Assembly (NCBI GenBank): GCA_963708985.1
Contig: CAVPUQ010000001.1
Span: 406,663-470,662 of the forward strand
Length of the DNA: 64,000 nt
Reading direction: 5' to 3'
Source of the DNA: an uncultured Actinomycetes bacterium
GTDB lineage: Bacteria > Actinomycetota > UBA4738 > HRBIN12
Part shown: piece by piece, positions 1 to 64,000 of the stretch
How the letters are laid out: the number at the start of each line of letters is the position of its first letter
Position numbering within the stretch: position 1 is the first letter of the stretch
Program-made: the position numbers and the translations under genes
Notes under the pieces: model-generated
The model's input: only the letters and a program-made list of their open reading frames with translations
The model's database searches: none
Told to the model about the DNA's origin: nothing

Positions 1-725
1 GGGCTGGGACGAGGAGAAGGCGATCGAGACGATCCTCGCGGCCGGGGACGTTCGAGGGCGGGCCCACGAGGGCATCACGCTCGAGCAGCTGCAAGGCGGG
101 ACCGGTGCGCCTGAACGTGCACGATCCCGACATCCCGTTCCTCGCGCAGATCGAGGACGCTCGCTCCGTTCCCGCCGGCGTCGCCGCCGGCGCCGATCGA
201 GGCGACGCAGGTGTTCCTGCCGACGCGCCGCATCGAGCTCTACAAGGAGGAGGACCGGTTCCTCGAGCTCGGCGAGCAGGTCGTCACGTACAAGGACCCG
301 TACGACGACGGCGTGCACGACCCCGCCGAGTACCCGCTCACGCTGCTCTCGCCGCACTCGAAGTGGCGCATCCACTCGACGTACTCGAACAACGCCTGGC
401 TCGAGGAGATCCACGGCGGCAGGCCACAGGTGCTCGATCCACCCGGCCGACGCCGCAGCCGCGCGGCATCGCCGACGGCGACGAGATCGAGGTCTTCAAC
501 TCCCGCGGGTCGCTGAAGGCATGGGCGCACGTGCACGACTCGGCCGGGCCGGGCACGGCCACGCTGCCCGAGGGGTGGTGGGGCCGCTACTTCCTCGAGG
601 GCAAGGGCGTGAACGAGCTCACGTCGAGCGCGATCAACCCGATCCACGAGGTCTGGTACGTGCCGAACATCTGGGCCCCGTCCACCGGATGGAAGGACTG
701 CCGTTGCGAGGTGCGCCGTGGCTGA
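1..725 (+). CDS. Molybdopterin oxidoreductase catalytic subunit, C-terminal part (5' truncated by window edge; frameshifted)
   Basis: Pieces in successive frames: YPLTLLSPHSKWRIHSTYSNNAWLEE, then GIADGDEIEVFNSRG...GVNELTSS. This is the molybdopterin-dinucleotide-binding domain IV. Upstream of 4Fe-4S and NrfD genes. Confidence 0.9.
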   Translation, partial: AGTRRRRSRRSSRPGTFEGGPTRASRSSSCKAGPVRLNVHDPDIPFLAQIEDARSVPAGVAAGADRGDAGVPADAPHRALQGGGPVPRARRAGRHVQGPVRRRRARPRRVPAHAALAALEVAHPLDVLEQRLARGDPRRQATGARSTRPTPQPRGIADGDEIEVFNSRGSLKAWAHVHDSAGPGTATLPEGWWGRYFLEGKGVNELTSSAINPIHEVWYVPNIWAPSTGWKDCRCEVRRG

Positions 726-1448
726 CGAGCACGAAGGTCTCACCCGATCGAGGCGCTCCCCGAGGCCTCCCGCGACGTACGGGGCCATCGGCGAGGTCGT
801 CCGACGAGCCCGCGCTGGGGCATGGCCGTCGACATCGAGCGGTGCATCGGCTGCTGGTCCTGCGCGGTCATCTGCAAGTCCGAGAACGACGTGCCGCTCG
901 GCATGTGGTGGAACCGGATCCTCACGAAGGGCGAGGAGCTCGACACGCCCGAGACCGGCGAGTTCGGCCGCCTCGACATGTCGTGGGTCCCGCTCGCGTG
1001 CCAGCACTGCGACGACCCGCCGTGCATGAAGGTCTGCCCGACCTCGGCCACCTTCGTCGACAACGAGCACGGCTACCTCGTCGCGGTGAACCAGGACGAC
1101 TGCATCGGCTGCCGCTACTGCATGGCGGCGTGCCCGTACGGCGTCCGGGTCTTCAACTGGGGCGAGCCCGAGTACGCGGTCGAGGGCTTCGACCTCGGCA
1201 TGGTCGAGCCTCGCCCGATCGGCTCGGTCGAGAAGTGCACGATGTGCATCCACCGGCTCGAGGAGGGCCAGGTGCCCTCGTGCGTGTGGTCGTGCCCCGC
1301 GCAGGCCCGCATCTTCGGCGACCTGAACGATCCTGAGGGCCGTCTGGTCCGCACGATCGAGGACCGGAACGGCACGCAGCTCCTCGAGGAGAAGGGCACG
1401 AAGCCGAAGGTCTACTACCTCGAGGAGCGGAGGAGGCGATCGCTGTGA
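718..1448 (+). CDS. 4Fe-4S dicluster electron-transfer subunit (NrfC/DmsB/PsrB type)
   Basis: PRWGMAVDIERCIGCWSCAVICK, CQHCDDPPCMKVCP, CIGCRYCMAACPY, KCTMC...CVWSCP. Core ORF 822-1448; GTG at 718 overlaps the previous stop, with one likely indel near the N-terminus. Confidence 0.93.
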
Positions 1449-2633
1449 GCGCCATCGCGACCGCTTCGCGCACCGCCGAGCGCCGCTCGTGGGGCTCGAC
1501 GTGGACCGGCCTGCTGGTCGGCGGGATGATCGTGGGCCTCGGCTGCTTCGTCTACCAGTGGATCAACGGCCTGGCCGTGACCGGCCTGTCGAACACGATC
1601 TCCTGGGGCATGTACATCATCAGCTTCATGTTCCTGGTCGGCATCTCGGCCGGCGGCCTCATCGTCGCGGCCGGCGCCGAGCTCGTCGGCAGCGAACGGT
1701 TCTCCTCGCTCACGAGGCTCGCGGTGCTGCTCTCCGGGGCGGCGATCCTGGCGGCAGCGATCTCGATCATGCCGGACCTCGGCCGCCCGCAGATCGTGTG
1801 GAAGATGATCCGGCAGCCGCACTGGACCTCGCCGCTGATCTGGGACGTGATCATCATCACCGTCTACCTGTCGATCGCGGCGATCGACCTGTACATCCTC
1901 ACGCGACCCAACGCGACGCACGGACGCGATGCGCACGATGGCGTTCGTCGCGCTGCCGGCGGCCGTGCTCGTGCACTCGATCACGGCGTGGATCTTCGGT
2001 CTGCTCGTCGCGCGGCCGTTCTGGAACACCGCGCTCCTCGCGCCGATGTTCATCTCGTCGGCGCTGGTGTCCGGGCTCGGGCTGCTGATCGTCACGGCGC
2101 ACATCGTCGACCGCACGACCGAGTGGGAACCGGACCGCGACGTCTTCGACGACCTCGGCAAGCTCATGGTGTGGTTCATCGCGGTCGACGGGTTCCTGCT
2201 GTTCGCCGAGATCCTCACGACCTACGCCTCGAGGATCCCCGACCACCTGAAGCAGTTGAACGTGTTGCTCGTCGGGCGGCTCGCACCCGTGTTCTGGGCC
2301 GAGGTGGCGATCGGCGTCGTGATCCCGTTCACGATCTGCGCCTCGCGACTGCGCAAGCGCCGAGGGTGGGTCGTCGCGGCTGGGGTGCTCGCGATGGTCG
2401 GCGTGTTCGCGAAGCGCATCAACATCGTGATGACCTCGATGTTCATGCCGCTCGTCGGGCTCGAGCCGGGGATCCCCGGGGGGCGCCCCGGACAGGAGTT
2501 CGCGCCGGACCCGATCTACATCCCGACGTGGGTCGAGGCGGGCATCCTGATCGGCCTCGCGTGCTTCATCGGCCTGCTCGTGACGCTCGGCGTGCGGTAC
2601 CTCGTCGTCCCCGAGCGACGCCGGGCCGGGTAG
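1445..2633 (+). CDS. NrfD/PsrC-family membrane anchor subunit (frameshift near 1920)
   Basis: VTGLSNTISWGMYIISFMFLVGISAGG, DLGRPQ...SPLIWD, RPFWNTALLAPMFISSALVSG, KRINIV. Multi-TM; GTGA overlap with the 4Fe-4S gene. Confidence 0.9.
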
Positions 2634-2661
2634 CGCTCACCACCGGACGCTCGGCCGGAGA

Positions 2662-3264
2662 TCAGCTGCGGAGCGCGCGATCGAAGCCCTCGTCGAGCAC
2701 GTCGAGCGCCCGTCCCGCCGCCTCGACCGGGTCGATCTCACCGTCGCTCGCGGCCCACGTTCGCATCGCGGCTCGCAGCGCGCCGAACGCTGCGCCGGCG
2801 ACGATCCGTGCGCGAACGTCGCGGTTCGGGTCGGCGTGGAGGCGCTCGGCCACGGCCTGCGCGACCGTCTCCTCGTAGCGCGCCTGGTGCTCGAGGCTCC
2901 GGGCGACGAGCGCCGGCACGCTGGTCACGAGCCGGACCCTGCCGAGGCCGTCCGTACCCGAGGTCTGGTGCTCGACGAGCGCGAGGACGGCGCGTCGTAC
3001 CGCGACCTGCGCCGGTTCGTCGGCCGAACCGAGGTGCAGCGCCTCGGCGAGCAGGCGGGAGCGCTCCTCGTCCTCGGCGAAGACCGCGTCCTCCTTCGAG
3101 GTGAAGTACCGGAAGAACGTGCGTGGGGACACGTCGGCTGCGGCCGCGATGTCCTCGACCGTCGTCTCGTCGTAGCCGCGCTCGGCGAACAGGCGCAGCG
3201 CGGCGGCGGCCAGGGCCTGCCTGGTCCGCAGCTTCTTGCGCTCGCGCAGGCCGATCGCATCCAT
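2662..3264 (-). CDS. TetR/AcrR family transcriptional regulator
   Basis: GLRERKKLRTRQALAAAALRLFAERGYDETTVEDIAAAADVSPRTFFRYF TetR HTH. Probable leaderless ATG at 3264. Divergent from MMPL. Confidence 0.95.
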   Translation of the reverse strand: MDAIGLRERKKLRTRQALAAAALRLFAERGYDETTVEDIAAAADVSPRTFFRYFTSKEDAVFAEDEERSRLLAEALHLGSADEPAQVAVRRAVLALVEHQTSGTDGLGRVRLVTSVPALVARSLEHQARYEETVAQAVAERLHADPNRDVRARIVAGAAFGALRAAMRTWAASDGEIDPVEAAGRALDVLDEGFDRALRS

Positions 3265-3283
3265 CGGGCGGAAGGGTAGCACG

Positions 3284-3342
3284 AGATGGCGTGGCGCGCC
3301 AGATGGCAGTGCTTGACAGATGACATCGAGTGTCGGTATCTT
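3284..3342 (+). promoter_or_regulatory. sigma-A-type promoter of the MMPL gene overlapped by three tandem 17-bp imperfect palindromes (candidate TetR operators)
   Basis: TTGACA (3313-3318)-N18-TATCTT (3337-3342). AGA+TGGCG-N5-CGCCA, AGA+TGGCA-N5-TGACA, AGA+TGACA-N5-TGTCG with half-sites starting at 3287, 3304, 3321. Confidence 0.7.
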
Positions 3343-3382
3343 CGGTGGAGCCTCGGGCGTCGCGCCCGTCGAGGAGGTCGAG

Positions 3383-5603
3383 ATGTCGTTGTCGCTGCTG
3401 CTCTACCGGCTCGGTCGCTGGGACGGTTCGCCGTCGGCGTCTCGTCCTGGGCGCGTGGGTCGTCGGCGCCGTGGTGACGTTCGGAGCGGGCCGGCTCCTG
3501 GACGCCGGGTTCACCGACGACTGGCGGGTCCCGGGGACCGAGGCGCAGCGCGCGCACGACCTGCTCGTCGAGCGCTTCCCGGCTGCCTCGGGGACCGACG
3601 CGACCGTCGTCTTCCACGCGGAGACGGACCTGCGGGAGCCCACGTCGCTCGGCGTGGTGCAGGGGGCGCTCGACGAGGTTGCAGCGCTCCCGCACGTCCT
3701 GGGCGTCGAACGCCCCGGCGTCGAGGGCGCGCGGGCCGGGATCTCGCAGGACGGTCGAACGGCGTTCGCCACGGTGCACTACGACCTCGACGCGGCGACG
3801 CTCGGCGAACCGGCGATCGCGAGGCTCGACGCGGCGGTCGAGCCGGCGCGCGAGGCCGGCGTGCAGGTCGAGTTCGGCGGGCCGCTCGTCGAGAGCGGGC
3901 AGGAGCGCGAGCCCGGCGGCTCGGAGCTCATCGGCCTCGCGGTCGCGGTCGTCGTGCTGCTGTTCGCGTTCGGCTCGGTCATCGCGATGGGCTTGCCGAT
4001 CGTGACCGCGGTACTCGGGCTGCTCGGCGGCATGTCCGCCGTGATGCTCGTCGCGCTCGCGATCGACGTGCCGACCGTGGCGCCGACGCTCGCGGCGATG
4101 ATCGGCCTGGGGGTCGGGATCGACTACGCGTTGTTCGTCGTGACGCGGCACCGCCAGCACCTCGCGCTCGGGTACACCGTCGAGGACTCGGCGGGGCGCG
4201 CGATGGCGACAGCCGGCCAAGCCGTGCTGTTCGCCGGCGCGACGGTCATCATCGCGATCCTCGGGCTGTGGCTCTCGGGCATCCCGTTCGTCGGCCTGCT
4301 CGGCACGGCAGCGGCGATCGTCGTCACGGTCGCCGTGGTCGCGGCACTGACGCTCCTGCCCGCGCTGCTCGGCTTCGCCGGGCGCGCGATCGACCGGTTC
4401 CGTCTCCCCGGGATGCGCCCGAAGGGCGAGGGCGCGCACGCCGGCGGGTGGGCGCGGTGGGGCCGGCACGTGGGCACGAAGCCATGGCGGCATCTCGATC
4501 CTCAGCACGATCGTCCTGGCGTTGCTCGCGGTGCCGATGTTCTCGATGCGCCTCGGCCAGGTCGACGCTGGCACGGCGCCGACCGACACGACGCAGCGTC
4601 GCGCGTTCGACCTCATGACCGAGGCGTTCGGGCCGGGATCGAACGGACCGCTGCTGCTCACCGTCGAGCTCGCGCAGGCGAACGACACCGCTGCGCTGGA
4701 GGCCATCGAGGCTGCCGTCGCGACCGACCCCGACGTGGCAGGCGTCCGTCCCGCCGTGCTCTCGCCGGACGGTCGCACGGCCGTCATCACCGCCGTGCCG
4801 CGCTCGGCGCCGCAGGACGAGGCGACGACCGAACCTCGTGCATCGGCTCCGCGACGAGACGCTCCCCGCGACCACCGAGGGCACCGGCGCGCGGGTGTAC
4901 GTCGGCGGTCAGACCGCGATGTTCATCGACCTCGCCGACAAGGTGGCCGGAGCGCTGCCGGTGTTCATCGGCGCGGTCGTGCTGTTGTCGTTCGTGCTGC
5001 TGATGCTCGTGTTCCGCTCGATCCTCGTGCCGCTGAAGGCGGCGCTGATGAACCTGCTGTCGATCGGCGCGGCGTACGGTGTCGTCGTCGCCATCTTCCA
5101 GTGGGGCTGGGGCAAGGGACTTCGTCGGTCTCGAGGAGACCGTCCCGATCGTCTCGTTCGTGCCGATGATGATGTTCGCGATCCTGTTCGGCCTGTCGAT
5201 GGACTACGAGGTGTTCCTGCTCTCGCGGATCCGCGAGGAGTACCTCAGCGACCGCGACAACCTCGAGAGCGTCGTCGACGGCCTCGCGCACACCGCGCGG
5301 GTGATCACCTCGGCGGCGCTCATCATGATCGCGGTGTTCCTGTCGTTCCTGCTGAACGACGACCCGACGGTGAAGATGGTCGGCGTCGGGCTCGCGACCG
5401 CGGTCGCCGTCGACGCGACGATCGTGCGGATCATGCTCGTGCCGTCGACGATGGTGCTGCTCGGCCAGGCCAACTGGTGGCTGCCCACGTGGCTCGACCG
5501 GCGGCTGCCCGCGCTCGACGTCGAGGGAGAGGCCGGCCTGCCCGAGCCCGAGCTCGAAACGGAGACGACCGTGCGCGTCCCCGAGGCCGTCGGCGCTGCC
5601 TAG
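3383..5603 (+). CDS. MMPL/RND-family transporter (several frameshifts)
   Basis: RBS GAGGAGG at 3371-3377. GLGVGIDYALFVVTRHR, TAGQAVLFAGATV, LFGLSMDYEVFLLSRIREEY, DATIVRIMLVPSTMVLLG. Confidence 0.93.
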
Positions 5604-6082
5604 CGGAGCTCGATCAGGCGGAGCGCGGTCGAGACCGCGTCCGCCGGTGTGTCCGAGCGCACGATGGCCTCGACGGGCTGTCCATCCTTCCCGAGCTCCC
5701 ACGTGCCGAGCCCGACGACAGGCTTGCCCATCTTCAGCGCGAGTGCGATCTCGGACAGCGTGCCGAACTCGCCGGCGACGGCGATCACGGCGTCGGCGGT
5801 GCGCACCACGATCGCGTTGCGCGCCTCGCCCATCCCGGTCGCCACGACCGCGGTGAGGTATGGGTTACCGCCCGCGCGGGTCTCGGTGGGCAGGACGCCG
5901 ATCGAGCGACCACCCGCCTTCGCGCAGCCGCTCGCCGCGGCCTCCATGAGCCCGCCGAGCCCGCCGCAGACGAGGACGGCGCCCGCCTCGGCGATCAGCC
6001 GCCCGACCTCCTCGCCGAGGTTGTGCTCGGCCGGGGTCGCCGCCGAGGGCCCGACGACCGCGATGTAGATGTCCCTGCTCAT
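5600..6082 (-). CDS. SLOG/LOG-family protein (TIGR00725-like)
   Basis: IAVVG...VCGGLGGLMEAAASG...GMGEARNAIVVRTADAVIAVAGEFGTLSEIALALKMGKPVVGL. ATGA overlap with helicase stop. Confidence 0.9.
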   Translation of the reverse strand: MSRDIYIAVVGPSAATPAEHNLGEEVGRLIAEAGAVLVCGGLGGLMEAAASGCAKAGGRSIGVLPTETRAGGNPYLTAVVATGMGEARNAIVVRTADAVIAVAGEFGTLSEIALALKMGKPVVGLGTWELGKDGQPVEAIVRSDTPADAVSTALRLIELR

Positions 6083-8356
6083 CCCCATGACGTCCCGAGC
6101 ATGGCAGAAAGGAGCGCGACCGCGCCGGGCTTGTCGAGCGGCTCGTTGCCGTTGCCGCACTTGGGCGACTGGACGCAGGACGGGCACCCGTGCGTGCACG
6201 GGCACTCGCTGACGGTCTCGAGGGTGGCCAGGAGCCATCGGTCGGGGTCGGACGGAAGCCGCGCTCGGCGATCCCGGCGCCGCCGGCGTACCCGTCGTAG
6301 ACGAAGATCGCGGCACGTGCCCGTGTCCGGGTGGTGGGCGGTCGAGACGCCGCCGACGTCCCAGCGGTCGCAGGTCGCGACGAGTGGCAGGAGGCCGATC
6401 GCGGCGTGCTCGGCGGCGTGAGCGCACCCGGGAGGTCCGACGCACCGATCGCCGCGCGGTCGATGATCGCCGGCGGGATCGCCCACCAGACGGCCCGGGT
6501 CTTGAGCGCGCTGTGGCGGCAGGGCGAGCGGCAGGACCTCGAGGATCTCGCCGGTCGCGACGAGCTTGCGCGCGAACCCGACCACCTGGTTCGACACGTG
6601 CACGGTCCCGTACGACATCGGGACACCGCCCGCGGTCGTCGTCTGTCTCGAGCGCCTCGCGGATCGTCGATGTCGGTGGTGTCTCGCGACTGCGTGTAGA
6701 AGTCGGGGTCGGCCGGTGCGACGAGCGCGACGCCGCTCGACGAGGTCGAGCTCGACCACCTCGAACTGCTCTCCCTGGTGAAGGTAGATCGGCGCCGGGA
6801 TGCACGGTCTGGTACGCGCGACACTCGTCGACCGTGCCGAGGAGCTCGCCCGAGTCCCGGATCACGATCGAGAACGTCCGCCCGCCGGCGCTCCGCACGT
6901 CGACCGCTGCGGTGCGGGCTCGCCCGCCCGGTGTGGTGCAGGAGGTCGCGGCGCCGCTTCAGCTCACCGGCTCCGGTCGAGGCGCTCGACGACGGCCTCC
7001 GATCCCGGCCAGAACCGCGCGAGCTCCTCGTCGGAGAGCGGATGCTCCCGCGCGGCACAGGCGAGATGGGGCTCCGAGCACGAAGGGGTTCGCGGGATCG
7101 ATGACGGCGGCCTCGGCCGGCTTGTCGAACAGGTCCGAGGGATGCGTCACGAGGTACTGGTCGAGCGGGTCATCCTGGGCGACGAGCACGGCGAGCGAGG
7201 AGCCATCGCGCCGGCCCGCGCGACCCGCCTGCTGCCACATCGAGGCGCGGGTCCCGGGATAGCCGACGAGCACGGCAGCATCGAGCGAGCCGATGTCGAT
7301 GCCGAGCTCGAGCGCGCTCGTCGAGCGCGACGGCGAGCAACTCGCCGCTCCGCGAGCTGTCGCTCGAGCTCGCGCCGCTCCTCGGCGAGGTAGCCGGCAC
7401 GGTACGACTTCACGCGCTCTCGGAGACCGCCGGGGAGCTCGCGGCGGGTGAACTCGGCGAGGAGCTCGGCCGCGCGGCGCGAGCGGGTGAACCCGATCGT
7501 ACCGCACGCCCTCCTCGCGAGCCGCGCCATGAGCACCGGACGCGTCGGTGAGCGCGCTCCGCCGCGCCCCAGACCCCTCGTCGATCACCGGGGGGTTCCA
7601 GAGCGCGAAGAGTCTTCGTCGCCCGAGGGCGAGGCGTCCTCGGTCACGGCCTCGAACGGGAGGCCGACCAGGCGCTCGGCGAGCTCGGTCGGGTTGCCCA
7701 CGGTTGCGCTGGCGAGCACGAAGCGCGGGTCGCCCCCGTAGCGCGCGACGAGGCGCCGGAGCCGCCGCAGGATGTGCGCGACGTGGGAGCCGAACACCCC
7801 GCGGCACACGTGCGCCTCGTCCACGACGACGAGGGACAGCCGCAGGAAGAAGTCCGCCCAGCGTCCGTGGTCCGGCAGGATCGAGGCATGGAGCATGTCG
7901 GGGTTGCTCAGCACGAGGTTCGGCGGTCCGCCGGATCAGCGGCCGGTCGGCCGAGGGCGTGTCGCCGTCGTAGACCGCGGCCTTCAGCTGCGGGAGCTTC
8001 AGAGCTCGCGCACGGCCCGGAGCTGGTCGCGCGCCAGCGCCTTGGTCGGGAACAGGTACAGCGCGGTCGACCTTCGCGTGCGTGAGCGCCTCTGCCGCGT
8101 ACGCGAGGTTGTAGACGAGGGTCTTGCCGCTCGCGGTGCCGGTGGCGACGACCACGTTCGCCCGCCCGCACGGCGGTCGAGCGCCCGCTCGCTGGTGCGG
8201 GTACAGGCCCGTCACGCCGACGAGGGCCAGGCGCTCGGCGCAGCACCGACGGGAGGTCGGGCGAAGGGCTCGAGCGACGGTCTCGGCCGGGAACGTCCGC
8301 AGGTGCACGAGCGAGCCCTCGGGCGCGACGGAGACGAGGATGGTGCGGGGGTCCAC
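6079..8356 (-). CDS. DEAD/DEAH helicase with DUF1998 C-terminus (YprA/MrfA/SftH/Hrq1 family; many frameshifts)
   Basis: [77 protein letters not shown], and the 4-Cys motif [17 protein letters not shown]. Confidence 0.92.
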
Positions 8357-8387
8357 CGACGATGGTACCGGTGGCCGTGCGTCGCGG

Positions 8388-9737
8388 CTACTCGCCGACG
8401 ATCTCGGGGCTCGTCGCCGTCGTTGAGCGTTGCGTACGGCGTTCGAAGGCCGTCCCGCAGGAGCGGCAGGATGAGCGGCGCCGTCGGATGAAGATGAGGA
8501 GGCCGAGGAGGAGATACGCGATGCCGACGACGATGCGTTCGATGCCGCCGACGGACTCGGGCACCAGGGCGCCGATGATGAACTGCGCCCAGAACAGCCC
8601 GAACAGCAGCAGCGCCTCGCGCGATCGAGATCGACAGCGTCACGAGCACCGCCAGGGCGAAGAACGACTGCGCGGCGGTGAGGAACAGCTCCTCGCGCTG
8701 GTGCGCGTCGATCGGCAGGCCCGACAGACCGCCGACGCGAGCGCGAACACGATCGGCAGCGTGCCGACGAGCAGGGTCCACTGGTTCACCTTGGACGAGA
8801 CGAGCGTGCCGAGGCCGGCGTTGGTGTTCAGCCGCCAGGCGTACAGCCCGGCGACGAGCAGCTCGGGCGCCTCGGAGGCGAGCGGGGCCAGCCACTGGAC
8901 GAGCAGGAACTCGCTGATCCCGAACTCGCGGCCCGTCTCGACGAGCGACTCGGCGAACGGCTCGGCGCACGCGAGGATCACGACCGCCGCGAACAGGAAC
9001 ATGCGTCACCACCGACAGCCGCCGGCGCGAGGTCCGAGAACGTCCCGATGAGCCGGGCGGGCCCGACGAGGTGCGGCTCCTCGGCAGGCGCCCGGCTGAT
9101 CCGCCAGGTGTACGCGGCGAAGATGCTCACGAGGATCGGCGGCGTCGACGAGCGTGATCGTGCTCCTTCAGCGGCAGGGTGAGCGAGTAGACGGTGGCGA
9201 TCGCGAGGAACGAGACCTCGACCGAGTGCGAGCGTTCGAGCTGGACCTCGGCCGATCGGCCGCGCCGGTCCGTCCGGCGCGTGCGGTAGCAGGCGATGAA
9301 CACGACGATCGACCAGCCGATACCGATCAGCAGCCGGTTCGCGCCCGTCATGTTCGCGAGCGCGAGCGAGCACGCGTCCTCACCAGCGGCGCCCGGTGGA
9401 TGGCAGGCGACACGCCGTAGAGCTCGACTGCGTTCCCGCGCCTTCCACGCGAAGACCATGTCGACGGCGTACTCGGGCAGCACGGCGATGAACGCGAGGA
9501 CGGCGATCGCGAGACCCGGCGGAGATGTCGAGCTGGGCGACCTCGGCCGCCCAGGACAGGAGGAAGGCCGCGCCCGACGATCGCGAGGCCGAACAGGAGG
9601 GCCTCGGCGGGGTGTGGGAGTGCGGGTGCAGGAACCGAGGCCAGGAGACCGGGGATCATGACGCCGATCGCGATGCCGACGCCGAGCCCCTGCCGGCCGG
9701 GATGGACGTCGCGGAGCTCGTCGCTGAGGGTGGTCAC
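8388..9737 (-). CDS. CaCA-family sodium:calcium/cation antiporter (frameshifted)
   Basis: alpha-repeats [10 protein letters not shown]...[12 protein letters not shown] and PLASEAPE...[16 protein letters not shown]; many TM segments. Stop TAG inferred at 8388-8390. Confidence 0.8.
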
Positions 9738-9776
9738 GGGCCCGAACCTAGCAGAGCGAGCTCGAAGCTGTGGGGC

Positions 9777-10745
9777 TCAGCCCTCGGCGGGCAGGAGCGA
9801 GGCATTCGGGCTCGGCGGGATGTTCTTCTTGGCGAGGAGCCCATCACCCGGATGTCGGCGGCGATCGCCTGCAGGGTTGCCTGGTCCAGGTTCACGATCG
9901 AGGTGTCGCCGGCCATCCCGGTCCCGCCCGGGAGCACGACGTTCTACGACCCGCTTCGGGTTCAGCGTCGATGCCGTGAAGGCGAGGCTCAGATCTCGTC
10001 GAGGGACAGGTCGGTCCGCATGCTCCGCAGCCCGGCGCCGACCCAGTCGAGTATGCGGCTCGGGTCGCTCGTGAACTCCTTGCGGAACTGCGCGAGCGCC
10101 GAGACGAGCAGCCGACCCTGGTTCTCCGAGCGCCCGAAGTCACCCTCGGGGAGCGCGTGGCGAGCACGGGCGAGCGCGAGCGCGTCGCGTCCCGAGAGCG
10201 TCTGCGTGCCGGCATCGATCTGTGCGTGCGCGTACCGGTCGTACACGTCGAACGGCACGTTCGACCGTCAGGCCGCCGATGTCGTTGATCATCGCCTGGA
10301 ACCCCTCGAACCATGTGAGCGCCCAGTAGTCGATCGTCACGCCCATCAGGCTCTCGACGGCGTCGACGACGAGGCTGGGGCCGCCGGCCGTCATCGTCGC
10401 GTTGATCTTGTTCGTTCCGTACCCGGGGATCGAGACCCACGAGTCCCGCGGGAAGCCGATGATCGTGGCCTTCGCCTTCGCGGGGTTGATCGAGACCAGA
10501 TGGATCGAGTCGGCTCGCTGACCCGCGATCTCCTCACCCGGGCGCGCGTCGCTGCCGAGCACGAGGATGAAGATCGGCTTCGAGCCGTCGAGCGTGGGCA
10601 CGTAGCCCGCGTGAGCTTGCTGCAGCTGGAAGAACGGCGCCGCTCCGGCCGGAGCGGTCCGGGGTGAGGTGCCGAGCACCGTGCCGGCGACCCAGGTCAC
10701 GAGCAGGATCGCGACGAGTGCGGCACGGCGCCGGGGGGCGGGCAT
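9777..10745 (-). CDS. LCP (LytR-CpsA-Psr) family protein (frameshifted)
   Basis: N-terminal TM, then FILVLGSDAR...RADSIHLV...FPRDSWV...KINA, ALALARARH...DFGRSENQ. Confidence 0.9.
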
Positions 10746-10942
10746 GGTTCGTGTGCTGGTCAAATCGGCCCTCAGGCTACCGGCGGGACGGTGGAGCAAC
10801 AACCATCGCGGTCAGGAACCGGCTTGGAAGACCGCGTCGGTGGTCGGGCGCTCGCGCTCCTCGAGCACGAGCGGCGAGCACGAGGGGCACCATGCTGCCG
10901 TCGCACGTCACGCTCTCGGTGCTCGGGAGGCGCGCGGTGGAC

Positions 10943-11686
10943 CTAGGCCGGGGAAGGAGATGCGGTCGTCGAGGGTCCGGGCGACGGAGCAGGGGGCTCG
11001 GCCGCTCGATCCCCGCGCTTCACGTCGAAGGCCGAGATCACCCACGATCCCGGGTCAGCGAGGAAGAGCTGGCCGTGACTCACGATCGTCGTATAGGTGC
11101 CGTCGGTCCGGGTGCCGAACGCGTAGAAGCGGAACTTCACGACCACCGAGGTCGGCGCGTCGTCCTGGTCGAACAGGACGTCGAACTCGAGGCTGCCCTT
11201 CGTCGGCTGGATCTGGTCGTAGACGTCCCCCGCGGTCGCGCCGGCGGTCAGGGTCTCGACGGCCTGCTGCGCCGAGCCCTTCGCGTCGTCCGCGAAGGCC
11301 TCCCACACCTGCGTGTAGTCGCCGTCCTTCCAGTTCTCCGGATCGAGGAACGCGGCCGTGAACAGGTCGTTGAGCATCGGCGTCAGCTGCTCACCGACGC
11401 TCGCCGCCTGCTGGGCGAGCGTCTCCTTGTCGGCCGAGTCGCTCGTCGCCACCGCGCGCGTCTTGCGGATCTTGAACTCCAGCGGCGCGATGGGAGGTGT
11501 GTCGTTGCCGCCATCGATGAAGGGGATCTTGCCGTCACCGCGGGTCAGGAAGAAGACGAGCCCCCCAGCCACGAGCACGAGGACGAGCGGGATGACGACG
11601 AGGGCGCCGGTGTTCCGTTTGCGGTGGCCGCCGCTCCGCGCAGGGCGGTTCGCCGGAACGGGAGGTTGCGGTCTGGTGTCGGTCAA
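10943..11686 (-). CDS. Hypothetical membrane-anchored protein with Pro/Ser/Thr-rich tail
   Basis: Intact ORF (10943-11725; TTG 11686 preferred). Basic stretch plus one TM (ALVVIPLVLVLVAGGLVFFL), alpha/beta-like body, tail PAPSPGPSTTASPSPA. Confidence 0.75.
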   Translation of the reverse strand: MTDTRPQPPVPANRPARSGGHRKRNTGALVVIPLVLVLVAGGLVFFLTRGDGKIPFIDGGNDTPPIAPLEFKIRKTRAVATSDSADKETLAQQAASVGEQLTPMLNDLFTAAFLDPENWKDGDYTQVWEAFADDAKGSAQQAVETLTAGATAGDVYDQIQPTKGSLEFDVLFDQDDAPTSVVVKFRFYAFGTRTDGTYTTIVSHGQLFLADPGSWVISAFDVKRGDRAAEPPAPSPGPSTTASPSPA

Positions 11687-11750
11687 AGCGTCGAGAGGGT
11701 AGCGTCCCGGTACGGACCGCAACAACCGACAGGGCTCTCACCAGGCCGGG

Positions 11751-11808
11751 TACCATGTCCTCTCGATCGAACGGTGTGCCGGGAAGCCTGGTCGGCGACG
11801 AGGGAGCG
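11751..11808 (+). promoter_or_regulatory. nhaA promoter (-10 TACCAT) and short structured 5' leader; candidate cis-regulatory RNA
   Basis: TACCAT 11751-11756; hairpin CCGGG-AAG-CCTGG 11779-11791; CTCTCG (11760-11765) can pair with CGAGGG (11799-11804) overlapping the RBS. Confidence 0.4.
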
Positions 11809-13190
11809 ATGGCGAACGATGCCGCCGGCCCCCCGGGCCTCGAGCCCGGTGTCCGGCAGCCGTGGTCCAGGTCCGAGCGACGGGTGCCCCGCGTCGTCCT
11901 GCAGCCCGTGCAGTCCTTCCTGCTGACCGAGGCCGCCGGCGGCGTCCTGCTGTTGATCGCGACGGCGATCGCGCTCGTGTGGGCGAACTCGCCGTGGGCT
12001 GCGTCCTACGACCGCCTGTGGCACACGGAGCTGACGATCGGGCTCGGGCGTTGGCACCTGTCGTACGACCTCGGCCACTGGGTCAGCGACGGGCTTGATG
12101 ACGCTGTTCTTCCTCGTCGTCGGTCTGGAGATCAAGCGCGAGATGCTCACGGGCGAGCTCCGCGATCCCCGGGCGGCGGCGGTCCCCGTCCTCGCGGCGA
12201 TCGGGGGCATGGTCGTGCCCGCCCTCCTGTTCGTGGTCGTGCCCGCGGGCGGGACCGACGCCCGCGGGCTGGGGGATCCCGATGGCGACCGACATCGCGT
12301 TCGCCGTCGGCATCCTCACGCTCGTCGCGCGCTCGGCACCGCCCGGCCTGAAGCCGTTCCTGCTCACGCTCGCGATCGTCGACGACATCGGGGCCATCCT
12401 CGTGATCGCGCTCTTCTACTCGGGGGGCGTGAGCGCGTCGCCGCTCCTGATCGCCGGCGCCGCGTGCGCCGCGATCGTGGTCCTCCAGCGCATCCACATC
12501 CGGGCGGCGTCGATGTACGTGCTGCTGGGCGTCGTCATCTGGATCGCGACCGCCGAGTCCGGGGTGCATCCGACGATCGCCGGCGTCGTGCTGGGGCTGC
12601 TCACCCCGGCCGTCCCGTTCCAGCGACCGAAGACCGTGAGCCTCGAGGCCCACCGCGTCGCGGACGAGACGGTCGACGACCCCACGCCGCCCGATGTCGA
12701 CGCTCCCTACTGGCTCTACCTGGCCGGGCTGTCACGCGAGGCGGTCTCGCCGCTCGCGCGCGTCGAGTCCCTGCTGCACCCGTGGGTGAGCTTCGTGATC
12801 GTGCCGCTGTTCGCGCTCGCGAACGCCGGAGTGGACCTGTCGGCGAGCGCGCTCAAAGACGCAGCGACCTCCCCGCTCGCGCTCGGGATCCTCCTCGGGC
12901 TCGTGGTCGGCAAGCCCCTCGGCATCACCCTCGCGACGTGGCTGGCGGTCCGCGGCGGTCTCGGCCGATTGCCGCTCGGCGCCGACTGGCGCCACGTCAT
13001 CGGCGTCGGCACGGTCGCCGGCATCGGGTTCACGATCTCGCTGCTGATCACGGATCTCGCGTTCGAGGGCTCCGCGCTCCTGCAGGCGGCGAAGGCCGGC
13101 ATCCTTGCGGCGTCGGTGTTGGCGGCCGTCGTCGGCGCGTTGATCCTCCGCGCGAGACCCGTCCGCGAGGCACGGACCCCTGGGGGTTAG
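11809..13190 (+). CDS. nhaA: Na+/H+ antiporter NhaA (frameshifts near 12095 and 12270)
   Basis: [72 protein letters not shown]. Confidence 0.95.
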
Positions 13191-13226
13191 GCTCCCCTCG
13201 AACCCATGCGGACGGAGGTAGCTCCG

Positions 13227-13673
13227 ATGAGAGCTCGGAACATCGCGAGCCGGCACTTCACCGTTGCGGCGGATGCGCCGGCTTCGGAAGCCGCCGGCAT
13301 CTTGTCCCGCCTGGACGTGCGCGCGGTGCTCGTCGTCCATGCCGACGGGCGGCTCGCCGGCGTCCTGTCCGACAGTCGCCTGCTGGCGACGCTGCTGCCC
13401 GACTACGTGGAGGAGGATGCCGTGCTCGCGCGCGTGCTCGAGGAGGACGCCGGCGAGTCCTTGTGGCGGCGGCTCGAGGGACGCACGGCCGCCGACCTCC
13501 TGGACTGGCACGAAGGGCCCCGTCCCGAGGTCGACGGCGATGCCCGGCTCATCGAGGTTGCCGCGATGATGGTCCGTACGCGGCTGTCGCTCGTCGGTGT
13601 CCGGGACGAGGGCCAGCTGATCGGCGGGATCTCGATCGACGATCTCCTCACCCATCTGTTGCGAGCTCGATGA
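13227..13673 (+). CDS. CBS domain-containing protein
   Basis: RBS GGAGG at 13214-13218. Two CBS-like repeats ([16 protein letters not shown]; [20 protein letters not shown]). ATGA overlap with the next gene. Confidence 0.85.
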
Positions 13674-14957
13674 ACGAGGTCATCGCGATCGTCGTCTTCG
13701 TCGGCGCGTACACGCTGATCGCGACCGAATGGGTCCACCGCGTCGTCGTAGCGCTGGCGGGCGCCGGACTGATGCTCCTGTTCCAGATCGTGGACGCTCG
13801 GGAAGCATTCAGCTCCGACCGGTTCGGCATCGACTGGAACGTCATCTTCCTGCTGCTCGGGATGATGGTCATCGTCGGGGTCCTGCGGCACACGGGTCTC
13901 TTCGAGTACCTGGCGATATGGGCGGCGAAGAAGGCGCGGGGCCGGCCGTACCGCGGTGCTCGCGCTCCTCGTCCTGATCACGGGGGTCGCGTCGGCGCTC
14001 CTGGACAACGTGACCACCGTGCTGCTCGTCGCACCGGTGACGGTGCTCATCTGCGAGCGCCTGGGCGTCCCGCCGGTTCCGTTCCTGATCGCCGAGGCGC
14101 TCGCCTCGAACATCGGCGGCACGGCCACGCTCGTCGGCGATCCGCCGAACATCATCATCGCGAGCGAGGCGGGCCTGTCCTACATCGACTTCCTGGTCAA
14201 CATCGGGCCGCTCGTCCTGATCCTGCTCGCGGTCTACCTCGGGATCGCCCGGTGGCAGTTCCGCGGCGCGCTCGAGTACCACGCGGAACGCGTCCGCGAG
14301 GTCATGAGCCTGGACGAGCGCGAGGCGCTCGTGCGAGGGCCGCTCCTCCCTCGCGCGCTCGCGGTGCTCGGTGTCGTGACGGCCGGGTTCCTGCTCCAGG
14401 AAGTACTCGGGTACGAGCCGGCGGTCGTCGCGCTCCTCGGCGGGGGGGTGCTGCTCCTGATCGCGCGCGAGGAGCCGACCGTGTACCTGCGCGAGGTGGA
14501 GTGGCACACGCTCGTGTTCTTCATGGGCCTGTTCATCATGGTCGGCGCCCTAGTGAAGGTCGGCGTCATCGACCGCCTGGCCGAGCGCGCGATCGGGCTG
14601 GTCGACGGCCATCTGTGGCTCGCGGTCGTGCTGCTGGTGTTGATCTCGGGGATCCTGTCGGGGATCGTCGACAACATCCCCTACGTGGCGACGATGGCGC
14701 CGCTCGTCGCGCAGCTCGCTCACTCGATCCCGGGCGACGCCGTCGTGCTGTGGTGGGCGCTCGCGATCGGGGCAGATCTAGGCGGCAACGCGACCTCGAT
14801 CGGCGCGAGCGCCAACGTCGTCGTGCTCGGTCTGTCCGAGCGCTCGGGTCACCGCATCCGCTTCGTCGAGTGGCTGCGGTACGGCGTGCCCGTCACGGCG
14901 ATCACGCTGGTGGTTTCGCTCGCGTACCTGTGGGTGCGGTACTTCCTGCTCGCCTGA
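13670..14957 (+). CDS. ArsB/NhaD/SLC13-family ion transporter (frameshift near 13950)
   Basis: [83 protein letters not shown]. Confidence 0.92.
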
Positions 14958-15006
14958 AGGATCGGCTCCGGCGTCTTCCCGCAGGTCACGCCCCATGCGT
15001 TCTTCC

Positions 15007-15081
15007 TATACTGCCCCGGGTCCCGGCTCCGGCGGGGCGCCCTGACGACGAGATCGCTTCCCCGAACGCCGACCGAGGAGG
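15007..15081 (+). promoter_or_regulatory. Candidate hppA promoter -10 and RBS
   Basis: TATACT 15007-15012; GAGGAGG about 15075-15081; TTG start 15088. Confidence 0.5.
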
Positions 15082-15087
15082 TTCCAG

Positions 15088-17349
15088 TTGTTCGGTGTCC
15101 TGGCCCAGGAGGGCGGCCCGATCGAGGCCGTCTTCGGCAACTTCGAGACCAACGCGCTGTGGGTGATCCTCGTGATCTCGCTGTGCGCGCTGGCCTTCGC
15201 CTACTACCTCGTACGTGAAGTGCTCGGCGCCCCTGAGGGCACCGACAAGATGAAGGAGATCGCCCGAGCGATCCAGGAGGGCGCGAGCGCATACCTGAAG
15301 CGTCAGTTCAGCACCCTCGGGATCTTCCTCGCGCTCCTGACGGTGCTGCTGTTCATCGTGCTCCCGACGCCGGCGAACGCCGCGCACTCGGCCTTCTCGA
15401 TCCGGTTCGGGCGCTCGCTGGCATTCATCTTGGGCGCGGTGTTCTCGGCGACGACCGGGTTCGTGGGGATGTGGCTCGCCGTCCGCGCGAACGTCCGCAC
15501 CGCGAATGCCGCTCGCGAGTCCGGCCTGCGCAAGGCGATGCGGATCGCGTTCCGCGCCGGCGGCGTGGCCGGCATGTTCACGGTCGGCCTCGGGCTCTTC
15601 GGCGCGACGGTCATCCTGCTCGTCTACAAGCAGCGATGCGACGTCGGTGCTGGTCGGCTTCGGGTTCGGTGGCGCGCTCCTCGCGATGTTCATGCGGGTC
15701 GGCGGCGGCATCTTCACGAAGGCCGCGGACGTCGGCGCGGACCTCGTCGGCAAGGTCGAGCAGGGCATCCCGGAGGACGACCCGCGCAACGCGGCCACGA
15801 TCGCGGACAACGTCGGGGACAACGTCGGTGACTGCGCCGGGATGGCGGCCGACCTGTTCGAGTCCTACGAGGTCACCCTCGTCGCCTCGTTGATCCTCGG
15901 CGCTGCGGCGTACAGCGGCTCCGAGGTCGGTGCGATCGCCGGCGTGATGTTCCCGCTGTTCGTCCGCGCGGTCGGCGTCATCACCTCGATCATCGGGATC
16001 CTCGCGGTCTCGCCACGCTCCGAGGAGGAGCACGGCATGAAGGCCATCAACCGCGGGTTCTTCCTGTCGGCGGCGGTCTCGGCGGCGGCCGTCTTCGTGA
16101 TCTCGAGCATCTACATGAAGGACGTCCGGCCGGCTGTTGCCGTCCTGTTCGGGCTGATCCTCGCGAGCGTGATCCAGGTGCTCACGCAGTACTTCACCGA
16201 CACGAAGCACAAGCCGGTGCAGGAGATCGCCGAGGCCGACGCAGACGGGCCCGGCGACGACGATCCTGTCAGGTTTCTCGGTCGGCCTGGAGTCCACCGT
16301 CTGGTCGCTCATCGTGATCGTCGGCGCGGTGGTCGGCGCGTTCCTGCTCGGCGATTCGACGGCCGAGCGCCTGTACTTCATCTCGCTCGACCGGCATGGG
16401 CATGCTCACGACCGTCGGCGTCATCGTCTCGATGGACACCTACGGACCGATCTCGGACAACGCGCAAGGCATCGCCGAGATGTCGGGCGAGTTCGAGGGC
16501 AAGCCCGCGAAGATCCTCGGGGGCCTGGACGCCATCGGGAACTCGACCAAGGCGATCACGAAGGGCATGGCGATCGCGACCGCGGTGATCGCGGCGACCT
16601 CGCTGTTCGGCTCGTTCGAGGAGGCCCTGAAGGAGGCCGGGTTCGACTTCGACGGCATCCGCGTCGACCGACCCGACGTGCTCGTCGGGCTGCTCGTCGG
16701 CGGCTCGATCGCGTTCTTGTTCTCCTCGCTCGCGATCCGCGCCGTCGGCCGTGCTGCCTCACAGGTCGTGGTGGAGGTCCGCAACCAGTTCCGCGACCAC
16801 CCCGGCATCATGACCTTCGAGGAGAAGCCGGACTACGCGAGCGTGGTCGACATCTGCACGAAGACCTCGCTGCGCGAGCTGATGACCCCCGGTCTGCTGG
16901 CGGTGCTCTCACCGATCATCGTCGGGTTCTTCCTCGAGGGCCGAGGCGCTCGGCGCGTTCCTCGCCGGCGCGATCCTCACCGGCCAGCTCCTCGCGGTCA
17001 TGCTCTCCAACTCGGGCGGCGCGTGGGACAACGCGAAGAAGTACATCGAGGAGGGCCACTACGGCGGCAAGGGCTCGGAGCGGCACAAGGCCGCCGTCAT
17101 CGGCGACACGGTCGGCGATCCGTTCAAGGACACGGCCGGTCCGGCGCTGAACCCGATGATCAAGGTGATGAACCTCGTCGCGCTGCTCCTCGCGCCGCTC
17201 GTGGTCGAGCACGCGGACGACACGGTGCTGCGGATCGTGGTCGGCCTCGTCGCGGTGGCCGTGGTCGGCGCGGCGGTCTACGTCTCGAAGACGCGGAAGT
17301 CCGAGCTGATGACGTCGCCCGACCGAAGGAGGAGGCCCTCGTCTCGTAG
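15088..17349 (+). CDS. hppA: Membrane-bound H+-translocating pyrophosphatase, K+-independent type (frameshifted)
   Basis: [72 protein letters not shown] (Lys variant), [23 protein letters not shown]. Confidence 0.95.
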
Positions 17350-17382
17350 GGGCGGCGGCCTCGTCGGGGAGCGTGGGGTGGC

Positions 17383-17752
17383 ATGAGCGTGCTCGAGCGG
17401 CGTGCGCCGCTTCTTCCACCGCATGGCGGAGAGCGACGAGCAGCGCCTGCGCGAGGAGATACAGGCGTGGGCCTCGAGCATCCCCGGCACCGCGACGATC
17501 GCCGACGCACCGAGCCGTACGCCGGTGAAGCTCGCCGGGGTCGTGAAGCGCATCACGGTCCACCCGGAGCACGGGCTCGAGGCGCTCGAGGCGCTGCTCA
17601 CGGACGGGACGGGCGAGATGTCCGTGCTGTGGATGGGACGCAGGGCGATCCCGGGGCTCACGCTCGGTACCAGGGTCGTGGTCCAGGGTGTCGTGGGCGA
17701 GCAGCGGCAGGGCCGCCGCATGGTGAACCCGAGCTTCGAATTCAGCGCCTGA
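17383..17752 (+). CDS. OB-fold nucleic-acid-binding domain protein (RecG-wedge-like; Rv2694c-type)
   Basis: [31 protein letters not shown]...MVNPSFE. One indel near 17400. Confidence 0.8.
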
Positions 17753-17798
17753 CGCTCCTGCTCGCCAGGCCCCTGGCCCGAGTGGTCGAGCCTGACCG

Positions 17799-18515
17799 CT
17801 AGATCGCGCCGGCGCTGCCGCCCTCGGGGGACGGGCTACCGCCCGGCATCCCCTCGCCGACGATGGCGAGTCGAAGAGCCGGCTCGGCCTCGGCGGAGGA
17901 AAGCGCGAGGACCTCGTCGCCCGCGGTGACCACCGTCTCGGGCTGGGGGATGACCACGTGGCCCTCGCGGAGCACCGCGACGATCGCGGCGTCCGTGGGC
18001 AGGCGGAGCTCATACAGCGGGCGGCCCGCGTTCGGCGAGTGATCCGGGATCGTGACCTCGACGAGCGCGATCCGTCCGCCTTCCAGGCGGAGCAGCCGCA
18101 CGAGGTCGCCGACCGTCACGGCCTCCTCGACCAGCGCGGTCATCAGGTGCGGGATCGAGACCGCCTGGTCCACTCCCCACTGCTCGCTGAACATCCACTC
18201 GTTCCGTGGGTGGTTCACACGGGCGAGCACGCGGGGCACTCCGAACTCCTGCTTCGCGAGCAGCGAGATGACCAGGTTGTCCTCGTCGTCACCGGTCGCG
18301 GCGACGACGACATCCGCCGTGCGGAGCTCGGCCTTCTCGAGCACCCAAGGCTCGCACGCGTCGCCGAGGATGAACTCCACATCTGGCGCCCAATCCACCG
18401 CGATCTCCAGGTGCCGAGGGTCCTGCTCGACGAGGACCACGTCGTGGCCCCGCGCCTTCAGGTCGCCGGCGAGGTGACGCCCGACCGCCCCCGCCCCCGC
18501 GATCACGGTGCGCAT
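17799..18515 (-). CDS. trkA: TrkA-family K+ uptake regulatory protein (RCK_N + RCK_C)
   Basis: MRTVIAGAGAVG, GDACEPWVLEKA, ATGDDEDNLVISLLAKQEFGVPRVLARVN; intact ORF. Confidence 0.93.
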   Translation of the reverse strand: MRTVIAGAGAVGRHLAGDLKARGHDVVLVEQDPRHLEIAVDWAPDVEFILGDACEPWVLEKAELRTADVVVAATGDDEDNLVISLLAKQEFGVPRVLARVNHPRNEWMFSEQWGVDQAVSIPHLMTALVEEAVTVGDLVRLLRLEGGRIALVEVTIPDHSPNAGRPLYELRLPTDAAIVAVLREGHVVIPQPETVVTAGDEVLALSSAEAEPALRLAIVGEGMPGGSPSPEGGSAGAI

Positions 18516-19174
18516 CAGTGCTCTCCGATCGGGGTCATGAGCTCGTCGAGCAGGTCCATCGCGTCCTTGTGCACGATGACGTGCACGGTGTCGCCGTCTT
18601 GGAACGTGCTGGTCGGGACCGGGATGAAGCCGGATCCGCCGCGGTCGACGCCGGCGACGAGCACCTTGCCCTCGGCGGCGAGCTCGGAGACCTGCTTGCC
18701 GACCAAGTGCGGAGGCACGGCGAGCCGCATACGGAAGAGGTCGCCGCCCGCCAGGCTCTCACGGATCTCCTCACGCGGGTGGGTGAGCATGAGGATCATC
18801 TGCTTCACGCCCCAGCGCGTGGTGGAGACCGTGGGGATGTTCAGACGCTCGTAGATGTCGGCCCGGTAGGGGTCGTAGATCCTGGCGATGACCATCGGCA
18901 CGCGGTAGTGCTCGCGCGCCACTCGCGCCGAGACGATGTTCGAGTTGTCGCCGCTCGAGACCGCGAGGAAGGCGTCGGCATCGCGGATCCCGGCCTCCTC
19001 GAGCACGCTGCGGTCGAAGCCGAGCCCCACGACGGTCTTCGCCTTGAAGTCGGGCGGAAGGCGATCGAACGCGCTCGCGTTCTTGTCGATCACCGAGACC
19101 CGGTGTTCCGCCTTGCAGAGCTCCTGCGTCAGCAGGATCCCCACGCGGCCGCAGCCCATGATGACGACCTTCAT
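18515..19174 (-). CDS. trkA: TrkA-family K+ uptake regulatory protein
   Basis: MKVVIMGCGRVG, VSSGDNSNIVSARVARE, ARIYDPYRADIYERLNIPTV; stop overlaps start of the second trkA. Confidence 0.93.
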   Translation of the reverse strand: MKVVIMGCGRVGILLTQELCKAEHRVSVIDKNASAFDRLPPDFKAKTVVGLGFDRSVLEEAGIRDADAFLAVSSGDNSNIVSARVAREHYRVPMVIARIYDPYRADIYERLNIPTVSTTRWGVKQMILMLTHPREEIRESLAGGDLFRMRLAVPPHLVGKQVSELAAEGKVLVAGVDRGGSGFIPVPTSTFQDGDTVHVIVHKDAMDLLDELMTPIGEH

Positions 19175-19181
19175 CGGTGCG

Positions 19182-21611
19182 TCAGCGTACTGCCTGCCCG
19201 GTGGGCACGTCAGCGGGCCGAGCGGGCGGGAGGTGCTTCGTGAAGAAGTACGGCACCACCGCGATGTCCACGTGCTCGTAGCGTCCGAGCGCCTGGAGGA
19301 TCCGTCGGCTGGTGCGGTCATGCAGGAGCCGGCCGCGGAGCTGGGCGTGGTCGCGCCGGGGCATGACGACCGTGATCTCGCGGCCACGCCCCACGAGCTC
19401 GGCGACGTACCGCTCGAGCGCCCTCGCGACGTGGCGATCCCAGCACTCGATCACGTCGAGCTGAACGGGCACGCCGAGTTCCATCCATCGCCTGATGAGC
19501 GTCTCCTGCTTGTCGTGGTCGACGGCGGCATGCACGGCCCAGACATCGTCCGCGCCGAGCGACAGCGCGTACCGGATCGCCCGGAACGTCGCCCGGTCCG
19601 CTCGGTCCACCAGGACGACGACCTCGTGCGCGAACCGTGGGGACAGACGCAAACGCTCCTTGCCGTCCCGGACCTCGGTGATCGGATGCCCCGCGCCAGG
19701 GTGGTCGCGGACAAGCGTGATCCGCGCGTTCACGTTCGGGAGCAGGACCCTCGCGAGACGGGCGCCCTCGCGCCACCGGCGCAGCCGTTCGCTGGTGCCC
19801 ATCTGGGCAGGACCGGGGAGGATCACGTTCACCTCGGCTCCCGATGGGAGCGCCGCGACGTAGCCGGCGATCGCGCTGGACGGGTCACCCTCGCCCCGGA
19901 CGACGTAGAGCGGCACGCCGCTCACGAGATCCAGCCAGGCACGCTCCAGCTCGGCGGTCGTGGCAGGATCGTCGCTCGAGGTGCACGGCGCGGACCTCGG
20001 CCGCCTTGATGGTCTTCGCGTACTGGAGGGCATGCGTCGTCTTGCGGTCGAGCGCGTCGACGAGCACGATCGCGACGGGTGGCCCCTGTCGACTGGTGTC
20101 GAAGGGCTCGAGCTCCTCGTCGAGCTCCTCGTGCTCCCGCTCGTATCGGCGGTTCAGCCGGACGAGGAGCCACACCATGATCGGCACGAACACCATCACG
20201 GCCCACGCGCCGTGCGAGAACTTCGTGAACGCCACGACGACGGCCACCACGGCGGTCGTCAGCGCACCGACGGCGTTGATCGCGAGGCCGTGCCGCCACC
20301 CCGGCTCTCGGACTCGGAGGTGGCGCTTCGCCATGCCCGCCTGCGAGAGCGTGAACGACGTGAAGACGCCGATCGCGTAGAGCGGGATCAGGCGGTGCAC
20401 GTCGGCACGGAACGCCACGACCAGGCCGGTTGCGGCGATCGCGAGCCCGACGATCCCGTTCGAGAAGACCAGTCGATGGCCCCTCGTCGTGAACTGGCGA
20501 GGCATGAACGCGTCGCCGGCGGCGAAGTTCGCGAGGCGCGGGAAGTCCGCGAACGAGGTGTTCGCGGCAAGGATGAGGATCAGGGTGGTCGCGACCTGCA
20601 GGCAGAGGAACAAGGCGAACCCGACCGAGCCACGCGCCGAACACCACGCGACCCGACCTGCGGAGATCACGGTCTTCGTCCTCCGTCGGCACGACCTGGA
20701 GCCGATACGCCAGGAACGATAGGCCGAGGAACATCACGCCGAGCAGGCTCCCCATCCACATCAGCGTCGTTCGAGCGTTCTTCCATTCGGGCGGCTTGGA
20801 ACGCGGGGATGCCGTTCGAGATCGCCTCGACGCCGGTCACCGCAGCGCCCACCCGAGGCGAACGCGTGGAGGACGAGGAAGATCCCGATCGCACCGGTCG
20901 TTCCCGAGCGCTTCGTCCGGGAGCGGGAGCGGGTGCAGGGTCCCGTGGCGGCCGCGGATCGACGCCCGTGACCGAGCAGGACGAACATGGTCACGATGAA
21001 GAAGTACGTAGGGATCGCGAACATGCGGCCCGATTCCCGCACGCCGCGCAGGTTGCCCCAGGCGATGAACCAGATGCACAGCACCGAGATCTCGACCCGG
21101 TACGGGAAGAGCCCCGGAGCGGCGGAGGTGACGGCTGCCACGCCGGCCGAGATCGAGACGCTGACGGTCAGCACGTAGTCGGTGAGCAGGGCGACGCCGG
21201 CGACCTGGGCCGGGACGAGTCCGAAGTTGTCCTTGGTGACGATGTACGCGCCGCCCGCGCTGGGGTACGCCTTGATCGTCTGACGGTAGGAGAACAGCAA
21301 GATCGCGAGGACCGTGAGGATCGCCGAACGTCACGGGCATCAAGAGCGAGAATGCCGCGACGCCCGACGATGGGCACCCCGACCTTCAGGATCTCCTCGG
21401 TGGCGTAGGCGACGGAGGAGAGGTTGTCGGACGCGAAGACCGCGAGCGCCGTGCGGCTTGCCGAGCCGTTCGTGCGCGAGGTGCGAGGTCGGCAGGACCG
21501 GCCCGAGGATCGGCCGCTTAGGGTAGGCGCCGGGGCCGATGCCCTCGCGGCGAGCCTCCCTTCGTCGTAGTCCGGAACTCGGAGTCTTGTCGAGGTGGCC
21601 ATCACGGGCAT
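19182..21611 (-). CDS. KimA-like APC/KUP-family K+/H+ symporter #1 with duplicated cytoplasmic domain (frameshifted)
   Basis: VFASDNLSSVAYATEE, SYRQTIKAYPSAGGAYIV, DYVLTVSVS, GNLRGVRESG, TGVEAISNG, ANTSFADFPRL, two C-terminal alpha/beta repeats. Confidence 0.88.
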
Positions 21612-21644
21612 ACGCTCTCCATCCACGAGGTGTCGGGCTCGACC

Positions 21645-21704
21645 GCGTAAGCGCTGCGTGAAGGCGGCGGGCTGACCGTGAAGAAGCCGTAAAGGAGCTA
21701 CCGT
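21645..21704. promoter_or_regulatory. Two pairs of 11-bp-spaced direct repeats (candidate KdpE/OmpR-type boxes) and -10 of leaderless kdpD-like gene
   Basis: CGTAAG(21646)/CGTGAAG(21657) and CGTGAAG(21677)/CGTAAAG(21688); TACCGT 21699-21704 lies 6 nt before ATG 21711. Confidence 0.55.
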
Positions 21705-21710
21705 GAGGGC

Positions 21711-23158
21711 ATGGCGCGCGACATCCTGCGTCCGATGCGCCCTCGACCAGTCCTCGCGATCGTGTCGCCGTCGTCTGCCCCCCGGTGCGACGTTGCTCGG
21801 ACTGCTGTTCGAGACCGCCGAGGACGCCGGCGTGGCCTCCTTCATCCTGGCGGTGGTGGGCGCGGCCGTCGGCGGTGGTCTGGAGCGGCCTCGCTGCGTC
21901 GCTGGTCTCCTTCCTGGGCCTGAACTTCTTCTTCACCGAGCCCGCACCACACGTTCCGCGTCGATAAGACCGAGGACCTGATCGCCCTGTTGGTGTTCCT
22001 GATCGTCTCCACGATCGTCGGGACGTTGCTCGCCCGGGCACTGTCGGAGCGTCAGCGCGCGACTCGGCGCGAGCGGGAGGCGGCGCGTCCTGCAGTACAT
22101 CGCGTCGAAGCTCCTTGCCCCGGATCCCCTCGATCGTCGGCTCGGCGATCTCGCGCGGCTCCTGGTCGAGCCGTTCGACCTCGTGCGGTGCGAGATCCGA
22201 CCGGGTCAGGACGAACGGGTCGAGGTGCGCGTGCGGGCTCCGGCCCGGGGAGGGGGAGCGCATCGAGCGTCCCGATGCTCTCGGACGGGAGCGCCGGGAC
22301 GCTGGTCGTCGTCAGGCGCGATGACATCGGTCCCCCGGTCGTACCGAGCCGGACCGCACCTCTCGAGGCCTGCGCGCGGCAGATCTCGGTCGCGCTCGAG
22401 CGCGCCAGGTTCGATGCCGCGATCGAGGCCGCGCGGGTGTCCTCGGAGGCGAGCCAGATGCGGGCCGCGCTCTTCTCCTCGGTCACGCACGACCTGCGCA
22501 CACCGCTGTCGTCGATCAAGGCGAGCGTGACCAGCCTGCTCGACGAAGGAGTCGAGCACGACGACGGCGCAGGAGCGAGAGCTCCTCCAGACGGTCTTGG
22601 AGGAGACCGATCGCCTGAACCGTTGGTCGGCAACATCCTCGACCTCGCGAAGGTGAGGGCCGGAGCCCTCGTCCCCGCGAAGCAGCTCACGTCGATCGAG
22701 GACGTGCTCGAGTCCGTGCTCCATCGGATGGCCCGCAGCTCTCCAGCGGGTCTCGGTGCGAACGATGGTTCGGCCGGATCTTCCGGACGTGATGATGGAC
22801 GCCATGCAGGTCGACCAGGTCTTCACCAACGTGCTCGAGAACGCGGTGCGCTTCACGCCTCCAGGCAGGTGACGATCCAGATCGCGATCGTCCCGTGGCG
22901 GGACGGGGTCCAGGTGCGCGTCGCCGACCAGGGGCCGGGCATCCCGTCTGAGGAGCGCGAACGCGTCTTCGAGCCCTTCTACCGTCCGAGGCCGCGGCGG
23001 CCGAGGCGGGAGCGGTCTCGGACTTGGCCATCGCCCGGGCGATCGTGCGGGCGCACGGCGGCCGGATCCGGATCGAAGGGCTCGCCGTCGGGCGGGGCCG
23101 CGGTTGTGTTCGAGCTGCCCGCGGACGCGCCGTCGATCGTGCAGGAGCCGGTGCGTGA
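21711..23158 (+). CDS. KdpD-like sensor histidine kinase lacking the N-terminal KdpD and USP domains (DUF4118-GAF-HisKA-HATPase; many frameshifts; end approximate, up to 23243)
   Basis: ASLVSFLGLNFFFTEP (DUF4118), RAALFSSVTHDLRTPLSSIKAS, VFTNVLENAVRF, VADQGPGIP...RVFEPFYR. Confidence 0.82.
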
Positions 23159-23849
23159 CGAGGGTCCTGGTGGTCGACGACGAACCGCAGATCCGGCGCG
23201 CACTCCGGACGAGCCTGCAGGCTCACGGGCTACGACGTCCTGACGGCGGGAACCGGCCGCGAAGGGGTTGAGCGTGCGGCCGACTCGGCACCCGATCTCG
23301 TGTTCCTCGACCTCGGGCTCCCCGACCTCGACGGGACCGAGGTGATCCGTCGGATCCGGGCCGTTCTCCGAGGTGCCGATCATCGTGCTGTCGGTGCGCG
23401 ACCAGCAGGCCGACAAGGTCGCGGCGCTCGATGTCGGAGCCGACGACTACGTGACGAAGCCGTTCGGCATGGAGGAGCTGCTCGCGCGCCTGCGGGCCGC
23501 CCTGCGTCGCGCGCACCCCGAGGAGCCGGCGCCGGCGGTGCAGCGCTTCGGCGACGTGGAGGTCGATCTCGCGAAACGGCTCGTGACCCGGCGCGGCGAG
23601 CGCGTCCATCTGACGCCGACGGAGTACGGGCTCCTCGAGGCGCTCGTCGCGAACCCGGGCAAGCTGCTCACGCACCAGTGGCTGCTCCGCAAGGTGTGGG
23701 GGCAGGGCTACGGCCAGGAGAGCCACTACCTGCGGGTCTACGTCCGCGCGCTGCGCAGGAAGCTCGGCGACGACGCCGCGGCGCCCGCGGCTGATCCTGA
23801 CCGAGCCCGGCGTCGGCTACCGCTGGATCGCCGATCCGTCACGTCCTAG
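23155..23849 (+). CDS. kdpE: KdpE-like OmpR-family response regulator (frameshifted)
   Basis: MTRVLVVDDEPQIRRAL, DLGLPDLDG, GADDYVTKPF, HLTPTEYGLL, GKLLTHQWLLRKVWG, YLRVYVRALRRKL, LILTEPGVGYR. Confidence 0.88.
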
Positions 23850-23910
23850 CTGGTCGCGGGTCACTAGGATACGCCCTTCGGATGGGCTCGACGCAAGACG
23901 GAGACCACGC

Positions 23911-26219
23911 ATCGACCTCCGGCGGCTGCTGAAACGGCTGCTCGTCGGTCGGGCGATGTCGAGTCCACCGTCTCGAGCACACGCTGCTGCCGAAGGTCCT
24001 CGCGCTGCCGGTGTTCGCATCGGACGCGCTTTCGTCGGTGGCCTACGCGACGGGCGAGATCTTCATCGTGCTGCTGTCGGCAAGTCTGGCCACGAAGCAG
24101 CTACGTCATGCCGATCGCGATCGCGATCGCGATCTCATGGCGATCGTCGTCACGTCGTACCGGCAGACCGTTCGCGCGTACCCGCGGGGCGGTGGCGCGT
24201 ATCTCGTGACGAAGGACAACCTCGGAACGCTCCGCCGGCCTGATCGCCGCCGCCGCGCTGCTCGTCGACTACATGATGACGGTCACCGTTTCCATCGTCG
24301 CCGGGGTGTTCGCCATCGGCTCGGCCTTCCCGTTGGCGAACGACCATCGCGTGCTCCTGTCCATCGGCTTCGTGTGGTTCGTCACGGTCGCGAACCTACG
24401 CGGCACCCGCGAGTCCGGGCTGCTGTTCGCGATCCCGACCTACGGCTTCGTCCTCTCGATCCTGACGATGATCGGCGTCGGCCTGGTCAGGTGCGTCGGT
24501 GGGTGCCCTGCCACCGAGGCCGTGGAGCCGATCCAGGCCATCGCGACGACGGCCGGCCCGGTCACGCTGTTCATCATCCTGCGCGCGTTCGCCTCGGGGG
24601 CGACCGCTCTCACCGGAGTGGAGGCCATCGCAGACGGGGTCCCCGCGTTCCGCCGCCCCCAGGCTCGCAACGCGGCCCAGACCCTCGCGATCATGGCGAC
24701 GATCGGGATCACGATGTTCCTCGGGATCTCGTGGCTCGCGACCCACATCCCCGGGACGACCGCCAGCGAGGTCCGCTCGGTCCCGGCCCAGATCGCCGGC
24801 GCGGTCTTCGGAGGCGGGATCGGCTTCTACATCGTCCAGATCTTCAGCGCCGCGATCTTGATCCTTGCCGCCAACACCGCGTTCCAGGACTTCCCGCGGC
24901 TCTCCTCGATCCTCGCGCGCGATCGATTCATGCCGCGGCAGTTCATGAACCGTGGCGACCGCCTGGTCTTCTCGAACGGGATCGTCGTCCTCGCGGCGGT
25001 GTCCTCGCTGATGATCTACGCGTTCGATGCCAGCCTCACCAGGCTGATCCAGATGTACGTCATCGGTGTGTTCACGTCGTTCACCCTCTCCCAGAGCGGG
25101 ATGGTCCTCCACTGGTTGAAGGAGCGTCGCAAGGGTCCCGACGCGCCCAAGGATTGGAAACGCTCGATCGTCAACAACGTCTTGGGGGCGACGACGACCG
25201 GGATCGTGCTGCTGGTCGTCACGTACACGAAGTTCCACGACGGCGGCTGGCTCTCGATAGCCTTCATGGCGCTCCTGCTGCCGGTGTTCCTTTCCGTCCA
25301 CCGTCACTACTCGTCGATCATCGACGAGCTGCGCCGAGGGCGGGTCACCGTCGGTGGCACGGGCGTGAACCACGTCGTTCTGCTCGTCACCCAGCTCGAC
25401 GAGGCGACGTCCGAGGCGGTTGGGTACGTGCGCTCGATCAGGCCCAGGGACCTGCGCGCGGTCTATCCGACCGCCAGCGGTGTGGTCCCCCTCGATCTCC
25501 AGGAGCGGTGGCGGCGGTTCGCGGTCGGCGCGCCGGACCTGGAGCCGCTCCCGGTCGAGGGAGGCGACCTCCTCGCGGGCACGCGGGCGTTCGTCCACGG
25601 GATCGAGTGCCGGCATCGGGACTTCATCACCGTCGTCATCCCAGAGGTCTTGCGAGAGCAAGGACTCCTCGCCTACCTGCTGCGGAACCGCTCGCTCGTG
25701 CGGCTGAAGGCGGGCCTGCTCCGCGAGCCGAACGTCGTCGTCGCCGACGTGCCGTTCCCAAGCGGTGGGAAGGTCGCGGTCGGAGCCGACGGTCGCGCGC
25801 TCATCCCGCAACGCACCGTGGCGCTGGTGTTCGTCTCGGCGATCCACGACGCGACCGTCCGGGCCGTGAACTACGCGCAGTCGCTCGGAGCGAGCGAGAC
25901 GCGCGCGATCTACTTCGACATGGACCCCGATCAGGAGTACCGGATCGAGCGCGAGTGGGCGGAGAAGGGGCTGCAGATCCCGCTGGACATCGTCGAGGCG
26001 GCCTTCCGCGACCTGACGGGACCGATGCTCGACGAGGTCCGGCGCTTCACCGAGCGTCCCGACACGCTCGTCATGGTCGTGATCCCCGAGCTCGTGGTGT
26101 CGAAGTGGCGGCACCTGTTGCTGCACAACCAGAACGCCCTGTTCGTGAAGCGGCTGATGCTGTTCGAGCCGAAGGTCGTGCTGGCGTCGGTGCCGTTCTC
26201 GCTCGAGACCGACACGTGA
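23911..26219 (+). CDS. KimA-like APC/KUP-family K+/H+ symporter #2 with duplicated cytoplasmic domain (start approximate; frameshifts in first 350 nt)
   Basis: LKRLLVGR, VFASDALSSVAYATGE, SYRQTVRAYPRGGGAYLV, NLRGTRESG, TGVEAIADG, ANTAFQDFPRL, C-terminal VIPELVVSKWRHLLLHNQ...VVLASVP. Confidence 0.9.
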
Positions 26220-26776
26220 TGGATCGGCGGACCGCCCTCGAGCTCTGCCGTGCGAAGACGCTGAAGGAGACGACCGTGCGGCACCTCGTGTCGGTCGAGG
26301 GCGTCATGCGGGCCCTCGCACGCCGGTTCGGGGAGGACGTGGACCTGTGGGGGCTCACGGGGATGTTCCACGACCTCGACCAGGACGTGACGGGGGAGGA
26401 CGGCGTCGGCCACGCGGAGGTCGCCGCCGGCTGGCTCCGGGAGGCGGGGGTCGACGAGCAGGTGGTGAACGGCGTGCTCGCGCACGCGTACCCCGAGTAC
26501 CGCACCGACCTCATGTCGAGGGCGGTCGTGCACGCCGACGCGGTCGCGGGCCTCCTCGTGGCAGCTGCGCTCGTCCGGCCCGAGCTCGCGGTGGGGATGA
26601 AGGTCTCGAGCGTGAAGAAGAAGCTGAAGGAGAAGGCCTTCGCGCCCGGCGTGAACCGCGACGAGGTGCTCGGGGTCACCGAGGGGATCGGCCTGCCGCT
26701 CGAGGAGTTCCTCGCCGTCGCGATCGAAGGCCTGCAGGAGGTCGCGCCGGAGATCGGCCTCACGCCCGAGGCGTGA
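26219..26776 (+). CDS. HD-superfamily predicted hydrolase (COG2316-like)
   Basis: RH..SVE, LWGLTGMFHDLD, GH, VLAH, ADAVAG, SSVKKKLKEKAFAPGVNR. ATG overlaps the KimA #2 stop. Confidence 0.85.
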   Translation: MDRRTALELCRAKTLKETTVRHLVSVEGVMRALARRFGEDVDLWGLTGMFHDLDQDVTGEDGVGHAEVAAGWLREAGVDEQVVNGVLAHAYPEYRTDLMSRAVVHADAVAGLLVAAALVRPELAVGMKVSSVKKKLKEKAFAPGVNRDEVLGVTEGIGLPLEEFLAVAIEGLQEVAPEIGLTPEA

Positions 26777-27371
26777 TGAGCTCGATCGGCAGCAGCTCCA
26801 CGGCGTAGGCGTCGAGCATCGCGTTCTCGACCGGTCGCACCCCGAGCGCGTCTCCCACCGCGCTCGGCTGGTCGGCGTGGCGCTCGCACAGGGGCAGGAG
26901 GTCACCACCGCGGTCGAGCACGCGGGCGGGGACGCCCGGGAGCTCGGCCCGCCACAGGCACCACGAACAGACGAGGCGCAGCCGCGCGGGGTAGGCGAAC
27001 TCGGCCCGGTAGCCCTTCGTGTGCTCGATGACGCGGCCCCACATCGAGATCGTGCCGATCACGCCGGCCGCCCGGTTCGCGTGCCGGAGCCGCTCCGGAT
27101 CCTTCATCGCGTGGATGCCGCACGTGCAGCCGGGCTCGGGGCTCCGGTGGAACTCTGCGAGCTCGGGGTTGTAGATCATGTACTCGCGCGTGTGCGAGCC
27201 CGAGCACGTCGCGTGGATCGGCACTCCGGGCTCCCAGTCCGAGCGCGGCGTCGTCGGCGCGATCCGCAGCGCCCCGTTCGAGCGCCGGTGCAGCCGCCAG
27301 GCGCGCCAGCCCTCGATCGGCTCGGTCGAGCGCTCGTGCGGGTAGGAGCCGAAGAACGCGCGCAGGGCCAT
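26760..27371 (-). CDS. Cys/His-rich hypothetical protein
   Basis: Intact ORF with good codon pattern: GWRAW, HATC, HRSPEPGCTCGIHA, WGRVIEHTKGYRAE, CSWC, LCERH. Leaderless -10 TACGCT. Confidence 0.75.
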   Translation of the reverse strand: MALRAFFGSYPHERSTEPIEGWRAWRLHRRSNGALRIAPTTPRSDWEPGVPIHATCSGSHTREYMIYNPELAEFHRSPEPGCTCGIHAMKDPERLRHANRAAGVIGTISMWGRVIEHTKGYRAEFAYPARLRLVCSWCLWRAELPGVPARVLDRGGDLLPLCERHADQPSAVGDALGVRPVENAMLDAYAVELLPIELITPRA

Positions 27372-27432
27372 GTCACCAGCGTACGCCGAGGCTCGGGAAG
27401 CGGGCACGGCGACTCGCGCCTATCATCGCGGC

Positions 27433-28813
27433 GTGCCGTACCGGTTCCGGACGATCATCGAGCCGTTCCGCATCCACTCGGTCGAGCCGCTCCGGTTCCT
27501 CACCGAGGACGAGCGGCGGGCGAAGGTCCGCGAGGCCGGCTACAACCTGTTCAACCTCCACGCCGACGACGTCCTCATCGACCTGCTCACCGACTCGGGT
27601 ACCGGCGCGATGAGCCGGGACCAGTGGGCGGCGATCCAGCGCGGCGACGAGAGCTACGCGGGCTCGCCCTCGTGGTTCGCGTTCCTCGAGGCCGTGCAGG
27701 AGCTGTTCCCGTTCCGTCACGTGATCCCTACGCACCAGGGGCGAGCGGCCGAGAAGATCCTGTTCAGCGCGATCGCCGGTCCCGGCAAGGTCGTCCCGAA
27801 CAACACGCACTTCGACACGACGCGCGCCAACGTCGAGTTCACGGGCGCCGAGGCGCTCGACCTCGTGATCTCCGAGGGCCGCGAGCCGCAGACGATCCAC
27901 CCGTTCAAGGGCAACATGGACCTCGGCGCGCTCGAGCGGTTGCTCGAAGAGCGTGCCGCCGACGTGCCGGTCGTGTTCGTCACGATCACGAACAACTCCG
28001 GCGGCGGGCAGCCGGTCTCACTCGAGAACCTCCGCGGTGTCCGAGCGCTCTGTGACCGGTTCGGCGTGCCGCTGTTCCTGGACGCCTGCCGGTTCGCCGA
28101 GAACGCCTGGTTCATCAAGCTCCGCGAGGCCGGTCAGGCACGAGCGCCCGATCCCCGACATCGTCCGCGAGATCGCAGGCCTCGCCGACGGCATGACGAT
28201 GAGTGCGAAGAAGGACCCGCTCGCGAACATCGGCGGCTGGCTCGCGATGAACGACGACGCTCTCGCGGAGCAGTGCCGCAACCTGCTGATCCTCACCGAG
28301 GGCTTCGTGACGTACGGCGGTCTCGCGGGTCGCGACCTGGAGGCTATCGCCCAGGGCCTGCGCGAGTGCGTCGACGAGCACTACCTGCGGTACCGGATCC
28401 GCTCGACCGAGTACCTGGCCGAGGCGCTGGACCGCGCCGGCGTGCCGATCGTGAAGCCGGCCGGAGGGCACGCCGTGTACCTGGACGCCCGAGCGCTCCT
28501 GCCGCACATCCCGCCGCTCGAGTACCCGGGCCAGGCGCTCGCGGTCGCGCTCTACGAGGCCGGCGGCATCCGCGCGTGCGAGATCGGCACGGTGATGTTC
28601 GGCCGCCACCCCGATGGGACCGAGGAGCCGGCCGCGATGGACCTCGTCCGCATGGCGATCCCTCGCCGCACGTACACGCAGAGTCACGTCGACTACGTGA
28701 TCGAGGTCGTCACGGCCGTCGCCGAGCGCGCCTCGGAGCTCCGCGGCTACCAGATCGTCGAGCAGCCGCCGCAGCTCCGGCACTTCACCGCCCGGTTCGA
28801 GCCGCTCGGCTAG
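27433..28813 (+). CDS. tnaA: Tryptophanase (PLP beta-eliminating lyase; frameshift near 28140)
   Basis: EPFRIHSVE, IDLLTDSGT, THQGRAAE, MSAKKD (PLP Lys). IRACEIG and LRHFTARF match tryptophanase-type rather than TPL-type (ERG, RFF) residues. Confidence 0.88.
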
Positions 28814-29646
28814 GGAGCCGAGATGCCGGCGCCCTCCGCGCGCTGCTCGCGCAGCAGGGCTGAGAGCTCAGCCCCCACCAGGTAGAGCGACGCGGCCACC
28901 CGCAGGAACAGCAGGAGACCGAAGACAGCCCCGATCGTTCCGTAGAGCGCGCTCGAGCGGTTCACGACGGACACGACGAGCAGCCCGCCGACGATCTTGA
29001 GGGTGGTCCACCCCACGGTCATGACGATCGCGCCCGGCAGGTGCTCCCGGAGCGCGGGGCCGTCCCCCGGCGTGAGCACGGCGTACGTGCCGGCGAAGAA
29101 CGCGAGCTCCAGCCCGGCGACGGCGGTGAGCGTGAGCGCTCGAACGGGGAGCAACCACCAGCCGTCGGCGTGGATCGCGGCGATCGCGCCGCTCGCGAGG
29201 AGTCCGGCGAACAGCGCGGCGCCCAGGATGAGCATCGCGACGATCGACCGTGCGCGCCGGCGGATCACGCTCTTCCCGGGCACGCGGAAGATGCGACCGA
29301 GCGCAGCTGGACGCCCGACCCGTCAGGCCGGAGGCCGCCCACGCCACACCGACGAGCGCGATGAGGCCGAGCCCGCTCGCGCGCCCGGACCACGGCGTCG
29401 AGGTTCTGGTCCAGGAGCGGGCCGATCCCGGGCATCGCGTCGAAGAAGCGGCGGAGCGACTCGGCGGGATGGCCGCCGAGCAGGAAGCCGGCGACCGAGA
29501 GTGCGAGCAGCATGAGCGGGAACAAGCGACAGGAAGGCCTGGAACGCGAGCGCGGCTGCCATCGTGCCGAGGTCGTCGGCTCGGAACCGCTCGCGCGCTG
29601 CCAGCAGGCGCCGCCCGAGCCCCGACTGCGCTAGGGTTCGTCGCAT
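28810..29646 (-). CDS. YihY/virulence factor BrkB family membrane protein (frameshifted)
   Basis: AAALAFQAFLSL-FPL, PGAIVMTVGW, YGTIGAVFGLLLFL...LYLVGAELSA. Confidence 0.85.
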
Positions 29647-29676
29647 CCAGTGCGACTCTTCCACACGGAGGGCACC

Positions 29677-30159
29677 GTGAACATCCGACCGGCGACCGCT
29701 GAGGATGTGGACTTCCTGAAGAAGATGCTCTACAAGGCCGCGGCCTGGAACCCGGACTGGCCGCTCGAGCAGGTCATCGAGGCACTCGCGAGCCCCATGG
29801 TCGGGCGCTACCACGCGGGCTGGCCCCGGCCCGGCGACGCGGGCGTTATCGCCGAGGTCGATGACGAGCCCGTGGGAGCCGCCTGGTATCGGCTCTTCAC
29901 GGGCGCCGAGCCCGGCTATGGGTTCGTGGACGAGGAGACGCCCGAGATCGGCATCGCCGTCGAGCCGCTGCACCGGCGCAAGGGCATCGGCGAGACGCTG
30001 CTGCGGGCGCTCATCTCCGAGGCGCGACAGGAGGGGTTCCATGCACTCTGTCTGTCGGTCGCACCCCACAACCGCTCGCGGATGATGTACGAGCGGGCAG
30101 GATTCAAGAAGGTCGGCGAGTCCGGCGGAAGCTGGACGATGGTGCTCTCGCTCGACTAG
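29677..30159 (+). CDS. GNAT family N-acetyltransferase
   Basis: IRPATAED, PEIGIAVEPLHRRKGIGETLL, LCLSV..HN...MYERAGF. Confidence 0.9.
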   Translation: MNIRPATAEDVDFLKKMLYKAAAWNPDWPLEQVIEALASPMVGRYHAGWPRPGDAGVIAEVDDEPVGAAWYRLFTGAEPGYGFVDEETPEIGIAVEPLHRRKGIGETLLRALISEARQEGFHALCLSVAPHNRSRMMYERAGFKKVGESGGSWTMVLSLD

Positions 30160-30864
30160 CGCGTCCGCTCCTCGGTCCGGTCCGCGTCGGCCTCGGCGGC
30201 GCGCTCCGCTTCCTCGGCTCGGATCGTGCGCAAGCGGTGCCAGACGAACCACACGATCGACAGGGCGACGGCCACCGCGATCGCCCACGCGAAGGGCCGG
30301 ATGAACCGCTCGACCTCGTCCCAGCGCTCGCCGAGCTGGTAGCCGAGCCACGTCAGCAGCAGGGACCACGGCAGGCAGCCGAGCAACGTGTACACCGTGA
30401 ACCTGCCAGGTCCCATGCGAACGACCCCGGCCGGCAGGCTGATGAAGGTGCGGATGACCGGCAGGAGCCGGCCGAAGAAGACGGTGGCCTGACCGTAGCG
30501 CTCGAACCAGTCGTGCGCCCGGTCGACCTCGTGCGGGCGGATCAGGAGGTAGCGACCCCACCGGTCGACGAGCGGTCGCCCGCCCGCGTACCCGGCCCAG
30601 TAGGCGAGCCACGAGCCCACCAGGTTGCCGCCCGTCCCGGCGGCCACGACGAGCCACAGGTCGAGCTGCTGATGAGCCGCGAGGAACGGAGCCGTGACGA
30701 GCGCGCCGCCGAAGAGCATCGTGACCTCGCTCGGGATCGGGACGCAGGCCGACTCGAGCACCATGAGGAGGAAGATCGCCAGGTAGCCGTAGGCGGCGAT
30801 CTCCCGGGTGACGAAGTCCGTGAACAGCGCGAGCAGGTCGAGCTCCAGGGCGGCGGGGTCCGAT
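30156..30864 (-). CDS. DedA family membrane protein (start approximate)
   Basis: YGYLAIFLLMVLESACVPIPSEV, FERYG...VFFGRLLPVIRTFISLPAG. Confidence 0.92.
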
Positions 30865-31036
30865 GGAGGGTATCACCGGGCTCTCGAGCCCCCGTACGGG
30901 GGCGGCTCTCGCTGCGTGGTCGGCTCCCGGCCCGTAATCCCGGGGTTGACCGAGAGGGCTGGTACCCTGCGGCGCTGGGGGCTCGCCGGGCGTGTGGGCC
31001 GCCGTTCCCCTCCGAACGCAGAGGCAGGCCGCAGTC

Positions 31037-33454
31037 ATGGCGAAGACCCTGGTGGTCGTCGAGTCGCCCGCGAAGGCGAAGACGATCGAGAAGTACCTGG
31101 GGCCGGACTTCGCGGTCCGGGCCTCCTACGGCCACATCCGCGACCTGCCGAAGAGCGACCTCGGCGTCGACGTCGATCGACGACTTCCGGGTGACCTACG
31201 AGGTCCCCGACGACTCGAAGAAGCACGTCGCCGAGCTGAAGAAGGCCCTCAAGCAGGCCGATGAGCTGGTCCTCGCGACCGACTACGACCGCGAGGGCGA
31301 GGCGATCGCGTTCCACGTCGCCTCGCTCCTCGGCGTGGATCCCGGCCAGGCCAAGCGCGTGACGTTCACCGAGATCACCCGGGACGCGATCCTCGAGTCC
31401 TTCGCCCACCCGCGCGAGATCGACCTGAAGCTCTTCGACGCGCAGGAGGCCCGACGGGTGCTCGATCGGCTGGTGGGCTACAAGATCAGCCCGATCCTTT
31501 GGCGCCGGGTCCGCCCGGGCCTGTCGGCCGGCCGCGTCCAGTCGGTCGCCGTACGCATGATCGTCGAGCGCGAGCGCGACATCCGCGCGTTCGTGCCCGT
31601 CGAGTATTGGAGCGTCGACGTGCGCCTCGCGCCCGACGGCGACGAGCACGCGTTCCTCGCTCGGCTCACCCGGATCCCCGAGGGCAAGCTCGCGACCTCG
31701 CCCGACAGGAAGGGCATCGTGCTGCCGGCCGAGCCCGAGGCCGCCACCCACGTCGAGCGCCTGGGCCGCGCCGCCTACCGCGTCGCGAACGTCGAGCGCA
31801 AGGAGCGCAAGCGCTCGCCGGCGCCGCCGTTCACGACCTCGACGCTCCAGCAGGAGGCCGCTCGCAAGCTCGGGTTCGGCGCGCGCAAGACGATGTCGGT
31901 CGCCCAGCGCCTGTACGAGGGCATCACGCTCCCCGGCGAGGGCAGCGTCGGTCTCATCACCTATATGCGAACCGACTCGGTGAACCTGGCCGAGTCGGCC
32001 CTGCGCGAGATCGCCGAGGTCGTGCGCACCGAGTTCGGCAGCGAGTACACGCTCGCCGAGCCGCGGCGCTACCGCACGCGCTCGAGGAACGCCCAGGAGG
32101 CCCACGAGGCTGTCCGCCCGACATCGGTGCTCCGGCACCCGGCGCGCGTCGCCAGCTCGCTCGACCGCGACCAGCTGCGCCTGTACACGATGATCTGGCA
32201 GCGCACGGTCGCGAGCCAGATGGCCGAGGCGCGTTTCAACCAGGTCGGTGTGGACGTCGAGGGCTCGGTCGACGGGCTCGCCTACGGCCTGCGCGCGACC
32301 GGCCAGACGCTGCTGTTCGACGGCTTCATCCGCGTCTACACCGAAGGCCGCGACGAGGGCCCCGACGAGGACGCCGAGGCTCGCCTGCCCGATCTCACGG
32401 TCGACCAGCTCCTGCGCATGCTCGAGGTCCTGCCCGAGCAGCACTTCACCCAGCCGCCGCCCCGGTTCACGGAGGCCACGCTCGTGAAGACCCTCGAGGA
32501 GCTCGGCATCGGGCGGCCGTCGACGTACGCCTCGATCATCTCGACGATCCAGGACCGCGGGTACGTGCGCCTGCAGGACAAGCGCTTCTTCCCCGAGGAC
32601 GTGGCCGAGGTCGTCACCGACAAGCTCGTCGAGCACTTCCCCGAGATCGTGAACGTGAACTTCACCGCGAAGATGGAGGAGGAGCTCGACCTGATCGCCG
32701 AGGGCGGGGTCCGCGTACCCGCGTGCTCGGGGAGTTCTGGACCCCCTTCAGCGAGGACCTCGGGCGCGCCGAGGAGAAGTTCGAGCGGTACGTCGAGGAG
32801 GTCGACGAGGACTGCCCCCGGTGCATCGAGGAAGGGCGCACCCCCCCCGGCCGCCTCCAGATCCGGCTCGGCCGGTACGGGCGGTTCATCGGGTGCTCGC
32901 GGTACGCGGACGACGACGGTGGCTGCAAGTACATCCGTAACCTGGACGGCGAGGAGCGCCCCGAGCCCGAGCTGCTCGATGAGACCTGTCCCGAGTGCGG
33001 ACGGCCGCTCGCGCGCAAGGTCGGTCGGTACGGGCCGTTCGTCGGGTGCTCGGGATACCCCGAGTGCAGGTACATCAAGAAGGAGCCCCCGAAGTCGATA
33101 GGCATCACCTGTCCGCAGTGCAACCACGGAGAGATCGTCGAGAAGCGCACGCGGTTCGGCATCATGTACGGCTGCGGCCGCTACCCGGAGTGCGACTTCG
33201 CGGTGAACAACCTGCCCGTCGCCGACCACCCCTGCCCCGAGTGCGGCTCCCTGCTGGTGCGCCGGCCGAAGTCGTACCGTTGCTGGAACTGCGGCGCCGA
33301 GCTCGACCAGGCCTTCGAGGTCACGAAGCCCGGCGACCGGGTGGCTGAGGCCGAGGCGAGAGCAGCCAAGGCCGCGGCTCGAGCGGTGCGCGCGGCAGCG
33401 AAGCAGAAGAACCCCGCGAAGAAGAGGACCGCCACGAGGAAGAAGAAGGGCTAG
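31037..33454 (+). CDS. topA: DNA topoisomerase I (type IA) with C-terminal zinc ribbons and Lys-rich tail (frameshifts near 31180 and 32710)
   Basis: [61 protein letters not shown]; four CPxC modules. Confidence 0.97.
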
Positions 33455-35464
33455 TTGTCCACGATCGCCGACGAGGTCGCAGCGCTCCGAGGCACGAAGC
33501 CGGCGACCTTCAAGGACCTCCTCACCCACCCCGCGTTCTCGAAGCTCCTCGCGGCCCAGACCATCTCGTCGCTCGGCGACTGGGTGGGGTTCGTCGCGGT
33601 CGCCGCGATGGTGAACCGGCTGGGTGGCAACGTCGGTGCGTACGCCGTGGCTGGTGTGATGGTCGCCCGGATGCTGCCGGCGATCCTCTTCGGTCCGATC
33701 GCCGGCGCCCTCGTCGACCGGATGGACCGCAAGCGGATGATGATGACCGCGGACCTGTTCCGGGGCGCGCTCTACGCCACGATGCCGTTCCTCGGCAAGC
33801 TCTGGCTCATCTTCCTGGTGTCGTTCGTGATCGAGTGCTTCTCGCTCCTTTGGAGCCCCTCGCGCGACGCGAGCCTTCCGAACCTGGTCCCGCGCCGTCA
33901 GCTCGCGAACGCGAACTCGCTCGGCCTGGTGACCACCTACGGAACCCTTCCACTGGGCGGCCTGATCTTCGCGTTCCTCGCCGGCGGGTCAGGCCTGATC
34001 CCGACGCTCAGCCACAACCCGGAGGCGGTACCCCTCCTGCTCGACGGCAGCACGTTCCTGTTCTCTGCGTTCATGCTCAGCCGCATCCAGTTCCCGCCGC
34101 CGACCGCACACAAGGTCGAGCGGCTCGACATGTCGCGCGTCGGCCGAGACATCGTCGAGGGCGTCCGATTCCTGCGCGAAGACTCCCTCGCATCGGCGAT
34201 GACGCTCGGCATCGTGGTCGCGTTCACGTCTGTCGGGGCGGTGCTGGCGATCGGTCCGATCTTCACCACCGACACGCTCGGCGCCGACAGCACCGGGTGG
34301 GGGATCCTCGTCACGTCGTTCGGCGTCGGGATGGGCATCGGCATGGGGCTGTCGAACAAGGCGGTGGACTTCGTCGATCGCGAGCACGTGTTCGTCTGGT
34401 CGCTCATCGCCGCGGCGGCGACCCTGTTCCTGCTCGCGGCGATGCCGAACATCCAGCTCGCCGCGATCGTCACCGTGGTGCTCGGCGTGTTCTGCGGATC
34501 GGCGTGGGTGAGCGGGTACGTGCTGCTGCAGGAGAACGTCGAGGACGAGTTCCGGGGTCGGACCTTCGGAGCGCTCACGGTGCTCTCGCGCCTCGGCCTG
34601 TTCCTGTCGCTCGCCGCCTTCCCTGTCCTGGCGGGTATCGTGAGCGCGCGTGAGGTCTTCATCGGGGATCAGCGGATCGACCTGTCCGGCACGCGCGTCG
34701 CGCTGTGGGTCGCCGGCGCGATGGTCGTCGGCGCCACCCTGTTCACCCGCCGTGGTCTCTCGCGGTACCGGATCGGCCGTCCCCAACCCCTCGCGCTCGT
34801 GCCGAAGCTGAAGCGCGCGCCGTCGAACGGGGTCTTCGTCGCCTTCGAGGGCGTCGAGGGCTCCGGCAAGGGCACCCAGATCCGCCTGGCCAAGGAGTAC
34901 CTCGAGTCGCAGGGGATCGGCGTGCTCGTGACGCGGGAACCGGGGGGCACGGTGCTCGGCGAGAAGCTGCGCGAGATGCTGCTCGACCACGAGACGGGTG
35001 TCGTCGAGGCTCGAACCGAGGCGCTCCTGTTCGCGGCGAGCCGGTCCCAGCACGTGACCTCGGTGATCCGGCCTGCGCTGGCCGAGGGCAAGGTCGTGAT
35101 CTGCGACCGCTACATCGACTCGAGCCTCGCGTACCAGGGGTGGGCGCGGGGCGTGGGCGAACAGGACGTGCTCACGCTGAACGTGTGGGCCACGCAGGGC
35201 CTGTTCCCCGACCTCACGGTCCTGCTGCACCTCGAGCCCGAGGCCGGCCTGCTGCGCTCCCTCGAGGAGCCGGACCGGATCGAGATGGAGGGCGGCGAGT
35301 TCCACGCGAAGGTCGCCGACGCCTACCTGAAGATCGCCGAGGAGCATCCCGAGCGTTTCATCGTGATCGACGCCGACGACACGCCCGAGCGCGTCCACGA
35401 GCAGGTCGTCGAGGCCCTGAAGCGCGTGCTCAAGGAGCGGGAGGACAACGGCGACGACGGCTGA
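33455..35464 (+). CDS. tmk: MFS transporter-thymidylate kinase fusion
   Basis: Single intact 669-aa ORF: MFS TMs, then FVAFEGVEGSGKGTQ, REPGG, DRYIDSSLAYQG. Confidence 0.93.
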   Translation: MSTIADEVAALRGTKPATFKDLLTHPAFSKLLAAQTISSLGDWVGFVAVAAMVNRLGGNVGAYAVAGVMVARMLPAILFGPIAGALVDRMDRKRMMMTADLFRGALYATMPFLGKLWLIFLVSFVIECFSLLWSPSRDASLPNLVPRRQLANANSLGLVTTYGTLPLGGLIFAFLAGGSGLIPTLSHNPEAVPLLLDGSTFLFSAFMLSRIQFPPPTAHKVERLDMSRVGRDIVEGVRFLREDSLASAMTLGIVVAFTSVGAVLAIGPIFTTDTLGADSTGWGILVTSFGVGMGIGMGLSNKAVDFVDREHVFVWSLIAAAATLFLLAAMPNIQLAAIVTVVLGVFCGSAWVSGYVLLQENVEDEFRGRTFGALTVLSRLGLFLSLAAFPVLAGIVSAREVFIGDQRIDLSGTRVALWVAGAMVVGATLFTRRGLSRYRIGRPQPLALVPKLKRAPSNGVFVAFEGVEGSGKGTQIRLAKEYLESQGIGVLVTREPGGTVLGEKLREMLLDHETGVVEARTEALLFAASRSQHVTSVIRPALAEGKVVICDRYIDSSLAYQGWARGVGEQDVLTLNVWATQGLFPDLTVLLHLEPEAGLLRSLEEPDRIEMEGGEFHAKVADAYLKIAEEHPERFIVIDADDTPERVHEQVVEALKRVLKEREDNGDDG

Positions 35465-35465
35465 G

Positions 35466-36560
35466 GTGCTCGACCGCGTGCCGGGGCAGGAGCAGGCGAT
35501 GGCCTTCCTGCGGCAGGCGGCGGTGCGTCCGCACCACGCGTATCTCCTCGCCGGTCCTGAGGGCGGTGGCAAGTCGCTCGCGGCTCGGGCGTTCGCGGCG
35601 GCGATCCTGTGCGAGCGGGGCGGCTGCGGCGAGTGCCGCTCATGCCGCCTCGCGCTCGAGGACAAGCACCCGAACGAGTTCGTCGTCGAACCCGAGGGCC
35701 GCGACATCCACGTCGAGACCGTGAAGCAGGAGATCTGGCACCCCGCCTACCGCACCGCGCCCGAGCCCGGCCGAAAGGTGTTCGTGATCCGCGAGGCCGA
35801 TCGCCTGAACCCCTCGGCCGCCGACGCGCTCCTGAAGGTGCTCGAGGAGCCCCCGGCCGACGCGGTCTTCCTGCTGCTCTCGGCCCGCCCGCACGAGCTG
35901 CCCGAGACCGTGCTGTCACGCTGCCACGTCGTCTCGTTCGCGCCGCTGTCGGAGTCCTTCGTCGCGCAGGCCCTCACCGCCGAGGGCGCCAGCCCTGAAC
36001 GCGCCGCACTCGCGGCCCGACTCTCGGGCGGGAACCTCGGGCGGGCCCGGCGCCTCGCGATGGATCCCGAAGGACTCGCGTTCCGGGACGTCGCCCGTCG
36101 CGCGCTCGAGCGCTCAGCCGCGGGACCGTCGGGAGCGCTCGAGGCCGCCGAGAGCGTGCTCGTCGCCGCCGAGCGCTACCGCAAGGGCCTGACCGAGTCG
36201 CTGAAGGACGAGCTCGCGCCGTTCCTCGACGAGCGTGGCCGGCCCGAGGAGGCCTACCGCGGCGCGGTCCGCCGTCTCGAGGAGCGACACAAGCGGCGCG
36301 TCCGCCGCGCCGAGCGCGACTACGTCGACTGGGTGCTGCTCGCGGCCTCGTCCCTGCTCCGTGACCGGGTCGCGGCTGCGGTGGGCGGCGGTGGCGAGCT
36401 GCTCATGAACCCGGACATCACGCCGCTCGCCGAGCCGATCCCGGCCGCGACCCGCGGGCTGGCCACGATGGAGGAGGCTCGCGCCGCACTCGCCGAGGAG
36501 CTGAACCTCAACGTCCGGCTCGTGCTCGAGCAGGCGTTCTTGCGACTCGGCGCCGCATAG
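35466..36560 (+). CDS. holB: DNA polymerase III subunit delta'
   Basis: HAYLLAGPEGGGKS, CGECRSC, HP, ADALLKVLEEPP, TVLSRC. Confidence 0.92.
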   Translation: MLDRVPGQEQAMAFLRQAAVRPHHAYLLAGPEGGGKSLAARAFAAAILCERGGCGECRSCRLALEDKHPNEFVVEPEGRDIHVETVKQEIWHPAYRTAPEPGRKVFVIREADRLNPSAADALLKVLEEPPADAVFLLLSARPHELPETVLSRCHVVSFAPLSESFVAQALTAEGASPERAALAARLSGGNLGRARRLAMDPEGLAFRDVARRALERSAAGPSGALEAAESVLVAAERYRKGLTESLKDELAPFLDERGRPEEAYRGAVRRLEERHKRRVRRAERDYVDWVLLAASSLLRDRVAAAVGGGGELLMNPDITPLAEPIPAATRGLATMEEARAALAEELNLNVRLVLEQAFLRLGAA

Positions 36561-36671
36561 CCCGCCCGACGCAGCGCGTCGCGGGTCCCCCGAACCACCC
36601 ATCCGGAAGTGGTGCTGGCATCACTGCCGTCGGGGGTCGCGCGTGTCAGGCTGGACGTGGAGGTTCAGGAC

Positions 36672-37046
36672 ATGCCCGTGCGTGTGCTCATCGTGGACGA
36701 CCAGGAACCGTTCCGGATGGCGGCTCGGATGGTCGTTCAGGCGACCGACGGCTTCGAGGTCGTCGGCGAGGCCGAGAGCGGCGAGGACTCGGTCGTCATG
36801 GCTCGCGACCTCGCGCCCGACCTCGTCCTCATGGACGTGAACCTGCCGGGGATCAACGGGCTCGACGCCACCCGGCAGATCCTCGCCGAGGGCAGCGGCT
36901 CGGTCGTCGTGCTCCTGCTCTCAACCTACGAGGAGGAGGAGTACGCGCCTCGCGCCGCCGAGTGCGGTGCCGCGGCGTACGTCCCGAAGGCGGTGTTCGG
37001 CCCGGATCGTCTCGAGCAGGCCTGGGCGGCCGCGATCTCGAGCTGA
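36672..37046 (+). CDS. Single-domain response regulator (receiver only)
   Basis: [35 protein letters not shown]; no output domain. GTG 36657 is an alternative start. Confidence 0.9.
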
Positions 37047-37050
37047 CCGG

Positions 37051-39174
37051 TCAGCGCACCGGGACGCGTCCGAGAACGGCTGTGCCCTGCCCGGGCTCGG
37101 AGCGCACCTCGAGCGATCCGCCCAGCGCGTCGAGCCGGTCCGCCATCCCCTGCAGGCCAGTGCCGCCCGTCGTGGTCCGGCGGTCGAACCCGACCCCGTC
37201 GTCCGACACGATGAACGTGAGTCCAGAGCCCTCGTCACGCAGGTCGATGTCGACGCGTGAGGCCTCGGCGTACTTCGTGACGTTCTGCAGCGCCTCGAGC
37301 ACGCAGAAGTAGACGGCAGCCTCGACCTCCTGGTGGTAGCGACCCACCCCGTCCGGGTGGACCTGGACGGGGGTCGTGACCTTGCGGGCCTGCGCCTGGA
37401 GCGCGGCCGTGAGGCCCTCGTCGGCGAGCAACGGAGGGTAGATGCCTCGGGCCAGGTCGCGCAGGTCCTCGAGGGTCTCGCCCGCCTGCGTCTGAAGCTG
37501 GGCGAGCACCTCGCGCGCCTTCGCCGGGTCGCGCTCGACCACTTGGTCCGCGAGGCGGAGCTTCACCGCGAGAGCGACCAGCTGCTGCTGCGCCCCGTCG
37601 TGGATGTTGCGCTCGAGCTTGCGGGCGCGCTCGTCCTGGGCGGCCACGATCCGGCGTCGGGACTCCTGGAGCTCCTCGATCAGGCGGACGTTGCGGAGCA
37701 TCAACCCCGCCTGGCCCGCGAGATCGGAGACGAGCTTCTCGCCGTCCTTCGAGAGCGGTTCTGCGGCGGGCATCGCCACGGTGAGCACGCCCAGGAGCTC
37801 GCCGCGGTCGCGCACCGGGAAGGTCCGGAGCCCGTCGATCTCGGGGACCTCGTCCGGGGCGGTCTCGATCGCGGCCACCGCCGGGGGGTGGCTCGGAGCG
37901 GAGGCCACCGGCCGGATCTCGCGGCCGACGTGGAGCCACACCCGGGCCACGTCGGCGCCGGTCGAGGCCCGTACGATCTCCGCCATCCTGGGGAGCACGT
38001 CCTCGGTCGAGTACGCGTCGCCTAGACGCTCGGAGAACTGGGCCATCGCCTCGTAGCGGGTCGCTCGCCGACCGTACACGAGTCGTCTCGCGAGCCGTTT
38101 CACCGGGCGGAACGTGAAGACGAGCATGAGGGCGAACACCGCCGCCCCGGTCACGATCCGAGCCGCGATGATCTCACCCCGCGCGGAGCCGCCCGTCCCT
38201 TCGGCTCCGATGACCGCGAGGGGCGAGAGCATCAGGCTCAGCAGGCCGAGCAGGATCACGAAGAAGATCACCAGCACGGCGTAGACGACGGTCTTCTTCA
38301 TCACCACGCCGACGTCGTAGAGGCCATACGTGAGGACGGCCGCCGCGGTGGCGACGGGGATCCCCACGAAGACCCCGAACGCGTCGACGAGGGCGGCCAG
38401 CACGACAGGGATCCACGACCAATCCGCGGCACCGGACCCGAGCGCAGCCACGATGGCGATCGCCGTGGCGACCGCCATCGCCCCGATCATCACGACGAGC
38501 AGTCGGAGGGATTGTCGTCCCTCATCGGTCGCCGACCGGAAGCGCAGCACGAGAGCTCCGAGGCCGGCGAACGCGGCTCCACCCACGAGGGCCAGTCCGA
38601 GTGCGAACGCGCTGCCGATCCCCGGGAGGCGGGCGGCCCATCCCGGCGGATCGATCCCCGTGGTGCCCGAGAACTGGTCGATGGTCCCGACCGCGCCGAG
38701 GAGCATGAGCGCGGCGCCCAGGCCCAGGACGGCGACCGCGACGCGCCACCGCCGCGATCGGAGATGACCGTCGGGGAAGAGCAGGAGGAAGGGCGGGAGC
38801 GATACGGGCAGGACGAGGAGCGAGCTGAGGGTGCCGATCCAGGCGGCCGCGGCGGCACCCGGCAGCGATCCGAGGCCTGGACCGCCGCCGAGCCCCGCTT
38901 GCGCGTACGCCATCCCGGACAGCCACAGGACGAGCGAGAGCCCCACCACGCAGAAGAGCCATCCGATCGGGTTGCGGGGGAGCCGGCGGGCGACGAGGCC
39001 ACCGAGGATCGTGTAGATCGCCGCGGGCACCCCGAGCAGGACCACGGCGGCGTCAGACGGCCGGTCGATCAGGACGATGGTCAGGGAGCCCACCCAGAGC
39101 AGGCTCATCGTGATCCACAGGCCCCCGATGAGCCGACCCACTCGCCCGATCCCCCACCGAGCCATGCGGGGCAT
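37051..39174 (-). CDS. Multi-TM sensor histidine kinase A (TM region-GAF-HisKA_3-HATPase)
   Basis: LLLFPDGHLRSRRWR, ERNIHDGAQQQLVAL, LRDLARGIYPPLL, EALQNVTKYA, DDGVGF..GTGLQGMADRL. Intact frame; start 39174 or 39165. Confidence 0.92.
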   Translation of the reverse strand: MPRMARWGIGRVGRLIGGLWITMSLLWVGSLTIVLIDRPSDAAVVLLGVPAAIYTILGGLVARRLPRNPIGWLFCVVGLSLVLWLSGMAYAQAGLGGGPGLGSLPGAAAAAWIGTLSSLLVLPVSLPPFLLLFPDGHLRSRRWRVAVAVLGLGAALMLLGAVGTIDQFSGTTGIDPPGWAARLPGIGSAFALGLALVGGAAFAGLGALVLRFRSATDEGRQSLRLLVVMIGAMAVATAIAIVAALGSGAADWSWIPVVLAALVDAFGVFVGIPVATAAAVLTYGLYDVGVVMKKTVVYAVLVIFFVILLGLLSLMLSPLAVIGAEGTGGSARGEIIAARIVTGAAVFALMLVFTFRPVKRLARRLVYGRRATRYEAMAQFSERLGDAYSTEDVLPRMAEIVRASTGADVARVWLHVGREIRPVASAPSHPPAVAAIETAPDEVPEIDGLRTFPVRDRGELLGVLTVAMPAAEPLSKDGEKLVSDLAGQAGLMLRNVRLIEELQESRRRIVAAQDERARKLERNIHDGAQQQLVALAVKLRLADQVVERDPAKAREVLAQLQTQAGETLEDLRDLARGIYPPLLADEGLTAALQAQARKVTTPVQVHPDGVGRYHQEVEAAVYFCVLEALQNVTKYAEASRVDIDLRDEGSGLTFIVSDDGVGFDRRTTTGGTGLQGMADRLDALGGSLEVRSEPGQGTAVLGRVPVR

Positions 39175-39343
39175 GGTGACACCATCGGGACCGTCGTCCA
39201 AGGGAGTCGACCTGCGGGTCTGCGGGCGGGAACCCCACCGTGACGGGTGTGCAGGCACCCCTCGACGCTTGTGGTGGCGGCCGGGTCGCTCCCCGGGCCC
39301 TCGCCTCCTACGGTGGGTCCGAGAAGAACGAGGGAGGCTCGAG

Positions 39344-39751
39344 ATGAACAAGATCCTCGTCGGAACCGACACCTCGGGATCGGCGGACCTGGCCGTGCGC
39401 GCTGCAGTCGGGCTGGCCGAGGCGACCGACGCCGAGCTCCTGGTCCTGCACGTCCGATCGCCGAACGGCGGACACGACGCGGTCGACCCGCGCAAGGCCC
39501 CCGACCCCGGCGCGTACCTGTCGGCGATGTCCGCGCGGTTCCCGGCGGTGCGACTGCGGGCTTGGAGCGAGCCGGGCGACGCCGCCGAGCGTCTGGTCGA
39601 GGTCGCGGAGACCGAGCGCGTGGACACGATCGTGGTCGGGAACAGGGGCGTGCACGGCCCGAGGTGGCGCGTCCGCGACAGCGTGCCGACGATGGTCGTG
39701 CGCCACGCCCCGTGCTCGGTGCTGATCGTGGATACGCGGGCGGCGCAGTGA
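39344..39751 (+). CDS. Universal stress protein (stand-alone USP)
   Basis: RBS GGGAGG; KILVGTDTSGSA, IVVGNRGVHG...SVPTMVVRHAPCSVLIV. Confidence 0.9.
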   Translation: MNKILVGTDTSGSADLAVRAAVGLAEATDAELLVLHVRSPNGGHDAVDPRKAPDPGAYLSAMSARFPAVRLRAWSEPGDAAERLVEVAETERVDTIVVGNRGVHGPRWRVRDSVPTMVVRHAPCSVLIVDTRAAQ

Positions 39752-39762
39752 CGCTCGGAAGG

Positions 39763-40429
39763 TCAGGCGCCGCGCTCGCGGAGGAACGCGAGCACCGCCA
39801 TCACCCGACGGTGGACCTCGGGCTCCTCGGAGAGCGCGAGCTTGTGGAACAGCGAGTTGATGTGCTTCTCGACCGCTCGCTCCGTGAGGAACAGCGACCT
39901 CGCGATGGCGGCGTTGTTCTTGCCCTGCGCCATCTGCTCGAGCACCTCGCGCTCGCGATCGGTGAGCTGCGCGAGCGGCGAGTGCGCCATCCGGTCCTTC
40001 GCCGAGACGAGCGCCTCGACGACCTTGGGATCGAGGACCGAGCCGCCGCCCGCGACCTCGCGGAGCGCCCGCACGAGTTCGCCCGACGTCGGCGACCCGC
40101 TCCTTCAGCAGGTACCCGAGCCCCGCCGCCCCGTCCTTGAGCAGCTCGTACGCGTACTCCTCCTCGGCGAACTGCGACAGGACGACGACGCCGATCTCCG
40201 GGTGCTCGCCCCGGACCTTCCTCGCCGCGTCGATGCCCTCGGTCGTGTTGGTCGGCGGCATGCGGATGTCGGTGAGCACGGCCTCGGGGCGGAGCTCGTC
40301 CACGGCCAAGAGCAGCTCCTCGAGGTTCGTCGCGGTGCCGACCAGATCGACCTCGTCCGAGTTGGTCAACAGGGCGGCCGTCCCCTCGCGAACGAGGTAG
40401 TTGTCCTCGGCGAACACGACACGGATCAC
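39763..40429 (-). CDS. NarL/LuxR-family response regulator (frameshift near 40085)
   Basis: MIRVVFAEDNYLVREG, VLTDIRMPP, GYLLKERV, LTDREREVLEQMAQGKNNAAIA...VEKHINSLFHKL. Confidence 0.93.
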
Positions 40430-40446
40430 GGCGGCATGCTACACAC

Positions 40447-40459
40447 ACCACCGGTGGGG
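40447..40459. promoter_or_regulatory. Palindromic motif ACCACCGGTGGGG, copy 1
   Basis: Perfect 10-bp palindrome CCACCGGTGG in the 38-bp divergent intergenic region; identical 13-mer at 46307-46319. Confidence 0.5.
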
Positions 40460-40467
40460 GACGCGGG

Positions 40468-41765
40468 TTGACGATCAGGGTCGTGCTGGGAGAGGACAAC
40501 GTCCTCGTGCGCGAGGGCGTCCGTGCCCTCCTGGACTCCTACGACGACATGCAGGTCGTCGGCGTGGCCGCCGACGCGCCGTCCCTGCTCTCGACCGCCG
40601 CCGAGCACGCCCCCGACGTCGTCGTGACCGACATCAAGATGCCCCCGAACTTCCAGCTCGAGGGCATCGACTGCGCCCACGCCATCCGCGCCTCGCAGCC
40701 CGGCACCGGAGTCGTGGTCCTGTCGGCCCACGACGACGAGGCGTACGCGATCGCGCTCCTCGGCCAGGGGCAGAGCGGGCTCGCGTACCTGCTGAAGGAC
40801 CGCATCGCGCAGGGCGACGAGCTCGTGCGCGCGATCCGCGAGGTCGCCGCCGGGGGCAGCGCGGTGGACCCGATGATCGCCGAGCGCCTCTCCGGCCGCC
40901 GCGAGACCGCCGAGGCGGACCGGGAGATCCTGGACATGATGGCGCAGGGCCTCGGCTACGAGCAGATGGCCGAGCGACTCGGCACGACGCAGGAGTCCGT
41001 CGACCGCCGGGTCACCGAGCTGTTCCGCCGGATGGCGATCCAGGCCGAGGGCGGCTCGGCCGCCGCGGTGGACGAGCTGAAGCGTCTGCACGCCGCGGTC
41101 GTGCAGAAGGAAACGACCGCGTCCTCGCTCCGTTCGTACGTTCCGTCGCAGGTCGCCGACCGGCTCGCGACGGGCGAGGTGGGACAGCAGGAGCTGGAGG
41201 TCACCGTGTCTGTTCAGCGACATCCGCGGCTTCTCGACGATCGCCGAGCGGCTGTCCGCCCGCCAGATCTCCGAGATCGTCGGTCGGCACCTGCTCGGCG
41301 ATGGCCGAGGTCGTGGCGGAGCACGGCGGAACGATCGACAAGTTCCAGGGCGACGCGGTGATGGCGGTCTTCGGCGCGCCGGACCCGCTGCCCGACCACG
41401 CCGAGCGCGCCCTGCGGTGCGCGATCGCGATGCAGGCTCGCCAGGCCGCGCTGAACGCCGAGGGCTGGGGGACCGACGCCATCGACGGCCTGCAGGTCGG
41501 GATCGGGGTCAACACCGGCCAGGTGATCGCGGGCGCCGTCGGTGGGGGCGGCAGGCTCGAGTACACGGTCGTCGGCGATGCCGTGAACGTCGCCTCGAGG
41601 CTGCAGTCGGAGGCCGACGGCGGCGAGATCGTGACGACCGCCTCGACGATGGCCGCCGCTCCGAGCGTCAGAGCCGAATCAGTCGGTCCGCGCGTCGTGA
41701 AGGGTCGCGAGGAGCCGGTCGAGGTGTTCCGCGTGCGCGTCGAGACCGGGGAGCGCTCGACGTGA
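40468..41765 (+). CDS. REC-LuxR-like HTH-class III adenylate cyclase fusion (frameshifts near 41210 and 41295)
   Basis: REC (VVLGEDNVLVREG, VVTDIKMPP), HTH-like DREILDMMAQGLGYEQMAERLGTT, cyclase LFSDIRGFS, IDKFQGDAVM, GIGVNTG, YTVVGDAVNVASRL. Confidence 0.9.
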
Positions 41766-43906
41766 GTGCCGCGTCGGCAGCCCGCATGCGTGCGCGGCCC
41801 GTCCGCTGGCCCTGGCTCGCGGTCATCTGGTTCATCGTCGTCGCCACCGCGGGCTTCGCGCTCGTCGTCGAGAACGGCGAGTCCGTCCTCGAGCAGGTCC
41901 CGTTCACGGTCGCGTTCGCCCTGTTCGGCGTCGTCGGAGCGCTCATCGTCAGCCGGGCGAGGAACCGGATCGGCGCCCTCCTGCTCTGGGGTTCGGCGTC
42001 GACCGCGCTCTCCTTCGTAGCGGGCGAGGCCACGACCGCGCTCGTGCGGCGTGGCACGACGACGGGACCGGTGGCCGTCGGCGCGGCAGCGTTCGCGAGC
42101 CTGGGATGGGTGATCGGGATCCTGCCCGTGTTCCTCCTGCTGCCCTTGCTCTTCCCGGACGGCCGACTCCCCTCGAGGCGTTGGCGGCCGCTCGCCTGGC
42201 TCTGCGTCGCTTTCCTCGTCCTCCTGGGGGTCGGTAGCCTGCTCACCCAACCGATCCTGACCGGATCCGTCGAGAGCGCCGGGGTCCCGAACCCGCTCTT
42301 CATCCCCTCGCTCGGCGAGATCGGGATCTCCGAAGCCTTCTTGAACGTCGGGCTCCTCGTGTTTCTCGTCGGCTCCGTGGGCTCCCTGATCGTTCGGTTC
42401 CGACGGGCTCGGGGGGTGGAGCGCCAGCAGATCAAGTGGGTCGCGGCCACCTCCGTCCTCTTGCTCGTGTCCTTCGTCCTCTCCGCTCTCGCGAGCGCCG
42501 TTGGGTTGGGTGGCTTCGTCGACGCCTTCGTCGTGGGGCCGGCGTTCGTGCTCCTCCCCGTTTCGATCGGGATCGGGGTGTTGCAGTATCGCCTCTACGA
42601 CCTCGACGTCGTCGTGAAGAAGGCGCTCATCGCAGGCACGCTCGTCGTGTCCGGGATCGCGGTGTACGGCGGCGTCGTGTGGGTCGCGGGATCGATCGCC
42701 TCGGATCGTGCCAGCTCGGTATCCCTCTTCGTGATCGCGCTCATCCTCGGGATGGCGTTCCGCCCGGTGGTCCGGTTCGCTCGGCGGGTCGCCGACCGGC
42801 TCGTGTACGGGCGCCGAGCTACCCCGTATGAGGTCTTGACCGAGTTCTCCGGCCGCGTCGGCGAGGCGTACGCGACGGAGGACGTCCTCGGGCGGATGGC
42901 GCGGATCCTGGGCGAGGGCGTCGGCGCGGAGGAGGCCCGCGTCTGGCTGCTGGTCGCCGGCGAGCTGCGGCCGGAGGGCGCCTGGCCCGCCGGCGCCGAG
43001 GCGGGTCACCCGCGCCCGGTGCGCGGCGATGCGCTCCCCGGGCTGGCCGGTGAGATGGCCGTCGAGGTGCGCGATCGCGGCGAGCTCCTCGGGGCGCTCT
43101 CGGTTCGGATGTCCGCCAACGACCCGATGACCCCGCCCAAGGAGCGGCTCGTCCGGGACCTCGCGTCGCAGGCGGGGCTGGTTCTGCGCAACGTCCGGCT
43201 CGTCGAGGAGCTCCGCGCCTCGCAGCGTCGCCTCGTGGCCGCGCAGGACGAGGAGCGTCGGCGGATCGAACGCAACATCCACGACGGCGCACAGCAGCAG
43301 CTCGTCGCGCTCGCCGTCAAGCTCCGACTCGCGCAGGGGCTCGCGTCGAAGGACCCGAGCAGGACCGAGGCCATGCTGCTGCGACCTGCAGGAGGAGACG
43401 CAGTCGGCCCTGGAGGACCTGCGCGACCTCGCTCGAGGGATCTACCCACCGCTGCTCGCCGACAAGGGCCTCGCGGCCGCGCTCGAGGCGCAGGCCCGCA
43501 AGACCCCGATCCCGGTGCGAGGTCGACGCCCGACGGCATCGGCCGCTACCCGCAGGAGGCGGAGGCGGCGGCCTACTTCTGTGTGCTCGAGGCGCTCCAG
43601 AACGTCTCGAAGTACGCGGACGCCACCAGGGCCATGGTCCGCCTCGGCCACGACGAGGGGCACCTGACCTTCGAGGTCCAGGATGACGGTGCCGGGTTCG
43701 ACGCCGCGTCGACCGGCTACGGCACGGGACTGCGAGGGATGGCGGACCGGCTCGGAGCGCTCGATGGCGAGATCGCCGTGGAGAGCGCGCCCGGACGCGG
43801 CACCACCGTGCAAGGGCGGATCCCGGTTGAGGTCGAAGAGCGGCAGGCGTCTGGGTCGGGCTCGGTGCGGGTCACGGAGGAGCGAGGGTCGGAGGCGGAG
43901 GGCTGA
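41762..43906 (+). CDS. Multi-TM sensor histidine kinase B, paralog of kinase A (compensating indels 43380-43525)
   Basis: LLFPDGRLPSRRWR, YRLYDLDVVVKK, ERNIHDGAQQQLVAL, EALQNVSKYA, DDGAGF..GTGLRGMADRL. GTGA overlap with the cyclase gene. Confidence 0.92.
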   Translation: MSAASAARMRARPVRWPWLAVIWFIVVATAGFALVVENGESVLEQVPFTVAFALFGVVGALIVSRARNRIGALLLWGSASTALSFVAGEATTALVRRGTTTGPVAVGAAAFASLGWVIGILPVFLLLPLLFPDGRLPSRRWRPLAWLCVAFLVLLGVGSLLTQPILTGSVESAGVPNPLFIPSLGEIGISEAFLNVGLLVFLVGSVGSLIVRFRRARGVERQQIKWVAATSVLLLVSFVLSALASAVGLGGFVDAFVVGPAFVLLPVSIGIGVLQYRLYDLDVVVKKALIAGTLVVSGIAVYGGVVWVAGSIASDRASSVSLFVIALILGMAFRPVVRFARRVADRLVYGRRATPYEVLTEFSGRVGEAYATEDVLGRMARILGEGVGAEEARVWLLVAGELRPEGAWPAGAEAGHPRPVRGDALPGLAGEMAVEVRDRGELLGALSVRMSANDPMTPPKERLVRDLASQAGLVLRNVRLVEELRASQRRLVAAQDEERRRIERNIHDGAQQQLVALAVKLRLAQGLASKDPSRTEAMLLRPAGGDAVGPGGPARPRSRDLPTAARRQGPRGRARGAGPQDPDPGARSTPDGIGRYPQEAEAAAYFCVLEALQNVSKYADATRAMVRLGHDEGHLTFEVQDDGAGFDAASTGYGTGLRGMADRLGALDGEIAVESAPGRGTTVQGRIPVEVEERQASGSGSVRVTEERGSEAEG

Positions 43907-44115
43907 TGGCCGGGCGCGCGCCGGCGAGGAAGAAGCGCTCCGTGTTCCGGCGCGTCGAGCGCTGGATGGTCGGCCTCGCCATGGGTGTGATGGCGTTCGT
44001 GCTCGAGCGCGTCGTGATGCGCTCGGTCCGCAAGAGGGGGAAGCGAGACCCCGCCCCCAAGCCCACGACGCTCTCGTCGAAAGGCGGGGACGTCGACCTT
44101 CCCGAGCAGCGCTAG
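43906..44115 (+). CDS. Small basic hypothetical protein (69 aa) with one hydrophobic segment
   Basis: ATG overlaps kinase B stop; RRVERWMVGLAMGVMAFVLERVV; fills the gap exactly to the convergent gene. Confidence 0.6.
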   Translation: MAGRAPARKKRSVFRRVERWMVGLAMGVMAFVLERVVMRSVRKRGKRDPAPKPTTLSSKGGDVDLPEQR

Positions 44116-46236
44116 GGCGACGGCTTCCGGTCGCGGAACAGGTCCGCGAGCAGCCCCATCGTGAACACCAGCCCGACGGCTCCGAGCGTGATCGGGATCC
44201 AGTCCGCCACCCTGGCCGAGGTCGCCGTGATCGCCGTGCCGAGCAGCGAGGCGGCCGCCACGACACCGAGGGCGAGCCGTCGGCCCGCCCGGCGCACCGT
44301 CTGTTCCAGGGAGGCCGCGCGGAAGTTGACCTCGAGCTTCTGGCCGGGGCGAGCACCGATCAGCCGCTCGACGGCCTCGACGACGCGCAGGAAGCGGACC
44401 TTCAGTCGTCTGCGACTGGTAGAAGAGCGTCTTCGGGTCGAACTTCGCGCCCATCTCCGTGATCAAGGCACGCATGAGGAACCTGCCGGCCACGTCGAAC
44501 GGGTCGAGCGTGGGGTCCAGCTGCGCGGCGGCGAGCTGCATCTGTGCCAGCGCCTTCGCCGTCAGCGTGAGCGAGGCCGGCAGCGGGACGTTGTGGCGCA
44601 GCGAGATCTCCGTCATCTCCTGCAGGACCGGTCCGAGCTGGATGTCCTTGCAGCGAAGCGCCGTGGTACTTGGCCATCAGCTCGCCGATCTCGCCCGAGA
44701 ACGCCTGCGTGTCCAGGTCGCTGCGGTCGATCGCGCCGGCCAGCATGAGCGTGACGTCGGTGAGGAACCCGACGTCCTGCTGCCAGAACGCCATGAGCAG
44801 GAGCAGCATCATGTGCTCGCGCATCTCGGGGCCGACCTCCCCGATCATGCCGAGGTCTAGGAGGAAGATCCGCTCGGTCGACGGCTGCCACATCAGGTTC
44901 CCGGGGTGCGGGTCGGCGTGGAAGAAGCCGTCGACGATGATCTGCTTGTAGAACGACTCGAGGAGCTGCCGCGCCGACTCCTTGCGCGCCGTCCCCTCGG
45001 GGGCATCGCTGATCGGGCCACCCTGCACGTCCTCCATCACGAGCAGCCGTGACGTCGAGAAGTCACCGAACACCGCCGGCACCTCGAGCCGCGAGAACTG
45101 CTCGATGACCTCGGCCATCCGTCGCATGTTGCTCGGCCTCCTGGCGGAAGTCGAGCTCGCGGTGGAGCGAGTCCGAAAGGTGCTCGAACACGGCCCCCAT
45201 GTCGATGACCTGCTTCAGGGCTGGGCGGTCGCTGACCTTCTCGGCGAAGACCTCGAGCAGCGCCAGGTCCTGCTCGATCTGCTCGCGGGCGTCGGGGCGC
45301 TGCACCTTCACGACGACCGGCTCGCCGTTCGCGAGGATCGCACGATGGACCTCGGCGATCGTGCCGGCCGCGAGCGGGCTGTGGCTCGATGTGGTCGAAC
45401 ACGTCCTCCCACGGCACGCCGAGCTCCTGCTCCATGACCTTCACCACCTGCTCCTCGGTGAGGGGAGGGACGTGATCCTGGAGCGTGGCGAGCTCCTCGA
45501 TGAACTCCGGCGGAAGCAGGTCGGGTCGCGTCGAGAGGATCTGCCCGAGCTTCGCGAACGTCGGCCCGAGCTCCTCGAGCGCCGAGCGAAGGCGCTTGGC
45601 CTGGCGCCGGCGCCCGATCGCGCCCTCCTCGTCCGGACGGCCGAACAGCTCCTTCAGCCCGTGCTTCGCGAAGACAGCCGCGATCTTCGAGCCGCGCGCC
45701 ATCAGGTGCGGCTCGGCCTCCTTCTCCAGCACCGAGCTTCGGATCACCGTCGCCGAGCGTGGATCGCGTGTCACGACGTGGCCCTCGCTCCCCGCGGTGT
45801 TCACGATGATCACCGTGCATCGCGCGTTGTGGCTGATCCGGTTCGGCACGTTGCCGAGCAGGAACTCCTTGCGCCCGGCCATCCCGGCGTTGCCGACCAC
45901 GAGCACGTCGATGTCGTGGTCCTCGGTCGCGTGCACGATCGCCATGGCCGGGTCGTCGTCGATCACGACGTGGGCCCGTCCCCGTTCGCCCGCCAGACGG
46001 ACCGACTCGGCCTGGAGCTCGTCGGCGGCGGTTCGAGCCCGGGTGGCCTCGGCCGCGCCGTACTCGGTCGTCGCCGGGTTCGTGGGCATGACGACCTGGA
46101 CCAGGTGCAGCTCGGCGCCGTAGCGCTCGGCGAACGCGCTCGCCCATCCGACCGCGCGCGTGGCGGTCTCGGAGCGGTCGGTCGCGACCATGACCCGCCC
46201 CACCCCGTTCCTGCCGACGTCCCTCACGTCCGCCAT
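44112..46236 (-). CDS. USP-ABC1/UbiB(AarF) atypical kinase fusion with two C-terminal TMs (frameshifted)
   Basis: USP (VMVATDRSETA...VVGNAGMAGRKEFLLGNVPNRISHNARCTVIIV) is in the same frame as GPTFAKLGQILSTRPDLLP; then AAGTIAEVHRA, VVVKVQRP, ELDFRQEA, GFFHADPHPGN, LLDLGM. Confidence 0.9.
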
Positions 46237-46306
46237 GGCCTCGCAGTCTGCTGGAGTTGTGGCTTCTCGGCAACGGGGCGCCCACCATGGCCGGTCGGGT
46301 GGTTGG

Positions 46307-46319
46307 ACCACCGGTGGGG
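46307..46319. promoter_or_regulatory. Palindromic motif ACCACCGGTGGGG, copy 2
   Basis: About 70 bp upstream of the USP-ABC1 ATG and about 20 bp upstream of the tRNA -10 (TACACT 46337-46342). Confidence 0.5.
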
Positions 46320-46352
46320 CGGGACACGCGGTTCGCTACACTCGCTGACGCC

Positions 46353-46428
46353 GCCGGGGTAGCTCAGTTGGCAGAGCAGCGGTTTCGTAAACCGCAGGTC
46401 AGGGGTTCGAGTCCCCTCCCCGGCTCCA
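46353..46428 (+). tRNA. tRNA-Thr(CGT)
   Basis: Acceptor GCCGGGG/CCCCGGC, D-arm AGCTCAGTTGGCAGAGC, anticodon arm GCGGT-TTCGTAA-ACCGC, T-loop GGTTCGAGT, encoded CCA; 76 nt. Confidence 0.97.
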
Positions 46429-46476
46429 GATGCCGGACGAACGGAACGGGGAGCGACCTTGCTAGAATCCGCGCCG

Positions 46477-47134
46477 ATGCGTCTCCGGTCGGCTCCCGTG
46501 AAGTTGCTCGTCGCCCTCGCCGCGGGCATCTCCGCGCTCGTGGCGAGCGCCTCGGCCGCGGTGGCCCAGGTGGTCGTGAGCCCGGATGCACAAGCCGGAG
46601 CGCAACGACGGCGGCTGGATCTACTGGATCGCGATCGCCCTCGTCGTGCTCGGCGTGCTGCTCGCTCTCTCGATCGTCATCCGCTACATGCGCTACGCGC
46701 CGCGCTTCCAGCGGGAGGAAGGCACCCCCCGGACGGTGCGCGCGACCAGGATCCAACCGGGCCGCGAGGCTCCCCGCCGCCCCGTCAACATCACGGGAGC
46801 CCCGGTCGTCGTGCCGGCCCCCGCGGTCGCGATCGCCTCCCCCGCGGTCGCCGCCGCGGCGCCCGCAGCAACCGTCGCGACGGCAGCACCTCCGGTGGCC
46901 CCGGCGCCTGCTCCCGCACCATCCACCGCGCCGGCGCCATCCGCGGCAGCGGCGGCGAGCCCCGTCGTCGCGGAGCCCGCCCCCGCCGCCGAACGCAAGG
47001 AGGTCCCGATCGACCAGGAGACGTTCGACCGCGTGCTCGCCGAACTGCTCGAGCAGGGGACCACCCGCCGCGTCGCCGAGGGTCAGGCTCGGCGCGCCGC
47101 GATGATCGCCGCGCGGAAGAAGGCCGGGGCCTGA
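46477..47134 (+). CDS. Hypothetical membrane protein with Ala/Pro-rich linker (frameshift near 46588)
   Basis: Signal-like N-terminus, TM WIYWIAIALVVLGVLLALSIVI, AP-rich tract, charged helical C-terminus IDQETFDRVLAELLEQGTTRRVAEGQARRAA. -10 TAGAAT 8 nt before ATG. Confidence 0.7.
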
Positions 47135-47148
47135 GGCCCCGCCGGGCC

Positions 47149-48222
47149 ATGGGGGCCGCGGAGGTCGACTGGTCCATGGGCTCGAGGGCCGCGGCCCTCG
47201 TCGACTGGAACACCGCGCAGGACGCGGGACGACGGGTCGGTGGCCCGGGACCGCAGACCACGCCGGCCGACCGGGCGCGCCTTCGGGAGGACCTCGCCGA
47301 GCTCGTTCCGCGGGCCGGGGCGCTCGTGTCCGACTTCACGGCCCTGGGGGTCGACGGCCACCGCTCGCGCCCATGGGTGATGTCACGGGGGGAGTGGATC
47401 GGAGCCAACCTCGGCGGGCTGCAGCGCCTCCTCGAGCCCCTCGCCCGACGCTTGGTCCCCAAGGGCTCCGCTCGCTCGAACCTCCGGCGCAAGGCGCTCG
47501 GTGCCCAGATCGGGGGCCTGCTCGGCTATGTCTCGAAGAAGGTGCTCGGCCAGTACGACGCCTTCCTTCCGCCGGACGACGAGGGCTTGATCTATTTCGT
47601 CGGTCCGAACCTCGTCGAGGCCGAGCGCAGGTTCGGGCTCGCACCCAAGGACTTCCGCCTGTGGGTGGCGTTGCACGAGAGCACGCACCGGCTGCAGTTC
47701 GGCGCGACACCGTGGCTGCGCGGGTACCTGCAGGGCAGGATCGACGAGTACCTCGCCACGGTGCAGATCGATACTCGGCAGCTCCTGGAGCAGCTCCGGC
47801 GCGCCGTCGATGAGGCTCGAGCCGGCACGGCGCCGAAAGGCCTGAACGGGATCATGCTCTTGCTCACGCCCGAGCAGCGCGAGCTGTTCAAACGGATGCA
47901 GGCGATGATGTCGCTGCTCGAGGGGCACGCCTCCTGGGTCATGAACGAGGTCGGTGCCACGACGATCCGCGATCTCGACCGGATGCAACGGAGCCTGAAG
48001 CAGCGGCGGCAGGCGGGCGGGATGGAGAAGACGCTCCAGCGCGCGATCGGGTTCGACCAGAAGGTCCGGCAATACGACGCCGGCGAGGCGTTCGTGCGCG
48101 GCGTCGTGGCGCGGGTCGGCGTCGACGGGCTCAACCGGGTGTGGGAGCGCGAGGAGCACCTCCCCACGCTCGGCGAGATCGCGGAGCCCGACCGCTGGAT
48201 CGCGAGGGTTCCGAGGGGCTGA
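47149..48222 (+). CDS. Zinc-dependent metalloprotease, DUF2342 / F420-biosynthesis-associated family (Rv3626c-like)
   Basis: KKVLGQYD, IYFVGPN, LWVALHESTHRLQF, MSLLEGHASWVM, KVRQY..GEAF; directly upstream of tilS. Confidence 0.88.
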   Translation: MGAAEVDWSMGSRAAALVDWNTAQDAGRRVGGPGPQTTPADRARLREDLAELVPRAGALVSDFTALGVDGHRSRPWVMSRGEWIGANLGGLQRLLEPLARRLVPKGSARSNLRRKALGAQIGGLLGYVSKKVLGQYDAFLPPDDEGLIYFVGPNLVEAERRFGLAPKDFRLWVALHESTHRLQFGATPWLRGYLQGRIDEYLATVQIDTRQLLEQLRRAVDEARAGTAPKGLNGIMLLLTPEQRELFKRMQAMMSLLEGHASWVMNEVGATTIRDLDRMQRSLKQRRQAGGMEKTLQRAIGFDQKVRQYDAGEAFVRGVVARVGVDGLNRVWEREEHLPTLGEIAEPDRWIARVPRG

Positions 48223-49221
48223 TGGCCCGACCGCCGGCCGTCGCCCGCGTGCTCGAGCGGGTCACGGCCGCCTCTCGCGCGCACGAGCTGTTCCTGCCGG
48301 GAGAGGTCGTGATCGTCGCGGTGTCGGGTGGGCCGGACTCCGTGTGCCTGCTCCACGCGCTCCACGAGCTCCGTCGGCTCCTGCGGATCCGGCTCGAGGT
48401 CGTGCACGTCGATCACCACCTCCGCGAGGGCTCGGTCGACGACGCCGCGTACGTGCGCCGACGCTGCGTTCAGCTGAAGGTGCCGTTCCATCTGCGCGAA
48501 GCCGAGGGGCGGCCGCCTCGAGGCGCGTCGGTCGAGGCCTGGGCCAGAGCCCAACGGCATCGGGCGTTCGACGATGTCCGGCGCGAGACCGGCGCTCGGC
48601 GGGTGGCGCTCGCCCACACGCTCGACGACCAGGCCGAGACCGTGCTGCTCGCCATCCTCACCGGTCGAGGACTCGACGCGGTGAGCGGGATGAAGCCGGT
48701 CGCGGGTCCGTTCGTTCGGCCCTTGCTCGACGTGACCCGTGCCGATACCGAAGCGTGCTGCCGCGCGCTCCACCTCCGGCCCCGGCTCGACCCGACGAAC
48801 GCCGACCCGCGGTTCCTGCGGAACGCGCTGCGACTGCGTGGGATCCCGGCGCTCGAGCGCGCGCTTCGGCGCCCGGTGCGCGAGCCGCTCGCGCAGACGG
48901 CCGTGCTGCTGCGCGAGGACGCGGACGAGCTCGCACGCCGCGCGCTCGAAGCGCTGGGGGACGTCGTCGAGGAGACGGCGGCCGGCGTGGACCTCCGTGC
49001 CTCGAGGCTTGCTCGGGCTGCCGAGAGCGGTCGCCGGACGCGTGGTGCGGCTCGCCATGCTGCGCTGCAACGCGCTCGCGACCCGTGAGGATGTGGATGC
49101 GGTGCTCGACCTCGCGAAGGGCAGGCCGGGTCGCCGGCGCGACCTCTCGCGCGGTTTGAAGGCCGAGCGCGACAAGGAGTATGTTTCGCTCTCTCGCACT
49201 TCCCCCGAGAGCCGGGAGTGA
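48222..49221 (+). CDS. tilS: tRNA(Ile)-lysidine synthetase (frameshift near 49010)
   Basis: VAVSGGPDSVCL, HVDHHLR, LAHTLDDQAETVL, RPLL, DPTN...RNALR. Confidence 0.95.
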
Positions 49222-49841
49222 AGGGGGGCGAGATGGAAGGCCGGTTCGCACTGTCCGAGCTCGACGAGGTTGCGGTCCACCCCTCGGTACCCGTGCTCGA
49301 ACGTGACATCGAGCACGTTCTGATCACCGAGCACGAGATCCAGGACATGCTGCGACAGCTCGGCGATCAGATCACCCGGGACTACGAGGGTCGCGACCTC
49401 CTGCTCGTGGGCGTGCTGAAGGGCGCCTTCGTGATGATGGCCGACCTGTCCCGGTACGTCCGACTTCCGGTCGAGATGGACTTCATGGCCGTCGCATCGT
49501 ACGGGGCGGCGACGAAGACCTCGGGCGTCGTGCGGATCTTGAAGGACCTGGATCACGACCTCGAGGGCCGCGACGTCCTGCTCGTCGAGGACATCGTGGA
49601 CTCCGGCCTCACCCTGAACTACCTGCTGAAGAACCTTCGCGGTCGCCGGCCCGCGAGCCTCGAGGTGTGCGCCCTGCTCAAGAAGACCGGTATCCAGCGC
49701 GTCGAGATCGACGTCCGCTACTGCGGCTTCGAGATCCCGCCCGACTTCGTGGTCGGCTACGGCCTGGATTTCGCGGAGAAGTACCGGAACCTGCCGTACA
49801 TCGGCACGCTGCGCCCGGAGGCCTACCGAGACGCCCACTGA
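49218..49841 (+). CDS. hpt: Hypoxanthine phosphoribosyltransferase
   Basis: VGVLKGA, VASYG, LLVEDIVDSGLTL, FVVGYGLDFAEKYRNLP. Confidence 0.97.
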   Translation: MKGGEMEGRFALSELDEVAVHPSVPVLERDIEHVLITEHEIQDMLRQLGDQITRDYEGRDLLLVGVLKGAFVMMADLSRYVRLPVEMDFMAVASYGAATKTSGVVRILKDLDHDLEGRDVLLVEDIVDSGLTLNYLLKNLRGRRPASLEVCALLKKTGIQRVEIDVRYCGFEIPPDFVVGYGLDFAEKYRNLPYIGTLRPEAYRDAH

Positions 49842-49878
49842 GCCGGAACGCCGACCGGCTCCGACCTGTCGGACCGGC

Positions 49879-50268
49879 GTGCGGCGTCGCCTCCTCGTCC
49901 TCGTGCTCGGAAGCACCGTCCTGCTGCTCGCGGCGTGCGGCGAGGACGTCCCCGGCACCAGCATCGACGCCGGTGTCCGCGGTGTCGTGCTCGCCGGCCC
50001 GCAGTGCCCGGTCGTGCAGGAGGGCTCGCCCTGCCCCGACGAGCCGATGCCCGGCGTCAAGATCCGGGCGCTGCAGGATGGCGGGGTCGTGGGCTCCGCC
50101 CGGACCGACGCCGAGGGCCGGTTCGAGCTCCTGCTTCCACCGGGCGACTACGTGATCGAAGCGGTCCTGCCGAGCCCAGGCCCGCCAAGCGCCAAGCCGG
50201 TGAGCGTCTCCGTGCCCGAGGGCGGGTTCGCGCATGTCACGGTGCTCGTCGACACCGGCATCCGCTGA
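49879..50268 (+). CDS. Lipoprotein with carboxypeptidase-regulatory/prealbumin-like beta domain
   Basis: Lipobox LAAC; GPQCPV...CPDEP; ARTDAEGRFELLLPPGDYVI. Confidence 0.75.
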   Translation: MRRRLLVLVLGSTVLLLAACGEDVPGTSIDAGVRGVVLAGPQCPVVQEGSPCPDEPMPGVKIRALQDGGVVGSARTDAEGRFELLLPPGDYVIEAVLPSPGPPSAKPVSVSVPEGGFAHVTVLVDTGIR

Positions 50269-50383
50269 TCGGCGCCCTGGTCGAGCTCGACCCCTGTGCT
50301 AGCATCGCCGAGGGCCCGGTGCGCGACCGTGCACCCCGGGCCCTGAAGCATCTCCGCAGGTCGGAACGCCGAAAGGAGCCCCG

Positions 50384-52327
<1,944 letters not shown>

Positions 52328-52339
52328 GCTCTGCGCGCG

Positions 52340-53002
52340 ATGACCGAGCGCTGGGCGACGTTCGACTGCTACGGAACCCTCATCGACTGGATGGGCGGGA
52401 TCCGCTCGACGCTCGGCGACCTGTGGCCCGAGCACGACGCCGAGCTGCTCCTGTCCTCGTACCACGAGGTCGAGCCCGAGGTGCAGCGCGGTCGAGCCAT
52501 CCCGTACCGCCAGGTCCTCGCCGAGTCCCTGATGCGTGTCGCGCACCGCGAGGGGCTCGAGCTCCAGGACGACGATCGCGAGGCCCTCGGCGACTCGCTG
52601 CCGACATGGCCGCCCTTCGCAGAGGTGCCGGGCGCGCTCGCGGAGCTCCGGACCCGAGGCTGGCGGCTCGCCATCTTGTCCAACACCGACCCCGACCTGC
52701 TCGACGCGTCCCTCGAGGCGATCGGGGTGCCCGTCGACCTGCGGATCACCGCGCGCGAGGCCGGCTCGTACAAGCCCGCGCGAGGCCACTGGGACCGTTT
52801 CTTCGAGCGGAGCGGCGCCGCGCGCGAGCGCCATGTGCACGTGGCCGCCTCGCTCTTCCACGACATCGCGCCGAGCCGCGAGCTCGCCATAACCGCCGTG
52901 TGGATCAATCGCCTCGGCGAGGTCTCGGACCTGCCTCGGGCCGCCGAGCTGCCCGACCTGTCTCGGCTGCCCGATACCCTCGAGGAGCTGGTTCCGGCAT
53001 GA
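52340..53002 (+). CDS. HAD-superfamily hydrolase (2-haloacid dehalogenase type II-like)
   Basis: [28 protein letters not shown]; ATGA overlap with folE. Confidence 0.88.
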
Positions 53003-53565
53003 ATGTGAACCGCGAGAAGGTCGAACAGGCCGTTCGCCTCCTCCTCGAGGGGATCGGCGAGGACCCCGACCGCGAGGGGGTCAAGGGCACGCCCCGGCGG
53101 GTAGCCGAGATGTACGAGGAGATCCTCGAAGGCATCGGCGTCGATCCCACGCCGATCGTCACGGTGGTGCCCGGCGCGGACTTCGACGAGATGATCATGG
53201 TGAAGGACATCCCGCTCACGGCGCTGTGCGAACACCACATGCTTCCGTTCAACGGGAAGGCCCACGTCGCGTACATCCCGAACAAGGATGGTCGGATCAC
53301 GGGGCTCTCGAAGATCGCGCGGGTCGTCGACGTCCTCGCGAAACGGCTCCAGGTCCAGGAGCGACTCACGACGCAGATCGCCGACGTGATCGACAAGGCG
53401 CTCGAGCCGCGCGGCGTGTTCGTCGTCATCGAGGCCGAGCACCTGTGCATGACGATGCGCGGCGTGAAGAAGCCCGGCTCGCTGACCGTCACCTCGGCCG
53501 TCCGAGGCCTGTTCCGATCGGACGAGCGCACGCGCCAGGAGGCCATCAGCCTCATCGGCAGGTAG
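52999..53565 (+). CDS. folE: GTP cyclohydrolase I
   Basis: [41 protein letters not shown]. Confidence 0.97.
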
Positions 53566-53670
53566 TCGCTTCCGTCGTCCCGGCGTCGATGGGCCGTTCG
53601 GACCTGCCCGCGCGCATGGCGGCGCTGCGACGCTCGCGGCAGACACCAGACGGGGAACGGAGGCCGCGTC

Positions 53671-54819
53671 ATGCCGCGCCGACACGCGCTCACCTTGCTC
53701 TTCCTAGCCGCTCTGACGACCGGGACGACCCTGATGCTCGGCGGCTCGGCCGACGCCGATGTGACCGGTCCGTGCACCGCCACCATGAACGGCGTCGACG
53801 TCAACACGATCGATACCCCCAGCACAGCGCTGGAGGTTCCGTACGACGGGACCGCCTCGATCGACGTCGTGTCGTCGGCCGCGATCACGAGCCACACGGT
53901 GAAGCTCGAGCCGATCGGAGGCCTGGGCTTCACGGCGGACGAAGGGACCGACGAGGGCAACGGTTGGTCGGGGATCGTCGACGTCGCCGACTACGCGAAG
54001 TACGGCGTCGGTATCTACAAGGTGACGGGAACGGCTGAGGGACCGGGGGCATGCTCGGGTACGGCCTTCGTGAAGGTCACCGGCAAGAGCCCGCTCTCGA
54101 CGGCGGCCGGAGCGGCAGGCGCCGGGATCGCCGCCGTGGGCGCGGTGGGGATCGTGGCAAGCGCGCTCTCCGCGCGCGGGAAGGTGCGCCACGACAGCGG
54201 CGTGATGTTCTCCATGGCATCCGGCTCTGCCGAGGAGCCCCTCACCCCAGAGGGGTTCACGAACCCACGGTTCTGCGCGGGCGCTGCGCTCTCGGCGCTC
54301 GGACTCACGCTCGCGTACATGGTCTCCGGAGCAGGCACACCGGGTGCGGGTGTCTTCCGCCCGATCCGCTTCCGACCGTACCTCTCGATCTCGAGCTCGA
54401 TCTCGAGCCTCCTGTTCGGGCTCGGGACGATCGTGCTCGCGCAGCAGTTCGCGGTCCTGTATCCGACGCTCGTCATCGTGATCGCCTGGCTCGCGATCTG
54501 CGTGGCCCTCGGCGGGGCGTTGCTGCCATCGTTGATCCGGCTCTCGGGTGTCCGCGCCGTGAACGCGCGGCTTGGGCAGGTTGCCGCGACCGGACCTGCC
54601 CAGGTTGCCGCCGCGCCGGGGTGGGAGCCGACCCACCGGGTGCCGGCCGAGGGGCTCGACGCCTGGTCCGCACCGGATCCGGCCTCTGCCGGTCCTGTGC
54701 GTCTTGACCCCCGTCTCGAGCTCCGCGTCGAGCAGACCAGCGGCGACTGGGCGCAGGTCACCGCCTCGAACGGTTGGACGGGCTGGGTCGACGCTCGTCT
54801 CCTGGAGTCCCTCGCGTGA
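53671..54819 (+). CDS. Hypothetical multi-domain membrane protein (signal peptide, beta-rich ectodomain, TMs, C-terminal SH3-like domain)
   Basis: Intact 382 aa; two Cys in the ectodomain; C-terminal WEPTHRVP...GDWAQVTASNGWTGWVD. Confidence 0.75.
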   Translation: MPRRHALTLLFLAALTTGTTLMLGGSADADVTGPCTATMNGVDVNTIDTPSTALEVPYDGTASIDVVSSAAITSHTVKLEPIGGLGFTADEGTDEGNGWSGIVDVADYAKYGVGIYKVTGTAEGPGACSGTAFVKVTGKSPLSTAAGAAGAGIAAVGAVGIVASALSARGKVRHDSGVMFSMASGSAEEPLTPEGFTNPRFCAGAALSALGLTLAYMVSGAGTPGAGVFRPIRFRPYLSISSSISSLLFGLGTIVLAQQFAVLYPTLVIVIAWLAICVALGGALLPSLIRLSGVRAVNARLGQVAATGPAQVAAAPGWEPTHRVPAEGLDAWSAPDPASAGPVRLDPRLELRVEQTSGDWAQVTASNGWTGWVDARLLESLA

Positions 54820-55049
54820 CCGAGCACGCCTCGGCCGGATCGCGGTTCGCGCTGCGCTTCGTGCAGACGTACCGGGCCACCGCGGAGCACCAAGGCCTCC
54901 AGGTTCGATGCCGGTTCGAGCCCTCGTGCTCCGCCTACGCGCTCGAGGCGTACCGCCGGCACGGGTTCTGGCGGGCGACCGTCCGGACGCTTCGTCGGCT
55001 CTCGCGGTGCCGGCCCGGATACGATGGGTCGCTCGTCGACCCGCCATAG
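54816..55049 (+). CDS. yidD: YidD-like membrane protein insertion efficiency factor / haemolytic-domain protein
   Basis: CRFEPSCSAYALEAYRRHG...RLSRCRP..DP; GTGA overlap with the upstream gene. Confidence 0.85.
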   Translation: MTEHASAGSRFALRFVQTYRATAEHQGLQVRCRFEPSCSAYALEAYRRHGFWRATVRTLRRLSRCRPGYDGSLVDPP

Positions 55050-55097
55050 TCGCGAGGACCGCCGTCCAGCCCGTCGCACGCGGCTACGATGGGCGCG

Positions 55098-55949
55098 ATG
55101 GCCGAAGCGCTGTGCTGGCACGCCGCGGGGCGGGTGCTCGACTGTTCCGCGCGCACGCTCGTGATGGGTGTCGTCAACGTCACGCCGGACTCCTTCTCCG
55201 ACGGCGGGCGGTTCCTCGAGCCGGAGGCGGCGCTCGCCCACGCGCTCGGCCTCGTCGAGGACGGCGCCGACATCGTGGACGTCGGCGGCGAGTCCACGCG
55301 CCCGGGCTCGGAGCCGGTGTCGGCCGAGGAGGAGCAGGGTCGCGTGGTGCCGGTGATCCGGCGTCTCGCGGCCGCACATCCGGCGCTCGCGATCTCCATC
55401 GACACGCGGAAGCCTGAGGTCGCTGAGGCCGCCCTGGCGGCGGGGGCGTGCATCGTGAACGACGTCTCGGGCAGCCGCTCCGCAGGCATGTTCGAGGTCG
55501 TGCGCGACGCCGGCGCGGGCCTGGTCCTGATGCACATGCTCGGCGAGCCGAAGACGATGCAGGAGGCGCCCCAGTACGACGATGTCGTCGCCGAGGTGAA
55601 GGAGTACCTCCGCGAGCGGGTCGAGGCGGCCGAGTTCGCGGGCATCCCTCCCGAGGCGCTCTGCGTCGACCCCGGCATCGGGTTCGGGAAGAACCTCGAG
55701 CACAACCTCGCGCTCCTGCACGGGCTCGACGCGCTCGCGGACCTCGGGCGTCCGCTGCTCGTGGGGCCCTCGAGGAAGCGCTTCATCGGCACGATCCTCG
55801 ACCTGCCCGAGGGCGATCGGGTCGAAGGGACCGCGGGTGCGGTCGCGTGGGCCGTCGCGCACGGCGCGAACCTCGTGCGCGTGCACGACGTGAGGCAGAT
55901 CGTCCGGGTGGTCCGCGTGGTGGACGCGATCGTGCGGGCGGAGGCGTGA
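55098..55949 (+). CDS. folP: Dihydropteroate synthase
   Basis: MGVVNVTPDSFSDGG, DVGGESTRPG, DPGIGFGK, SRKRF, RVHDV. ATG 55098 is 7 nt after TACGAT. Confidence 0.97.
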   Translation: MAEALCWHAAGRVLDCSARTLVMGVVNVTPDSFSDGGRFLEPEAALAHALGLVEDGADIVDVGGESTRPGSEPVSAEEEQGRVVPVIRRLAAAHPALAISIDTRKPEVAEAALAAGACIVNDVSGSRSAGMFEVVRDAGAGLVLMHMLGEPKTMQEAPQYDDVVAEVKEYLRERVEAAEFAGIPPEALCVDPGIGFGKNLEHNLALLHGLDALADLGRPLLVGPSRKRFIGTILDLPEGDRVEGTAGAVAWAVAHGANLVRVHDVRQIVRVVRVVDAIVRAEA

Positions 55950-56846
55950 GCTACCGAGGAGAAGCACCGGTTCTCGACCTCGGCGGGCGAGCTCGCCTAC
56001 CTCGAGCTCGGAGACCCCGACACCCCCCCCGTGGTCTTCCTCCACGGGTTCCCCACGTCCTCGTACCTGTGGCGGCACATCACGCCGCTGCTCGCCCCGT
56101 GGATGCGGGTGATCGTGCCCGACCTGCTCGGGGCCGGCGATTCCGACAAGCCCCCGGGCGCGTCGCTCGGGCTCGAGGCCCAGGCGGGCTACGTGCGCGA
56201 GCTGCTGGGCGGGCTCGGCGTGGCGTCGTTCGCCGTCGTCGGGCACGGGTTCGGCGGCGGCATCGCGCAGCTCCTCGCGCTCGAGGGCGGCGTCGGCGCG
56301 ATGGTGCTCGTGGACCCGGCGGCGTTCGATGCATGGCCGGGTCCCCCGACGCGCGAGGAGCAGTCCCGGGCGCCGGCCTCGGGAGCGGCGCTCGCCGCCG
56401 CCATGATCCGCACCGCCCTCGAGCTCGGCATCCGCCACCGGGAGCGTCTGACCGAGGAGGATCTCGCGGAGTACGTTCGGCCCTACGCCGGTGAAGTCGG
56501 GAGCGCTGCCTGCTTCCGCGCCCTCCGCGCGCTCGACGGTGAAGGCCTCGTCGGCATCGAGCCCGAGCTCGAGCACCTCGAGATCCCGACCCTCGTCCTG
56601 TGGGGGGAGGAGGATCCCTTCCACCGGCCCGAGCTCGCCGAACGACTCGGGGACGCGCTGCCGATGGCCTCGGTCGCCCTGCTGCCCGGGTGCGCGCACT
56701 TCCTGCCCGAGGAGGCCCCGGAGACGATCGGGCCGCTCATCTACGAGTACCTGCGGTCTCGCTACCTCGGCGCGCCGCACACGCATGCGGGTGGCCCGGT
56801 CGTGGTCGATCTCGGCCGTCGCCCGCCGGAGAAGGAGGAGACGTGA
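55946..56846 (+). CDS. alpha/beta-fold hydrolase-like protein with Gly at the nucleophile position (indel at very start)
   Basis: VVFLHGFPTSSYLW, PDLLGAGDS, VVGHGFGGG, LVLWGEEDPF, CAHFLPEE. Confidence 0.85.
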
Positions 56847-57196
56847 GCACGAGGCTGTTCCTCACGGGGATCGGGTCGGTGGGTCGGCACGGCGCGAACC
56901 CGGGCGAGAAGGACGAGCCGCAGGACTTCGTGGTGGACCTCGACGTCGAGGTCGACGTCGAGGCCGACACGCTCGCCCAGACCGCGGACTACCGGGCGCT
57001 GGTCCGCTCGGCCCGCGAGACGGTCGAGCGCACCTCGTACGACCTGCTCGAGTCGCTCGCGGCCGCGGTCGCGCGATCGGTCGTCTCGCACGAGGGCGTC
57101 ATGCGGGTGACGGCGATCGTGCACAAGCCGGCGGCCGCGCGCTCGAACGAGGTCCAGGGCATCGCCGCGGCCTTCACCGCGGAGGCCGAGCGCTGA
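56843..57196 (+). CDS. folB: Dihydroneopterin aldolase
   Basis: GRHGANPGEK..QDFVVD, TADY, LLESLA, VHKP; between folP region and folK. Confidence 0.85.
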   Translation: MSTRLFLTGIGSVGRHGANPGEKDEPQDFVVDLDVEVDVEADTLAQTADYRALVRSARETVERTSYDLLESLAAAVARSVVSHEGVMRVTAIVHKPAAARSNEVQGIAAAFTAEAER

Positions 57197-57210
57197 GCGC
57201 TCGCGAACCG

Positions 57211-57714
57211 ATGAGCACCGCCGCCTACGTCGCGCTTGGGTCGAACCTCGGGGATCGGCTCGCGAACCTCCAGCGGGCGGTCGACGCGCTCGGCACGCAC
57301 CCGCGTCTCCGCATGGTGCGCTCGAGCCGGGTCTACGAGACCGAGCCGGTGGGCGGTCCCGAGCAGCCCGAGTTCCTGAACGCCGTCCTCGAGGTCGAGA
57401 CGGACCTGACGCCGCGGGGCTTGCTCGATGCCTGTCTCGCCGTCGAGATCGACATGGGGCGGGTCCGGACCGAGCGCTGGGGCCCCCGTTCGATCGACAT
57501 CGACCTTCTGACGTACGGGACCGAGACGATCGACCAGCCGGACCTCGTCGTCCCTCACCCTCGGATGCACGAGCGAGGCTTCGTCCTGGTCCCGCTCTCC
57601 GAGCTCGAAGCGGACCCGCCGCTCCCGAACGGGCGTCGGCTCGCGTCGCTGCGTCTTGGCCCGGGGGTGGTGCTCGGCGTCCGGCCGTTCGCGCCGCCGC
57701 TGCGCATGTCCTGA
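57211..57714 (+). CDS. folK: 2-amino-4-hydroxy-6-hydroxymethyldihydropteridine diphosphokinase
   Basis: YVALGSNLG, YETEP, FLNAV, RWGPRSIDIDLL, VPHPRMHERGFVL. Confidence 0.96.
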   Translation: MSTAAYVALGSNLGDRLANLQRAVDALGTHPRLRMVRSSRVYETEPVGGPEQPEFLNAVLEVETDLTPRGLLDACLAVEIDMGRVRTERWGPRSIDIDLLTYGTETIDQPDLVVPHPRMHERGFVLVPLSELEADPPLPNGRRLASLRLGPGVVLGVRPFAPPLRMS

Positions 57715-57732
57715 CGCGGGATACTCGGGGGC

Positions 57733-58596
57733 GTGGACATCGCGGTCATCGGGGCGGGGCGGGTCGGTACCGCGATGGCGGTCTTGCTCGGTCGCGCCGG
57801 GCACACCATCCGGGCGGTCGCCGGGGGCGAGGGCACCCGCGAGCGAGCCGCGCGGTACCTCGCGCACGTCCCGATCCTTCAGCGCGAGGATGCCGCGCGC
57901 TCGGCCGAGCTCGTGCTGCTCGGCACGCCCGACGCCGCGATCGAGCCGGTCTGCACCGAGCTCGCGCGCGCCGGCGCGCTCGGGCCGGACCGGACCGTCG
58001 CCCACCTCTCGGGCGCGACCGGGCTCGACGCGCTCGGGACGGCCGAGGCCGGCGGCGCGGCGGTGCTCTGCGTCCACCCGCTCATGACCTGCCCCGACGT
58101 CGATGCTGCGATCGCGCGGATCCCCGGGAGCGCGTTCGGCGTGACGGCGCGCTCGCCGCTCGCGTTCCAGCTCGGCGAGCAGCTGGCGATCGACGTCGGA
58201 GGGCGGCCCTTCGGGCTCGAGGACGACATGAAGCCGCTGTACCACGCGGCCGCCGTGTTCGCCTCGAACTACGTGGTCACGCTCACCGCGCTCGCCCAGT
58301 CGCTCGAGGAAGCCGCGGGCGTACCGGAGCCGCTCGAGGCGCTCGCGCCGCTCCAGCGCGCGACCCTCGAGAACGTGGCGGCCGTCGGACCCGGCGCCGC
58401 ACTCACCGGGCCGGCCGTGCGCGGCGACGACCTCACGGTCGAGCGCAACCTCCGCGCGCTCGCCGAGCACGCTCCCGAGGCCGTCCGCGCGTACGTGGCG
58501 CTCGCCGACCTCGCGCTCGACCTCGCGACGGCGTCGGGGAGGCTCGACGCCATGGGTCGCGCCGCCGTGGAGGAGGTGCTCGCCCGGTGGAGGTGA
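57733..58596 (+). CDS. Rossmann-like + DUF2520 oxidoreductase (PanG-type ketopantoate reductase candidate)
   Basis: IGAGRVG, HLSGA, VHPLMT, YHAAAVFASN, ALTGPAVRGD; overlaps panC. Confidence 0.88.
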   Translation: MDIAVIGAGRVGTAMAVLLGRAGHTIRAVAGGEGTRERAARYLAHVPILQREDAARSAELVLLGTPDAAIEPVCTELARAGALGPDRTVAHLSGATGLDALGTAEAGGAAVLCVHPLMTCPDVDAAIARIPGSAFGVTARSPLAFQLGEQLAIDVGGRPFGLEDDMKPLYHAAAVFASNYVVTLTALAQSLEEAAGVPEPLEALAPLQRATLENVAAVGPGAALTGPAVRGDDLTVERNLRALAEHAPEAVRAYVALADLALDLATASGRLDAMGRAAVEEVLARWR

Positions 58597-59444
58597 CCCG
58601 GACGGTCGCCGGCGTACGGGTCGCGTGCCACGCGGCACGGGCCGAGGGTAAGGTCGTCGGGTTCGTCCCCACGATGGGCGCGTTCCATGACGGCCACCGC
58701 TCACTGATGAGGCGTGCCCGGGCCGAGCGCGACTTCGCCGTCGTCTCGATCTTCGTGAACCCCACGCAGTTCGGCGATCCGCACGACTTCGCCACGTATC
58801 CGCACGACGAGGAGCACGACCTCGGTGTGGCCGAGCGCCTGGGCGTCGATGTCGCGTTCGTGCCGAGCACCGAGGAGATGTACCCGCCGGGAGAGGCGGG
58901 GTCCCAGATCGCGGTGGACCCCGGCGAGCTCGGCGAGCGGCTCGAGGGCGCGAGCCGTCCCGGCCATTTGCGCGGCGTCGCCACCGTGGTGGCGAAGCTC
59001 TTGCACGCCGTCGGTCCCTGCAGCGCGTACTTCGGCGAGAAGGACGCGCAGCAACTCGCGATCGTTCGGCGGATGGCGGGGGACCTGCTGTTCCCCGTCC
59101 AGATCGTGGCTTGTCCGACCGTGCGCGAGCCCGACGGCCTGGCGATGTCCTCCCGGAACCGACGTCTCACGCCCGAGCAGCGGGCGGCCGCCGGCTGCCT
59201 GTTCCTCGCGCTCGTCGAGGCCGCCGAGCTCGCGCGGGCCGGCGAGCGCGACGCGCCGACGCTCGTCGCCGTGATGGCCCGCGAGATCGGTGCGACGCGC
59301 GAGGCCCGGCTCGACTACGCCGCCGTCGTGGACGAGGAGTCGTTCTCGGAGGTCCGCACGATCGAGCGCCCGGCCCGCTCGCTCGTCGCCGCCTGGTTCG
59401 GCGACGTCCGGCTCATCGACAACCTCCTGCTGCCGACACCCTGA
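58587..59444 (+). CDS. panC: Pantoate--beta-alanine ligase
   Basis: FVPTMGAFHDGH, SIFVNPTQF, FGEKDAQQ, REPDGLAMSSRN, RLIDN. Confidence 0.96.
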   Translation: MEVTRTVAGVRVACHAARAEGKVVGFVPTMGAFHDGHRSLMRRARAERDFAVVSIFVNPTQFGDPHDFATYPHDEEHDLGVAERLGVDVAFVPSTEEMYPPGEAGSQIAVDPGELGERLEGASRPGHLRGVATVVAKLLHAVGPCSAYFGEKDAQQLAIVRRMAGDLLFPVQIVACPTVREPDGLAMSSRNRRLTPEQRAAAGCLFLALVEAAELARAGERDAPTLVAVMAREIGATREARLDYAAVVDEESFSEVRTIERPARSLVAAWFGDVRLIDNLLLPTP

Positions 59445-59477
59445 CCGGCGTGCCGGGGGCCGCCTACGTGTGCCACG

Positions 59478-60261
59478 ATGGGCGCCGTGCTGCTCGCGGT
59501 GAACGTCGGGAACACGAACACGAGCCTCGGGGTGTTCCGCGGCTCCGAGCTCGCGCACCACTGGCGGCTCTCGTCTTCCACCCGGCGCACGGCCGACGAG
59601 ATGGCGGTCGTCTTCGGAGCGCTGCTCGAGCAGGTGGAGCTGTCGTTCACGAACCAGATCACCGGCGTCGTGATCGCATCGGTGGTGCCCTCGGCGACGA
59701 CGGCCCTGCGCGAGATGGTTCAGCGCTACTTCAGCTTCCCGCCCGTCGTCGTCGAGCCCGGCACCCGCACGGGCCTGCCGATCCTCACCGACAACCCGCG
59801 AGAGGTCGGCGCCGACCGGATCGTGAACGCGCTCGCCGCGTATCACCGCTACGGCGGGCCGGCGATCGTGATCGACTTCGGCACGGCGACGACGTTCGAC
59901 GTCGTCTCGGAGAAGGGCGAGTTCCTCGGCGGCGTCATCGCGCCGGGCGTCCAGGTCTCGAACGCCGCGCTCTCGGCCTCGACCGCGCGGCTCCCGCAGG
60001 TCGAGCTCCACCCCCCGCGCTCGGTGATCGGCAAGAACACCGTCGAGTCGATCCAATCGGGGCTCGTCTACGGCGCGGCCGCCGAGGCCGACGGCATCGT
60101 CGACCGGATCCGCACGGAGCTCGGCAGCGACGCCGCGGTCGTGGCCACGGGGGGACTCGGTCCGCTCATCGTGCCGTCGTGCCACACCGTCGAGCACCAC
60201 GACGAGTGGCTCACGCTCGAGGGCCTCCTGCTCGTGTTCGAGCGCAACATCGGACCGGACC

Positions 60262-60269
<8 letters not shown>
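59478..60269 (+). CDS. coaX: Type III pantothenate kinase
   Basis: LLAVNVGNTN, EVGADR, IDFGTATTFD, VATGG, LTLEGL. Confidence 0.95.
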
Positions 60270-61779
<1,510 letters not shown>

Positions 61780-62160
61780 GCGCGCTCGGTCCTGTCCGGC
61801 CGCCGCCTCGTGGATCACGATGACGAGGTCCTCCAGCGCCGAGCCCTTCGCGAGGAACCCCGATGCGCCGGCTTGGCGCGCCTCCTTCTCTATGCCGGGG
61901 TCGGCGTGCGCCGTGAGGAAGACGATGGGCAGGTCAGGCTGGCGGCGGTGGATCTCCTTCATCGCGTCGATCCCCGAGATGTCGGGCATGGACAGGTCCA
62001 TGATCACGAGGTCGGGCTCGACCACCGCCACCTTCTCGGTCGCGTCGCGCCCCCCGCCGGCCTCGCCGGCCACTTCGATGCTTTCCACCATGTTCAAGGC
62101 CGACGTGAGCGCACGCCGGAACGCCGGATGGTCGTCGACGACCAGTACCCGCAACGTCAT
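61780..62160 (-). CDS. Single-domain response regulator (receiver only; 3' end uncertain)
   Basis: MTLRVLVVDDHPAFR, PDLVIMDLSMPDISG, FLTAH, GFLAKG; RBS GAGGAG. No stop is seen before the frame runs antisense into lysS. Confidence 0.82.
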
Positions 62161-62552
62161 CTTCTCCTCACGGGGAAGTTGCTCGGGGGGAAGGCACGGT
62201 CATGAAGCAGCACTCCCATCTTCGCCGAGCGTCGTGCAGGAGGACAACGCCCCATCCGGGGGAAACTCCTGTGGTCCGTTCGGGCCACATCCGGTCCTTC
62301 CGATGTAGGCCTCATCTCGAGGCGGCCGGCGTCCGAAGAACCATCGGAGGAGCGCGGACGTTGTCAAGGGCATGGGCATCGGGTCCGGAAACTTCCGCAA
62401 CAGGGACCGGGGGTATACTTCCCGATGTGGGGCGCTTCGGGGGCGCGCGAAGGGCGCCCGGAGCGCCTGAACGTGCCTCGAGGGTAGGACGTGGTCCGCG
62501 GATCCTCGAGGCAGTTCGATAACAGAAGGGGCTTCGGCCCCGGGGGAGTGAC

Positions 62553-64000
62553 ATGTTCGAGCGGTTCACCGACCGAGCCAGACGGGTCGTGGTCCTCGCC
62601 CAGGAAGAGGCGAGGATGCTCAACCACAACTACATCGGAACCGAGCACATCCTCCTCGGCTTGATCCACGAGGGGGAGGGCGTCGCGGCGAAGGCCCTCG
62701 AGTCGATGAGCATCTCCCTGGAGGCCGTGCGGCAGCAGGTCGAGGAGATCATCGGGCAGGGTCAGGCCGCGCCGACCGGGCACATCCCGTTCACGCCGCG
62801 TGCGAAGAAGGTCCTCGAGCTATCGCTGCGTGAGGCGCTCCAGCTCGGACACAACTACATCGGAACCGAGCACATCCTCCTCGGCCTCATCCGCGAGGGC
62901 GAGGGCGTCGCCGCCCAGGTCCTCCAGAAGCTCGGTGCGGACCTGAACCGCGTCCGCCAGACCGTCATCCAGCTGCTCTCCGGCTACACGGGTGGCAAGG
63001 GCGAGCCGGCGTCGCCGGAGCAGGGCGGCCAGCAGGGCCAGGGCTCGATGGTCCTGGACCAGTTCGGACGCAACCTGACCTCGCTCGCCCGGGAGCAGAA
63101 GCTCGACCCGGTGATCGGCCGTGAGAAGGAGATCGAGCGGGTCATGCAGGTCCTGTCCCGCCGGACGAAGAACAACCCCGTGCTCATCGGGGAGCCCGGC
63201 GTCGGCAAGACCGCGATCGTCGAGGGACTCGCCCAGGACATCGTGAAGGGCGACGTGCCCGAGACCCTGAAGGGCAAGCAGATCTACACGCTCGACCTCG
63301 GGGCGCTCGTGGCCGGCTCACGCTACCGCGGCGACTTCGAGGAGCGGCTGAAGAAGGTCCTGAAGGAGATCCGTACCCGCGGCGACATCGTGCTGTTCAT
63401 CGATGAGCTGCACACGCTCGTCGGCGCCGGCGCGGCCGAGGGTGCGATCGACGCCGCCAGCATCCTCAAGCCGATGCTCGCGCGAGGCGAGCTTCAGACG
63501 ATCGGCGCGACCACGCGCGATGAGTACCGCAAGCACCTCGAGAAGGACGCGGCCCTCGAGCGCCGGTTCCAGCCGATCAGCGTCGAGGAGCCGTCCGTCG
63601 CTCACACGATCGAGATCTTGAAGGGACTGCGGGACCGGTACGAGGCCCACCACCGGGTGAGCTACACGGACGACGCGCTCGTCGCGGCCGCGAACCTGGC
63701 CGATCGCTACATCAGCGACCGGTTCTTGCCGGACAAGGCCATCGACCTCATCGACGAGGCCGGCAGCCGTATGCGGATCCGCCGCATGACCGCCCCGCCG
63801 GACGTCCGCGAGGTCGACGAGAAGATCGCCGACGTGCGCCTGAAGAAGGAGTCCGCGATCGATGCGCAGGACTTCGAGAAGGCCGCCGGCCTGCGCGACG
63901 AGGAGCGCCAGCTCATCGAGGAGCGTCAGCGCCGCGAGACGGAGTGGAAGTCCGGCGAGATGGACATCCTTTCCGAGGTCGACGAGGAGGAGATCGCCGA
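62553..64000 (+). CDS. clpC: ATP-dependent Clp protease ATP-binding subunit ClpC (3' truncated by window)
   Basis: [20 protein letters not shown], two Clp-N repeats, [32 protein letters not shown]. Confidence 0.98.

Follow-up and report, generated by a model that had tools for sequence, protein, structure and literature searches.

We found that the leader of nhaA in the 64,000-nt window (the whole stretch of DNA that was analysed) carries at 11773-11797 a 25-nt element which we interpret, with a probability of roughly 0.6, as a copy of a new phylum-wide class of 5′ cis-regulatory RNA that would act as a stress-responsive switch for the cation transporters of Actinomycetota. The element is conserved, covaries in the manner of an RNA, keeps a defined strand and position relative to a promoter box, and stands in front of a set of cation-transporter genes. 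The features of the locus are as follows.

11751-11756, + strand: TACCAT, a -10-like promoter hexamer (TAnnnT), aligned with TAGGAT or TAGCAT in same-genus relatives
11773-11797, + strand: leader element G1-G25, GGUGU GCCG GGAAGCCUGGU CGGC G, scoring 47 bits against the covariance model R1 (E 3e-6)
11773-11776, + strand: single-stranded 5′ tail GGNG, with G1, G2 and G4 invariant and N3 variable
11777 with 11797, + strand: flanking wobble U5-G25, positions 5 and 25 covarying
11778-11781, + strand: 5′ stem strand G6 C7 C8 G9, with stem covariation
11782-11792, + strand: 11-nt loop GGAAGNCUGGU (N is C here), in which only N15 is freely variable
11793-11796, + strand: 3′ stem strand C21 G22 G23 C24, changing jointly with 11778-11781 in validated variants
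11800-11806, + strand: Shine-Dalgarno-like GAGGGAG, 2 nt 5′ of the ATG and kept in same-genus relatives
11809-13190, + strand: nhaA (PF06965), in three frames covered by pieces 2-62, 63-119 and 124-374 of the Pfam NhaA model
13206-13673, + strand: CBS-domain gene (PF00571, E 2e-15), starting 15 nt past the nhaA stop
13613-14957, + strand: CitMHS/ArsB/NhaD-like permease (PF03600 in two frames, profile 1-77 and 79-336)

The architecture is simple: a single-stranded GGNG tail, a 4-bp stem of G/C pairs (GCCG/CGGC) with a U.G or C.A wobble as its closing pair, and a near-invariant 11-nt loop. The extended consensus reads GGNGY-GCCG-GGAAGNCUGGU-CGGC-R, with the general form GGNGY-(4-bp stem)-GGAAGNCUGGU-(stem)-R, to which the window copy conforms. 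Across 130 aligned copies, G1, G2, G4, the stem base G9 and the loop positions G10, G11, A12, A13, G14, C16, G18 and G19 are invariant; rare validated loop variants carry U17>G (L211, L224) or U20>G (L228). A pairing partner for the GGNG tail was looked for and none was found, and the presence of this tail sets true copies apart from chance near-matches.

We examined how widely the element occurs. The 2.96-Mb genome contains its 19-mer core GCCGGGAAGNCTGGTCGGC exactly once, and the match at 11773-11797 is the only one that model R1 reports there. Among relatives of the same order, the block GGGAAGNCTGGTCGG lies 5′ of the start in 22 of 27 nhaA loci and is conserved far better than the N-terminus of NhaA itself. 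An exact-pattern scan with one genome per species recovered the core in at least 120 genome stretches. Among the matches listed, the named taxa all belong to Actinomycetota except for one Chloroflexi-labelled MAG, and they include Streptomyces, Nocardia, Mycobacterium, Arthrobacter, Microbacteriaceae and Pseudonocardiaceae as well as Acidimicrobiia, Gaiellales and Solirubrobacterales. The 19-mer is identical between classes of the phylum, while flanks and protein N-terminus diverge. In a sample drawn across the phylum, R1 matches 43 of 151 genomes and 31 of 116 genera with one to seven copies per genome, several of them arranged as divergent pairs about 200-300 bp apart. One near-copy in the same genome (G000:C8:295683-295701, two mismatches) was rejected as chance, since its stem change is uncompensated, a -10 box is missing, the site falls within an open frame and R1 does not report it.

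We next describe the variants of the stem. They came from model R1 and from a structure-independent pattern search allowing up to two mismatches in 401 genomes (150 of 568 near-matches listed), and a variant was accepted as a true copy only when it had both the GGNG tail and the -10 box. Some of the following variants were first found with the stem-containing model.

GUCG..CGAC (L207, L214 and L215, three families): pair 7-23 becomes U-A
GGCG..CGCC (L210): pair 7-23 becomes G-C
UCCG..CGGA (L209, L217): pair 6-24 becomes U-A
GCUG..CAGC (L216): pair 8-22 becomes U-A
GCCG..UGGC (L221): pair 9-21 becomes G.U

All 488 stem cells (122 distinct rows) are paired, a rate of 100%; informative variant cells are rare, 8 in the 122 rows, and the stem has just 4-5 pairs. 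Both-sided changes occur in three of the four stem pairs, a level reached by none of 500 shuffles. The near-matches with uncompensated stems, among the matches listed, all fall within ORFs and have neither the GGNG tail nor the -10 box. Outside the stem, the closing positions 5/25 are U-G in 87, C-A in 60, A-A in 15, U-A in 11 and C-G in 3 of 200 copies, and their mutual information of 0.51 bits is the highest of all column pairs; U.G and C.A types are both present within single genera (Streptomyces, Nocardia). U.G and C.A wobbles are isosteric in RNA and non-complementary in DNA. An exchange of one for the other preserves an RNA pair and makes no DNA palindrome, which argues for an RNA and against a DNA operator. 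We regard the element as very probably a conserved functional RNA, and conserved structure backed by covariation, here in three of four stem pairs and in the 5/25 wobble of a small fold, is a trait of riboswitches.

The tallies of nhaA-I in 41 relatives, of R1 matches and of the 401-genome search include unpublished genomes (G029, G037, G041, G057, G085, G118, G154, G181, G207, G259, G298 and G363). Canonical copies from two of these, G154 (L164) and G181 (L189), are within the 200-copy wobble and promoter sets and the downstream-ORF set; no unpublished genome contributed a covariation variant.

A riboswitch-like leader had been proposed for this locus by a sequence-only reading, which pointed to TACCAT (11751-11756), CGGTGTG (11772-11778), CCGGG/AAG/CCTGG (11779-11791), TCGGCGAC (11792-11799), the Shine-Dalgarno sequence GAGGGAG (11800-11806) and the ATG at 11809, and all of these are where it placed them. 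What survives of the proposal is a conserved, strand-specific cis element at cation-transporter genes, with the behaviour of a riboswitch-like RNA; the hairpin that it drew and its anti-Shine-Dalgarno helix are not supported. The hairpin CCGGG-AAG-CCUGG shows no covariation, stays at shuffle level and is disrupted in copies with G7, with G17, or with A or G at N15. The 6-bp complementarity between CUCUCG (11760-65) and CGAGGG (11799-804), one G.U included, does exist in the window; among 19 relatives it shows no enrichment (mean z +0.13), it was not chosen when RNAalifold was run on 8 close relatives, and part of it falls 5′ of the start of transcription that TACCAT predicts. The alternative pairing of GCCG (11778-81) with CGGC (11793-96), mentioned there as well, is the one backed by covariation. 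Conservation in other nhaA leaders and covariation, which that reading had named as a check, were looked for and found, in the 22 of 27 loci and in the GCCG/CGGC stem of the element's copies, respectively.

The position of the element points to the beginning of the message. Of 200 copies, 117 have a TAnnnT box that ends 6-8 nt 5′ of G1, and the distances peak sharply at 7 nt. This suggests that the element starts the mRNA; in most lineages it is thus predicted from sequence to form the very 5′ end of the transcript. In the window the gap from TACCAT to G1 is 16 nt, within the 12-17 nt of the window's family. From the position of TACCAT we predict a transcription start near 11763-11765, so that the window element would begin about 9 nt into the predicted transcript. 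At the other side, the element's 3′ end falls 3 nt short of the nhaA Shine-Dalgarno sequence, and C24 is 12 nt from the nhaA ATG, compared with a median of about 30 nt over the copies. The leaders are short, about 55 nt in total, and such short distances place the element within reach of the initiating ribosome. ATG 11809 is the start common to all same-genus relatives.

The element always faces its downstream gene. We classified 189 co-oriented downstream ORFs, as follows.

NhaA: 104 of 189
PF00999 Na+/H+ exchangers (CPA1/2; some with TrkA_C): 20 of 189
DUF2254: 8 of 189
CBS-domain gene followed directly by a CitMHS/ArsB/NhaD-like permease: 7 of 189
Na/Ca exchanger (Na_Ca_ex): 6 of 189
NatA-like ABC ATPase: 6 of 189
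NfeD: 4 of 189
MrpA: 3 of 189
SulP-STAS: 2 of 189 (L130, L178)
AA_permease_2: 2 of 189
PPDK-like: 2 of 189
Alpha/beta hydrolase: 2 of 189
TrkH: 1 of 189
CitMHS-like: 1 of 189
Without Pfam match or with a poor ORF call: 21 of 189

Beyond NhaA, the set consists mostly of further transporters for Na+ and other cations. Several non-homologous genes united by one theme (NhaA, CPA1/2, Mrp, Na/Ca exchanger, NatA-like ABC, NhaD-like and TrkH) are a further trait of riboswitches. The window fits this set beyond nhaA: the CBS gene at 13206-13673 is probably in the operon of nhaA, and the window copy probably heads an nhaA / CBS / NhaD-like permease operon, the CBS and CitMHS/ArsB-like permease pair having an element copy of its own in 7 other genomes. 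No regulator gene consistently adjoining the element was found; the upstream neighbours are heterogeneous, with two lineage-specific syntenies as exceptions.

With these data we weighed other explanations of the segment. That it is an ordinary leader, whose pairings arose by chance in a GC-rich 5′ UTR, would fit the fold energies, since the minimum free energy of the 75-nt fold of 11751-11825 (-25.3 kcal/mol) is close to that of dinucleotide shuffles (-26.1 +/- 3.0, z = +0.25) and a 161-nt fold is just as unremarkable against them (z = +0.33); the anti-Shine-Dalgarno pairing is also conserved no better than chance. We give this explanation almost no credence, as it is contradicted by the identity of the 19-mer across classes and by the covariation. 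A DNA operator has some points in its favour: GCCG-N11-CGGC just 3′ of the -10 box is an imperfect inverted repeat in DNA too, at which a transcription factor could repress the transporter promoters, the compensatory changes keep the palindrome as well, N15, the one base that varies freely, sits at the middle of the 19-mer, and a site overlapping the predicted start point is a common repressor position. Yet positions 5/25 are T/G or C/A in 147 of 200 copies and complementary T/A or C/G in 11 and 3, the half-sites differ at 3 of 9 positions with an asymmetry that is invariant phylum-wide, the GGNG extension is conserved on one side only, a G.U variant is tolerated (L221), the element keeps one orientation to its gene, the complementary CCGACC shows enrichment at variable distance downstream, and a search for an adjacent regulator gene came up empty. 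Taken together, the covariation in stem and wobble, the constant strand, the tail on one side only and the invariant but asymmetric loop make a DNA operator improbable. Three narrower readings were rejected outright. A leaderless uORF from GUG (G2-G4) conflicts with about 30% of copies having C, A or G as N3, and would put the variable N15 at a second codon position; in a two-tier G-quadruplex built from the GG tracts, G22 and G23 would not change to A or C jointly with their pairing partners, as they do; and an ECF-type promoter with GGGAAG as its -35 has no conserved -10 after it, the housekeeping-type -10 lying upstream at fixed distance.

Membership in a known class of ion riboswitch, as a divergent Li+-I (nhaA-I), Li+-II (nhaA-II) or Na+-I (DUF1646) RNA, would account for the similar association with nhaA and other Na+ transporters (PMC9646797, PMC5737381), but we regard it as very improbable, because the element has no Rfam match and is a single 25-nt hairpin, while those classes have two hairpins over about 55 positions and were validated in Proteobacteria (PMC9646797). 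A search of 11500-12000 with cmscan against all 4227 Rfam 15 families at E<=10 returned three chance matches, none of them nhaA-I, nhaA-II or DUF1646, just as the sequence-only reading had suspected. Rfam likewise gave no match at the element at 18 other loci (gathering threshold) and at the two SulP loci (E<=0.1). In 41 relatives no nhaA-I (RF03057) hit exceeded the cut-off of 37 bits and the nhaA loci gave no hit, the best one reaching 31.5 bits elsewhere; the genomes searched thus yielded none of the known riboswitch classes for Na+ and Li+.

Two readings then concern what the RNA responds to. The 25-nt hairpin may itself be the sensor, an unusually small new riboswitch class for an alkali cation (Na+/Li+) or alkaline pH, and we hold this tentatively, as a real possibility. 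The pH could be read, for example, through a protonation-dependent C.A+ wobble, the type that replaces U.G in about 30% of copies. Somewhat unlikely in our estimate is an RNA operator for a conserved trans-acting RNA-binding protein or small RNA, in which that factor would sense the ion stress and the element would be a new class without being a riboswitch. An invariant 11-nt loop and a GGNG tail without internal partner would suit such an outside factor, 25 nt is small for an ion aptamer, and no alternative-pairing platform is common to all copies. Against it, no regulator gene consistently adjoins the element, no candidate protein is known, and the regulon, varied in its transporters yet coherent in function and with 1-7 copies of the element per genome, is of the kind usual for riboswitches.

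Both readings, the protein-bound RNA included, would accord with these data and with the energetics of the hairpin. By nearest-neighbour rules it is weak: the forced hairpin lies about 8 kcal/mol above the ensemble, and the CCGGG/CCUGG fold, with which it competes in the window, is favoured over it by 4.5 kcal/mol. A hairpin that is kept by evolution while being thermodynamically disfavoured is what one expects of an aptamer or a protein site with a stabilising partner. We infer a regulatory role and propose the following mechanism. Weak on its own, the hairpin would become stable only when a Na+, Li+ or alkaline-stress signal stabilises the fold, the stabiliser being either a directly bound ion or small ligand, as in a riboswitch, or a dedicated RNA-binding factor. 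Formation of the hairpin would then alter translation initiation or the 5′-end-dependent stability of the transporter mRNA.

The output step was examined by computation, and a switch by occlusion of the Shine-Dalgarno sequence was rejected. Predicted accessibility of that sequence is 0.44 with and 0.47 without the hairpin, and 0.44 in a scrambled control; in the window it is 0.33 unconstrained and 0.37 with the hairpin forced. Complementarity between the element's 5′ half and the downstream leader is at chance level (duplex energies, z -0.12), and neither forcing the hairpin nor scrambling the motif affects the predicted accessibility. The leaders are enriched in a CCGACC 3′ of the element (55 against 11 of 200), which is complementary to G18-G23 and whose pairing would be exclusive with the stem; the duplex z of the 3′ half is -0.68. 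This suggests that CCGACC may be an alternative-pairing platform in about a quarter of copies, although it is absent in the window and lacks clean covariation. By accessibility and duplex energies, a consistent expression platform common to all copies was not found. Given the unchanged accessibility, the anti-Shine-Dalgarno pairing at chance and the CCGACC in part of the copies, the output could be translation or 5′-end-dependent stability.

The element class apparently has not been described so far. In the literature searched we found neither the motif sequence nor any report tying DUF2254 or actinobacterial nhaA to a riboswitch, and no comparable motif for nhaA or an antiporter is listed in the Breaker-lab surveys, which covered 26 and 50 genomes. 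The closest relatives in function are the Li+-I and Li+-II riboswitches, which correspond to the nhaA-I (RF03057) and nhaA-II motifs (Weinberg et al. 2017, PMC5737381; White et al. 2022, PMC9646797). Like them, the element is a short conserved RNA in the 5′ UTR of nhaA that would serve a toxic alkali cation response in which an exporter is induced, and Li+-I and Li+-II are thought to act on ribosome access. In contrast, there is no sequence or structure similarity, the element being one 4-5-bp hairpin of 25 nt as against a two-stem aptamer of about 55 nt; the representatives that validated Li+-I and Li+-II were proteobacterial, whereas the element is actinobacterial with a regulon far broader than nhaA. 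The Na+-I riboswitch, the DUF1646 motif (White et al. 2022, PMC9337991), resembles the element in having a regulon of non-homologous Na+-linked transporters (NhaA-like antiporters, ATP-driven Na+ exporters) and possibly several copies per genome, but DUF1646 RNAs generally precede predicted terminators (PMC5737381), and none is evident at the element. For nhaA-I, nhaA-II and DUF1646 alike, the published architectures differ from that of the element, and the phyla are others (PMC9646797, PMC5737381).

A further comparison concerns the dauA motif, an orphan riboswitch candidate before SulP-STAS genes of Streptomyces (Narunsky et al. 2024, PMC11109978). It is a three-stem junction that includes the Shine-Dalgarno sequence, is represented by 57 Streptomyces sequences only, and has been proposed to sense sulfate (PMC11109978). 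Two copies of our element precede SulP-STAS genes (L130, L178), so that dauA and the element may share leaders. The comparison with dauA is by its published description, and Rfam 15 has no match at L130 or L178. Among hairpins of comparable size, guanidine-II (mini-ykkC) and preQ1-I have 16-34 nt with invariant loops and are complete ligand sensors acting on translation. The analogy with our element is one of size; the loop sequences, ligands and gene sets are unrelated.

To our knowledge, how Actinomycetota sense sodium, lithium and alkaline stress is largely unknown. The phylum includes Streptomyces, Mycobacterium and Nocardia as well as the abundant soil and freshwater Acidimicrobiia. If the proposed readings hold, the RNA would sense directly at the extreme 5′ end of mRNAs, in Streptomyces, Mycobacterium and the majority of other Actinomycetota, and the cation-stress regulon of the phylum would be defined by one 25-nt element before NhaA, Mrp, CPA, NatAB-like and NhaD-like operons. 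Study and engineering would gain a natural sensor of very small size, and annotation a simple marker for unassigned transporters such as DUF2254, NfeD and the CBS-permease pairs.

Finally, the nhaA reading frame in the window carries two single-base insertions relative to same-genus orthologues (L005, L006), an extra G at 12097 and an extra C at 12269, and the permease at 13613-14957 has one frame break near 13955. Other neighbouring genes are frame-broken as well, namely an H+-PPase and an LCP gene in addition to the CitMHS-like permease, and the assembly consists of 10 contigs with an estimated completeness of 73.7%. The breaks in nhaA are probably assembly errors rather than decay of the gene.

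Compared with same-genus orthologues, nhaA carries two single-base insertions, a G at window 12097 and a C at 12269, and because of these the gene is split over three frames. Both insertions are probably long-read assembly errors. Three other genes in the window also look frame-broken, which fits an indel-rich assembly:

10140-10802, LytR_cpsA_psr gene with an apparent frame break
~13955, apparent frame break in a CitMHS/ArsB-like permease
~15650, apparent frame break in an H+-PPase, PF03030 being matched to profile position 137 of 645 only, after which the frame ends

On the other side of the leader, nhaA has a divergent neighbour:

10943-11725, minus strand, membrane-anchored protein of 260 aa

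This protein gave no Pfam match, and its gene is syntenic 5' of nhaA in 19 relatives belonging to the same taxonomic order. Since its TTG start region, which reads ACAACC on the plus strand, is conserved, just ~83 nt are left for two divergent promoters.

At one locus in another genome (L215, G366:C3:283350-285020), the element carries the stem variant GGUCGAC, followed by the exact complement GUCGACC. This gives a weak hint that the downstream CCGACC-type box may co-vary with the 3' strand of the element stem, weak because GUCGACC is found with the canonical stem too.

Further element copies precede genes with no obvious cation link. PEP-synthase/PPDK-like genes lie downstream of two copies, L127:175-2634, with PPDK_N and PEP-utilizers domains confirmed by Pfam, and L144:356-2854, assigned by N-terminal similarity; others stand ahead of alpha/beta hydrolase and NfeD genes. 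Among the matches listed, the exact core occurs outside Actinomycetota only in L062 (JAKAIY010000074.1), a Chloroflexi-labelled MAG, where the ORF downstream of the element had no Pfam match; this occurrence could reflect mis-binning or horizontal transfer. An Ms_IGR-5 sRNA (RF02471, 83.5 bits) lies just 3' of Blastococcus haudaquaticus nhaA (L055:7551-7801).

In other actinobacterial genomes, elements also occur back to back, 170-330 bp apart, with each copy at the head of a transporter operon. The divergent pairs are:

G156:C124:55470-55820
G129:C61:14966-15163
G169:C116:3125-3336

What the first reader, a model, noticed from the sequence alone, without database searches (positions are those of the whole stretch)
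19182..26219. KdpDE-like two-component system with no Kdp pump, flanked by two KimA-like transporters
Seen: the kinase begins directly with DUF4118 (no KdpD N-terminal ATP-binding or USP domain); KdpE follows; KimA #1-trkA-trkA is divergent and KimA #2 lies downstream. Established: KdpDE normally activates kdpFABC; KimA is a KUP-family K+/H+ symporter inhibited by c-di-AMP. Inference: an alternative K+ regulon in which KdpE drives kimA/trkA, and the transporters might supply the sensory input lost from KdpD.
Basis: partly seen in the sequence, partly recalled or inferred. Interest (0 to 1): 0.72.

Follow-up and report, generated by a model that had tools for sequence, protein, structure and literature searches.

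The report
KdpDE-like switch wired to KimA importers
An uncultured soil-type actinobacterium that has no Kdp potassium pump keeps a shortened relative of the pump's sensor pair. That pair sits between two KimA-type potassium importers and two TrkA regulators, with a conserved four-repeat docking site, which points to an untested way of controlling potassium uptake.

Summary
On the minus strand: trkA-trkA (17799-19174) and KimA1 (19182-21602). On the plus strand: a DUF4118/HisKA/HATPase kinase (21711-23158), a KdpE-type regulator (23155-23849) and KimA2 (23882-26219).

About 40 small indels, mostly +1 insertions, break KimA1, the kinase, the regulator and the start of KimA2. They look like long-read assembly errors rather than gene decay.

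The Kdp pump is truly absent. In two congeners an 8.5-kb Kdp module sits in a gap that is empty here (27406-27416).

This pair is not an orphaned KdpDE. Kdp-positive relatives carry their own Kdp-linked kinase/regulator plus a KdpD N-terminal protein right beside this locus. A tree separates 83 KimA/Trk-linked kinases from 9 Kdp-linked ones (support 99).

The KimA1-kinase spacer holds four phased CGTRAA repeats (11/21/11). They are conserved in six genera and match 16 of 22 bases of the footprinted Mycobacterium smegmatis KdpE site.

The lineage also lacks TrkH and any c-di-AMP synthase.

Most likely this is a KdpDE paralogue that controls KimA/TrkA. No experiment has tested it, and I found no paper describing it. 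The idea that the transporters replace "lost" sensing is not supported.

The parts
17799..18515 (-). trkA_b: RCK protein of 238 aa with TrkA_N + TrkA_C; last gene of the KimA1 operon
   Evidence: tblastn gives 92% identity to the G001 orthologue with no indels. Pfam was run on the G001 orthologue.
18515..19174 (-). trkA_a: RCK protein of 219 aa with TrkA_N + TrkA_C. It starts 7 nt after the KimA1 stop and its end overlaps the trkA_b start.
   Evidence: Pfam TrkA_N 2.9e-24 and TrkA_C 1.3e-10. 91% identity to G001 with no indels.
19182..21602 (-). KimA1: KimA/KUP-type K+/H+ symporter homologue of about 806 aa with a doubled cytoplasmic tail. The frame is broken in the deposited sequence.
   Evidence: The match is split over two frames with two TGA codons. 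There are about 14 frameshifting indels against G004, 13 of them insertions. The frame-guided reading is 80% identical with no substitution-made stops. Orthologues are intact in all relatives examined.
21646..21693 (.). Four direct repeats CGT(A/G)A(A/G) at 21646, 21657, 21677 and 21688, forming two KdpE-type recognition sites. Read on the KimA1 strand each site is TTTACG-N5-TTCACG-like.
   Evidence: The CGT and A positions are invariant and the spacing is fixed at 11/21/11 (20 in the window) in 11 genomes of 6 genera. A strict four-box array is found in 27 of 78 loci and at least one strict dimer in 56 of 78. The two sites are the two best PWM hits in the whole genome. Site 21676-21697 matches 16 of 22 bases of the footprinted M. 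smegmatis KdpE site CCGTAAAGAAACCATCAAGGCC.
21699..21704 (+). TACCGT, a -10-like hexamer (TANNNT) ending 7 nt before the kinase start codon. This suggests a leaderless kinase-regulator-KimA2 transcript (inference).
   Evidence: CTA(G/C)CGT is conserved at this position in the family-level alignment. The generic sigma-70 scan found nothing.
21711..23158 (+). HK1: kinase of about 478 aa with DUF4118 (4 TM helices), a GAF-like region, HisKA and HATPase_c. It is a KdpD C-half paralogue with no KdpD_N or Usp. The frame is broken in the deposited sequence.
   Evidence: 17 frameshifting indels against G001, with substitutions in the order pos3 > pos1 > pos2. The read-through is 72% identical with no internal stops, and Pfam on it finds all three domains. 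The best PDB match is the E. coli KdpD kinase core, 6LGQ_C, at 5.7e-33. It belongs to the KimA/Trk-context clade.
23155..23849 (+). RR1: KdpE-subfamily OmpR-type response regulator of about 229 aa, with a GTGA overlap onto the kinase stop. Four small insertions break the frame.
   Evidence: tblastn finds it in four frame pieces at 84-94% identity. The read-through is 88% identical to G001. The nearest PDB entries are KdpE 6LGQ/4KNY/4KFC at 4e-68 to 1e-65, with MtrA next at 1e-46. The NCBIfam KdpE model scores 246 bits, below its 325-bit cut-off.
23882..26219 (+). KimA2: KimA-type K+/H+ symporter homologue of about 778 aa, starting 32 nt after the regulator stop and probably co-transcribed with it. 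The stretch 24273-26219 is intact; the first 400 nt carry four indels.
   Evidence: The G001 orthologue matches 6S3K at E=6.9e-124. 88% identity to G001. Indels are visible in the alignment.
27406..27416 (.). Empty site. In congeners G007 and G008 an 8.46-kb Kdp module occupies this intergenic gap: a KdpD_N-Usp protein, kdpC, kdpB, kdpA, kdpF, and the module's own kinase HK2 and regulator RR2.
   Evidence: Window 26039-27405 aligns to L108 1-1368, and window 27417-28808 aligns to L108 9825-11215. G001 carries a toxin-antitoxin-like pair of about 650 bp at the same spot.

Best explanation
The locus is a self-contained potassium-uptake regulon of an uncultured Actinomycetota lineage. Two divergent operons, KimA1-trkA-trkA and HK1-RR1-KimA2, share a 109-nt control region holding two tandem KdpE-type recognition sites (four phased CGTRAA repeats).

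HK1 keeps the membrane/GAF/kinase half of KdpD, the part to which K+ sensing has been assigned in E. coli. RR1 keeps the DNA-contact residues of KdpE. Together they form a distinct, conserved paralogue clade linked to KimA/TrkA genes, not to kdpFABC.

Proposed mechanism:
- At low K+, HK1 phosphorylates RR1.
- RR1~P binds the four boxes.
- It activates KimA1-trkA-trkA, because the repeats read in that operon's direction, 44-95 nt upstream of its start codon.
- It also regulates its own, probably leaderless, operon including KimA2, because boxes 3-4 overlap that promoter's -35 region. The sign of this autoregulation is unknown.
- The two TrkA (RCK) proteins have no TrkH partner in this lineage and may gate KimA1.

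Shown here: gene identities, synteny, the clade split, the conserved operator, and the precise absence of the Kdp module. Inferred: the K+ signal, RR1 binding to the boxes, the direction of regulation, and the TrkA-KimA partnership. The broken reading frames in the window are most likely consensus errors of a long-read assembly.
For: 1. Identity.
- KimA2 matches KimA 6S3K at 6.9e-124.
- The eight K+-coordinating KimA residues (listed in bioRxiv 10.1101/2023.07.05.547876) are all present in the G001 KimA1 and KimA2 sequences (read by eye).
- HK1 has DUF4118-HisKA-HATPase.
- RR1 is closest to E. coli KdpE. R193, R200 and T215, shown to be needed for DNA binding (PMC3264566), are conserved in that alignment.

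2. Synteny.
- 77 of 88 HK1-type kinases are divergent from a KimA gene and 5 more from TrkA.
- Regulator-KimA2 gaps are 10-40 nt in several genera.

3. Paralogy.
- Kdp-positive relatives carry a second kinase/regulator pair divergent from kdpFABC, plus a KdpD_N-Usp protein or a full-length KdpD, next to this locus.
- Identities: HK1 vs HK2 37%, RR1 vs RR2 56%, RR1 orthologues between genera 79%.
- The tree splits 83 KimA/Trk-context from 9 Kdp-context kinases with SH-aLRT 99.

4. Operator.
- Four boxes with invariant cores and spacing in 11 genomes.
- The two halves are the two top PWM hits in the 2.96-Mb genome.
- Same 6+5+6 geometry as the E. coli site TTTATA-N5-TTTACA.
- 16 of 22 bases match the footprinted M. 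smegmatis KdpE site.
- Similar half-sites occur in relatives' kdp promoters.

5. Kdp absence is real.
- No KdpA, KdpC or KdpD_N in the genome.
- An exact empty site exists.
- KdpA is present in 2 of 9 genomes of the genus and 27 of 121 of the order, while DUF4118 kinases are in 97 of 121.

6. Context.
- TrkH 0 of 31 genomes and the c-di-AMP synthase (DAC) domain 0 of 31, with positive controls.
- No riboswitch in the window.

7. Indels look technical.
- They are almost all 1-2 nt, insertion-biased and not at homopolymers.
- Substitutions keep the pos3 > pos1 > pos2 pattern.
- Frame-guided readings have no stops.
- The conserved upstream pyrophosphatase gene is hit too.
Against: - There is no expression, binding or transport data. 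Every regulatory step is inferred from comparative genomics.
- The strict four-box array was found in only 27 of 78 loci. Many distant loci show one dimer or none under my pattern.
- Similar half-sites at kdp promoters mean RR1 and RR2 specificities may overlap, so cross-talk is possible.
- No convincing -10/-35 for KimA1 was identified.
- The repeats are inverted relative to the kinase operon, so the sign of autoregulation is open.
- If the indels are real, this particular strain has lost the whole system.
- The assembly is rated only 73.7% complete, although the empty site makes the absence of Kdp independent of that figure.
Confidence: 0.7

Rival explanations
1. Orphaned relic: this is the ordinary KdpD/KdpE of a kdpFABC operon that was deleted, left behind with no dedicated target.
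For: - Kdp is absent here, yet it lies next to the same locus in relatives.
- Annotation pipelines name these kinases KdpD.
Against: - Kdp-positive relatives have their own separate HK2/RR2, or a full-length KdpD/KdpE, in addition to HK1/RR1.
- That pair is missing together with the pump at the empty site.
- HK1 forms a separate clade with support 99.
- HK1/RR1 is kept in about 70 or more Kdp-negative genomes of the order.
Confidence: 0.04
2. The frame breaks are real. In this strain a 4.3-kb tract (about 19970-24240) has been inactivated by clustered small insertions, so the regulon is a fresh set of pseudogenes.
For: - The indels cluster: trkA and most of KimA2 have none, while the kinase has 17 in 1.45 kb.
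- They are not at homopolymers.
- Reads could not be inspected.
Against: - There are no nonsense substitutions, and the codon-position bias is normal.
- Insertions heavily outnumber deletions in KimA1, the regulator and the start of KimA2, and there are no large deletions. This is unlike the deletion-biased decay usually described for bacterial pseudogenes (my own knowledge).
- The conserved pyrophosphatase gene upstream carries single-base insertions.
- Even the operator spacer is one base short of all ten relatives.
- A 10-contig genome rated 73.7% complete is typical of error-prone long-read bins.
- Other notes on this genome reached the same view (these are leads only).
Confidence: 0.1
3. 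Neighbourhood without wiring: HK1/RR1 only autoregulates, or controls unlinked genes in response to another cue (osmolarity, pH, Na+/NH4+). It sits among K+ genes merely because these lineages pack ion-homeostasis genes into one island.
For: - The Kdp module, KimA, TrkA and a membrane pyrophosphatase are all clustered.
- Boxes 3-4 overlap the kinase promoter, which fits autoregulation.
- The stimulus is untested.
Against: - The divergent KimA< HK1> junction is kept even where the rest of the island is rearranged.
- The repeats are oriented toward KimA1, as in E. coli kdpFABC.
- No other comparable tandem site exists in the genome.
- KimA2 follows the regulator after 10-40 nt in several genera.
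Confidence: 0.12

Closest known systems
KdpD/KdpE two-component system controlling kdpFABC (E. coli; Mycobacterium smegmatis, PMC5401905)
   Same: - The kinase shares KdpD's TM(DUF4118)/GAF/DHp-CA half, and its best PDB match is the KdpD kinase core.
- The regulator is closest to KdpE and keeps R193, R200 and T215.
- The operator has 6-bp direct repeats 5 bp apart. One site matches 16 of 22 bases of the M. smegmatis KdpE footprint.
- The layout is the same: divergent transporter operon and kinase-regulator operon.
   Different: - No KdpD_N serine-kinase domain and no Usp domain.
- No kdpFABC in the genome.
- A separate clade from Kdp-linked kinases.
- The regulator scores below the NCBIfam KdpE equivalog cut-off (246 vs 325 bits).
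- There are two tandem recognition sites rather than one.
- The neighbouring targets are KimA/TrkA genes.
Split KdpD: separate KdpD_N/Usp serine-kinase chain plus TM/GAF/DHp-CA histidine-kinase chain (Silberberg et al. 2024, PMC11018627)
   Same: - HK1 has exactly the domain set of the histidine-kinase chain of split KdpDs.
- Kdp-positive relatives here do carry the split form next to the pump.
   Different: - HK1 has no serine-kinase partner chain and no pump in this genome.
- In relatives the split KdpD's kinase chain is the paralogue HK2, not HK1.
Bacillus subtilis KimA (YdaO), a KUP-family K+/H+ symporter (PDB 6S3K, 8B70/8B71)
   Same: - Strong full-length homology, with all eight K+-coordinating residues present.
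- Membrane domain plus cytoplasmic tail.
   Different: - The proteins are about 780-810 aa because the cytoplasmic domain is duplicated.
- There is no c-di-AMP riboswitch upstream, and the lineage has no c-di-AMP synthase.
- Control therefore appears to come from a two-component system, possibly with TrkA proteins.
Mycobacterial CeoB/CeoC (half-size TrkA proteins) with the adjacent permease gene Rv2690c
   Same: - A pair of TrkA_N+TrkA_C genes sits next to a large permease gene.
- M. tuberculosis transposon data group ceoB with Rv2690 (PMC12216072).
- No TrkH is found here.
   Different: - No adjacent two-component system is described there.
- That Rv2690c is KimA-like is from my memory and was not tested here.
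Streptomyces coelicolor SCO5871/SCO5872, listed as KdpD/KdpE-type
   Same: Listed as a classic kinase plus an OmpR-type regulator named KdpD/KdpE in a two-component-system review table (PMC9739842). S. venezuelae has two KimA-like proteins (PMC10117811).
   Different: - Orthology and neighbourhood were not tested here; this is a lead from memory.
- By my own knowledge Streptomyces makes c-di-AMP; this lineage appears not to.

Membership tests
KdpD sensor kinase (Kdp regulator) | N-terminal KdpD domain (PF02702, the serine kinase acting on KdpB) plus a Usp domain | tested here: not met
   Absent from the intact orthologue and from the window read-through. In the own genome PF02702 gives only a weak sub-threshold hit on another contig.
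KdpD sensor kinase (Kdp regulator) | TM (DUF4118) / GAF / HisKA / HATPase_c half | tested here: met
   DUF4118 4.4e-27, HisKA 7e-14, HATPase_c 1.4e-28, and a weak GAF match. The same domains appear on the window read-through. H-box, N-box, G1 and G2 residues are invariant in the alignment.
KdpD sensor kinase (Kdp regulator) | Genomic linkage to kdpFABC | tested here: not met
   No KdpA or KdpC in the genome. The syntenic site is empty. 82 of 88 HK1-type kinases are divergent from KimA or TrkA.
KdpD sensor kinase (Kdp regulator) | Groups phylogenetically with Kdp-linked kinases | tested here: not met
   Kdp-context kinases (9) and KimA/Trk-context kinases (83) fall on opposite sides of one branch, SH-aLRT 99. 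This was a quick search with no bootstrap.
KdpE response regulator | OmpR-type receiver plus winged helix, closest to KdpE, with DNA-contact residues R193, R200 and T215 | tested here: met
   KdpE structures are the best PDB hits, about 20 orders of magnitude in E-value ahead of the next family. The three residues are conserved in that alignment.
KdpE response regulator | Reaches the NCBIfam KdpE equivalog cut-off | tested here: not met
   NF007820 is the best model, but it scores 246.4 bits against a 325-bit cut-off.
KdpE response regulator | Binds direct repeats upstream of its target operon and activates it at low K+ | not testable with these tools
   Only the conserved KdpE-like boxes are shown. 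Binding and activation need EMSA or reporter assays.
KimA / KUP-family K+/H+ symporter | Full-length homology to KimA, including the cytoplasmic domain | tested here: met
   6S3K at E=6.9e-124, with both the membrane and the C-terminal domain aligned.
KimA / KUP-family K+/H+ symporter | K+-coordinating residues D36, Y43, D117, T121, S125, T230, E233, Y377 | tested here: met
   All eight are present in the G001 KimA2 alignment to KimA and in the KimA1 sequence. The check was by eye, not by structure.
KimA / KUP-family K+/H+ symporter | Transports K+; inhibited by c-di-AMP | not testable with these tools
No DAC-domain cyclase is found in 31 of 31 genomes and no riboswitch in the window, so c-di-AMP control is unlikely.
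Trk/Ktr K+ uptake system | TrkA/KtrA RCK subunit (TrkA_N + TrkA_C) | tested here: met
   Both genes carry both domains.
Trk/Ktr K+ uptake system | TrkH/KtrB membrane subunit (PF02386) | tested here: not met
   0 of 31 genomes, including the own genome; the control search detected it in 11 of 14 named genomes.

The most novel reading that the evidence does not exclude
In this c-di-AMP-free, TrkH-free actinobacterial order, potassium uptake has been rebuilt around KimA-type symporters.
- A KdpDE-derived two-component system supplies the K+-responsive transcriptional control that riboswitches and c-di-AMP provide in Firmicutes.
- The 'orphan' half-size TrkA pair, the counterpart of mycobacterial CeoB/CeoC, is the cytoplasmic gating ring of KimA1 and docks on its duplicated tail.

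If true, this would also explain what actinobacterial 'Trk' systems without TrkH act on.
Probability: 0.3. Interest if true: 0.8.

Novelty: new variant of a known kind. Interest (0 to 1): 0.6.

Why it matters
KdpD/KdpE is the textbook single-target sensor for the Kdp pump, and KimA is known only under c-di-AMP control. This locus shows a conserved sister system of KdpDE attached to KimA and TrkA genes in many uncultured Actinomycetota, in genomes that appear to have neither c-di-AMP synthesis nor TrkH.

If the wiring holds, three things follow:
- It adds a second output class to Kdp-type signalling.
- It corrects a widespread automatic annotation, since these kinases are routinely named KdpD.
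- It gives a concrete candidate partner for the TrkA/CeoBC proteins of Actinobacteria, whose membrane component is unknown.

The 48-nt operator and the two transporters are small, clonable parts, so the idea can be tested directly.

Tried and rejected
- Orphaned KdpDE. My first working idea after finding kdpCBA beside the locus in G016 was that the pump had been lost and its regulator left behind. I rejected it once HK2/RR2 and KdpD_N were found with every Kdp module and the tree split the two kinase sets.
- Pseudogene decay. I considered it for the broken frames and ranked it low, on the grounds of codon-position bias, insertion bias, stop-free guided readings and damage to neighbouring housekeeping genes.
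- Divergent KimA1. Its membrane part looked oddly divergent from G001. The cause is that it is closest to G004 and L030 (82% nt), so the gene is a mosaic among congeners, not decayed.
- Rfam found only a tRNA in the window and no c-di-AMP riboswitch.
- The generic promoter/terminator scan gave nothing useful in this 70% GC DNA.
- Wrong-frame ORFs between kdpA and KimA2 in G016 gave no Pfam hits. The right frames did.
- The third-best operator-like site in the genome (contig C4, near 207775) lies between another regulator and a glycosyltransferase and is a single dimer. I did not pursue it.
- NCBI taxonomy of the related loci is uninformative: unclassified Actinomycetota, with one labelled Solirubrobacterales.
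- Literature searches for a KimA-linked KdpDE-like system, and for SCO5869-5874, found nothing.
- (pulling DNA through an alignment) was unnecessary, because the loci were already available to scripts.

Full report
**What is in the sequence.**
The window is about 70% GC. It lies on contig C1 of a 2.96-Mb, 10-contig genome rated 73.7% complete. Around the finding I read the following genes.

- Minus strand: trkA_b (17799-18515), trkA_a (18515-19174) and KimA1 (19182-21602).
- Plus strand: a histidine kinase, here HK1 (21711-23158); a response regulator, RR1 (23155-23849); and KimA2 (23882-26219).

The supporting matches are:

- KimA2's orthologue matches Bacillus subtilis KimA (PDB 6S3K) at E=6.9e-124 over both the membrane and the cytoplasmic domain.
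- Both TrkA genes carry TrkA_N and TrkA_C.
- The intact congener kinase has DUF4118 at residues 20-121, a weak GAF match, HisKA and HATPase_c. It has no KdpD_N or Usp domain.
- RR1's nearest solved structures are E. coli KdpE (4e-68 to 1e-65). The next family, MtrA, is at 1e-46.
- The NCBIfam KdpE model is RR1's best hit but stays below its cut-off, 246 against 325 bits.

The trkA genes lie just outside the stated coordinates.

**The frames are broken, probably by assembly error.**
Raw ORFs give only fragments of the domains. tblastn finds each gene spread over several frames. Counted against relatives, the frameshifting indels are:

| Gene | Frameshifting indels | Comparator |
|---|---|---|
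| KimA1 | about 14 (13 insertions, 1 deletion) | G004 |
| HK1 | 17 | G001 |
| RR1 | 4 | G001 |
| KimA2, first 400 nt | 4 | G001 |
| Both trkA genes and the remaining 1.9 kb of KimA2 | 0 | G001 |

Five observations argue that these are technical errors:

- Substitutions keep the pattern expected under selection. For HK1 the mismatch rates are 0.37 at codon position 3, 0.21 at position 1 and 0.12 at position 2.
- Readings guided by a relative's codons contain no stop codons. They are 72% (HK1), 88% (RR1), 88% (KimA2) and 80% (KimA1) identical to congeners, which is in the range seen between intact congeners.
- The events are nearly all 1-2 nt, mostly insertions, and not at homopolymers.
- The conserved membrane pyrophosphatase gene upstream, 90% identical in DNA to G001, also carries single-base insertions.
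- Even the operator spacer is one base shorter than in all ten relatives.

Notes from other agents on this genome describe similar patches and reached the same view. I treat those as leads only. I put about 10% on the indels being real.

For searching only, I read the kinase through its breaks. Pfam then finds DUF4118, HisKA and HATPase_c in the window's own copy. I give counts rather than a list of corrections.

**Kdp is truly absent.**

- KdpA (PF03814) has no match in the genome.
- tblastn with KdpA, KdpC and KdpD_N from a relative finds nothing. KdpB finds only distant P-type ATPases.
- The absence does not depend on assembly completeness. Window 26039-27405 and 27417-28808 align to the two flanks of an 8.46-kb stretch in congener G007.
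- That stretch holds a KdpD_N-Usp protein, kdpC, kdpB, kdpA, kdpF and a second kinase/regulator pair.
- The window has an 11-bp empty site (27406-27416) in that intergenic gap. G001 carries a small toxin-antitoxin-like pair there.
- KdpA occurs in 2 of 9 genomes of the genus and 27 of 121 of the order.

**This is not an orphaned KdpDE.**
In every Kdp-positive relative I opened, the Kdp pump comes with its own regulator:

- G016, G007 and G008 have a DUF4118 kinase (HK2) and regulator (RR2) divergent from kdpFABC, plus a stand-alone KdpD_N-Usp protein.
- G053, G037 and G088 have a classical full-length KdpD followed by KdpE.

In all six genomes just named the HK1/RR1 pair is also present alongside, flanked by KimA and/or TrkA genes (KimA1-trkA-trkA and KimA2 in five; TrkA and KimA2 in G037). 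Two further Kdp-positive relatives were opened. G018 shows the same layout. In G013 no intact HK1/RR1 reached the hit filters.

- HK1 and HK2 of one genome are 37% identical, and RR1 and RR2 are 56% identical. RR1 orthologues from different genera are 79% identical.
- I labelled 100 kinase sequences by genomic context rather than by similarity. The tree places 83 KimA/Trk-context kinases and 9 Kdp-context kinases on opposite sides of one branch, with SH-aLRT 99. This was a quick search, and the program warned that long branches meet inside the Kdp group.
- DUF4118 kinases occur in 97 of 121 genomes of the order, KdpA in 27, and true KdpD_N in 30.
- When the pump is missing at the empty site, HK2, RR2 and KdpD_N are missing with it.

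The window's pair therefore belongs to a separate, conserved paralogue clade.

**Why the N-terminal domain is missing.**
Silberberg et al. 2024 showed three relevant things (PMC11018627):

- KdpD's N-terminal domain is an atypical serine kinase that phosphorylates KdpB.
- The proposed K+-sensing sites lie in the TM/GAF region.
- The two activities are often encoded on separate chains.

A kinase with no KdpB to control has no use for that domain, and HK1 keeps the part credited with sensing K+.

**Conserved neighbourhood.**
A profile of seven HK1 orthologues retrieved 80 species-level loci, all from uncultured Actinomycetota bins.

- The commonest order is trkA< trkA< KimA1< HK1> RR1> KimA2>. 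More distant loci show KimA< HK1> RR1> trkA> trkA>.
- Of 88 HK1-type kinases, 77 are divergent from a KimA gene and 5 from TrkA. Four sit at contig ends.
- Regulator-KimA2 gaps are 10-40 nt in several genera and 32 nt in the window, which suggests one transcript.
- KimA1, trkA_a and trkA_b are 7 nt apart or overlapping.

**The operator.**
The 109-nt KimA1-HK1 spacer (21603-21710) contains CGTAAG (21646), CGTGAA (21657), CGTGAA (21677) and CGTAAA (21688).

- In 11 genomes of six genera and two families the CGT and following A are invariant. The spacing is fixed at 11/21/11 while the spacers vary freely.
- A strict four-box pattern is present in 27 of 78 loci and a strict dimer in 56 of 78. My rough estimate of the chance expectation for a dimer is about 0.003 per locus.
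- A weight matrix built from these sites ranks the two window sites first and second in the whole genome.
- Read on the KimA1 strand each site is TTTACG-N5-TTCACG. This is the same six-plus-five-plus-six geometry as the E. coli KdpE site TTTATA-N5-TTTACA (PMC3264566).
- Window 21676-21697 (CCGTGAAGAAGCCGTAAAGGAG) matches 16 of 22 bases of the DNase-footprinted Mycobacterium smegmatis KdpE site CCGTAAAGAAACCATCAAGGCC (PMC5401905).
- RR1 keeps R193, R200 and T215 of KdpE.
- Relatives' kdp promoters carry similar half-sites, for example CATGAAG-N4-TGTGAAG. The two regulators may therefore overlap in specificity.

**Likely mechanism (inference).**

- The repeats point toward KimA1 and end 44 nt before its start codon, as KdpE sites do for kdpFABC. 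I therefore expect RR1~P to activate KimA1-trkA-trkA.
- On the other side, a conserved TA(G/C)CGT hexamer ends 7 nt before the kinase start codon. Boxes 3-4 fall at about -18 to -34 of that presumed leaderless promoter.
- The kinase-regulator-KimA2 operon is thus probably autoregulated, with unknown sign.

**Lineage context.**

- TrkH/KtrB (PF02386) is absent from all 31 genomes sampled around the window.
- The diadenylate cyclase domain (PF02457) is also absent from all 31, 19 of which are of high quality. Both control searches detected their family in 11 of 14 named genomes; the DAC control set includes Corynebacterium glutamicum.
- No riboswitch is found in the window.
- The KimA homologues here therefore cannot be under the c-di-AMP control known from Bacillus, and the TrkA pair has no canonical membrane partner.
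- The constant KimA1-trkA-trkA linkage makes KimA1, which has a duplicated cytoplasmic tail, the obvious candidate partner. This remains speculation.

**Novelty.**

- Pipelines already call these kinases KdpD.
- Split KdpDs are described in the literature.
- A Streptomyces review lists SCO5871/5872 as KdpD/KdpE-type.
- I found no paper describing a KdpDE paralogue attached to KimA/TrkA.
- Other agents of this scan have noted the same wiring in at least eight other genomes. That shows it recurs, but it is not independent proof.

I class it as a new variant of a known kind.

the empty-site proof that the Kdp module is absent; the context-labelled tree; the match to the M. smegmatis footprint; and the absence of c-di-AMP synthesis and TrkH from the lineage.

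Noticed in passing
window 15088-17752 (+): A membrane-bound H+/Na+-pyrophosphatase gene ([17 protein letters not shown] motif) lies just upstream of the trkA genes. It is 90% identical in DNA to G001, yet single-base insertions split it over alternating frames.
   Followed up: partly
window 27406-27416; L011 about 12110-12758; L108 1369-9824: One intergenic gap is a variable-cargo spot within the genus. It is empty here, holds an RHH plus PemK/MazF-like toxin-antitoxin pair in G001, and holds the whole 8.46-kb Kdp module in G007 and G008.
   Followed up: partly
own genome and 30 relatives: No diadenylate cyclase (DAC, PF02457) and no TrkH/KtrB (PF02386) in any of 31 genomes, with positive controls. 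The order appears to be free of c-di-AMP and TrkH.
   Followed up: partly
L113 (G093:C1:1148001-1160000): A one-contig, 96%-complete relative without KdpA still has a full-length KdpD (KdpD_N fused to a Kdp-clade kinase) and regulator. These are divergent from a KimA1-like gene and sit next to a second HK1/RR1 pair. A true KdpD seems to have been re-used next to KimA.
   Followed up: no
L011 3923-6343 and 8601-10934; window 24273-26219: The KimA homologues are 777-812 aa because the cytoplasmic C-terminal domain is present twice in tandem. The internal repeat is 27% identical, and only the second copy aligns to the KimA tail.
   Followed up: partly
window 19970-21600: The membrane-domain part of KimA1 is closest to G004 and L030 (82% nt), whereas all the flanking genes are closest to G001. 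The gene looks mosaic among congeners.
   Followed up: partly
window 21663-21676: The spacer between boxes 2 and 3 is 20 nt here and 21 nt in all ten aligned relatives. This is probably one more single-base consensus error.
   Followed up: no
own genome C4:207775-207793: The third-best operator-like site in the genome (GCGTAAGGGTTCCGTAAGG) lies between a divergent response-regulator gene and a glycosyltransferase-like gene (identified only from its first residues). It resembles the kdp-promoter site of G007.
   Followed up: no
L025 8186-8353 (G016): Upstream of kdpA there are two small hydrophobic ORFs in tandem: kdpF and a second membrane peptide of about 27 aa.
   Followed up: no
L012 about 4811-4851 (G007): The regulator-KimA2 gap of G007 carries a 26-nt insertion with a GC-rich hairpin that is absent from the window and from G001. 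It could be an attenuator or terminator.
   Followed up: no

Follow-up and report, generated by a model that had tools for sequence, protein, structure and literature searches.

The 64,000-nucleotide window analysed here, from the 2.96 Mb genome of an uncultured soil actinobacterium, carries a block of signalling genes that we regard, on balance, as a conserved two-component hub with a response-regulator cyclase (hereafter RAC) as its output. Histidine kinases probably switch on this response regulator, which is fused to a cAMP-making enzyme. A second fusion protein encoded beside the hub, in which a universal stress protein (USP) domain precedes a UbiB/ABC1 domain (hereafter UA), is on the same balance an adjoining gene of the chromosomal backbone and not a dedicated cAMP effector. 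We use the term module for the receiver-only (REC-only) gene, the polytopic HisKA_3 kinases, the free USP, the NarL-type response regulator (RR) and its paralogue RAC.

The gene order and strands given in the initial annotation were confirmed, and Pfam found every domain in that order. The block begins with the REC-only gene (36672–37046, + strand; Response_reg, E = 7.7e-23), followed by the kinase HK-A (37051–39174, − strand; HisKA_3, 2.5e-12; HATPase_c, 4.1e-10; GAF, 8e-4, below the cut-off), the free, single-domain USP (39344–39751, + strand; Usp, 2.4e-21) and the NarL-type RR with its receiver and GerE helix-turn-helix (HTH) domain (39763–40429, − strand; Response_reg, 4.2e-15, and GerE, 3.5e-15, on two frames). 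RAC lies at 40468–41765 (+ strand; Response_reg, a weak GerE match and Guanylate_cyc, over three frames). It is followed by HK-B, a paralogue of HK-A (41762–43906, + strand; HisKA_3, 3.2e-8; HATPase_c, 5.7e-10), by a 69-residue protein with a single transmembrane (TM) helix (43906–44115, + strand), and by UA (44112–46236, − strand; Usp, 4.6e-26, and ABC1, over three frames). A tRNA-Thr (CGT) gene flanks UA as a marker of the backbone (46353–46428, + strand; ARAGORN; Rfam tRNA, 71 bits). The start of HK-B overlaps the stop of RAC (GTGA), and the start of the 69-residue protein overlaps the stop of HK-B (TGATG); to judge from these overlaps, RAC, HK-B and the small membrane protein are translationally coupled. 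The stops of the small protein and UA have the tetranucleotide CTAG in common. Across relatives the arrangement 'USP> <NarLRR RAC>' is constant, with 0 to 8 kinase copies on either side, and the free USP is convergent with the NarL RR in almost all loci of family f1.

RAC consists of a receiver, a diverged LuxR/GerE-type HTH, a helical linker and a class III adenylyl cyclase. Its orthologues in relatives are intact single ORFs of 423–445 residues with 66–86% identity, and the gene is present in 226 of the 294 species genomes of this uncultured Actinomycetota class; metagenomes contain thousands of homologues, annotated as 'class 3 adenylate cyclase/NarL-FixJ RR'. The phospho-acceptor Asp (TDIKMPP) is invariant among orthologues. 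The same holds, among 17 and 32 orthologues, for the metal-binding D251 (LFSDIRGF) and D295 (GDAVMA), the transition-state residues N373 and R377 (GDAVNVAxR) and T366. At the adenine-specifying position, at least 90% of sequences have K291 (DKFQGD) and two orthologues have Gln or Asp instead; ATP is the predicted substrate. The cyclase domain matched Pfam Guanylate_cyc (6e-18), and Foldseek aligned the AF2 model with CyaB (3R5G), Cya2 (2W01) and CyaC (1WC1) at TM scores of 0.81–0.89 and 34–37% identity.

Residues 1–190 of RAC align with the full-length NarL RR, HTH included, at 46% identity. The HTH scored 16.3 bits against Pfam GerE, below the 23.5-bit cut-off, and its recognition helix is diverged (AVDRRV vs AVEKHI in the NarL RR). 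The AF2 model contains a receiver, a four-helix HTH (helices at 135–192, pLDDT 86–89) and a cyclase; alignment and model together predict a LuxR/GerE-type HTH fold for the middle domain. By these comparisons RAC is a real, conserved single protein that combines a phospho-acceptor receiver, an HTH homologous to that of the NarL RR and an intact class III cyclase. No description of the domain order REC-HTH-cyclase was found in the literature that we searched.

HK-A has ~8–10 TM helices by hydropathy, a GAF-like region, HisKA_3 and HATPase_c, and the PDB entry nearest to its catalytic core is DesK. HK-A and HK-B have the same H-box, ERNIHDGAQQ, and their N-terminal membrane domains matched no family in profile searches. 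The top PDB matches of the NarL RR were DevR, VraR and NarL, DevR being the nearest (3C3W, E = 4e-26), and a conserved TAnnnT box 6 nt before its start suggests a leaderless transcript. The block thus holds what defines a HisKA_3/NarL-type two-component system: kinases with HisKA_3 and HATPase_c, and a regulator with a receiver and a GerE HTH. From operon coupling and conserved adjacency, phosphotransfer between these kinases and receivers is predicted. The REC-only protein is 79–89% identical in relatives, adjoins holB in most loci with holB in view, and is kept in G001, which otherwise lacks the module. For the 69-residue protein no Pfam or NCBIfam family matched; it adjoins UA in relatives, including G031, which has no module. 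The initial annotation had proposed a two-component input to the cyclase, and the step from kinase through receiver to cAMP appears well founded by inference, because RAC is widespread in the class, intact in relatives in both receiver and cyclase, and coupled to a HisKA_3 kinase.

We propose that the block is a conserved chromosomal two-component hub of this uncultured soil Actinomycetota class, in which paralogous polytopic HisKA_3 kinases, from one to many in number and two in this genome, would sense a membrane or envelope cue and phosphorylate three receivers, those of the NarL RR, RAC and the REC-only protein. The NarL-type RR would provide the transcriptional output. In RAC, the NarL-like REC-HTH half would control the fused cyclase: dimerisation driven by phosphorylation would assemble the dimeric active site, so that the output would be cAMP delivered into a large cellular cAMP network. 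The REC-only protein may act as a connector or as a sink for phosphate. As for the free USP, it would belong to the module as a target or accessory, as USP genes accompany DevR/OsdR-type systems, and UA, the lineage's single UbiB-family ATPase/kinase in the adjoining backbone, may be transcriptionally co-regulated.

UA comprises a USP domain, a disordered linker, a UbiB/ABC1 atypical kinase-like domain and two C-terminal TM helices, and its orthologues in relatives are intact at ~700 residues. KLGQ, AAGTIAEVHRA, VVKVQRP, HADPHPGN and LDxG are invariant among 16 and 30 orthologues; the protein thus has the KxGQ motif, the Ala-rich loop in place of a Gly-rich loop, the catalytic Lys, HxDxHPGN and DxG of the UbiB/ABC1 family. 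With the AF2 model of UA, Foldseek retrieved COQ8A (E = 9e-17), Rv3197 and USPs. UA is the sole ABC1/UbiB gene in these genomes; the quinone of the host phylum is menaquinone and not ubiquinone. As early as 2005, a fusion of USP and ABC1 had been noted in Nitrosomonas europaea (PMC1262709).

The distribution of the two fusion genes argues for the adjoining-gene reading of UA. UA sits in the chromosomal backbone (holB … tRNA-Thr), and both this position and the USP domain are retained in G031, G036 and G001, from which the module is missing; G016, G041, G049 and G056 likewise have UA with the USP domain and no RAC. Conversely, G044 and G052 have RAC but not UA; in G015 RAC is present and UA was undetected, but the RAC contig ends inside a downstream kinase. 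Linkage is absent in G054, G040, G058 and G051, as well as in the sister families f18 and f79, and some f18 orthologues of UA lack the USP domain. For the co-occurrence and synteny proposed as a check on the initial annotation, the picture is mixed: RAC and UA are linked throughout f1 and in parts of f2, f3, f4 and f7, and each gene also occurs alone or unlinked elsewhere. The backbone position of UA explains the neighbourhood.

A different tie between the module and UA would be transcriptional. UA and the free USP could form a regulon of the NarL RR or of the RAC HTH through a shared palindrome, a matter of gene regulation and not of a second messenger; we rate this as possible, though clearly the less probable account. 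An 18-bp palindrome, AGTGGTGCTGGCATCACT, lies upstream of the REC-only gene (36608..36625), and the divergent spacer between HK-A and the USP holds a degenerate copy, GGGTGTGCAGGCACCCC, together with a conserved GTGGTGGCGGCCGGGTCG (39245..39288); the elements of this spacer matched no Rfam family. In relatives the core GTGCYRGCAY was found upstream of REC (31/35) and of the USP (31/67) and in the UA/tRNA-Thr spacer (23/61), and these three sites account for 85 of the 108 copies counted across 1.31 Mb of related loci. This recurrence hints at transcriptional co-regulation through a candidate operator, and USP genes are classic targets of DevR/OsdR-type NarL regulators (PMC5069765).

The identical 13-bp motif noticed in the initial annotation, ACCACCGGTGGGG, was also confirmed. 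One copy (40447–40459, +) lies in the 38-bp divergent spacer between the NarL RR and RAC, where it overlaps the Shine-Dalgarno region of RAC; the other (46307–46319, +) lies in the spacer that separates the UA start from tRNA-Thr, and the tRNA −10 element (TACACT, 46337–46342) follows 17 nt downstream. The 13-mer differs from the 18-bp element and contains a palindrome of its own, and its presence in both spacers also speaks for the regulon. The whole genome has only these two copies, against a chance expectation in the window of 0.17 with at most one mismatch. The motif is confined to the genus: copy 1 recurs only in the congener G007 (L055), the other 70-odd relatives lacking it. At the position of copy 2, relatives have GGTGCCAGCACCC. 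Several observations weigh against the regulon. A palindrome-like site accompanies tRNA-Thr even in G031, which lacks the module, and may therefore be no more than a promoter element; in the UA/tRNA-Thr spacer the shared palindrome overlies the −35/spacer region of the tRNA promoter and may serve the tRNA instead of UA; it is absent from UA loci unlinked to RAC; and 20–45 further copies of its 10-mer core occur elsewhere in each genome.

The initial annotation had gone further, with cAMP read by the USPs and gating ABC1; for that step we found nothing beyond the gene neighbourhood. In such a dedicated pathway, signals would pass from kinase to RAC to cAMP, the USP domain of UA would gate the membrane UbiB kinase/ATPase, and the free USP would act as a buffer. 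We consider this unlikely. The proximity speaks in its favour: RAC and UA are convergent and 0.2–8.2 kb apart in all 80 closest loci with enough flank, and UA lies within ~8 kb of RAC both in f1 and, after rearrangement, in f4 and f7 (G039, G055 and G048), a pattern compatible with a closer functional tie than the reading we prefer assumes. The USP domain of UA is also under strong purifying selection, its nucleotide-loop motif GNAGMxGRxEFLLGN being invariant. Against this stand the status of UA as a sole, backbone UbiB gene, its separability from RAC described above, and the presence in the genome of at least 11 cyclases and of canonical cNMP-binding domains, which number at least 14.

The USP domains themselves bear on the same question. 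The USP fold can bind cAMP (PMC11107214), and each of the two proteins has a single USP fold, as do Rv1636/MSMEG_3811. The free USP has Gly equivalents of the Rv1636-type G10 and G113; at the Gly10 position, UA of the window has Ala and the UA consensus Gly. Foldseek with the UA USP domain returned 5AHW among its matches, ranked together with other USPs. Both USPs matched 1TQ8 and 5AHW at E = 2e-6 to 4e-6, a similarity no better than that to ATP- and AMP-binding USPs: TeaD, TTHA0895 and a N. europaea USP scored equally well or better, and neither USP was accepted as specifically Rv1636-like. Their loops also differ from the canonical G-x2-G-x9-G-[S/T]. In 26 of 28 aligned sequences of the free USP the loop reads G-N-R-G-x9-[D/E]-S, an Asp or Glu for the third Gly that might disfavour a triphosphate and admit a smaller nucleotide; the UA domain has an invariant G-N-A-G-x9-G-N, ending in G-N where the canonical motif has G-S/T. 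USPs that bind cAMP in the manner of Rv1636 have been reported only from three Mycobacteriales genera (PMC11107214). In its most specific form, with input from many kinases passing through RAC to local cAMP, which the non-canonical USP domains of the free USP and of UA read so as to switch the cell's only UbiB-family ATPase, the proposal seems to us rather improbable. If true, it would connect the sensing of envelope or redox state with the homeostasis of quinones or lipids. A bacterial UbiB protein would then have its first defined signalling input, and a cAMP-USP effector would be known for the first time from outside Mycobacteriales.

Nine single-base frameshifts, absent from the initial annotation, break five genes of the block over a span of ~6.5 kb (40.0–46.3 kb). 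They comprise one extra base near 40085 in the NarL RR (vs G008 and G007), extra bases vs relatives at 41208 and 41293 in RAC, two shifts near 43381 and 43518 in HK-B, placed only by frame analysis, and four extra bases at 44409, 44651, 45129 and 45376 in UA. The orthologues of the NarL RR, RAC and UA align cleanly, each shift being one extra base vs G007/G008. Despite the clustering of nine shifts, it is very improbable that the block is a decaying remnant of five frameshift-inactivated pseudogenes: the codon-position GC signal is intact in every shifted segment, the block has no in-frame stops or other lesions, the assembly (10 contigs) has an estimated completeness of 73.7%, and conserved genes are fragmented likewise in related long-contig MAGs. 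We attribute the shifts to assembly errors because shifts of the same single-base type recur genome-wide (~770 robust frame switches within one strand, of which 630 are +1) and the orthologous ORFs of relatives are uninterrupted. The frameshifts of this assembly need correcting before any of its genes is called a pseudogene.

With these alternatives weighed, the conserved two-component hub with a cyclase output remains the reading that we favour. RAC represents an uncharacterised type of response regulator, near-universal in a class-level lineage of uncultured soil Actinomycetota. By uniting a phosphorelay, a retained DNA-binding fold and cAMP synthesis, it could turn one phosphorylation into both a transcriptional and a second-messenger output, and the variable number of kinase genes around it would make the hub a natural example of many-to-one signal integration. 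The USP fused to the lineage's only UbiB, beside the hub, is a testable lead on regulation of the UbiB family; its link to cAMP is at present unsupported.

Compared with known systems, UA shares its kinase motifs with the UbiB/ABC1/COQ8 family (E. coli UbiB, human COQ8A/ADCK3, and M. tuberculosis Rv0647c and Rv3197) and its two C-terminal TM helices with bacterial UbiB. It differs in its additional N-terminal USP domain, and was rejected as an E. coli UbiB equivalog, below the NCBIfam cut-off (336.2 bits vs 487.55 for TIGR01982; 269.5 vs 667 for PRK04750). The module resembles DevR(DosR)/DevS/DosT of M. tuberculosis and OsdR/OsdK of S. coelicolor in its NarL-family regulator, for which DevR is the closest match of solved structure, in its HisKA_3 kinases with a GAF-like region and more than one kinase per regulator, and in a USP gene directly beside the regulator, as in Rv3134c-devR-devS and around osdRK (PMC5069765). 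However, the kinases here are polytopic membrane proteins, where those of the known systems are soluble haem-GAF sensors; the set also includes a receiver-only protein, and the paralogue of its regulator is fused to a cyclase. The Dev/Osd box (GGGMC-N4-GKCCC) is likewise not conserved upstream of the USP: matches of at least 9/10 occur in 12 of 66 orthologous regions at varying positions, including one of 9/10 at −157 in the window, so the DosR analogy is only architectural.

The Rv0386 family consists of mycobacterial cyclase-ATPase-LuxR proteins. Like RAC, these actinomycetotal proteins combine a LuxR-type HTH with a class III cyclase in a single chain; they differ in their reversed order, with the cyclase N-terminal and the HTH C-terminal, and in an NB-ARC/ATPase module in place of the receiver, with no known two-component input. 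Receiver-regulated class III adenylyl cyclases are known, such as cyanobacterial CyaC and Dictyostelium ACR (PMC3009899). RAC has in common with them a receiver upstream of a cyclase homology domain with intact catalytic residues, and its cyclase fold matches those of S. platensis CyaC and P. aeruginosa CyaB. In contrast to these hybrid kinases, RAC is a plain response regulator, with a complete LuxR/GerE-type HTH between receiver and cyclase.

Genes in the window (70% G+C) were called by codon-position G+C and their domains checked with Pfam, and the gene order given in the initial annotation was correct. A REC-only gene (36672–37046, + strand) converges with HK-A, a polytopic HisKA_3 kinase (37051–39174, −), and a free, single-domain universal stress protein (USP; 39344–39751, +) with a NarL-type regulator carrying REC and GerE domains (NarL RR; 39763–40429, −). 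Next come RAC, a REC-HTH-class III cyclase protein (40468–41765, +), the second polytopic HisKA_3 kinase HK-B (41762–43906, +), a small ORF for a 69-aa single-TM protein (43906–44115, +), UA, a USP-ABC1 (UbiB) fusion (44112–46236, −), and tRNA-Thr (46353–46428). On one side the block adjoins holB and an MFS-thymidylate-kinase fusion, on the other a Zincin_2 peptidase. The HK-B start overlaps the RAC stop (GTGA), and the small ORF start overlaps the HK-B stop (TGATG). The stops of REC and HK-A abut or overlap (TGACCGGTCA, 37044–37053), those of USP and NarL RR are 11 nt apart (39749–39765), and those of the small ORF and UA share the palindrome CTAG (44112–44115). None of these three convergent pairs leaves space for a terminator between its stop codons, which implies overlapping antisense 3′ ends. 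In the flanks, the MFS transporter (MFS_1/MFS_3) and its C-terminal thymidylate kinase form a single 669-aa ORF (33455–35464), kept upstream of holB in relatives at 60–66% identity. The Zincin_2 ORF (46459–47126) has a ~220-aa Pro/Arg-rich N-terminal stretch of ambiguous coding frame and uncertain start, with a frame switch called at 46586.

Five block genes are split across reading frames, and a seven-state frame model called nine switches in the block. Alignment to orthologues from the congeners G008 and G007 located one extra base in NarL RR (40085) and single extra bases in RAC (41208 and 41293) and UA (44409, 44651, 45129 and 45376); HK-B aligns poorly to its orthologue, so its switches near 43381 and 43518 were placed by the frame model alone. 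The reading of the split genes as pseudogenes was rejected, since single-base switches occur genome-wide and are mostly +1 and the orthologues are intact. The same model called ~1,900 candidates in this genome (10 contigs, estimated completeness just 73.7%), and 630 of the 770 with long flanks were +1. Relatives carry the split genes as uninterrupted ORFs, and conserved genes are similarly fragmented in other long-contig MAGs of the group. Taken together, the genome-wide switches, the intact ORFs of relatives and the fragmentation in related MAGs argue that the frameshifts in the block are assembly errors, and we treated the genes as intact. Any pseudogene or split-gene call in this genome needs a read-level check first. 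The switches are patchy across the genome, at 0–25 per 10 kb, with examples in the window at 4481–5117, 6253–10260, 15082–16939 and 19974–20852.

HK-A and HK-B are paralogues predicted to have 8–10 TM helices; both also show a weak GAF-like region, and DesK is nearest to their HisKA_3/HATPase core. The nearest solved structure to NarL RR is DevR. Residues 1–190 of RAC are 46% identical to the entire NarL RR, HTH included, which points to an origin of RAC by regulator duplication and cyclase fusion. Across sets of 17 and of 32 RAC orthologues, no variation is seen at the phospho-acceptor Asp, at either metal Asp, at the Asn/Arg pair or at the specificity Thr, and at least 90% of the sequences keep the adenine-specifying Lys. 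In the AlphaFold model of RAC, the receiver is followed by a four-helix HTH predicted with confidence and, after a linker of low confidence, by a cyclase domain, whose superposition on CyaB, Cya2 and CyaC gives TM scores of 0.8–0.9. No NCBIfam equivalog name applied in the block, every protein falling under the cut-offs. The block is probably a conserved two-component hub with several kinases and three receivers; what sets it apart is a NarL-type regulator joined to an adenylyl cyclase that looks active. A path from kinase through RAC to cAMP can soundly be inferred.

RAC was found in 226 of 294 species genomes of the class, in a group placed among uncultured soil Actinomycetota MAGs; its metagenomic homologues number thousands and carry generic annotations only. 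The 80 closest loci share a constant order: holB, REC, HK copies, USP (forward), NarL RR (reverse), RAC (forward), further HK copies, the small ORF (forward), UA (reverse), tRNA-Thr and Zincin_2. Either side holds 0–8 kinase copies, and RAC and UA lie 0.2–8.2 kb apart in every locus with enough flank. Between genera, the paralogous polytopic HisKA_3 kinases around NarL RR and RAC vary from 0 to ~8 per side (loci L037–L116; for example L061, L069, L090 and L116), some of these counts being inflated by frameshifted assemblies. The kinase family is rapidly expanding and probably converges on the same receivers.

UA is the sole ABC1/UbiB gene in these genomes. It has all UbiB signature motifs, structurally matches COQ8A and Rv3197, and lies below the NCBIfam UbiB equivalog cut-off; its fusion architecture has been on record since 2005 (PMC1262709). 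The initial annotation had coupled RAC to UA, and the two are indeed linked in the 80 closest loci, but each also occurs alone or unlinked, as scored in a 61-genome sample, where both physical linkage and incomplete MAGs confound presence and absence. Two genomes are without the whole two-component module and still have UA between holB and Zincin_2, with the small ORF in G031 and alone in G036; G001, from the same genus as the window's genome, still has holB-REC-UA-Zincin_2. In G054, G040 and G058 the module lies at holB and UA elsewhere. RAC occurs without UA in G044 and G052; UA was also not found in G015, where the RAC contig stops inside the downstream kinase. Outside the class, RAC and UA are on separate contigs in families f18 and f79, and UA occurs without RAC in G345 and G404. 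The linkage therefore probably reflects insertion of the module next to a gene of the backbone. Several of these results argue against a dedicated link between module and UA, whereas RAC–UA proximity that outlasts local rearrangement in G039, G055 (UA, NarL RR, RAC) and G048 favours one. In the G040 orthologue of UA (L128; contig C1, 8785–10858), USP and ABC1 match as two pieces 70 nt apart, either a natural two-gene split or an assembly frameshift.

In the earlier model, cAMP from RAC was read by the USP domains and gated the UbiB kinase. Class III cyclases number at least 11 in this genome and canonical cNMP-binding domains at least 14, so that many conventional readers are available to the RAC product. 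The free USP and the UA USP are equally weak sequence matches to ATP-, AMP- and cAMP-binding USPs, and the predicted fold of the UA USP likewise matches all three equally. The free USP loop reads G-x2-G-x9-[D/E]-S in 26 of 28 aligned sequences; that of UA is an invariant G-x2-G-x9-G-N. Both USPs are conserved nucleotide-loop variants, whose sequence does not disclose the ligand. In every genome of the 61-genome sample with UA and no RAC, the USP domain of UA is retained; it is missing from some f18 orthologues. The proposed signalling from cAMP through USP to UbiB is neither required nor favoured by comparative genomics, and we regard it as improbable.

Copies of the initially described 13-mer, ACCACCGGTGGGG, lie at 40447 and 46307; the 2.96 Mb genome has no others. 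It contains a perfect palindrome, CCACCGGTGG. As a conserved operator the 13-mer is out: its copy in the NarL RR/RAC spacer is kept only in congener G007, and relatives have a different palindrome, GGTGCCAGCACCC, in its place in the UA/tRNA spacer. A third copy of CCACCGGTGG in this genome (C4:311480) was dropped as a related site, the lipoprotein-like ORF downstream having no evident relation. The NarL RR/RAC spacer of relatives instead holds a Shine-Dalgarno-like purine run for RAC and a TAnnnT box 6 nt ahead of the NarL RR start, which implies a leaderless transcript. A −10-like hexamer precedes the start codons of NarL RR and UA by 6–8 nt (40430–40467 and 46236–46260), in the contexts TAGCAT-GCCGCC-GTG and, in relatives, TACCAT-CCGCGC-ATG and GATGAT-GCGCGC-ATG. 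This suggests that both mRNAs may be leaderless, with a common GCGCGC-ATG context.

An 18-bp palindrome, AGTGGTGCTGGCATCACT (36608–36625), has GGTGCCAGCACCC as its core and is conserved upstream of the REC-only gene in 31 of 35 relatives (L037–L116). In relatives the 10-bp core recurs at three sites: ahead of REC (31/35), ahead of the free USP (31/67) and between UA and tRNA-Thr (23/61). Of the 108 occurrences counted in 1.31 Mb of related loci, 85 fall at these sites. A general promoter or tRNA element is unsupported in this genome, where intergenic copies are few and none lies at other tRNAs. The palindrome is not cluster-exclusive, the 10-mer recurring elsewhere at 20–45 copies per genome. 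At UA/tRNA-Thr it overlies the tRNA promoter; a palindrome-like site persists at tRNA-Thr in the module-less G031, and the palindrome is missing from unlinked UA loci. AGTGGTGCTGGCATCACT is a candidate operator common to three promoters of the region. Of the present data, this shared palindrome best supports a functional connection of the module with the UA/tRNA-Thr promoter region, one that would run through transcription and not through cAMP. The USP upstream region (~200 nt; 39245–39343 and orthologous HK/USP spacers) also has several blocks conserved across genera, namely CCAAGGGGG, GAACCCC, the palindrome, GTGGTGGCGGCCGGGTCG, a TAnnnT box ~35 nt before the ATG, and AAGGAGGC. Either two promoters with operators or an unrecognised leader element could lie here; an Rfam search of the region matched no family, and a DevR/OsdR-type box upstream of the free USP is not conserved among orthologous regions.

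The block holds nothing new in kind; its new variants, the REC-HTH-cyclase order and the USP-fused sole UbiB next to it, merit a few bench assays. The block is closest to DevRS/OsdRK-type NarL systems with adjacent USPs, RAC to receiver-regulated class III cyclases, and UA to UbiB/COQ8.

What the first reader, a model, noticed from the sequence alone, without database searches (positions are those of the whole stretch)
40468..41765. Response regulator whose LuxR-type HTH is followed by an intact adenylate cyclase
Seen: REC with phospho-Asp (TDIKMPP); an HTH alignable to the neighbouring NarL (DREILDMMAQG vs EREVLEQMAQG) but with a diverged recognition helix; a helical linker; and a cyclase with both metal Asp (FSDIRGF, GDAVM), ATP-selecting Lys (DKF), Thr at the second specificity site and N/R (NVASR). 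Established: these residues define class IIIb adenylyl cyclases; REC-cyclase fusions are known, but a retained HTH between the two is unusual. Inference: either a bifunctional transcription factor/cyclase or an HTH repurposed as an allosteric hinge. The two indels lie within or at the start of the cyclase domain, so the fusion depends on their being errors.
Basis: partly seen in the sequence, partly recalled or inferred. Interest (0 to 1): 0.8.

Follow-up and report, generated by a model that had tools for sequence, protein, structure and literature searches.

The report
NarL-type response regulator fused to cyclase
This is one gene for a two-component response regulator that keeps a worn-down NarL-type DNA-binding fold between its receiver and an adenylate cyclase; it belongs to a large, unstudied actinobacterial family, and its two frame breaks are almost certainly assembly errors.

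Summary
Window 40468-41765 (+) encodes a NarL-type receiver (phospho-Asp D55), an HTH-like module, a helical linker and a class IIIb cyclase with all six catalytic residues.

The reading frame is broken twice. Both breaks are single extra bases (T 41209, G about 41293) that are absent from all 14 relatives aligned.

The assembly is full of such breaks:
- rpoB is cut into at least five frame pieces.
- About 0.38 frame switches per kb occur genome-wide, against 0.025 per kb in short-read relatives.
- All 11 breaks that I mapped against an intact reference run in the +1 direction.

So the fusion is real. More than 6,800 database proteins match. The listed ones are intact, 421-435 aa. At least 597 GTDB species genomes hold a relative, and 15 of 25 close relatives carry the gene in one open frame.

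The middle module is a true but degraded LuxR/GerE HTH. Pfam scores it 16-20 bits, below the 23.5 cut-off. A family profile hits the NarL DNA-binding domain at E 5.6e-6 over helices a7-a9 only.

Most likely a HisKA_3 kinase phosphorylates the receiver, which switches on cAMP synthesis, with the HTH remnant acting as a structural adapter. DNA binding is not excluded for this subfamily.

Verdict: new variant of a known kind; moderate interest.

The parts
40468..41765 (+). Whole gene: response regulator with cyclase output. TTG start, TGA stop at 41763-41765. Read in three frames because of two extra bases.
   Evidence: The read-through protein aligns without gaps to intact 421-435 aa homologues at 78-89% identity.
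40474..40827 (+). Receiver (REC) domain of NarL type. Acidic pair E9/D10, phospho-acceptor D55 (40630-40632), S86, K110.
   Evidence: Pfam Response_reg E 2e-16. NCBIfam NarL-type full-length models align over residues 3-193. These residues are invariant across the family.
40912..41040 (+). Degenerate LuxR/GerE-type HTH, helices a7-a9 (residues 149-191). Recognition helix is TTQESVDRRVTELFRRM.
   Evidence: Pfam GerE 16-20 bits, below the 23.5 cut-off. A family profile of this region hits the NarL DNA-binding domain 1JE8 at E 5.6e-6 and DosR at 0.002. AF2 places helices at 149-159, 164-171 and 175-195. pN/pS 0.44.
41041..41187 (+). Helical linker. An a10-like helix carrying the family-wide L-H-A-A-V/I motif, then a pre-catalytic segment LRSYVPSQVADRL (41128-41166) that resembles the cyclase transducer element.
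   Evidence: AF2 gives helices 199-209, 218-224 and 227-234, but pLDDT is below 50 over 195-237 in the monomer. The segment aligns to the pre-catalytic helices of Rv1625c-type cyclases and of P0214.
41209..41209 (+). Extra base 1 (T). It shifts the frame by +1 at the first strand of the cyclase (VTV|LFSD).
   Evidence: Window-only column in the DNA alignment with 14 relatives.
41293..41293 (+). Extra base 2 (G; placement within CTGCTC is ambiguous by one base). It shifts the frame by +1 again.
   Evidence: Window-only column in the DNA alignment with 14 relatives.
41188..41735 (+). Class III (IIIb) cyclase catalytic domain. Metal Asp at 41219-41221 and 41352-41354, Lys 41340-41342, Thr 41565-41567, Asn 41586-41588, Arg 41598-41600.
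   Evidence: Pfam Guanylate_cyc E 2e-27. phmmer against PDB: Cya2 1.6e-35, CyaB 3.7e-33. Foldseek TM 0.88 to CyaB 3R5G.
41762..43906 (+). Downstream histidine kinase (multi-pass membrane N-terminus, HisKA_3 + HATPase_c). Its GTG start overlaps the cyclase stop (GTGA). It is the probable cognate kinase.
   Evidence: Sequence. Orthologous position in L003 and L004, with Pfam HisKA_3/HATPase_c. tblastn.
39763..40429 (-). Divergent NarL-type response regulator (REC + bona fide GerE, 56.8 bits). It is a paralogue of the N-terminal two thirds of the cyclase protein and carries one +1 frame break near 40085-40137.
   Evidence: It is conserved next to the cyclase gene in relatives.

Best explanation
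One gene encodes a 431-residue response regulator built from a complete NarL-type regulator with a class IIIb adenylate cyclase added to its C-terminus.

Domain order:
- Receiver.
- a6 linker.
- LuxR-type helices a7-a9.
- A long helix in place of the a10 dimerisation helix.
- A transducer-element-like segment.
- The cyclase domain.

The two frame breaks are single-base insertion errors of an indel-rich, probably long-read-only, metagenome-assembled genome. They are not biology.

Proposed mechanism (inferred):
1. The co-transcribed membrane HisKA_3 kinase phosphorylates D55.
2. The phosphorylated receivers dimerise.
3. The HTH remnant and the helix that follows it carry that change into a parallel helical stalk.
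4. The stalk aligns two cyclase domains into the active head-to-tail homodimer, which makes cAMP from ATP.

In this reading the HTH remnant serves mainly as a structural and dimerisation adapter rather than as a DNA reader.

Shown here: the architecture, the residues, the family, the conserved gene order, and the error-prone assembly. Inferred: phosphotransfer, activation, cAMP as the product, and the adapter role.
For: The fusion is real:
- More than 6,800 database hits, and the best 120 are all intact at 421-435 aa with REC + cyclase.
- At least 597 GTDB genomes hold a relative.
- 15 of 25 relatives from genus to order carry the gene in one open frame.

The breaks are errors:
- The only two window-only bases against 14 relatives are 41209 and 41293.
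- rpoB is in at least five frame pieces and genome completeness is 73.7%.
- About 1,135 frame switches without a nearby stop occur genome-wide, or 0.38/kb. Short-read loci give 0.025/kb and 'MFD' MAG loci 0.167/kb.
- In the cassette, NarL has 1 break, this gene 2 and UbiB 4, all in the +1 direction, as are the four in rpoB.

The cyclase looks competent:
- All six catalytic residues are present.
- Lys and Thr match P. aeruginosa CyaB.

The HTH is homologous but degraded:
- The family profile hits the NarL DNA-binding domain at 5.6e-6 over a7-a9 only.
- It scores 19.6 bits, against 53-86 bits for the 20 bona fide GerE domains of the same genome.
- The positions matching NarL's base-contacting K188/V189/K192 (PMC10853779) are D/R/T here and N/A/E in the second subfamily. 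That subfamily's recognition helix has a mean net charge of -3.2.
- The module is still under purifying selection, pN/pS 0.44.

Operon and context:
- The kinase start overlaps the cyclase stop.
- A HisKA_3 kinase follows the gene in relatives.
Against: - No reads could be examined, so the error reading rests on comparison alone.
- rpoC is intact, so errors are patchy.
- In this subfamily the recognition helix SVDRRVTELFRRM is a conservative version of the neighbour's AVEKHINSLFHKL. Its net charge (-2 over a7-a9) lies inside the range of true GerE domains in this genome, -3 to +4. DNA binding therefore cannot be ruled out.
- The AF2 monomer is poor over residues 195-237, and no dimer model or coordinates were available, so the adapter geometry is untested.
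- No member of the family has been assayed, as far as the held literature shows.
Confidence: 0.6

Rival explanations
1. Bifunctional regulator. In this subfamily the HTH still binds DNA, so one phosphorylation event both sets transcription (perhaps of the cassette itself) and makes cAMP. This would be analogous to the LuxR-HTH-EAL protein PdeL of E. coli.
For: - The recognition helix keeps two Arg residues and is a conservative copy of the paralogous neighbour's helix.
- The module's charge lies within the range of true GerE domains.
- The helix is invariant among 41 subfamily members and under purifying selection.
- PdeL appears among the weak profile hits (7PK5, E 0.086).
Against: - GerE scores 19.6 bits, against at least 53 bits for every true GerE domain in the genome.
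- The a8 'S/T-N' motif, the backbone-contacting His and the 'KLG' turn into a10 are all lost.
- a10, the DNA-bound dimer interface, is replaced by the stalk helix.
- The sister subfamily has an acidic recognition helix.
- The 10-bp palindrome in the divergent intergenic region is not conserved in 17 orthologous regions.
Confidence: 0.25
2. True pseudogene. The two insertions exist in the organism, and only a 297-residue REC-HTH protein with a nonsense tail is made.
For: The assembly as given has the breaks. Reads could not be checked.
Against: - The essential rpoB gene carries four breaks of the same kind.
- The genome-wide break rate is 15 times the short-read background.
- The gene shows no other decay, and every family-invariant residue is kept.
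- Close relatives have it intact.
Confidence: 0.05
3. The cyclase domain makes a product other than cAMP, or acts as a non-catalytic output.
For: No assay exists for the family. The sister subfamily has Gln instead of Lys at the purine-selecting position (MQYVGD), which shows that specificity is not fixed across the family.
Against: The window protein has the Lys/Thr pair of class IIIb adenylate cyclases, both metal Asp residues, and Asn and Arg. It aligns residue for residue with CyaB.
Confidence: 0.07

Closest known systems
Receiver-regulated class III cyclases, for example cyanobacterial CyaC (Kasahara and Ohmori 1999, PMID 10329724, listed in the references of PMC1183210; content recalled from memory)
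   Same: A receiver domain lies upstream of a class III catalytic domain, and phosphotransfer controls cAMP synthesis.
   Different: Here the receiver is of NarL type, pairs with a HisKA_3 kinase, and is separated from the cyclase by a recognisable remnant of the LuxR HTH. CyaC is a hybrid kinase with GAF and kinase modules and has no HTH.
NarL/FixJ-family response regulators (NarL, DosR; mycobacterial MctR and MadR models)
   Same: REC, the a6 linker and helices a7-a9 are homologous. NCBIfam MctR scores 1e-30 over residues 3-193, and the divergent neighbour is 43% identical.
   Different: All NCBIfam and Pfam scores are far below the cut-offs. a10 is replaced by a stalk helix, NarL's base-contact residues are changed, and a cyclase is appended.
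P. aeruginosa CyaB and other class IIIb adenylate cyclases (3R5G)
   Same: Catalytic fold (TM 0.88, 36% identity), the Lys/Thr substrate pair and all metal and transition-state residues.
   Different: CyaB is regulated by a membrane MASE2 domain, not by a receiver.
M. tuberculosis Rv0386-type proteins (cyclase + ATPase + LuxR HTH; 'CHD+LuxR' in PMC3466318)
   Same: A class III cyclase and a LuxR-type HTH sit in one actinobacterial protein.
   Different: The order is reversed (cyclase first, HTH last), there is no receiver, the proteins are large STAND-type, and the HTH is a bona fide GerE domain.
E. coli PdeL (LuxR HTH + EAL; 7PK5)
   Same: A LuxR-type HTH lies directly upstream of a second-messenger enzyme domain. 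This is the precedent for the bifunctional reading.
   Different: The enzyme is a c-di-GMP phosphodiesterase, there is no receiver, and the HTH is canonical and binds DNA (recalled from memory).

Membership tests
Class III nucleotide cyclase, subclass IIIb adenylate cyclase | Cyclase homology fold | tested here: met
   Pfam PF00211 at 96.5 bits against a cut-off of 21.9. Foldseek TM 0.83-0.88 to CyaB, Cya2 and CyaC. This applies to the read-through sequence and to the closest intact homologue, P0001.
Class III nucleotide cyclase, subclass IIIb adenylate cyclase | Two metal-binding Asp residues | tested here: met
   FSDIRGF (41219-41221) and GDAVM (41352-41354). Both align to the same residues of CyaB and Cya2 and are invariant in 86 family members.
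Class III nucleotide cyclase, subclass IIIb adenylate cyclase | Adenine-selecting Lys four residues before the second metal Asp, and Thr (not Asp) at the second specificity site. The subclass definition is from Linder and Schultz 2003, recalled from memory. | tested here: met
   DKFQGD and EYTVVGD, identical in placement to CyaB's DKFVGD and DYTIIG. The sister subfamily has Gln in place of Lys.
Class III nucleotide cyclase, subclass IIIb adenylate cyclase | Transition-state Asn and Arg | tested here: met
   The NVASR motif (41586-41600) aligns to CyaB's NLASR.
Class III nucleotide cyclase, subclass IIIb adenylate cyclase | cAMP synthesis | not testable with these tools
   Needs an enzyme assay or cya complementation.
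Response regulator (receiver domain) | CheY-like fold with an acidic pocket, a phospho-acceptor Asp, a Ser/Thr and a Lys | tested here: met
   PF00072 at 60.5 bits against a cut-off of 30.2. E9/D10, D55, S86 and K110 are invariant.
Response regulator (receiver domain) | Cognate histidine kinase | tested here: met
   A HisKA_3 kinase overlaps the stop codon. The arrangement is conserved in L003, L004 and most subfamily-1 loci. Phosphotransfer itself was not tested.
NarL/FixJ (LuxR/GerE HTH) transcription factors | GerE domain above the Pfam gathering score | tested here: not met
   16.3-19.6 bits against a cut-off of 23.5. It is below the cut-off or absent in all distant members.
NarL/FixJ (LuxR/GerE HTH) transcription factors | Homology of helices a7-a9 to solved LuxR-type HTH domains | tested here: met
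   The family profile of residues 138-215 hits NarL 1JE8 at E 5.6e-6, DosR at 0.002, and LuxR-type response-regulator DNA-binding domains 4WT0/4WSZ at 0.004-0.005. The first 16 hits by E-value are all LuxR-type HTH proteins.
NarL/FixJ (LuxR/GerE HTH) transcription factors | a10 dimerisation helix that ends the protein | tested here: not met
   The profile match stops at a9. The sequence continues into a linker and the cyclase.
NarL/FixJ (LuxR/GerE HTH) transcription factors | DNA-contacting residues of the recognition helix and actual DNA binding | tested here: inconclusive
   NarL K188/V189/H190/K192 correspond to D/R/R/T here, E/K/H/N in the true NarL neighbour, and N/A/A/E in subfamily 2. 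Binding itself cannot be tested here.

The most novel reading that the evidence does not exclude
In this subfamily the protein is a true dual-output response regulator. Phosphorylation makes one polypeptide both bind an operator through its remodelled LuxR HTH and synthesise cAMP. The cAMP is then read by the USP domains encoded in the same conserved cassette (Usp and Usp-UbiB kinase). The cassette would then be a self-contained pathway from a two-component system through cAMP to an atypical kinase.
Probability: 0.15. Interest if true: 0.7.

Novelty: new variant of a known kind. Interest (0 to 1): 0.4.

Why it matters
Receiver-controlled cyclases are known, and this gene is one of thousands of database members annotated only as 'adenylate/guanylate cyclase domain-containing protein'.

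What is new is modest but concrete. The family did not swap its output domain. It kept a whole NarL-type regulator and added a cyclase behind it, and the HTH survives as a constrained, sub-threshold remnant that domain databases miss.

That makes it a clean natural case of a DNA-binding fold being reused, or dually used, inside an enzyme-output regulator. It also links HisKA_3 two-component signalling directly to cAMP in soil Actinomycetota.

Cultured carriers of the sister subfamily exist (Herbidospora cretacea, Planotetraspora thailandica, Spongisporangium articulatum), so the question can be tested at the bench.

For the scan itself, this genome carries about one frame break per 2-3 kb. Any 'broken gene' finding in it should be read as assembly error first.

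Tried and rejected
No reads or other runs could be laid on the two sites.
- A conserved operator would have supported DNA binding. The exact palindrome CCACCGGTGG occurs twice in the window (40448, 46308). With one mismatch allowed it is no more frequent than chance: 4 found, 3.99 expected. It is absent from the orthologous intergenic regions of relatives.
- The element that is conserved there is a TA(C/G)CAT box 6 nt upstream of the NarL paralogue's start. I read this as a -10 box of a leaderless transcript.
- P0214 seemed to share the HTH module in a non-receiver context. BLASTP shows that it shares only the pre-catalytic segment and the cyclase.
- Net charge of the HTH does not separate this subfamily from true GerE domains of the same genome. 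It does separate subfamily 2.
- Several 50%-cluster representatives (P0139, P0154, P0155, P0157, P0164, P0197) turned out to be frameshifted predictions themselves. I did not use them for conclusions.
- Six literature searches found no paper describing a REC-HTH-cyclase regulator. The library omits most subscription journals, so this is weak evidence of absence.
- The AF2 monomer gave no usable information on how the HTH packs against the other domains. The tool reports no coordinates or PAE, and I did not spend a second job.

Full report
**What is in the sequence**

The window has 70.6% G+C. Between 40468 and 41765 on the + strand no single frame is open. Three frames each carry a piece of one protein:
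- Frame 1, from TTG 40468 to 41208, gives 247 residues ending ...ELEVTV.
- Frame 2, 41210-41292, gives LFSDIRGFSTIAERLSARQISEIVGRHL.
- Frame 3, 41295-41765, gives SAMAEVVAEHGGTIDKFQGDAVM... down to TGA 41763-41765.

Joined, the 431-residue read-through scores as follows in Pfam:
- Response_reg, residues 6-110, E 2e-16.
- Guanylate_cyc, residues 241-416, E 2e-27.
- GerE, residues 152-191, a sub-threshold 16.3 bits against a cut-off of 23.5.

NCBIfam full-length models of NarL-type regulators (MctR 1e-30, MadR, NarL) align across residues 3-193 but far below their cut-offs.

**Is the fusion real?**

Yes.
- A search with the read-through protein found more than 6,800 proteins. The best 120 are all intact, 421-435 aa, 78-89% identical, with REC + cyclase.
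- The read-through aligns to them without a single gap, and every family-invariant residue is kept.
- A nucleotide alignment with 14 relatives shows exactly two columns in which only the window has a base: T at 41209 and G at about 41293.
- In 15 of 25 genomes from the same genus, family or order, the gene lies in one open frame next to the same divergent NarL-type gene.
They are mostly Actinomycetota MAGs (Acidimicrobiia, Nitriliruptorales, Streptosporangiaceae, Nocardioidaceae), with a few Dormibacteria or Chloroflexi bins.
- Cultured carriers include Planotetraspora thailandica and Herbidospora cretacea, and Spongisporangium articulatum by its NCBI name.

**Are the two breaks errors?**

The comparative evidence is strong.
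- The genome is 2.96 Mb in 10 contigs but only 73.7% 'complete'.
- Its rpoB is cut into at least five frame pieces, each step a +1 shift. rpoC is intact, so errors are patchy.
- I wrote a codon-position Viterbi frame tracker trained on this genome. It finds about 1,135 same-strand frame switches with no stop nearby, or 0.38 per kb.
- The same script gives 0.025 per kb on 436 kb of relatives that are not 'MFD' MAGs, which I take from their contig names to be mostly short-read assemblies. It gives 0.167 per kb on 245 kb of 'MFD' MAG loci, which I recall as Nanopore assemblies.
- Within the local cassette, tblastn with the intact proteins of a relative (L003) shows one break in the NarL neighbour, two in this gene and four in the UbiB kinase.
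- Together with the four in rpoB, all eleven breaks mapped against an intact reference run in the +1 direction.
- The downstream kinase also has an out-of-frame stretch at 43382-43517.

I put the probability that the two bases are assembly artefacts at about 0.93.

**What is the middle module?**

It is a real but degraded LuxR/GerE HTH.
- The N-terminal 194 residues are 43% identical (E 5e-53) to the divergent NarL-type neighbour. The match runs through REC, the a6 linker and helices a7-a9, with a 9-residue deletion before a7.
- A profile built only from residues 138-215 of 30 family members hits the NarL DNA-binding domain (1JE8, E 5.6e-6), DosR (0.002) and further LuxR-type domains. The first 16 hits by E-value are all LuxR-type HTH proteins. 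The match covers a7-a9 and stops there.
- AF2 on the closest intact homologue, with an 86-sequence alignment, gives helices at 149-159, 164-171 and 175-195 at pLDDT about 70-77, then a low-confidence stretch over 195-237, then a confident cyclase.
- In the window's own genome, 20 bona fide GerE domains score 53-86 bits. This one scores 19.6 and is the only outlier.
- It lacks the a8 'S/T-N' motif, the backbone-contacting His and the 'KLG' turn into a10.

NarL reads bases with K188, V189 and K192, and touches the backbone with H190 (PMC10853779). The aligned positions compare as follows:

| Protein | K188 | V189 | H190 | K192 |
|---|---|---|---|---|
| This protein | D | R | R | T |
| True NarL neighbour | E | K | H | N |
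| Second subfamily (45-49% identical) | N | A/D | A | E |

The second subfamily's recognition helix has a mean net charge of -3.2. Within the window's subfamily the helix TTQE(A/S)VDRRVTxLF is invariant.

The module is under purifying selection (pN/pS 0.44). It is weaker than REC (0.20) and about as constrained as the cyclase (0.36). pS is near saturation, so these ratios are only relative.

**The cyclase**

Foldseek and phmmer place it with P. aeruginosa CyaB (36% identity, TM 0.88), Synechocystis Cya2 and Spirulina CyaC. Both metal Asp residues, the Lys four residues before the second Asp, the Thr at the second specificity site, and the Asn and Arg all align to CyaB's. By the Linder and Schultz scheme (recalled) this is a class IIIb adenylate cyclase, and all catalytic residues sit on one chain. 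It is therefore expected to act as a homodimer.

The segment LRSYVPSQVADRL just upstream aligns to the pre-catalytic helices of Rv1625c-type cyclases and of an unrelated cyclase, P0214. It fits the 'cyclase transducer element' (Ziegler et al. 2017, recalled from memory).

**Context**

The kinase gene starts at GTG 41762 and overlaps the stop (GTGA), so the two genes are probably co-translated.

The gene order is: HisKA_3 kinase, Usp, NarL regulator (divergent), then this gene, one or two HisKA_3 kinases, a small ORF, and a Usp-UbiB kinase. This order is conserved in the subfamily's relatives.

In the other subfamilies a HisKA_3 kinase lies within 4 kb in about half of the loci. Some, including the two cultured strains in the scan, have none nearby.

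**How it most likely works**

Shown: a NarL-type receiver with an intact phosphorylation pocket, an adjacent HisKA_3 kinase, a constrained HTH remnant lacking a10, a helical stalk, and a cyclase with a complete active site.

Inferred:
1. The kinase phosphorylates D55.
2. The receivers dimerise.
3. The HTH remnant, with the a10-like helix carrying the family-wide L-H-A-A-V/I motif, passes this to a parallel stalk and transducer element.
4. Two catalytic domains are positioned for cAMP synthesis.

I give the full chain 0.6. The main rival is retained DNA binding in this subfamily, giving a dual-output regulator like PdeL. I give that 0.25, because the recognition helix is a conservative copy of the neighbour's and keeps two Arg residues.

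Against the rival:
- The a10 interface and the canonical motifs are lost.
- The sister subfamily's helix is acidic.
- No conserved operator was found. The CCACCGGTGG palindrome noted by another first-stage finding is not conserved in 17 orthologous intergenic regions.

**Comparison with what is known**

Receiver-controlled class III cyclases are known (CyaC). So are cyclase + LuxR proteins in mycobacteria (the Rv0386 type, 'CHD+LuxR' in PMC3466318) and a LuxR HTH upstream of a second-messenger enzyme (PdeL).

I found no description of REC-HTH-cyclase in the held literature, but that library is incomplete. Some JGI annotations already pair 'class 3 adenylate cyclase' with 'DNA-binding NarL/FixJ family response regulator'.

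**Verdict**

This is a real gene of an abundant, uncharacterised family: a new variant of a known kind. It is not rare and not categorically new, and in this window it is disfigured by assembly errors. Interest 0.4.

Noticed in passing
Whole genome (G000); rpoB at C2:399225-402450: The assembly is riddled with single-base frame breaks, about 0.38 per kb by my frame tracker. rpoB is in at least five pieces while rpoC is intact. All 11 breaks mapped against an intact reference are +1 shifts. Broken genes elsewhere in this genome should be treated as errors first.
   Followed up: yes
window 39763-40429 (-), 41762-43906 (+), 44124-46236 (-): Neighbouring genes are also broken. The NarL regulator has one +1 break near 40085-40137. 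The downstream kinase has an out-of-frame stretch at about 43382-43517, across the region after the H-box. The Usp-UbiB kinase has four +1 breaks near 45380, 45132, 44650 and 44403.
   Followed up: partly
Family members P0128, P0271-P0389; loci L021-L084: A second large subfamily (45-49% identical, including cultured Streptosporangiaceae) has Gln instead of the adenine-selecting Lys (MQYVGDAVM) and an acidic recognition helix (PEAVNAAIEQLF). Its nucleotide specificity may differ.
   Followed up: partly
P0126 (561 aa): One 50%-cluster representative carries a second receiver domain after the cyclase (REC-HTH remnant-cyclase-REC).
   Followed up: no
window 36600-46320; L003-L020: The cassette (HisKA_3 kinase, Usp, NarL regulator, RR-cyclase, HisKA_3 kinase, small ORF, Usp-UbiB kinase) is syntenic across 17 or more species-level genomes of this subfamily. 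That is compatible with a functional link between cAMP output and USP domains. Mycobacterial Rv1636-type USPs bind cAMP (recalled from memory).
   Followed up: partly
window 40430-40467 and the orthologous regions of L003-L020: The only conserved element in the 32-41 bp divergent intergenic region is TA(C/G)CAT, 6 nt upstream of the NarL gene's start codon on the minus strand. This suggests a leaderless transcript. The stretch upstream of the cyclase gene is variable and purine-rich.
   Followed up: partly
window 40448-40457 and 46308-46317: The perfect palindrome CCACCGGTGG occurs twice in the window but is not found at the orthologous positions in relatives. With one mismatch allowed it is no more frequent than chance (4 found, 3.99 expected).
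   Followed up: yes

What the first reader, a model, noticed from the sequence alone, without database searches (positions are those of the whole stretch)
44112..46236. USP fused N-terminally to an ABC1/UbiB atypical kinase
Seen: USP and the KxGQ-bearing ABC1 N-terminus share one uninterrupted frame (46236 to about 45380), so the fusion is not an indel artefact. Kinase motifs are intact and there are two C-terminal TMs. The USP signature GNAGM..RKEFLLGNVP resembles, from recall, the Rv1636-type USP (GNVGL...LLGSVP). Established: UbiB-family proteins are autoinhibited by the KxGQ domain. Inference: nucleotide (ATP/cAMP) sensing by the USP releases that inhibition, linking stress to menaquinone or lipid distribution.
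Basis: partly seen in the sequence, partly recalled or inferred. Interest (0 to 1): 0.76.

Follow-up and report, generated by a model that had tools for sequence, protein, structure and literature searches.

The report
USP-UbiB kinase gene, broken by assembly errors
This is a real and widespread soil-actinobacterial gene that joins a nucleotide-binding stress domain to a UbiB-type membrane ATPase, but here it is cut into five reading frames by four single-base insertions that look like long-read assembly errors, and the domain combination was already catalogued, though never studied.

Summary
The USP domain and the KxGQ-bearing start of the ABC1/UbiB domain do share one open frame (46236 to 45379, minus strand). 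The gene as assembled is not one ORF: four single extra bases (45378, 45131, 44650, 44409) split it into five frames. Removing them gives a 706-aa protein 90% identical to intact ~700-aa proteins in other MAGs.

The breaks look like assembly errors. The genome has about 825 candidate breaks (0.28/kb), 81% of them insertions. Purifying selection persists in every segment, and the same bias appears in other long-read MAG loci but not in the remaining, mostly many-contig MAG loci. Reads could not be checked.

The fusion is genuine: it is intact in relatives across the order and in 80 species-level MAGs. It is not new, because a USP-ABC1 protein was noted in Nitrosomonas in 2005. One related family carries the two halves as adjacent separate genes.

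A class III cyclase gene lies nearby in three different arrangements, though not in all lineages. That gives modest support to nucleotide or cAMP control of the UbiB ATPase. No specific Rv1636 likeness was found. The organism has MenA and no UbiA equivalog, so the target is not ubiquinone. Function remains inferred.

The parts
44112..46236 (-). USP-UbiB/ABC1 gene as assembled: 2125 nt in five frame segments; 2121 nt and 706 aa once the four extra bases are ignored
   Evidence: It is 90% identical to the intact 702-aa protein P0001.
45802..46200 (-). USP domain (aa 13-145) with VATDRSE and GNAGMAGRKEFLLGNV (G-x2-G-x9-G-N)
   Evidence: Pfam PF00582, 92 bits. The motif is more than 98% conserved in 125 family members. 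The translation was checked.
45718..45795 (-). Linker between the USP domain and the UbiB N-terminal helices (aa 148-173)
   Evidence: AlphaFold2 pLDDT is below 50 for residues 148-173 of the 90%-identical P0001. Conservation is low here.
45541..45552 (-). KxGQ motif (KLGQ, aa 229-232), in the same frame as the USP domain
   Evidence: K229, G231 and Q232 are invariant in alignment A1.
44780..45483 (-). ABC1 kinase-like domain (aa 252-485), spread over three frames. It holds the A-rich loop (45345-45374), the catalytic Lys motif VVVKVQRP (45294-45317) and HADPHPGN (44897-44920).
   Evidence: Pfam PF03109, 219.5 bits on the frame-corrected protein.
45378..45378 (-). Extra base 1: CAG[C]CCG on the minus strand, between aa 286 and 287
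   Evidence: Gap against L011 and against L012 and L013. The HMM frame switch falls at 45384/5.
45131..45131 (-). Extra base 2: GAG[C]AAC, inside the ELDFRQEAEN motif
   Evidence: The HMM frame switch falls at 45129/30.
44650..44650 (-). Extra base 3: CTG[C]AAG
   Evidence: The HMM frame switch falls at 44648/9.
44409..44409 (-). Extra base 4: CAG[A]CGA
   Evidence: The HMM frame switch falls at 44405/6.
44136..44279 (-). Two C-terminal hydrophobic helices (aa 652-672 and 677-699), a likely membrane hairpin
   Evidence: Kyte-Doolittle peaks above 1.5. AlphaFold2 helices at 639-670 and 677-701.
43906..44115 (+). 69-aa basic protein gene with one hydrophobic helix, convergent with the USP-UbiB gene and overlapping its 3' end by 4 nt
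   Evidence: No Pfam family. A homologue is present downstream in 48 of 50 loci with at least 7.5 kb of downstream flank, usually immediately adjacent.
40468..41765 (+). Response-regulator (REC) class III cyclase gene, convergent with USP-UbiB and also carrying frame breaks (insertions near 41208 and 41293)
   Evidence: The intact orthologue L012:3661-5055 has Response_reg plus Guanylate_cyc. A cyclase lies downstream in 47 of 50 loci.
41755..43906 (+). HisKA_3-type sensor histidine kinase between the cyclase gene and the small gene; it also has frame breaks
   Evidence: The orthologue L012:5037-7175 has HisKA_3 plus HATPase_c.
46353..46428 (+). tRNA-Thr(CGT), divergent from the USP-UbiB start; it bounds the promoter region
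   Evidence: ARAGORN. The same tRNA flank is seen upstream in relatives.

Best explanation
The locus encodes a conserved ~705-aa membrane-anchored protein. An N-terminal universal-stress-protein (USP) nucleotide-binding domain is tethered by a flexible linker of about 26 residues to a complete UbiB/ABC1 atypical kinase-like ATPase: the KxGQ helical domain, the kinase-like core, the UbiB helical region and a two-helix membrane hairpin.

Shown. The architecture is real. Intact orthologues exist across the order and in at least 80 species-level MAGs. All catalytic and nucleotide-binding motifs are conserved. In this assembly the gene is interrupted by four one-base insertions.

Inferred with good support. 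Those insertions are long-read assembly errors, so the organism makes the intact protein.

Inferred function. The USP domain binds an adenine nucleotide, either ATP or cAMP. Through dimerisation or reversible docking next to the KxGQ domain, it tunes the lipid-activated ATPase of the UbiB module. In a menaquinone-only actinobacterium that module would act on menaquinone, on another isoprenoid lipid, or on the complexes that handle them, and not on ubiquinone.

A histidine kinase and a REC-cyclase operon next door is the likely source of a cAMP signal in this lineage. The cAMP step is the least certain; I put it at about 0.3.
For: Architecture: Pfam Usp plus ABC1. All 120 best database hits are ~700 aa with PF00582, PF03109 and PF27536. 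Single-frame orthologues occur in G004, G008, G017, G013, G018 and others, in 80 of 80 genome loci, and in family f1, sister families, f18 and f49 in a 301-genome phylum sample.

USP and UbiB work together: in family f18 the 51-53% orthologues are two adjacent same-strand genes, a 130-aa USP with the same GN.GM..RK.FL..N.PNR motif directly followed by a USP-less UbiB. This was seen in six of six loci.

Ligand site: VATDRSE and GNxGMxGRxEFLLGNVxNR are more than 98% conserved.

Assembly error: the four insertions are seen against three relatives. Synonymous differences exceed nonsynonymous ones in segments 1-4, at 51:18, 10:7, 23:8 and 17:5. GC3 stays above 0.9 in every segment. There are 825 candidate breaks genome-wide, 670 of insertion type and 155 of deletion type. 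Neighbouring genes are hit too. Completeness is only 73.7% in 10 contigs. The same detector gives 0.152/kb (73:16) in 'MFD' MAG loci, most of them cut from contigs of 0.1-3 Mb (that MFD MAGs are long-read assemblies is my own knowledge, not a tool result), and 0.044/kb (12:8) in the other MAG loci.

Cyclase link: a REC-cyclase lies convergently within 7.4 kb in 47 of 50 loci. L094 has a co-directional USP-UbiB, REC-cyclase, HisKA_3 kinase cluster. L099, whose fusion is only 49% identical, has a divergent FHA-cyclase 57 nt upstream. The genome holds only about 11 cyclase genes in 2.96 Mb.

Precedents: cAMP binds the USP Rv1636 (PMC11107214). UbiB-family ATPase activity is activated by lipids and phenols through the KxGQ domain (bioRxiv 10.1101/149823).

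Quinone background: MenA is present and no UbiA equivalog was found. This is the only strong ABC1 gene in the genome.
Against: The insertions are not in homopolymers, which is not the classic nanopore error pattern.

The cyclase neighbour is absent from several fusion-bearing lineages: L107, L109, L110, L108, L112, L098, L038 and L084. It is also absent from the split USP|UbiB loci. Within the window's family the adjacency may partly be inherited synteny, and the genes are convergent, not co-transcribed.

The residue equivalent to Rv1636 G10 is Ala, and the closest solved USP is an ATP binder. AlphaFold2 gives no confident interdomain arrangement (pTM 0.56, linker pLDDT below 50). The gene is missing from near relatives G003, G005 and G006, so it is dispensable. 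No biochemical function is known for any actinobacterial UbiB homologue of this clade.
Confidence: 0.6

Rival explanations
1. The USP domain is an ATP or energy-charge sensor, or simply a dimerisation module. It has nothing to do with cAMP, and the neighbouring cyclase operon is inherited synteny without functional meaning.
For: The closest solved USP is ATP-binding TTHA0895, and the motif is the generic ATP type G-x2-G-x9-G. The G10 equivalent is Ala. Fused lineages f18, f49 and f6 and the split USP|UbiB loci lack a nearby cyclase. In the window's family the genes are convergent.
Against: A cyclase recurs in three different topologies and with two different regulatory domains, REC and FHA, at fusion identities of 49-90%. 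The background density is only about 11 cyclase genes in 2.96 Mb.
Confidence: 0.35
2. The gene is a genuine pseudogene in this organism, inactivated by four real insertions.
For: The sequence as given has four frame breaks. The gene is dispensable, since it is absent in G003, G005 and G006. Another scan note reports a real nonsense mutation in a Usp-UbiB gene of a different phylum (unchecked).
Against: There are about 825 similar breaks genome-wide with a 4.3:1 insertion bias, the opposite of the usual bacterial deletion bias. Each segment has no in-frame stops, no decay of GC3 and excess synonymous change. Essential-looking neighbours are also broken. Other 'MFD' MAG loci, mostly from very long contigs, show the same bias and the remaining MAG loci do not.
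Confidence: 0.1
3. The frame changes are decoded in vivo, by programmed +1 frameshifting or quadruplet decoding.
For: All four shifts go in the same direction, and 81% of the genome's candidate breaks do too.
Against: The four sites share no codon or motif: CAG[C]CCG, GAG[C]AAC, CTG[C]AAG and CAG[A]CGA. Orthologues have plain triplet sequence at the same places. The rate tracks assembly series and not lineage.
Confidence: 0.02
4. The USP-ABC1 junction itself is an assembly or indel artefact that joins two separate genes.
For: Split USP|UbiB gene pairs do exist in family f18, and this assembly is error-prone.
Against: The junction is in one frame here with no indel relative to relatives. It is also fused in dozens of independent assemblies.
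Confidence: 0.01

Closest known systems
UbiB/ABC1/ADCK family (E. coli UbiB, yeast Coq8, human COQ8A/B; PF03109)
   Same: It has a full ABC1 domain, the KxGQ motif, the A-rich loop, catalytic Lys, Glu and Asp, and C-terminal membrane helices as in bacterial UbiB. COQ8A/B structures match at E 1e-19 to 1e-21.
   Different: It scores below the UbiB equivalog cut-off: TIGR01982 gives 335 bits against 487.6. The host has MenA but no UbiA equivalog, so it is not a ubiquinone-pathway UbiB. It also carries an N-terminal USP domain.
Mycobacterial ABC1 proteins with solved structures (5yjz/MABP-1 type, 7cy2)
   Same: These are the best solved-structure matches to the kinase part (E 4e-30 and 4e-28, residues 195-573). 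They are actinobacterial and belong to the UbiB family.
   Different: NCBIfam ATPase_MABP1 scores 109 bits against a cut-off of 800. Those proteins have no USP domain, and the solved chains have no TM hairpin.
USP-ABC1 protein of Nitrosomonas europaea noted by Krupa and Srinivasan 2005 (PMC1262709)
   Same: It has the same domain order, an N-terminal Usp followed by an ABC1 kinase. It was catalogued in a survey of prokaryotic kinase architectures.
   Different: It comes from a different phylum, and its relationship to the actinobacterial clade was not tested here. That paper gives no function or context.
Rv1636 / MSMEG_3811, cAMP-binding single-domain USP
   Same: It has the USP fold and the G-x2-G-x9-G motif, and the G113 equivalent is present. 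It is actinobacterial, and a cyclase gene lies nearby here.
   Different: It is only the 7th-best solved USP match (E 6e-7). The G10 equivalent is Ala in the window's protein, and the final motif residue is Asn, not Ser. Here the USP is fused, not free-standing.
USP domains fused to other signalling enzymes (KdpD sensor kinase USP that binds c-di-AMP; USP-Ser/Thr kinases)
   Same: A USP domain acts as an N-terminal or internal nucleotide-sensing module on a kinase-type protein (PMC4686210 listed; PMC1262709).
   Different: The partner enzyme here is a UbiB-type ATPase, and the ligand is unknown.

Membership tests
UbiB/ABC1 family (PF03109) | ABC1 domain above Pfam gathering score | tested here: met
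   219.5 bits against 22.9 on the frame-corrected protein. As assembled, the longest ORF holds only positions 2-37 of the domain (25.1 bits).
UbiB/ABC1 family (PF03109) | Invariant KxGQ motif and Ala-rich nucleotide loop | tested here: met
   KLGQ at aa 229-232 and LAAGTIAEVH at aa 288-297. Both are invariant or nearly so in the family.
UbiB/ABC1 family (PF03109) | Catalytic Lys, Glu, and Asp/Asn loop plus DxG | tested here: met
   VVVKVQRP, ELDFRQEAEN, HADPHPGN and DLG are all present and conserved.
UbiB/ABC1 family (PF03109) | ATPase (or kinase) activity | not testable with these tools
   Needs purified protein.
UbiB equivalog (TIGR01982, ubiquinone biosynthesis) | Score above the equivalog cut-off, and a ubiquinone pathway in the host | tested here: not met
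   335.2 bits against a cut-off of 487.55. The UbiA equivalog is absent (83.7 bits against 275.45) and MenA is present. Caveat: the genome is 74% complete.
MABP-1 macrolide-binding ATPase (NF050082) | Score above the model cut-off | tested here: not met
   109 bits against 800.
Universal stress protein family (PF00582), ATP-binding class | Usp domain above the gathering score | tested here: met
   92 bits against 24.
Universal stress protein family (PF00582), ATP-binding class | G-x2-G-x9-G-(S/T) motif | tested here: inconclusive
   The motif here is G115-N-A-G118-x9-G128-N129. All three glycines are present and invariant, but the last residue is Asn and not Ser or Thr. Binding was not measured.
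Rv1636-type cAMP-binding USP | Both cAMP-contact glycines (G10 and G113 of Rv1636) | tested here: not met
   The G113 equivalent is present (VVGNAG). The G10 equivalent is Ala17 (VMVATD); it is Gly only in some relatives such as P0121.
Rv1636-type cAMP-binding USP | Closest sequence relationship among characterised USPs | tested here: not met
   1wjg (TTHA0895) is the best match at E 1.7e-9. Rv1636 (1tq8) scores 5.8e-7 and 5ahw 3.9e-6.
Rv1636-type cAMP-binding USP | cAMP binding | not testable with these tools
   Needs a binding assay. Cyclase neighbourhood is only indirect support.

The most novel reading that the evidence does not exclude
The histidine kinase, the REC-cyclase and the USP-UbiB protein form one signalling chain. 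A membrane stimulus activates the HisKA_3 kinase. The kinase phosphorylates the REC-cyclase, which makes cAMP. cAMP binds the USP domain and switches the UbiB-type ATPase. This would be the first natural second-messenger input described for the poorly understood UbiB family, and it would control menaquinone or isoprenoid-lipid handling in soil Actinomycetota.
Probability: 0.2. Interest if true: 0.7.

Novelty: new member of a known kind. Interest (0 to 1): 0.35.

Why it matters
UbiB/ABC1/COQ8 proteins are ancient and disease-relevant, yet what regulates them is still unclear. A natural version with a built-in nucleotide-sensing domain offers an experimental handle on how the UbiB ATPase is switched. 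So do its split two-gene form and, in several lineages, an adjacent cyclase. It also raises the question of what UbiB-type proteins do in bacteria that make only menaquinone. For this particular window the practical message is more modest: the gene is an ordinary member of an abundant, already catalogued architecture, and its apparent disruption reflects assembly quality. About a quarter of the genes in this genome are probably mis-framed, which matters for any annotation drawn from it.

Tried and rejected

2. Homopolymer errors: the candidate break sites show no enrichment of homopolymer runs compared with random positions, so classic homopolymer miscalls do not explain them.

3. Shared frameshift motif or quadruplet codon: the four sites share none, so this was rejected.

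4. Shared operator: the 13-mer ACCACCGGTGGGG occurs at 40447 and 46307, but with up to 2 mismatches 15 of 100 shuffles give as many hits as the real sequence. CACCGGTG is found upstream of the orthologue in 0 of 74 loci. I did not take it as evidence of co-regulation.

5. ORF calling in relatives by a GC3 cut-off did not separate sense from antisense frames. I used tblastn and Pfam instead.

6. Cyclase adjacency as a universal rule: rejected. It is absent around the fused genes in L107-L110 and L112, in L098, L038 and L084, and in the split loci.

7. Literature: searches for UbiB with USP and fusion found no functional study. Only the 2005 catalogue mention turned up.

8. AlphaFold2 of the intact homologue gave no confident interdomain geometry. 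I did not run a fold search on it, because the sequence matches to solved structures were already clear.

9. One reference (L017:9285-11291:+) was on the wrong strand and was dropped.
Full report
**What is in the sequence.** On the minus strand a gene runs from ATG 46236 to TAG 44112-44114. It is not a single ORF. The ORF table shows five overlapping pieces in three frames, and six-frame translation shows the protein hopping frames four times, always in the same direction. A GC3-based frame HMM places the switches at 45384/5, 45129/30, 44648/9 and 44405/6, and third-position GC stays above 0.9 in every piece. DNA alignment to an 89%-identical homologue (L011) and to two same-genus relatives (L012, L013) pins down four isolated one-base insertions in the window. 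They are at 45378 (CAG[C]CCG), 45131 (GAG[C]AAC), 44650 (CTG[C]AAG) and 44409 (CAG[A]CGA). Ignoring them gives a 706-aa protein with Pfam Usp (aa 13-145, 92 bits) and ABC1 (aa 252-485, 219.5 bits). It is 90% identical to an intact 702-aa database protein, P0001.

**Check of the observation.** The USP domain and the KxGQ motif (KLGQ, aa 229-232) lie in one uninterrupted frame from 46236 to 45379, and relatives show no indel there. The kinase motifs are all present: LAAGTIAEVH, VVVKVQRP, ELDFRQEAEN, HADPHPGN and DLG. There are two C-terminal hydrophobic helices. One break sits inside the ELDFRQEAEN motif.

**Artefact or pseudogene?** Several lines point to assembly error.
- The same detector finds about 825 candidate frame breaks in the 2.96-Mb genome (0.28/kb). 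Of these, 670 are insertion-type and 155 deletion-type. The window holds 28.
- Neighbouring genes are hit by the same isolated one-base insertions: the LuxR-type regulator at 40085, and the REC-cyclase at 41208 and 41293. An earlier scan note on the cyclase gene reached the same view.
- The genome is only 73.7% complete by marker genes although it is in 10 contigs.
- Against L011, synonymous differences outnumber nonsynonymous ones in segments 1-4 (51:18, 10:7, 23:8, 17:5). Selection on the corrected frame therefore continues past every break.
- As a control, the detector gives 0.044/kb with no directional bias (12:8) in the non-MFD MAG loci. It gives 0.152/kb with the same insertion bias (73:16) in loci from the 'MFD' MAG series. 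Many MFD loci come from contigs of 0.1-3 Mb. To my own knowledge that series consists of nanopore assemblies.
- One other very contiguous relative, G206 (2 contigs), also shows a frame break in its orthologue.

The sites are not homopolymeric and share no motif, so programmed frameshifting is very unlikely. I put assembly error at about 0.85, a real pseudogene at about 0.1, and everything else at a few per cent.

**Is the fusion real, and how widespread is it?** Intact single-frame orthologues covering residues ~5-702 occur in same-genus, same-family and same-order genomes. All 120 best database hits are ~700 aa and carry Usp, ABC1 and UbiB_helical. Eighty species-representative MAG loci carry it; nearly all are labelled uncultured Actinomycetota or Actinomycetes. 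In an even sample of 301 genomes of the phylum, the full-length fusion appears in every sampled member of the window's family. It also appears in sister families of the order and in two further families, f18 and f49. Other lineages have only USP-less UbiB homologues at 30-37% identity. At 50% clustering there are only a handful of full-length fusion clusters (P0121 at 68%, P0123 at 49%, P0127 at 43%) before USP-less ~550-aa proteins take over. In most relatives it is the only strong ABC1 gene, and it is missing from G003, G005, G006 and G024-G026, so it is dispensable. The architecture is not new to the literature: a 2005 survey already noted an ABC1-family kinase with an N-terminal Usp domain in Nitrosomonas europaea (PMC1262709). 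IMG annotation names both COGs for these proteins. Other notes of this scan report the same fusion in at least seven further genomes (unchecked). I found no functional study.

**Evidence that the two halves work together.** In family f18 the 51-53% orthologues are split. All six loci examined have a ~130-aa USP gene with the same distinctive motif: GNYGMSERKQFLMSNIPNRVSHNAPCTVIIV, against GNAGMAGRKEFLLGNVPNRISHNARCTVIIV here. It is followed immediately on the same strand by a USP-less UbiB gene, sometimes in the same frame after a stop and sometimes in another frame. This fused-versus-adjacent pattern is classic evidence for a functional partnership. The USP nucleotide-binding elements (V-A/G-T-D-R-S-E and G-N-x-G-M-x-G-R-x-E-F-L-L-G-N-V-x-N-R) are more than 98% conserved across 125 family members. 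That argues for a working ligand site.

**Which ligand?** The motif is the general ATP-type USP signature. By sequence the closest solved USP is the ATP-binding TTHA0895 (1wjg). Rv1636 and its M. smegmatis orthologue rank 7th and 8th. Of the two glycines that contact cAMP in Rv1636 (G10 and G113; PMC11107214), the G113 equivalent is present, but the G10 equivalent is Ala in the window's protein and in most relatives. It is Gly in P0121. So there is no specific Rv1636-type signature.

Gene context does point towards a cyclic nucleotide. In 47 of 50 species-level loci with enough flank, a REC-cyclase gene lies within 0.2-7.4 kb downstream on the opposite strand, usually with a HisKA_3 histidine kinase and a conserved 69-aa membrane protein. 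In L094 (62% identity) the three genes run co-directionally: USP-UbiB, then REC-cyclase, then HisKA_3 kinase. In L099 (49% identity) an FHA-cyclase sits divergently 57 nt upstream in an otherwise unrelated neighbourhood. The genome has only about 11 cyclase genes. The cyclase carries a Lys in the DKFQGD segment and a Thr in EYTVVGD (sequence). From my own knowledge that Lys/Thr pair is the class IIIb adenylate-cyclase pattern.

Against a universal link, fused genes in f18, f49 and f6, in P0127's contig, in L038 and L084, and in the split loci have no cyclase nearby.

**Structure.** AlphaFold2 on P0001 with a 41-sequence alignment gave mean pLDDT 72 and pTM 0.56. It predicts a folded USP domain and a very confident kinase core (pLDDT above 90 for about residues 260-460). 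Residues 148-173 form a low-confidence linker, and two long C-terminal helices follow. The USP therefore looks tethered and not rigidly packed against the KxGQ domain. Any control is more likely to come from dimerisation or reversible docking than from a fixed interface. The KxGQ domain is known to mediate membrane and cardiolipin binding and to be needed for ATPase activity in COQ8 and E. coli UbiB (bioRxiv 10.1101/149823). The USP attaches just upstream of its first helix.

**What the UbiB part is.** It is a family member but not a UbiB equivalog (TIGR01982, 335 bits against 487.6) and not MABP-1 (109 against 800). Its best solved relatives are mycobacterial ABC1 proteins (5yjz, 7cy2), followed by COQ8A/B. 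The genome has MenA above cut-off and no UbiA equivalog. The substrate world is therefore menaquinone or other isoprenoid lipids, not ubiquinone; the caveat is that the genome is incomplete.

**Verdict.** A ligand-regulated UbiB is plausible and the cAMP link has modest contextual support. The Rv1636 likeness is not specific, and the KxGQ-release mechanism is untested. The locus is an ordinary member of an abundant, catalogued but unstudied architecture. Its interest lies in offering a testable regulatory input to the UbiB family.

Noticed in passing
whole genome G000; window 1-64000: There are about 825 candidate frame breaks genome-wide (0.28/kb), of which 81% are one-base-insertion type and none are tied to homopolymers. 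The window holds 28, for example at 1921, 4481, 4832, 5116, 12095, 12276, 13954, 15082-16941, 28131, 40084 and 43381. Any ORF-based reading of this genome needs frame correction.
   Followed up: partly
window 43906-44115 (+): A 69-aa basic protein with one hydrophobic helix and no Pfam family overlaps the 3' end of USP-UbiB tail-to-tail by 4 nt. A homologue lies downstream in 48 of 50 loci, usually immediately adjacent to USP-UbiB. It stays adjacent even where the kinase and cyclase are absent (L038, L108).
   Followed up: partly
L101-L106 (genomes G040, G176, G136, G215, G110, G189): These loci hold the split form of the same system: a 130-aa USP gene directly followed by a USP-less UbiB gene at 51-53% identity. 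In three loci the two genes are in the same frame, separated by a stop codon.
   Followed up: partly
window 46237-46352 and upstream regions of L018-L042: Relatives share a conserved element of the type GGTGC-TG-GCACC(AC) between the divergent tRNA-Thr gene and the USP-UbiB start. The window instead has the palindrome CCACCGGTGG, which also occurs at 40447-40459. It could be an operator or part of the tRNA promoter; I did not resolve this.
   Followed up: partly
L094:7746-13603: An Acidimicrobiaceae-labelled MAG has a co-directional cluster of USP-UbiB, REC-cyclase and GAF/HisKA_3 kinase. A second HisKA_3-like kinase lies further downstream, at about 14269-15697.
   Followed up: partly
L099:1309-2223 (-): An FHA-domain class III cyclase (304 aa) sits divergently 57 nt upstream of a 49%-identical USP-UbiB gene. 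An Amidohydro_2 gene overlaps the 3' end, as it also does in L098.
   Followed up: no
G206:C1:1976294-1978356: The orthologue in another very contiguous assembly (2 contigs) is split at residue 406 into two frames. This suggests the same kind of assembly error elsewhere.
   Followed up: no
window 39308-40429 (-), 40468-41765 (+) and 41417-43906 (+): The LuxR-type response regulator, the REC-cyclase and the HisKA_3 kinase next to the finding each carry isolated one-base insertions or frame switches, at 40085, 41208, 41293 and about 43381/43518.
   Followed up: partly
G000, 12 places: The 2.96-Mb genome encodes about 11 class III cyclase genes, most within open frames of 800-1400 aa. This is a large cAMP signalling repertoire for its size.
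   Followed up: no
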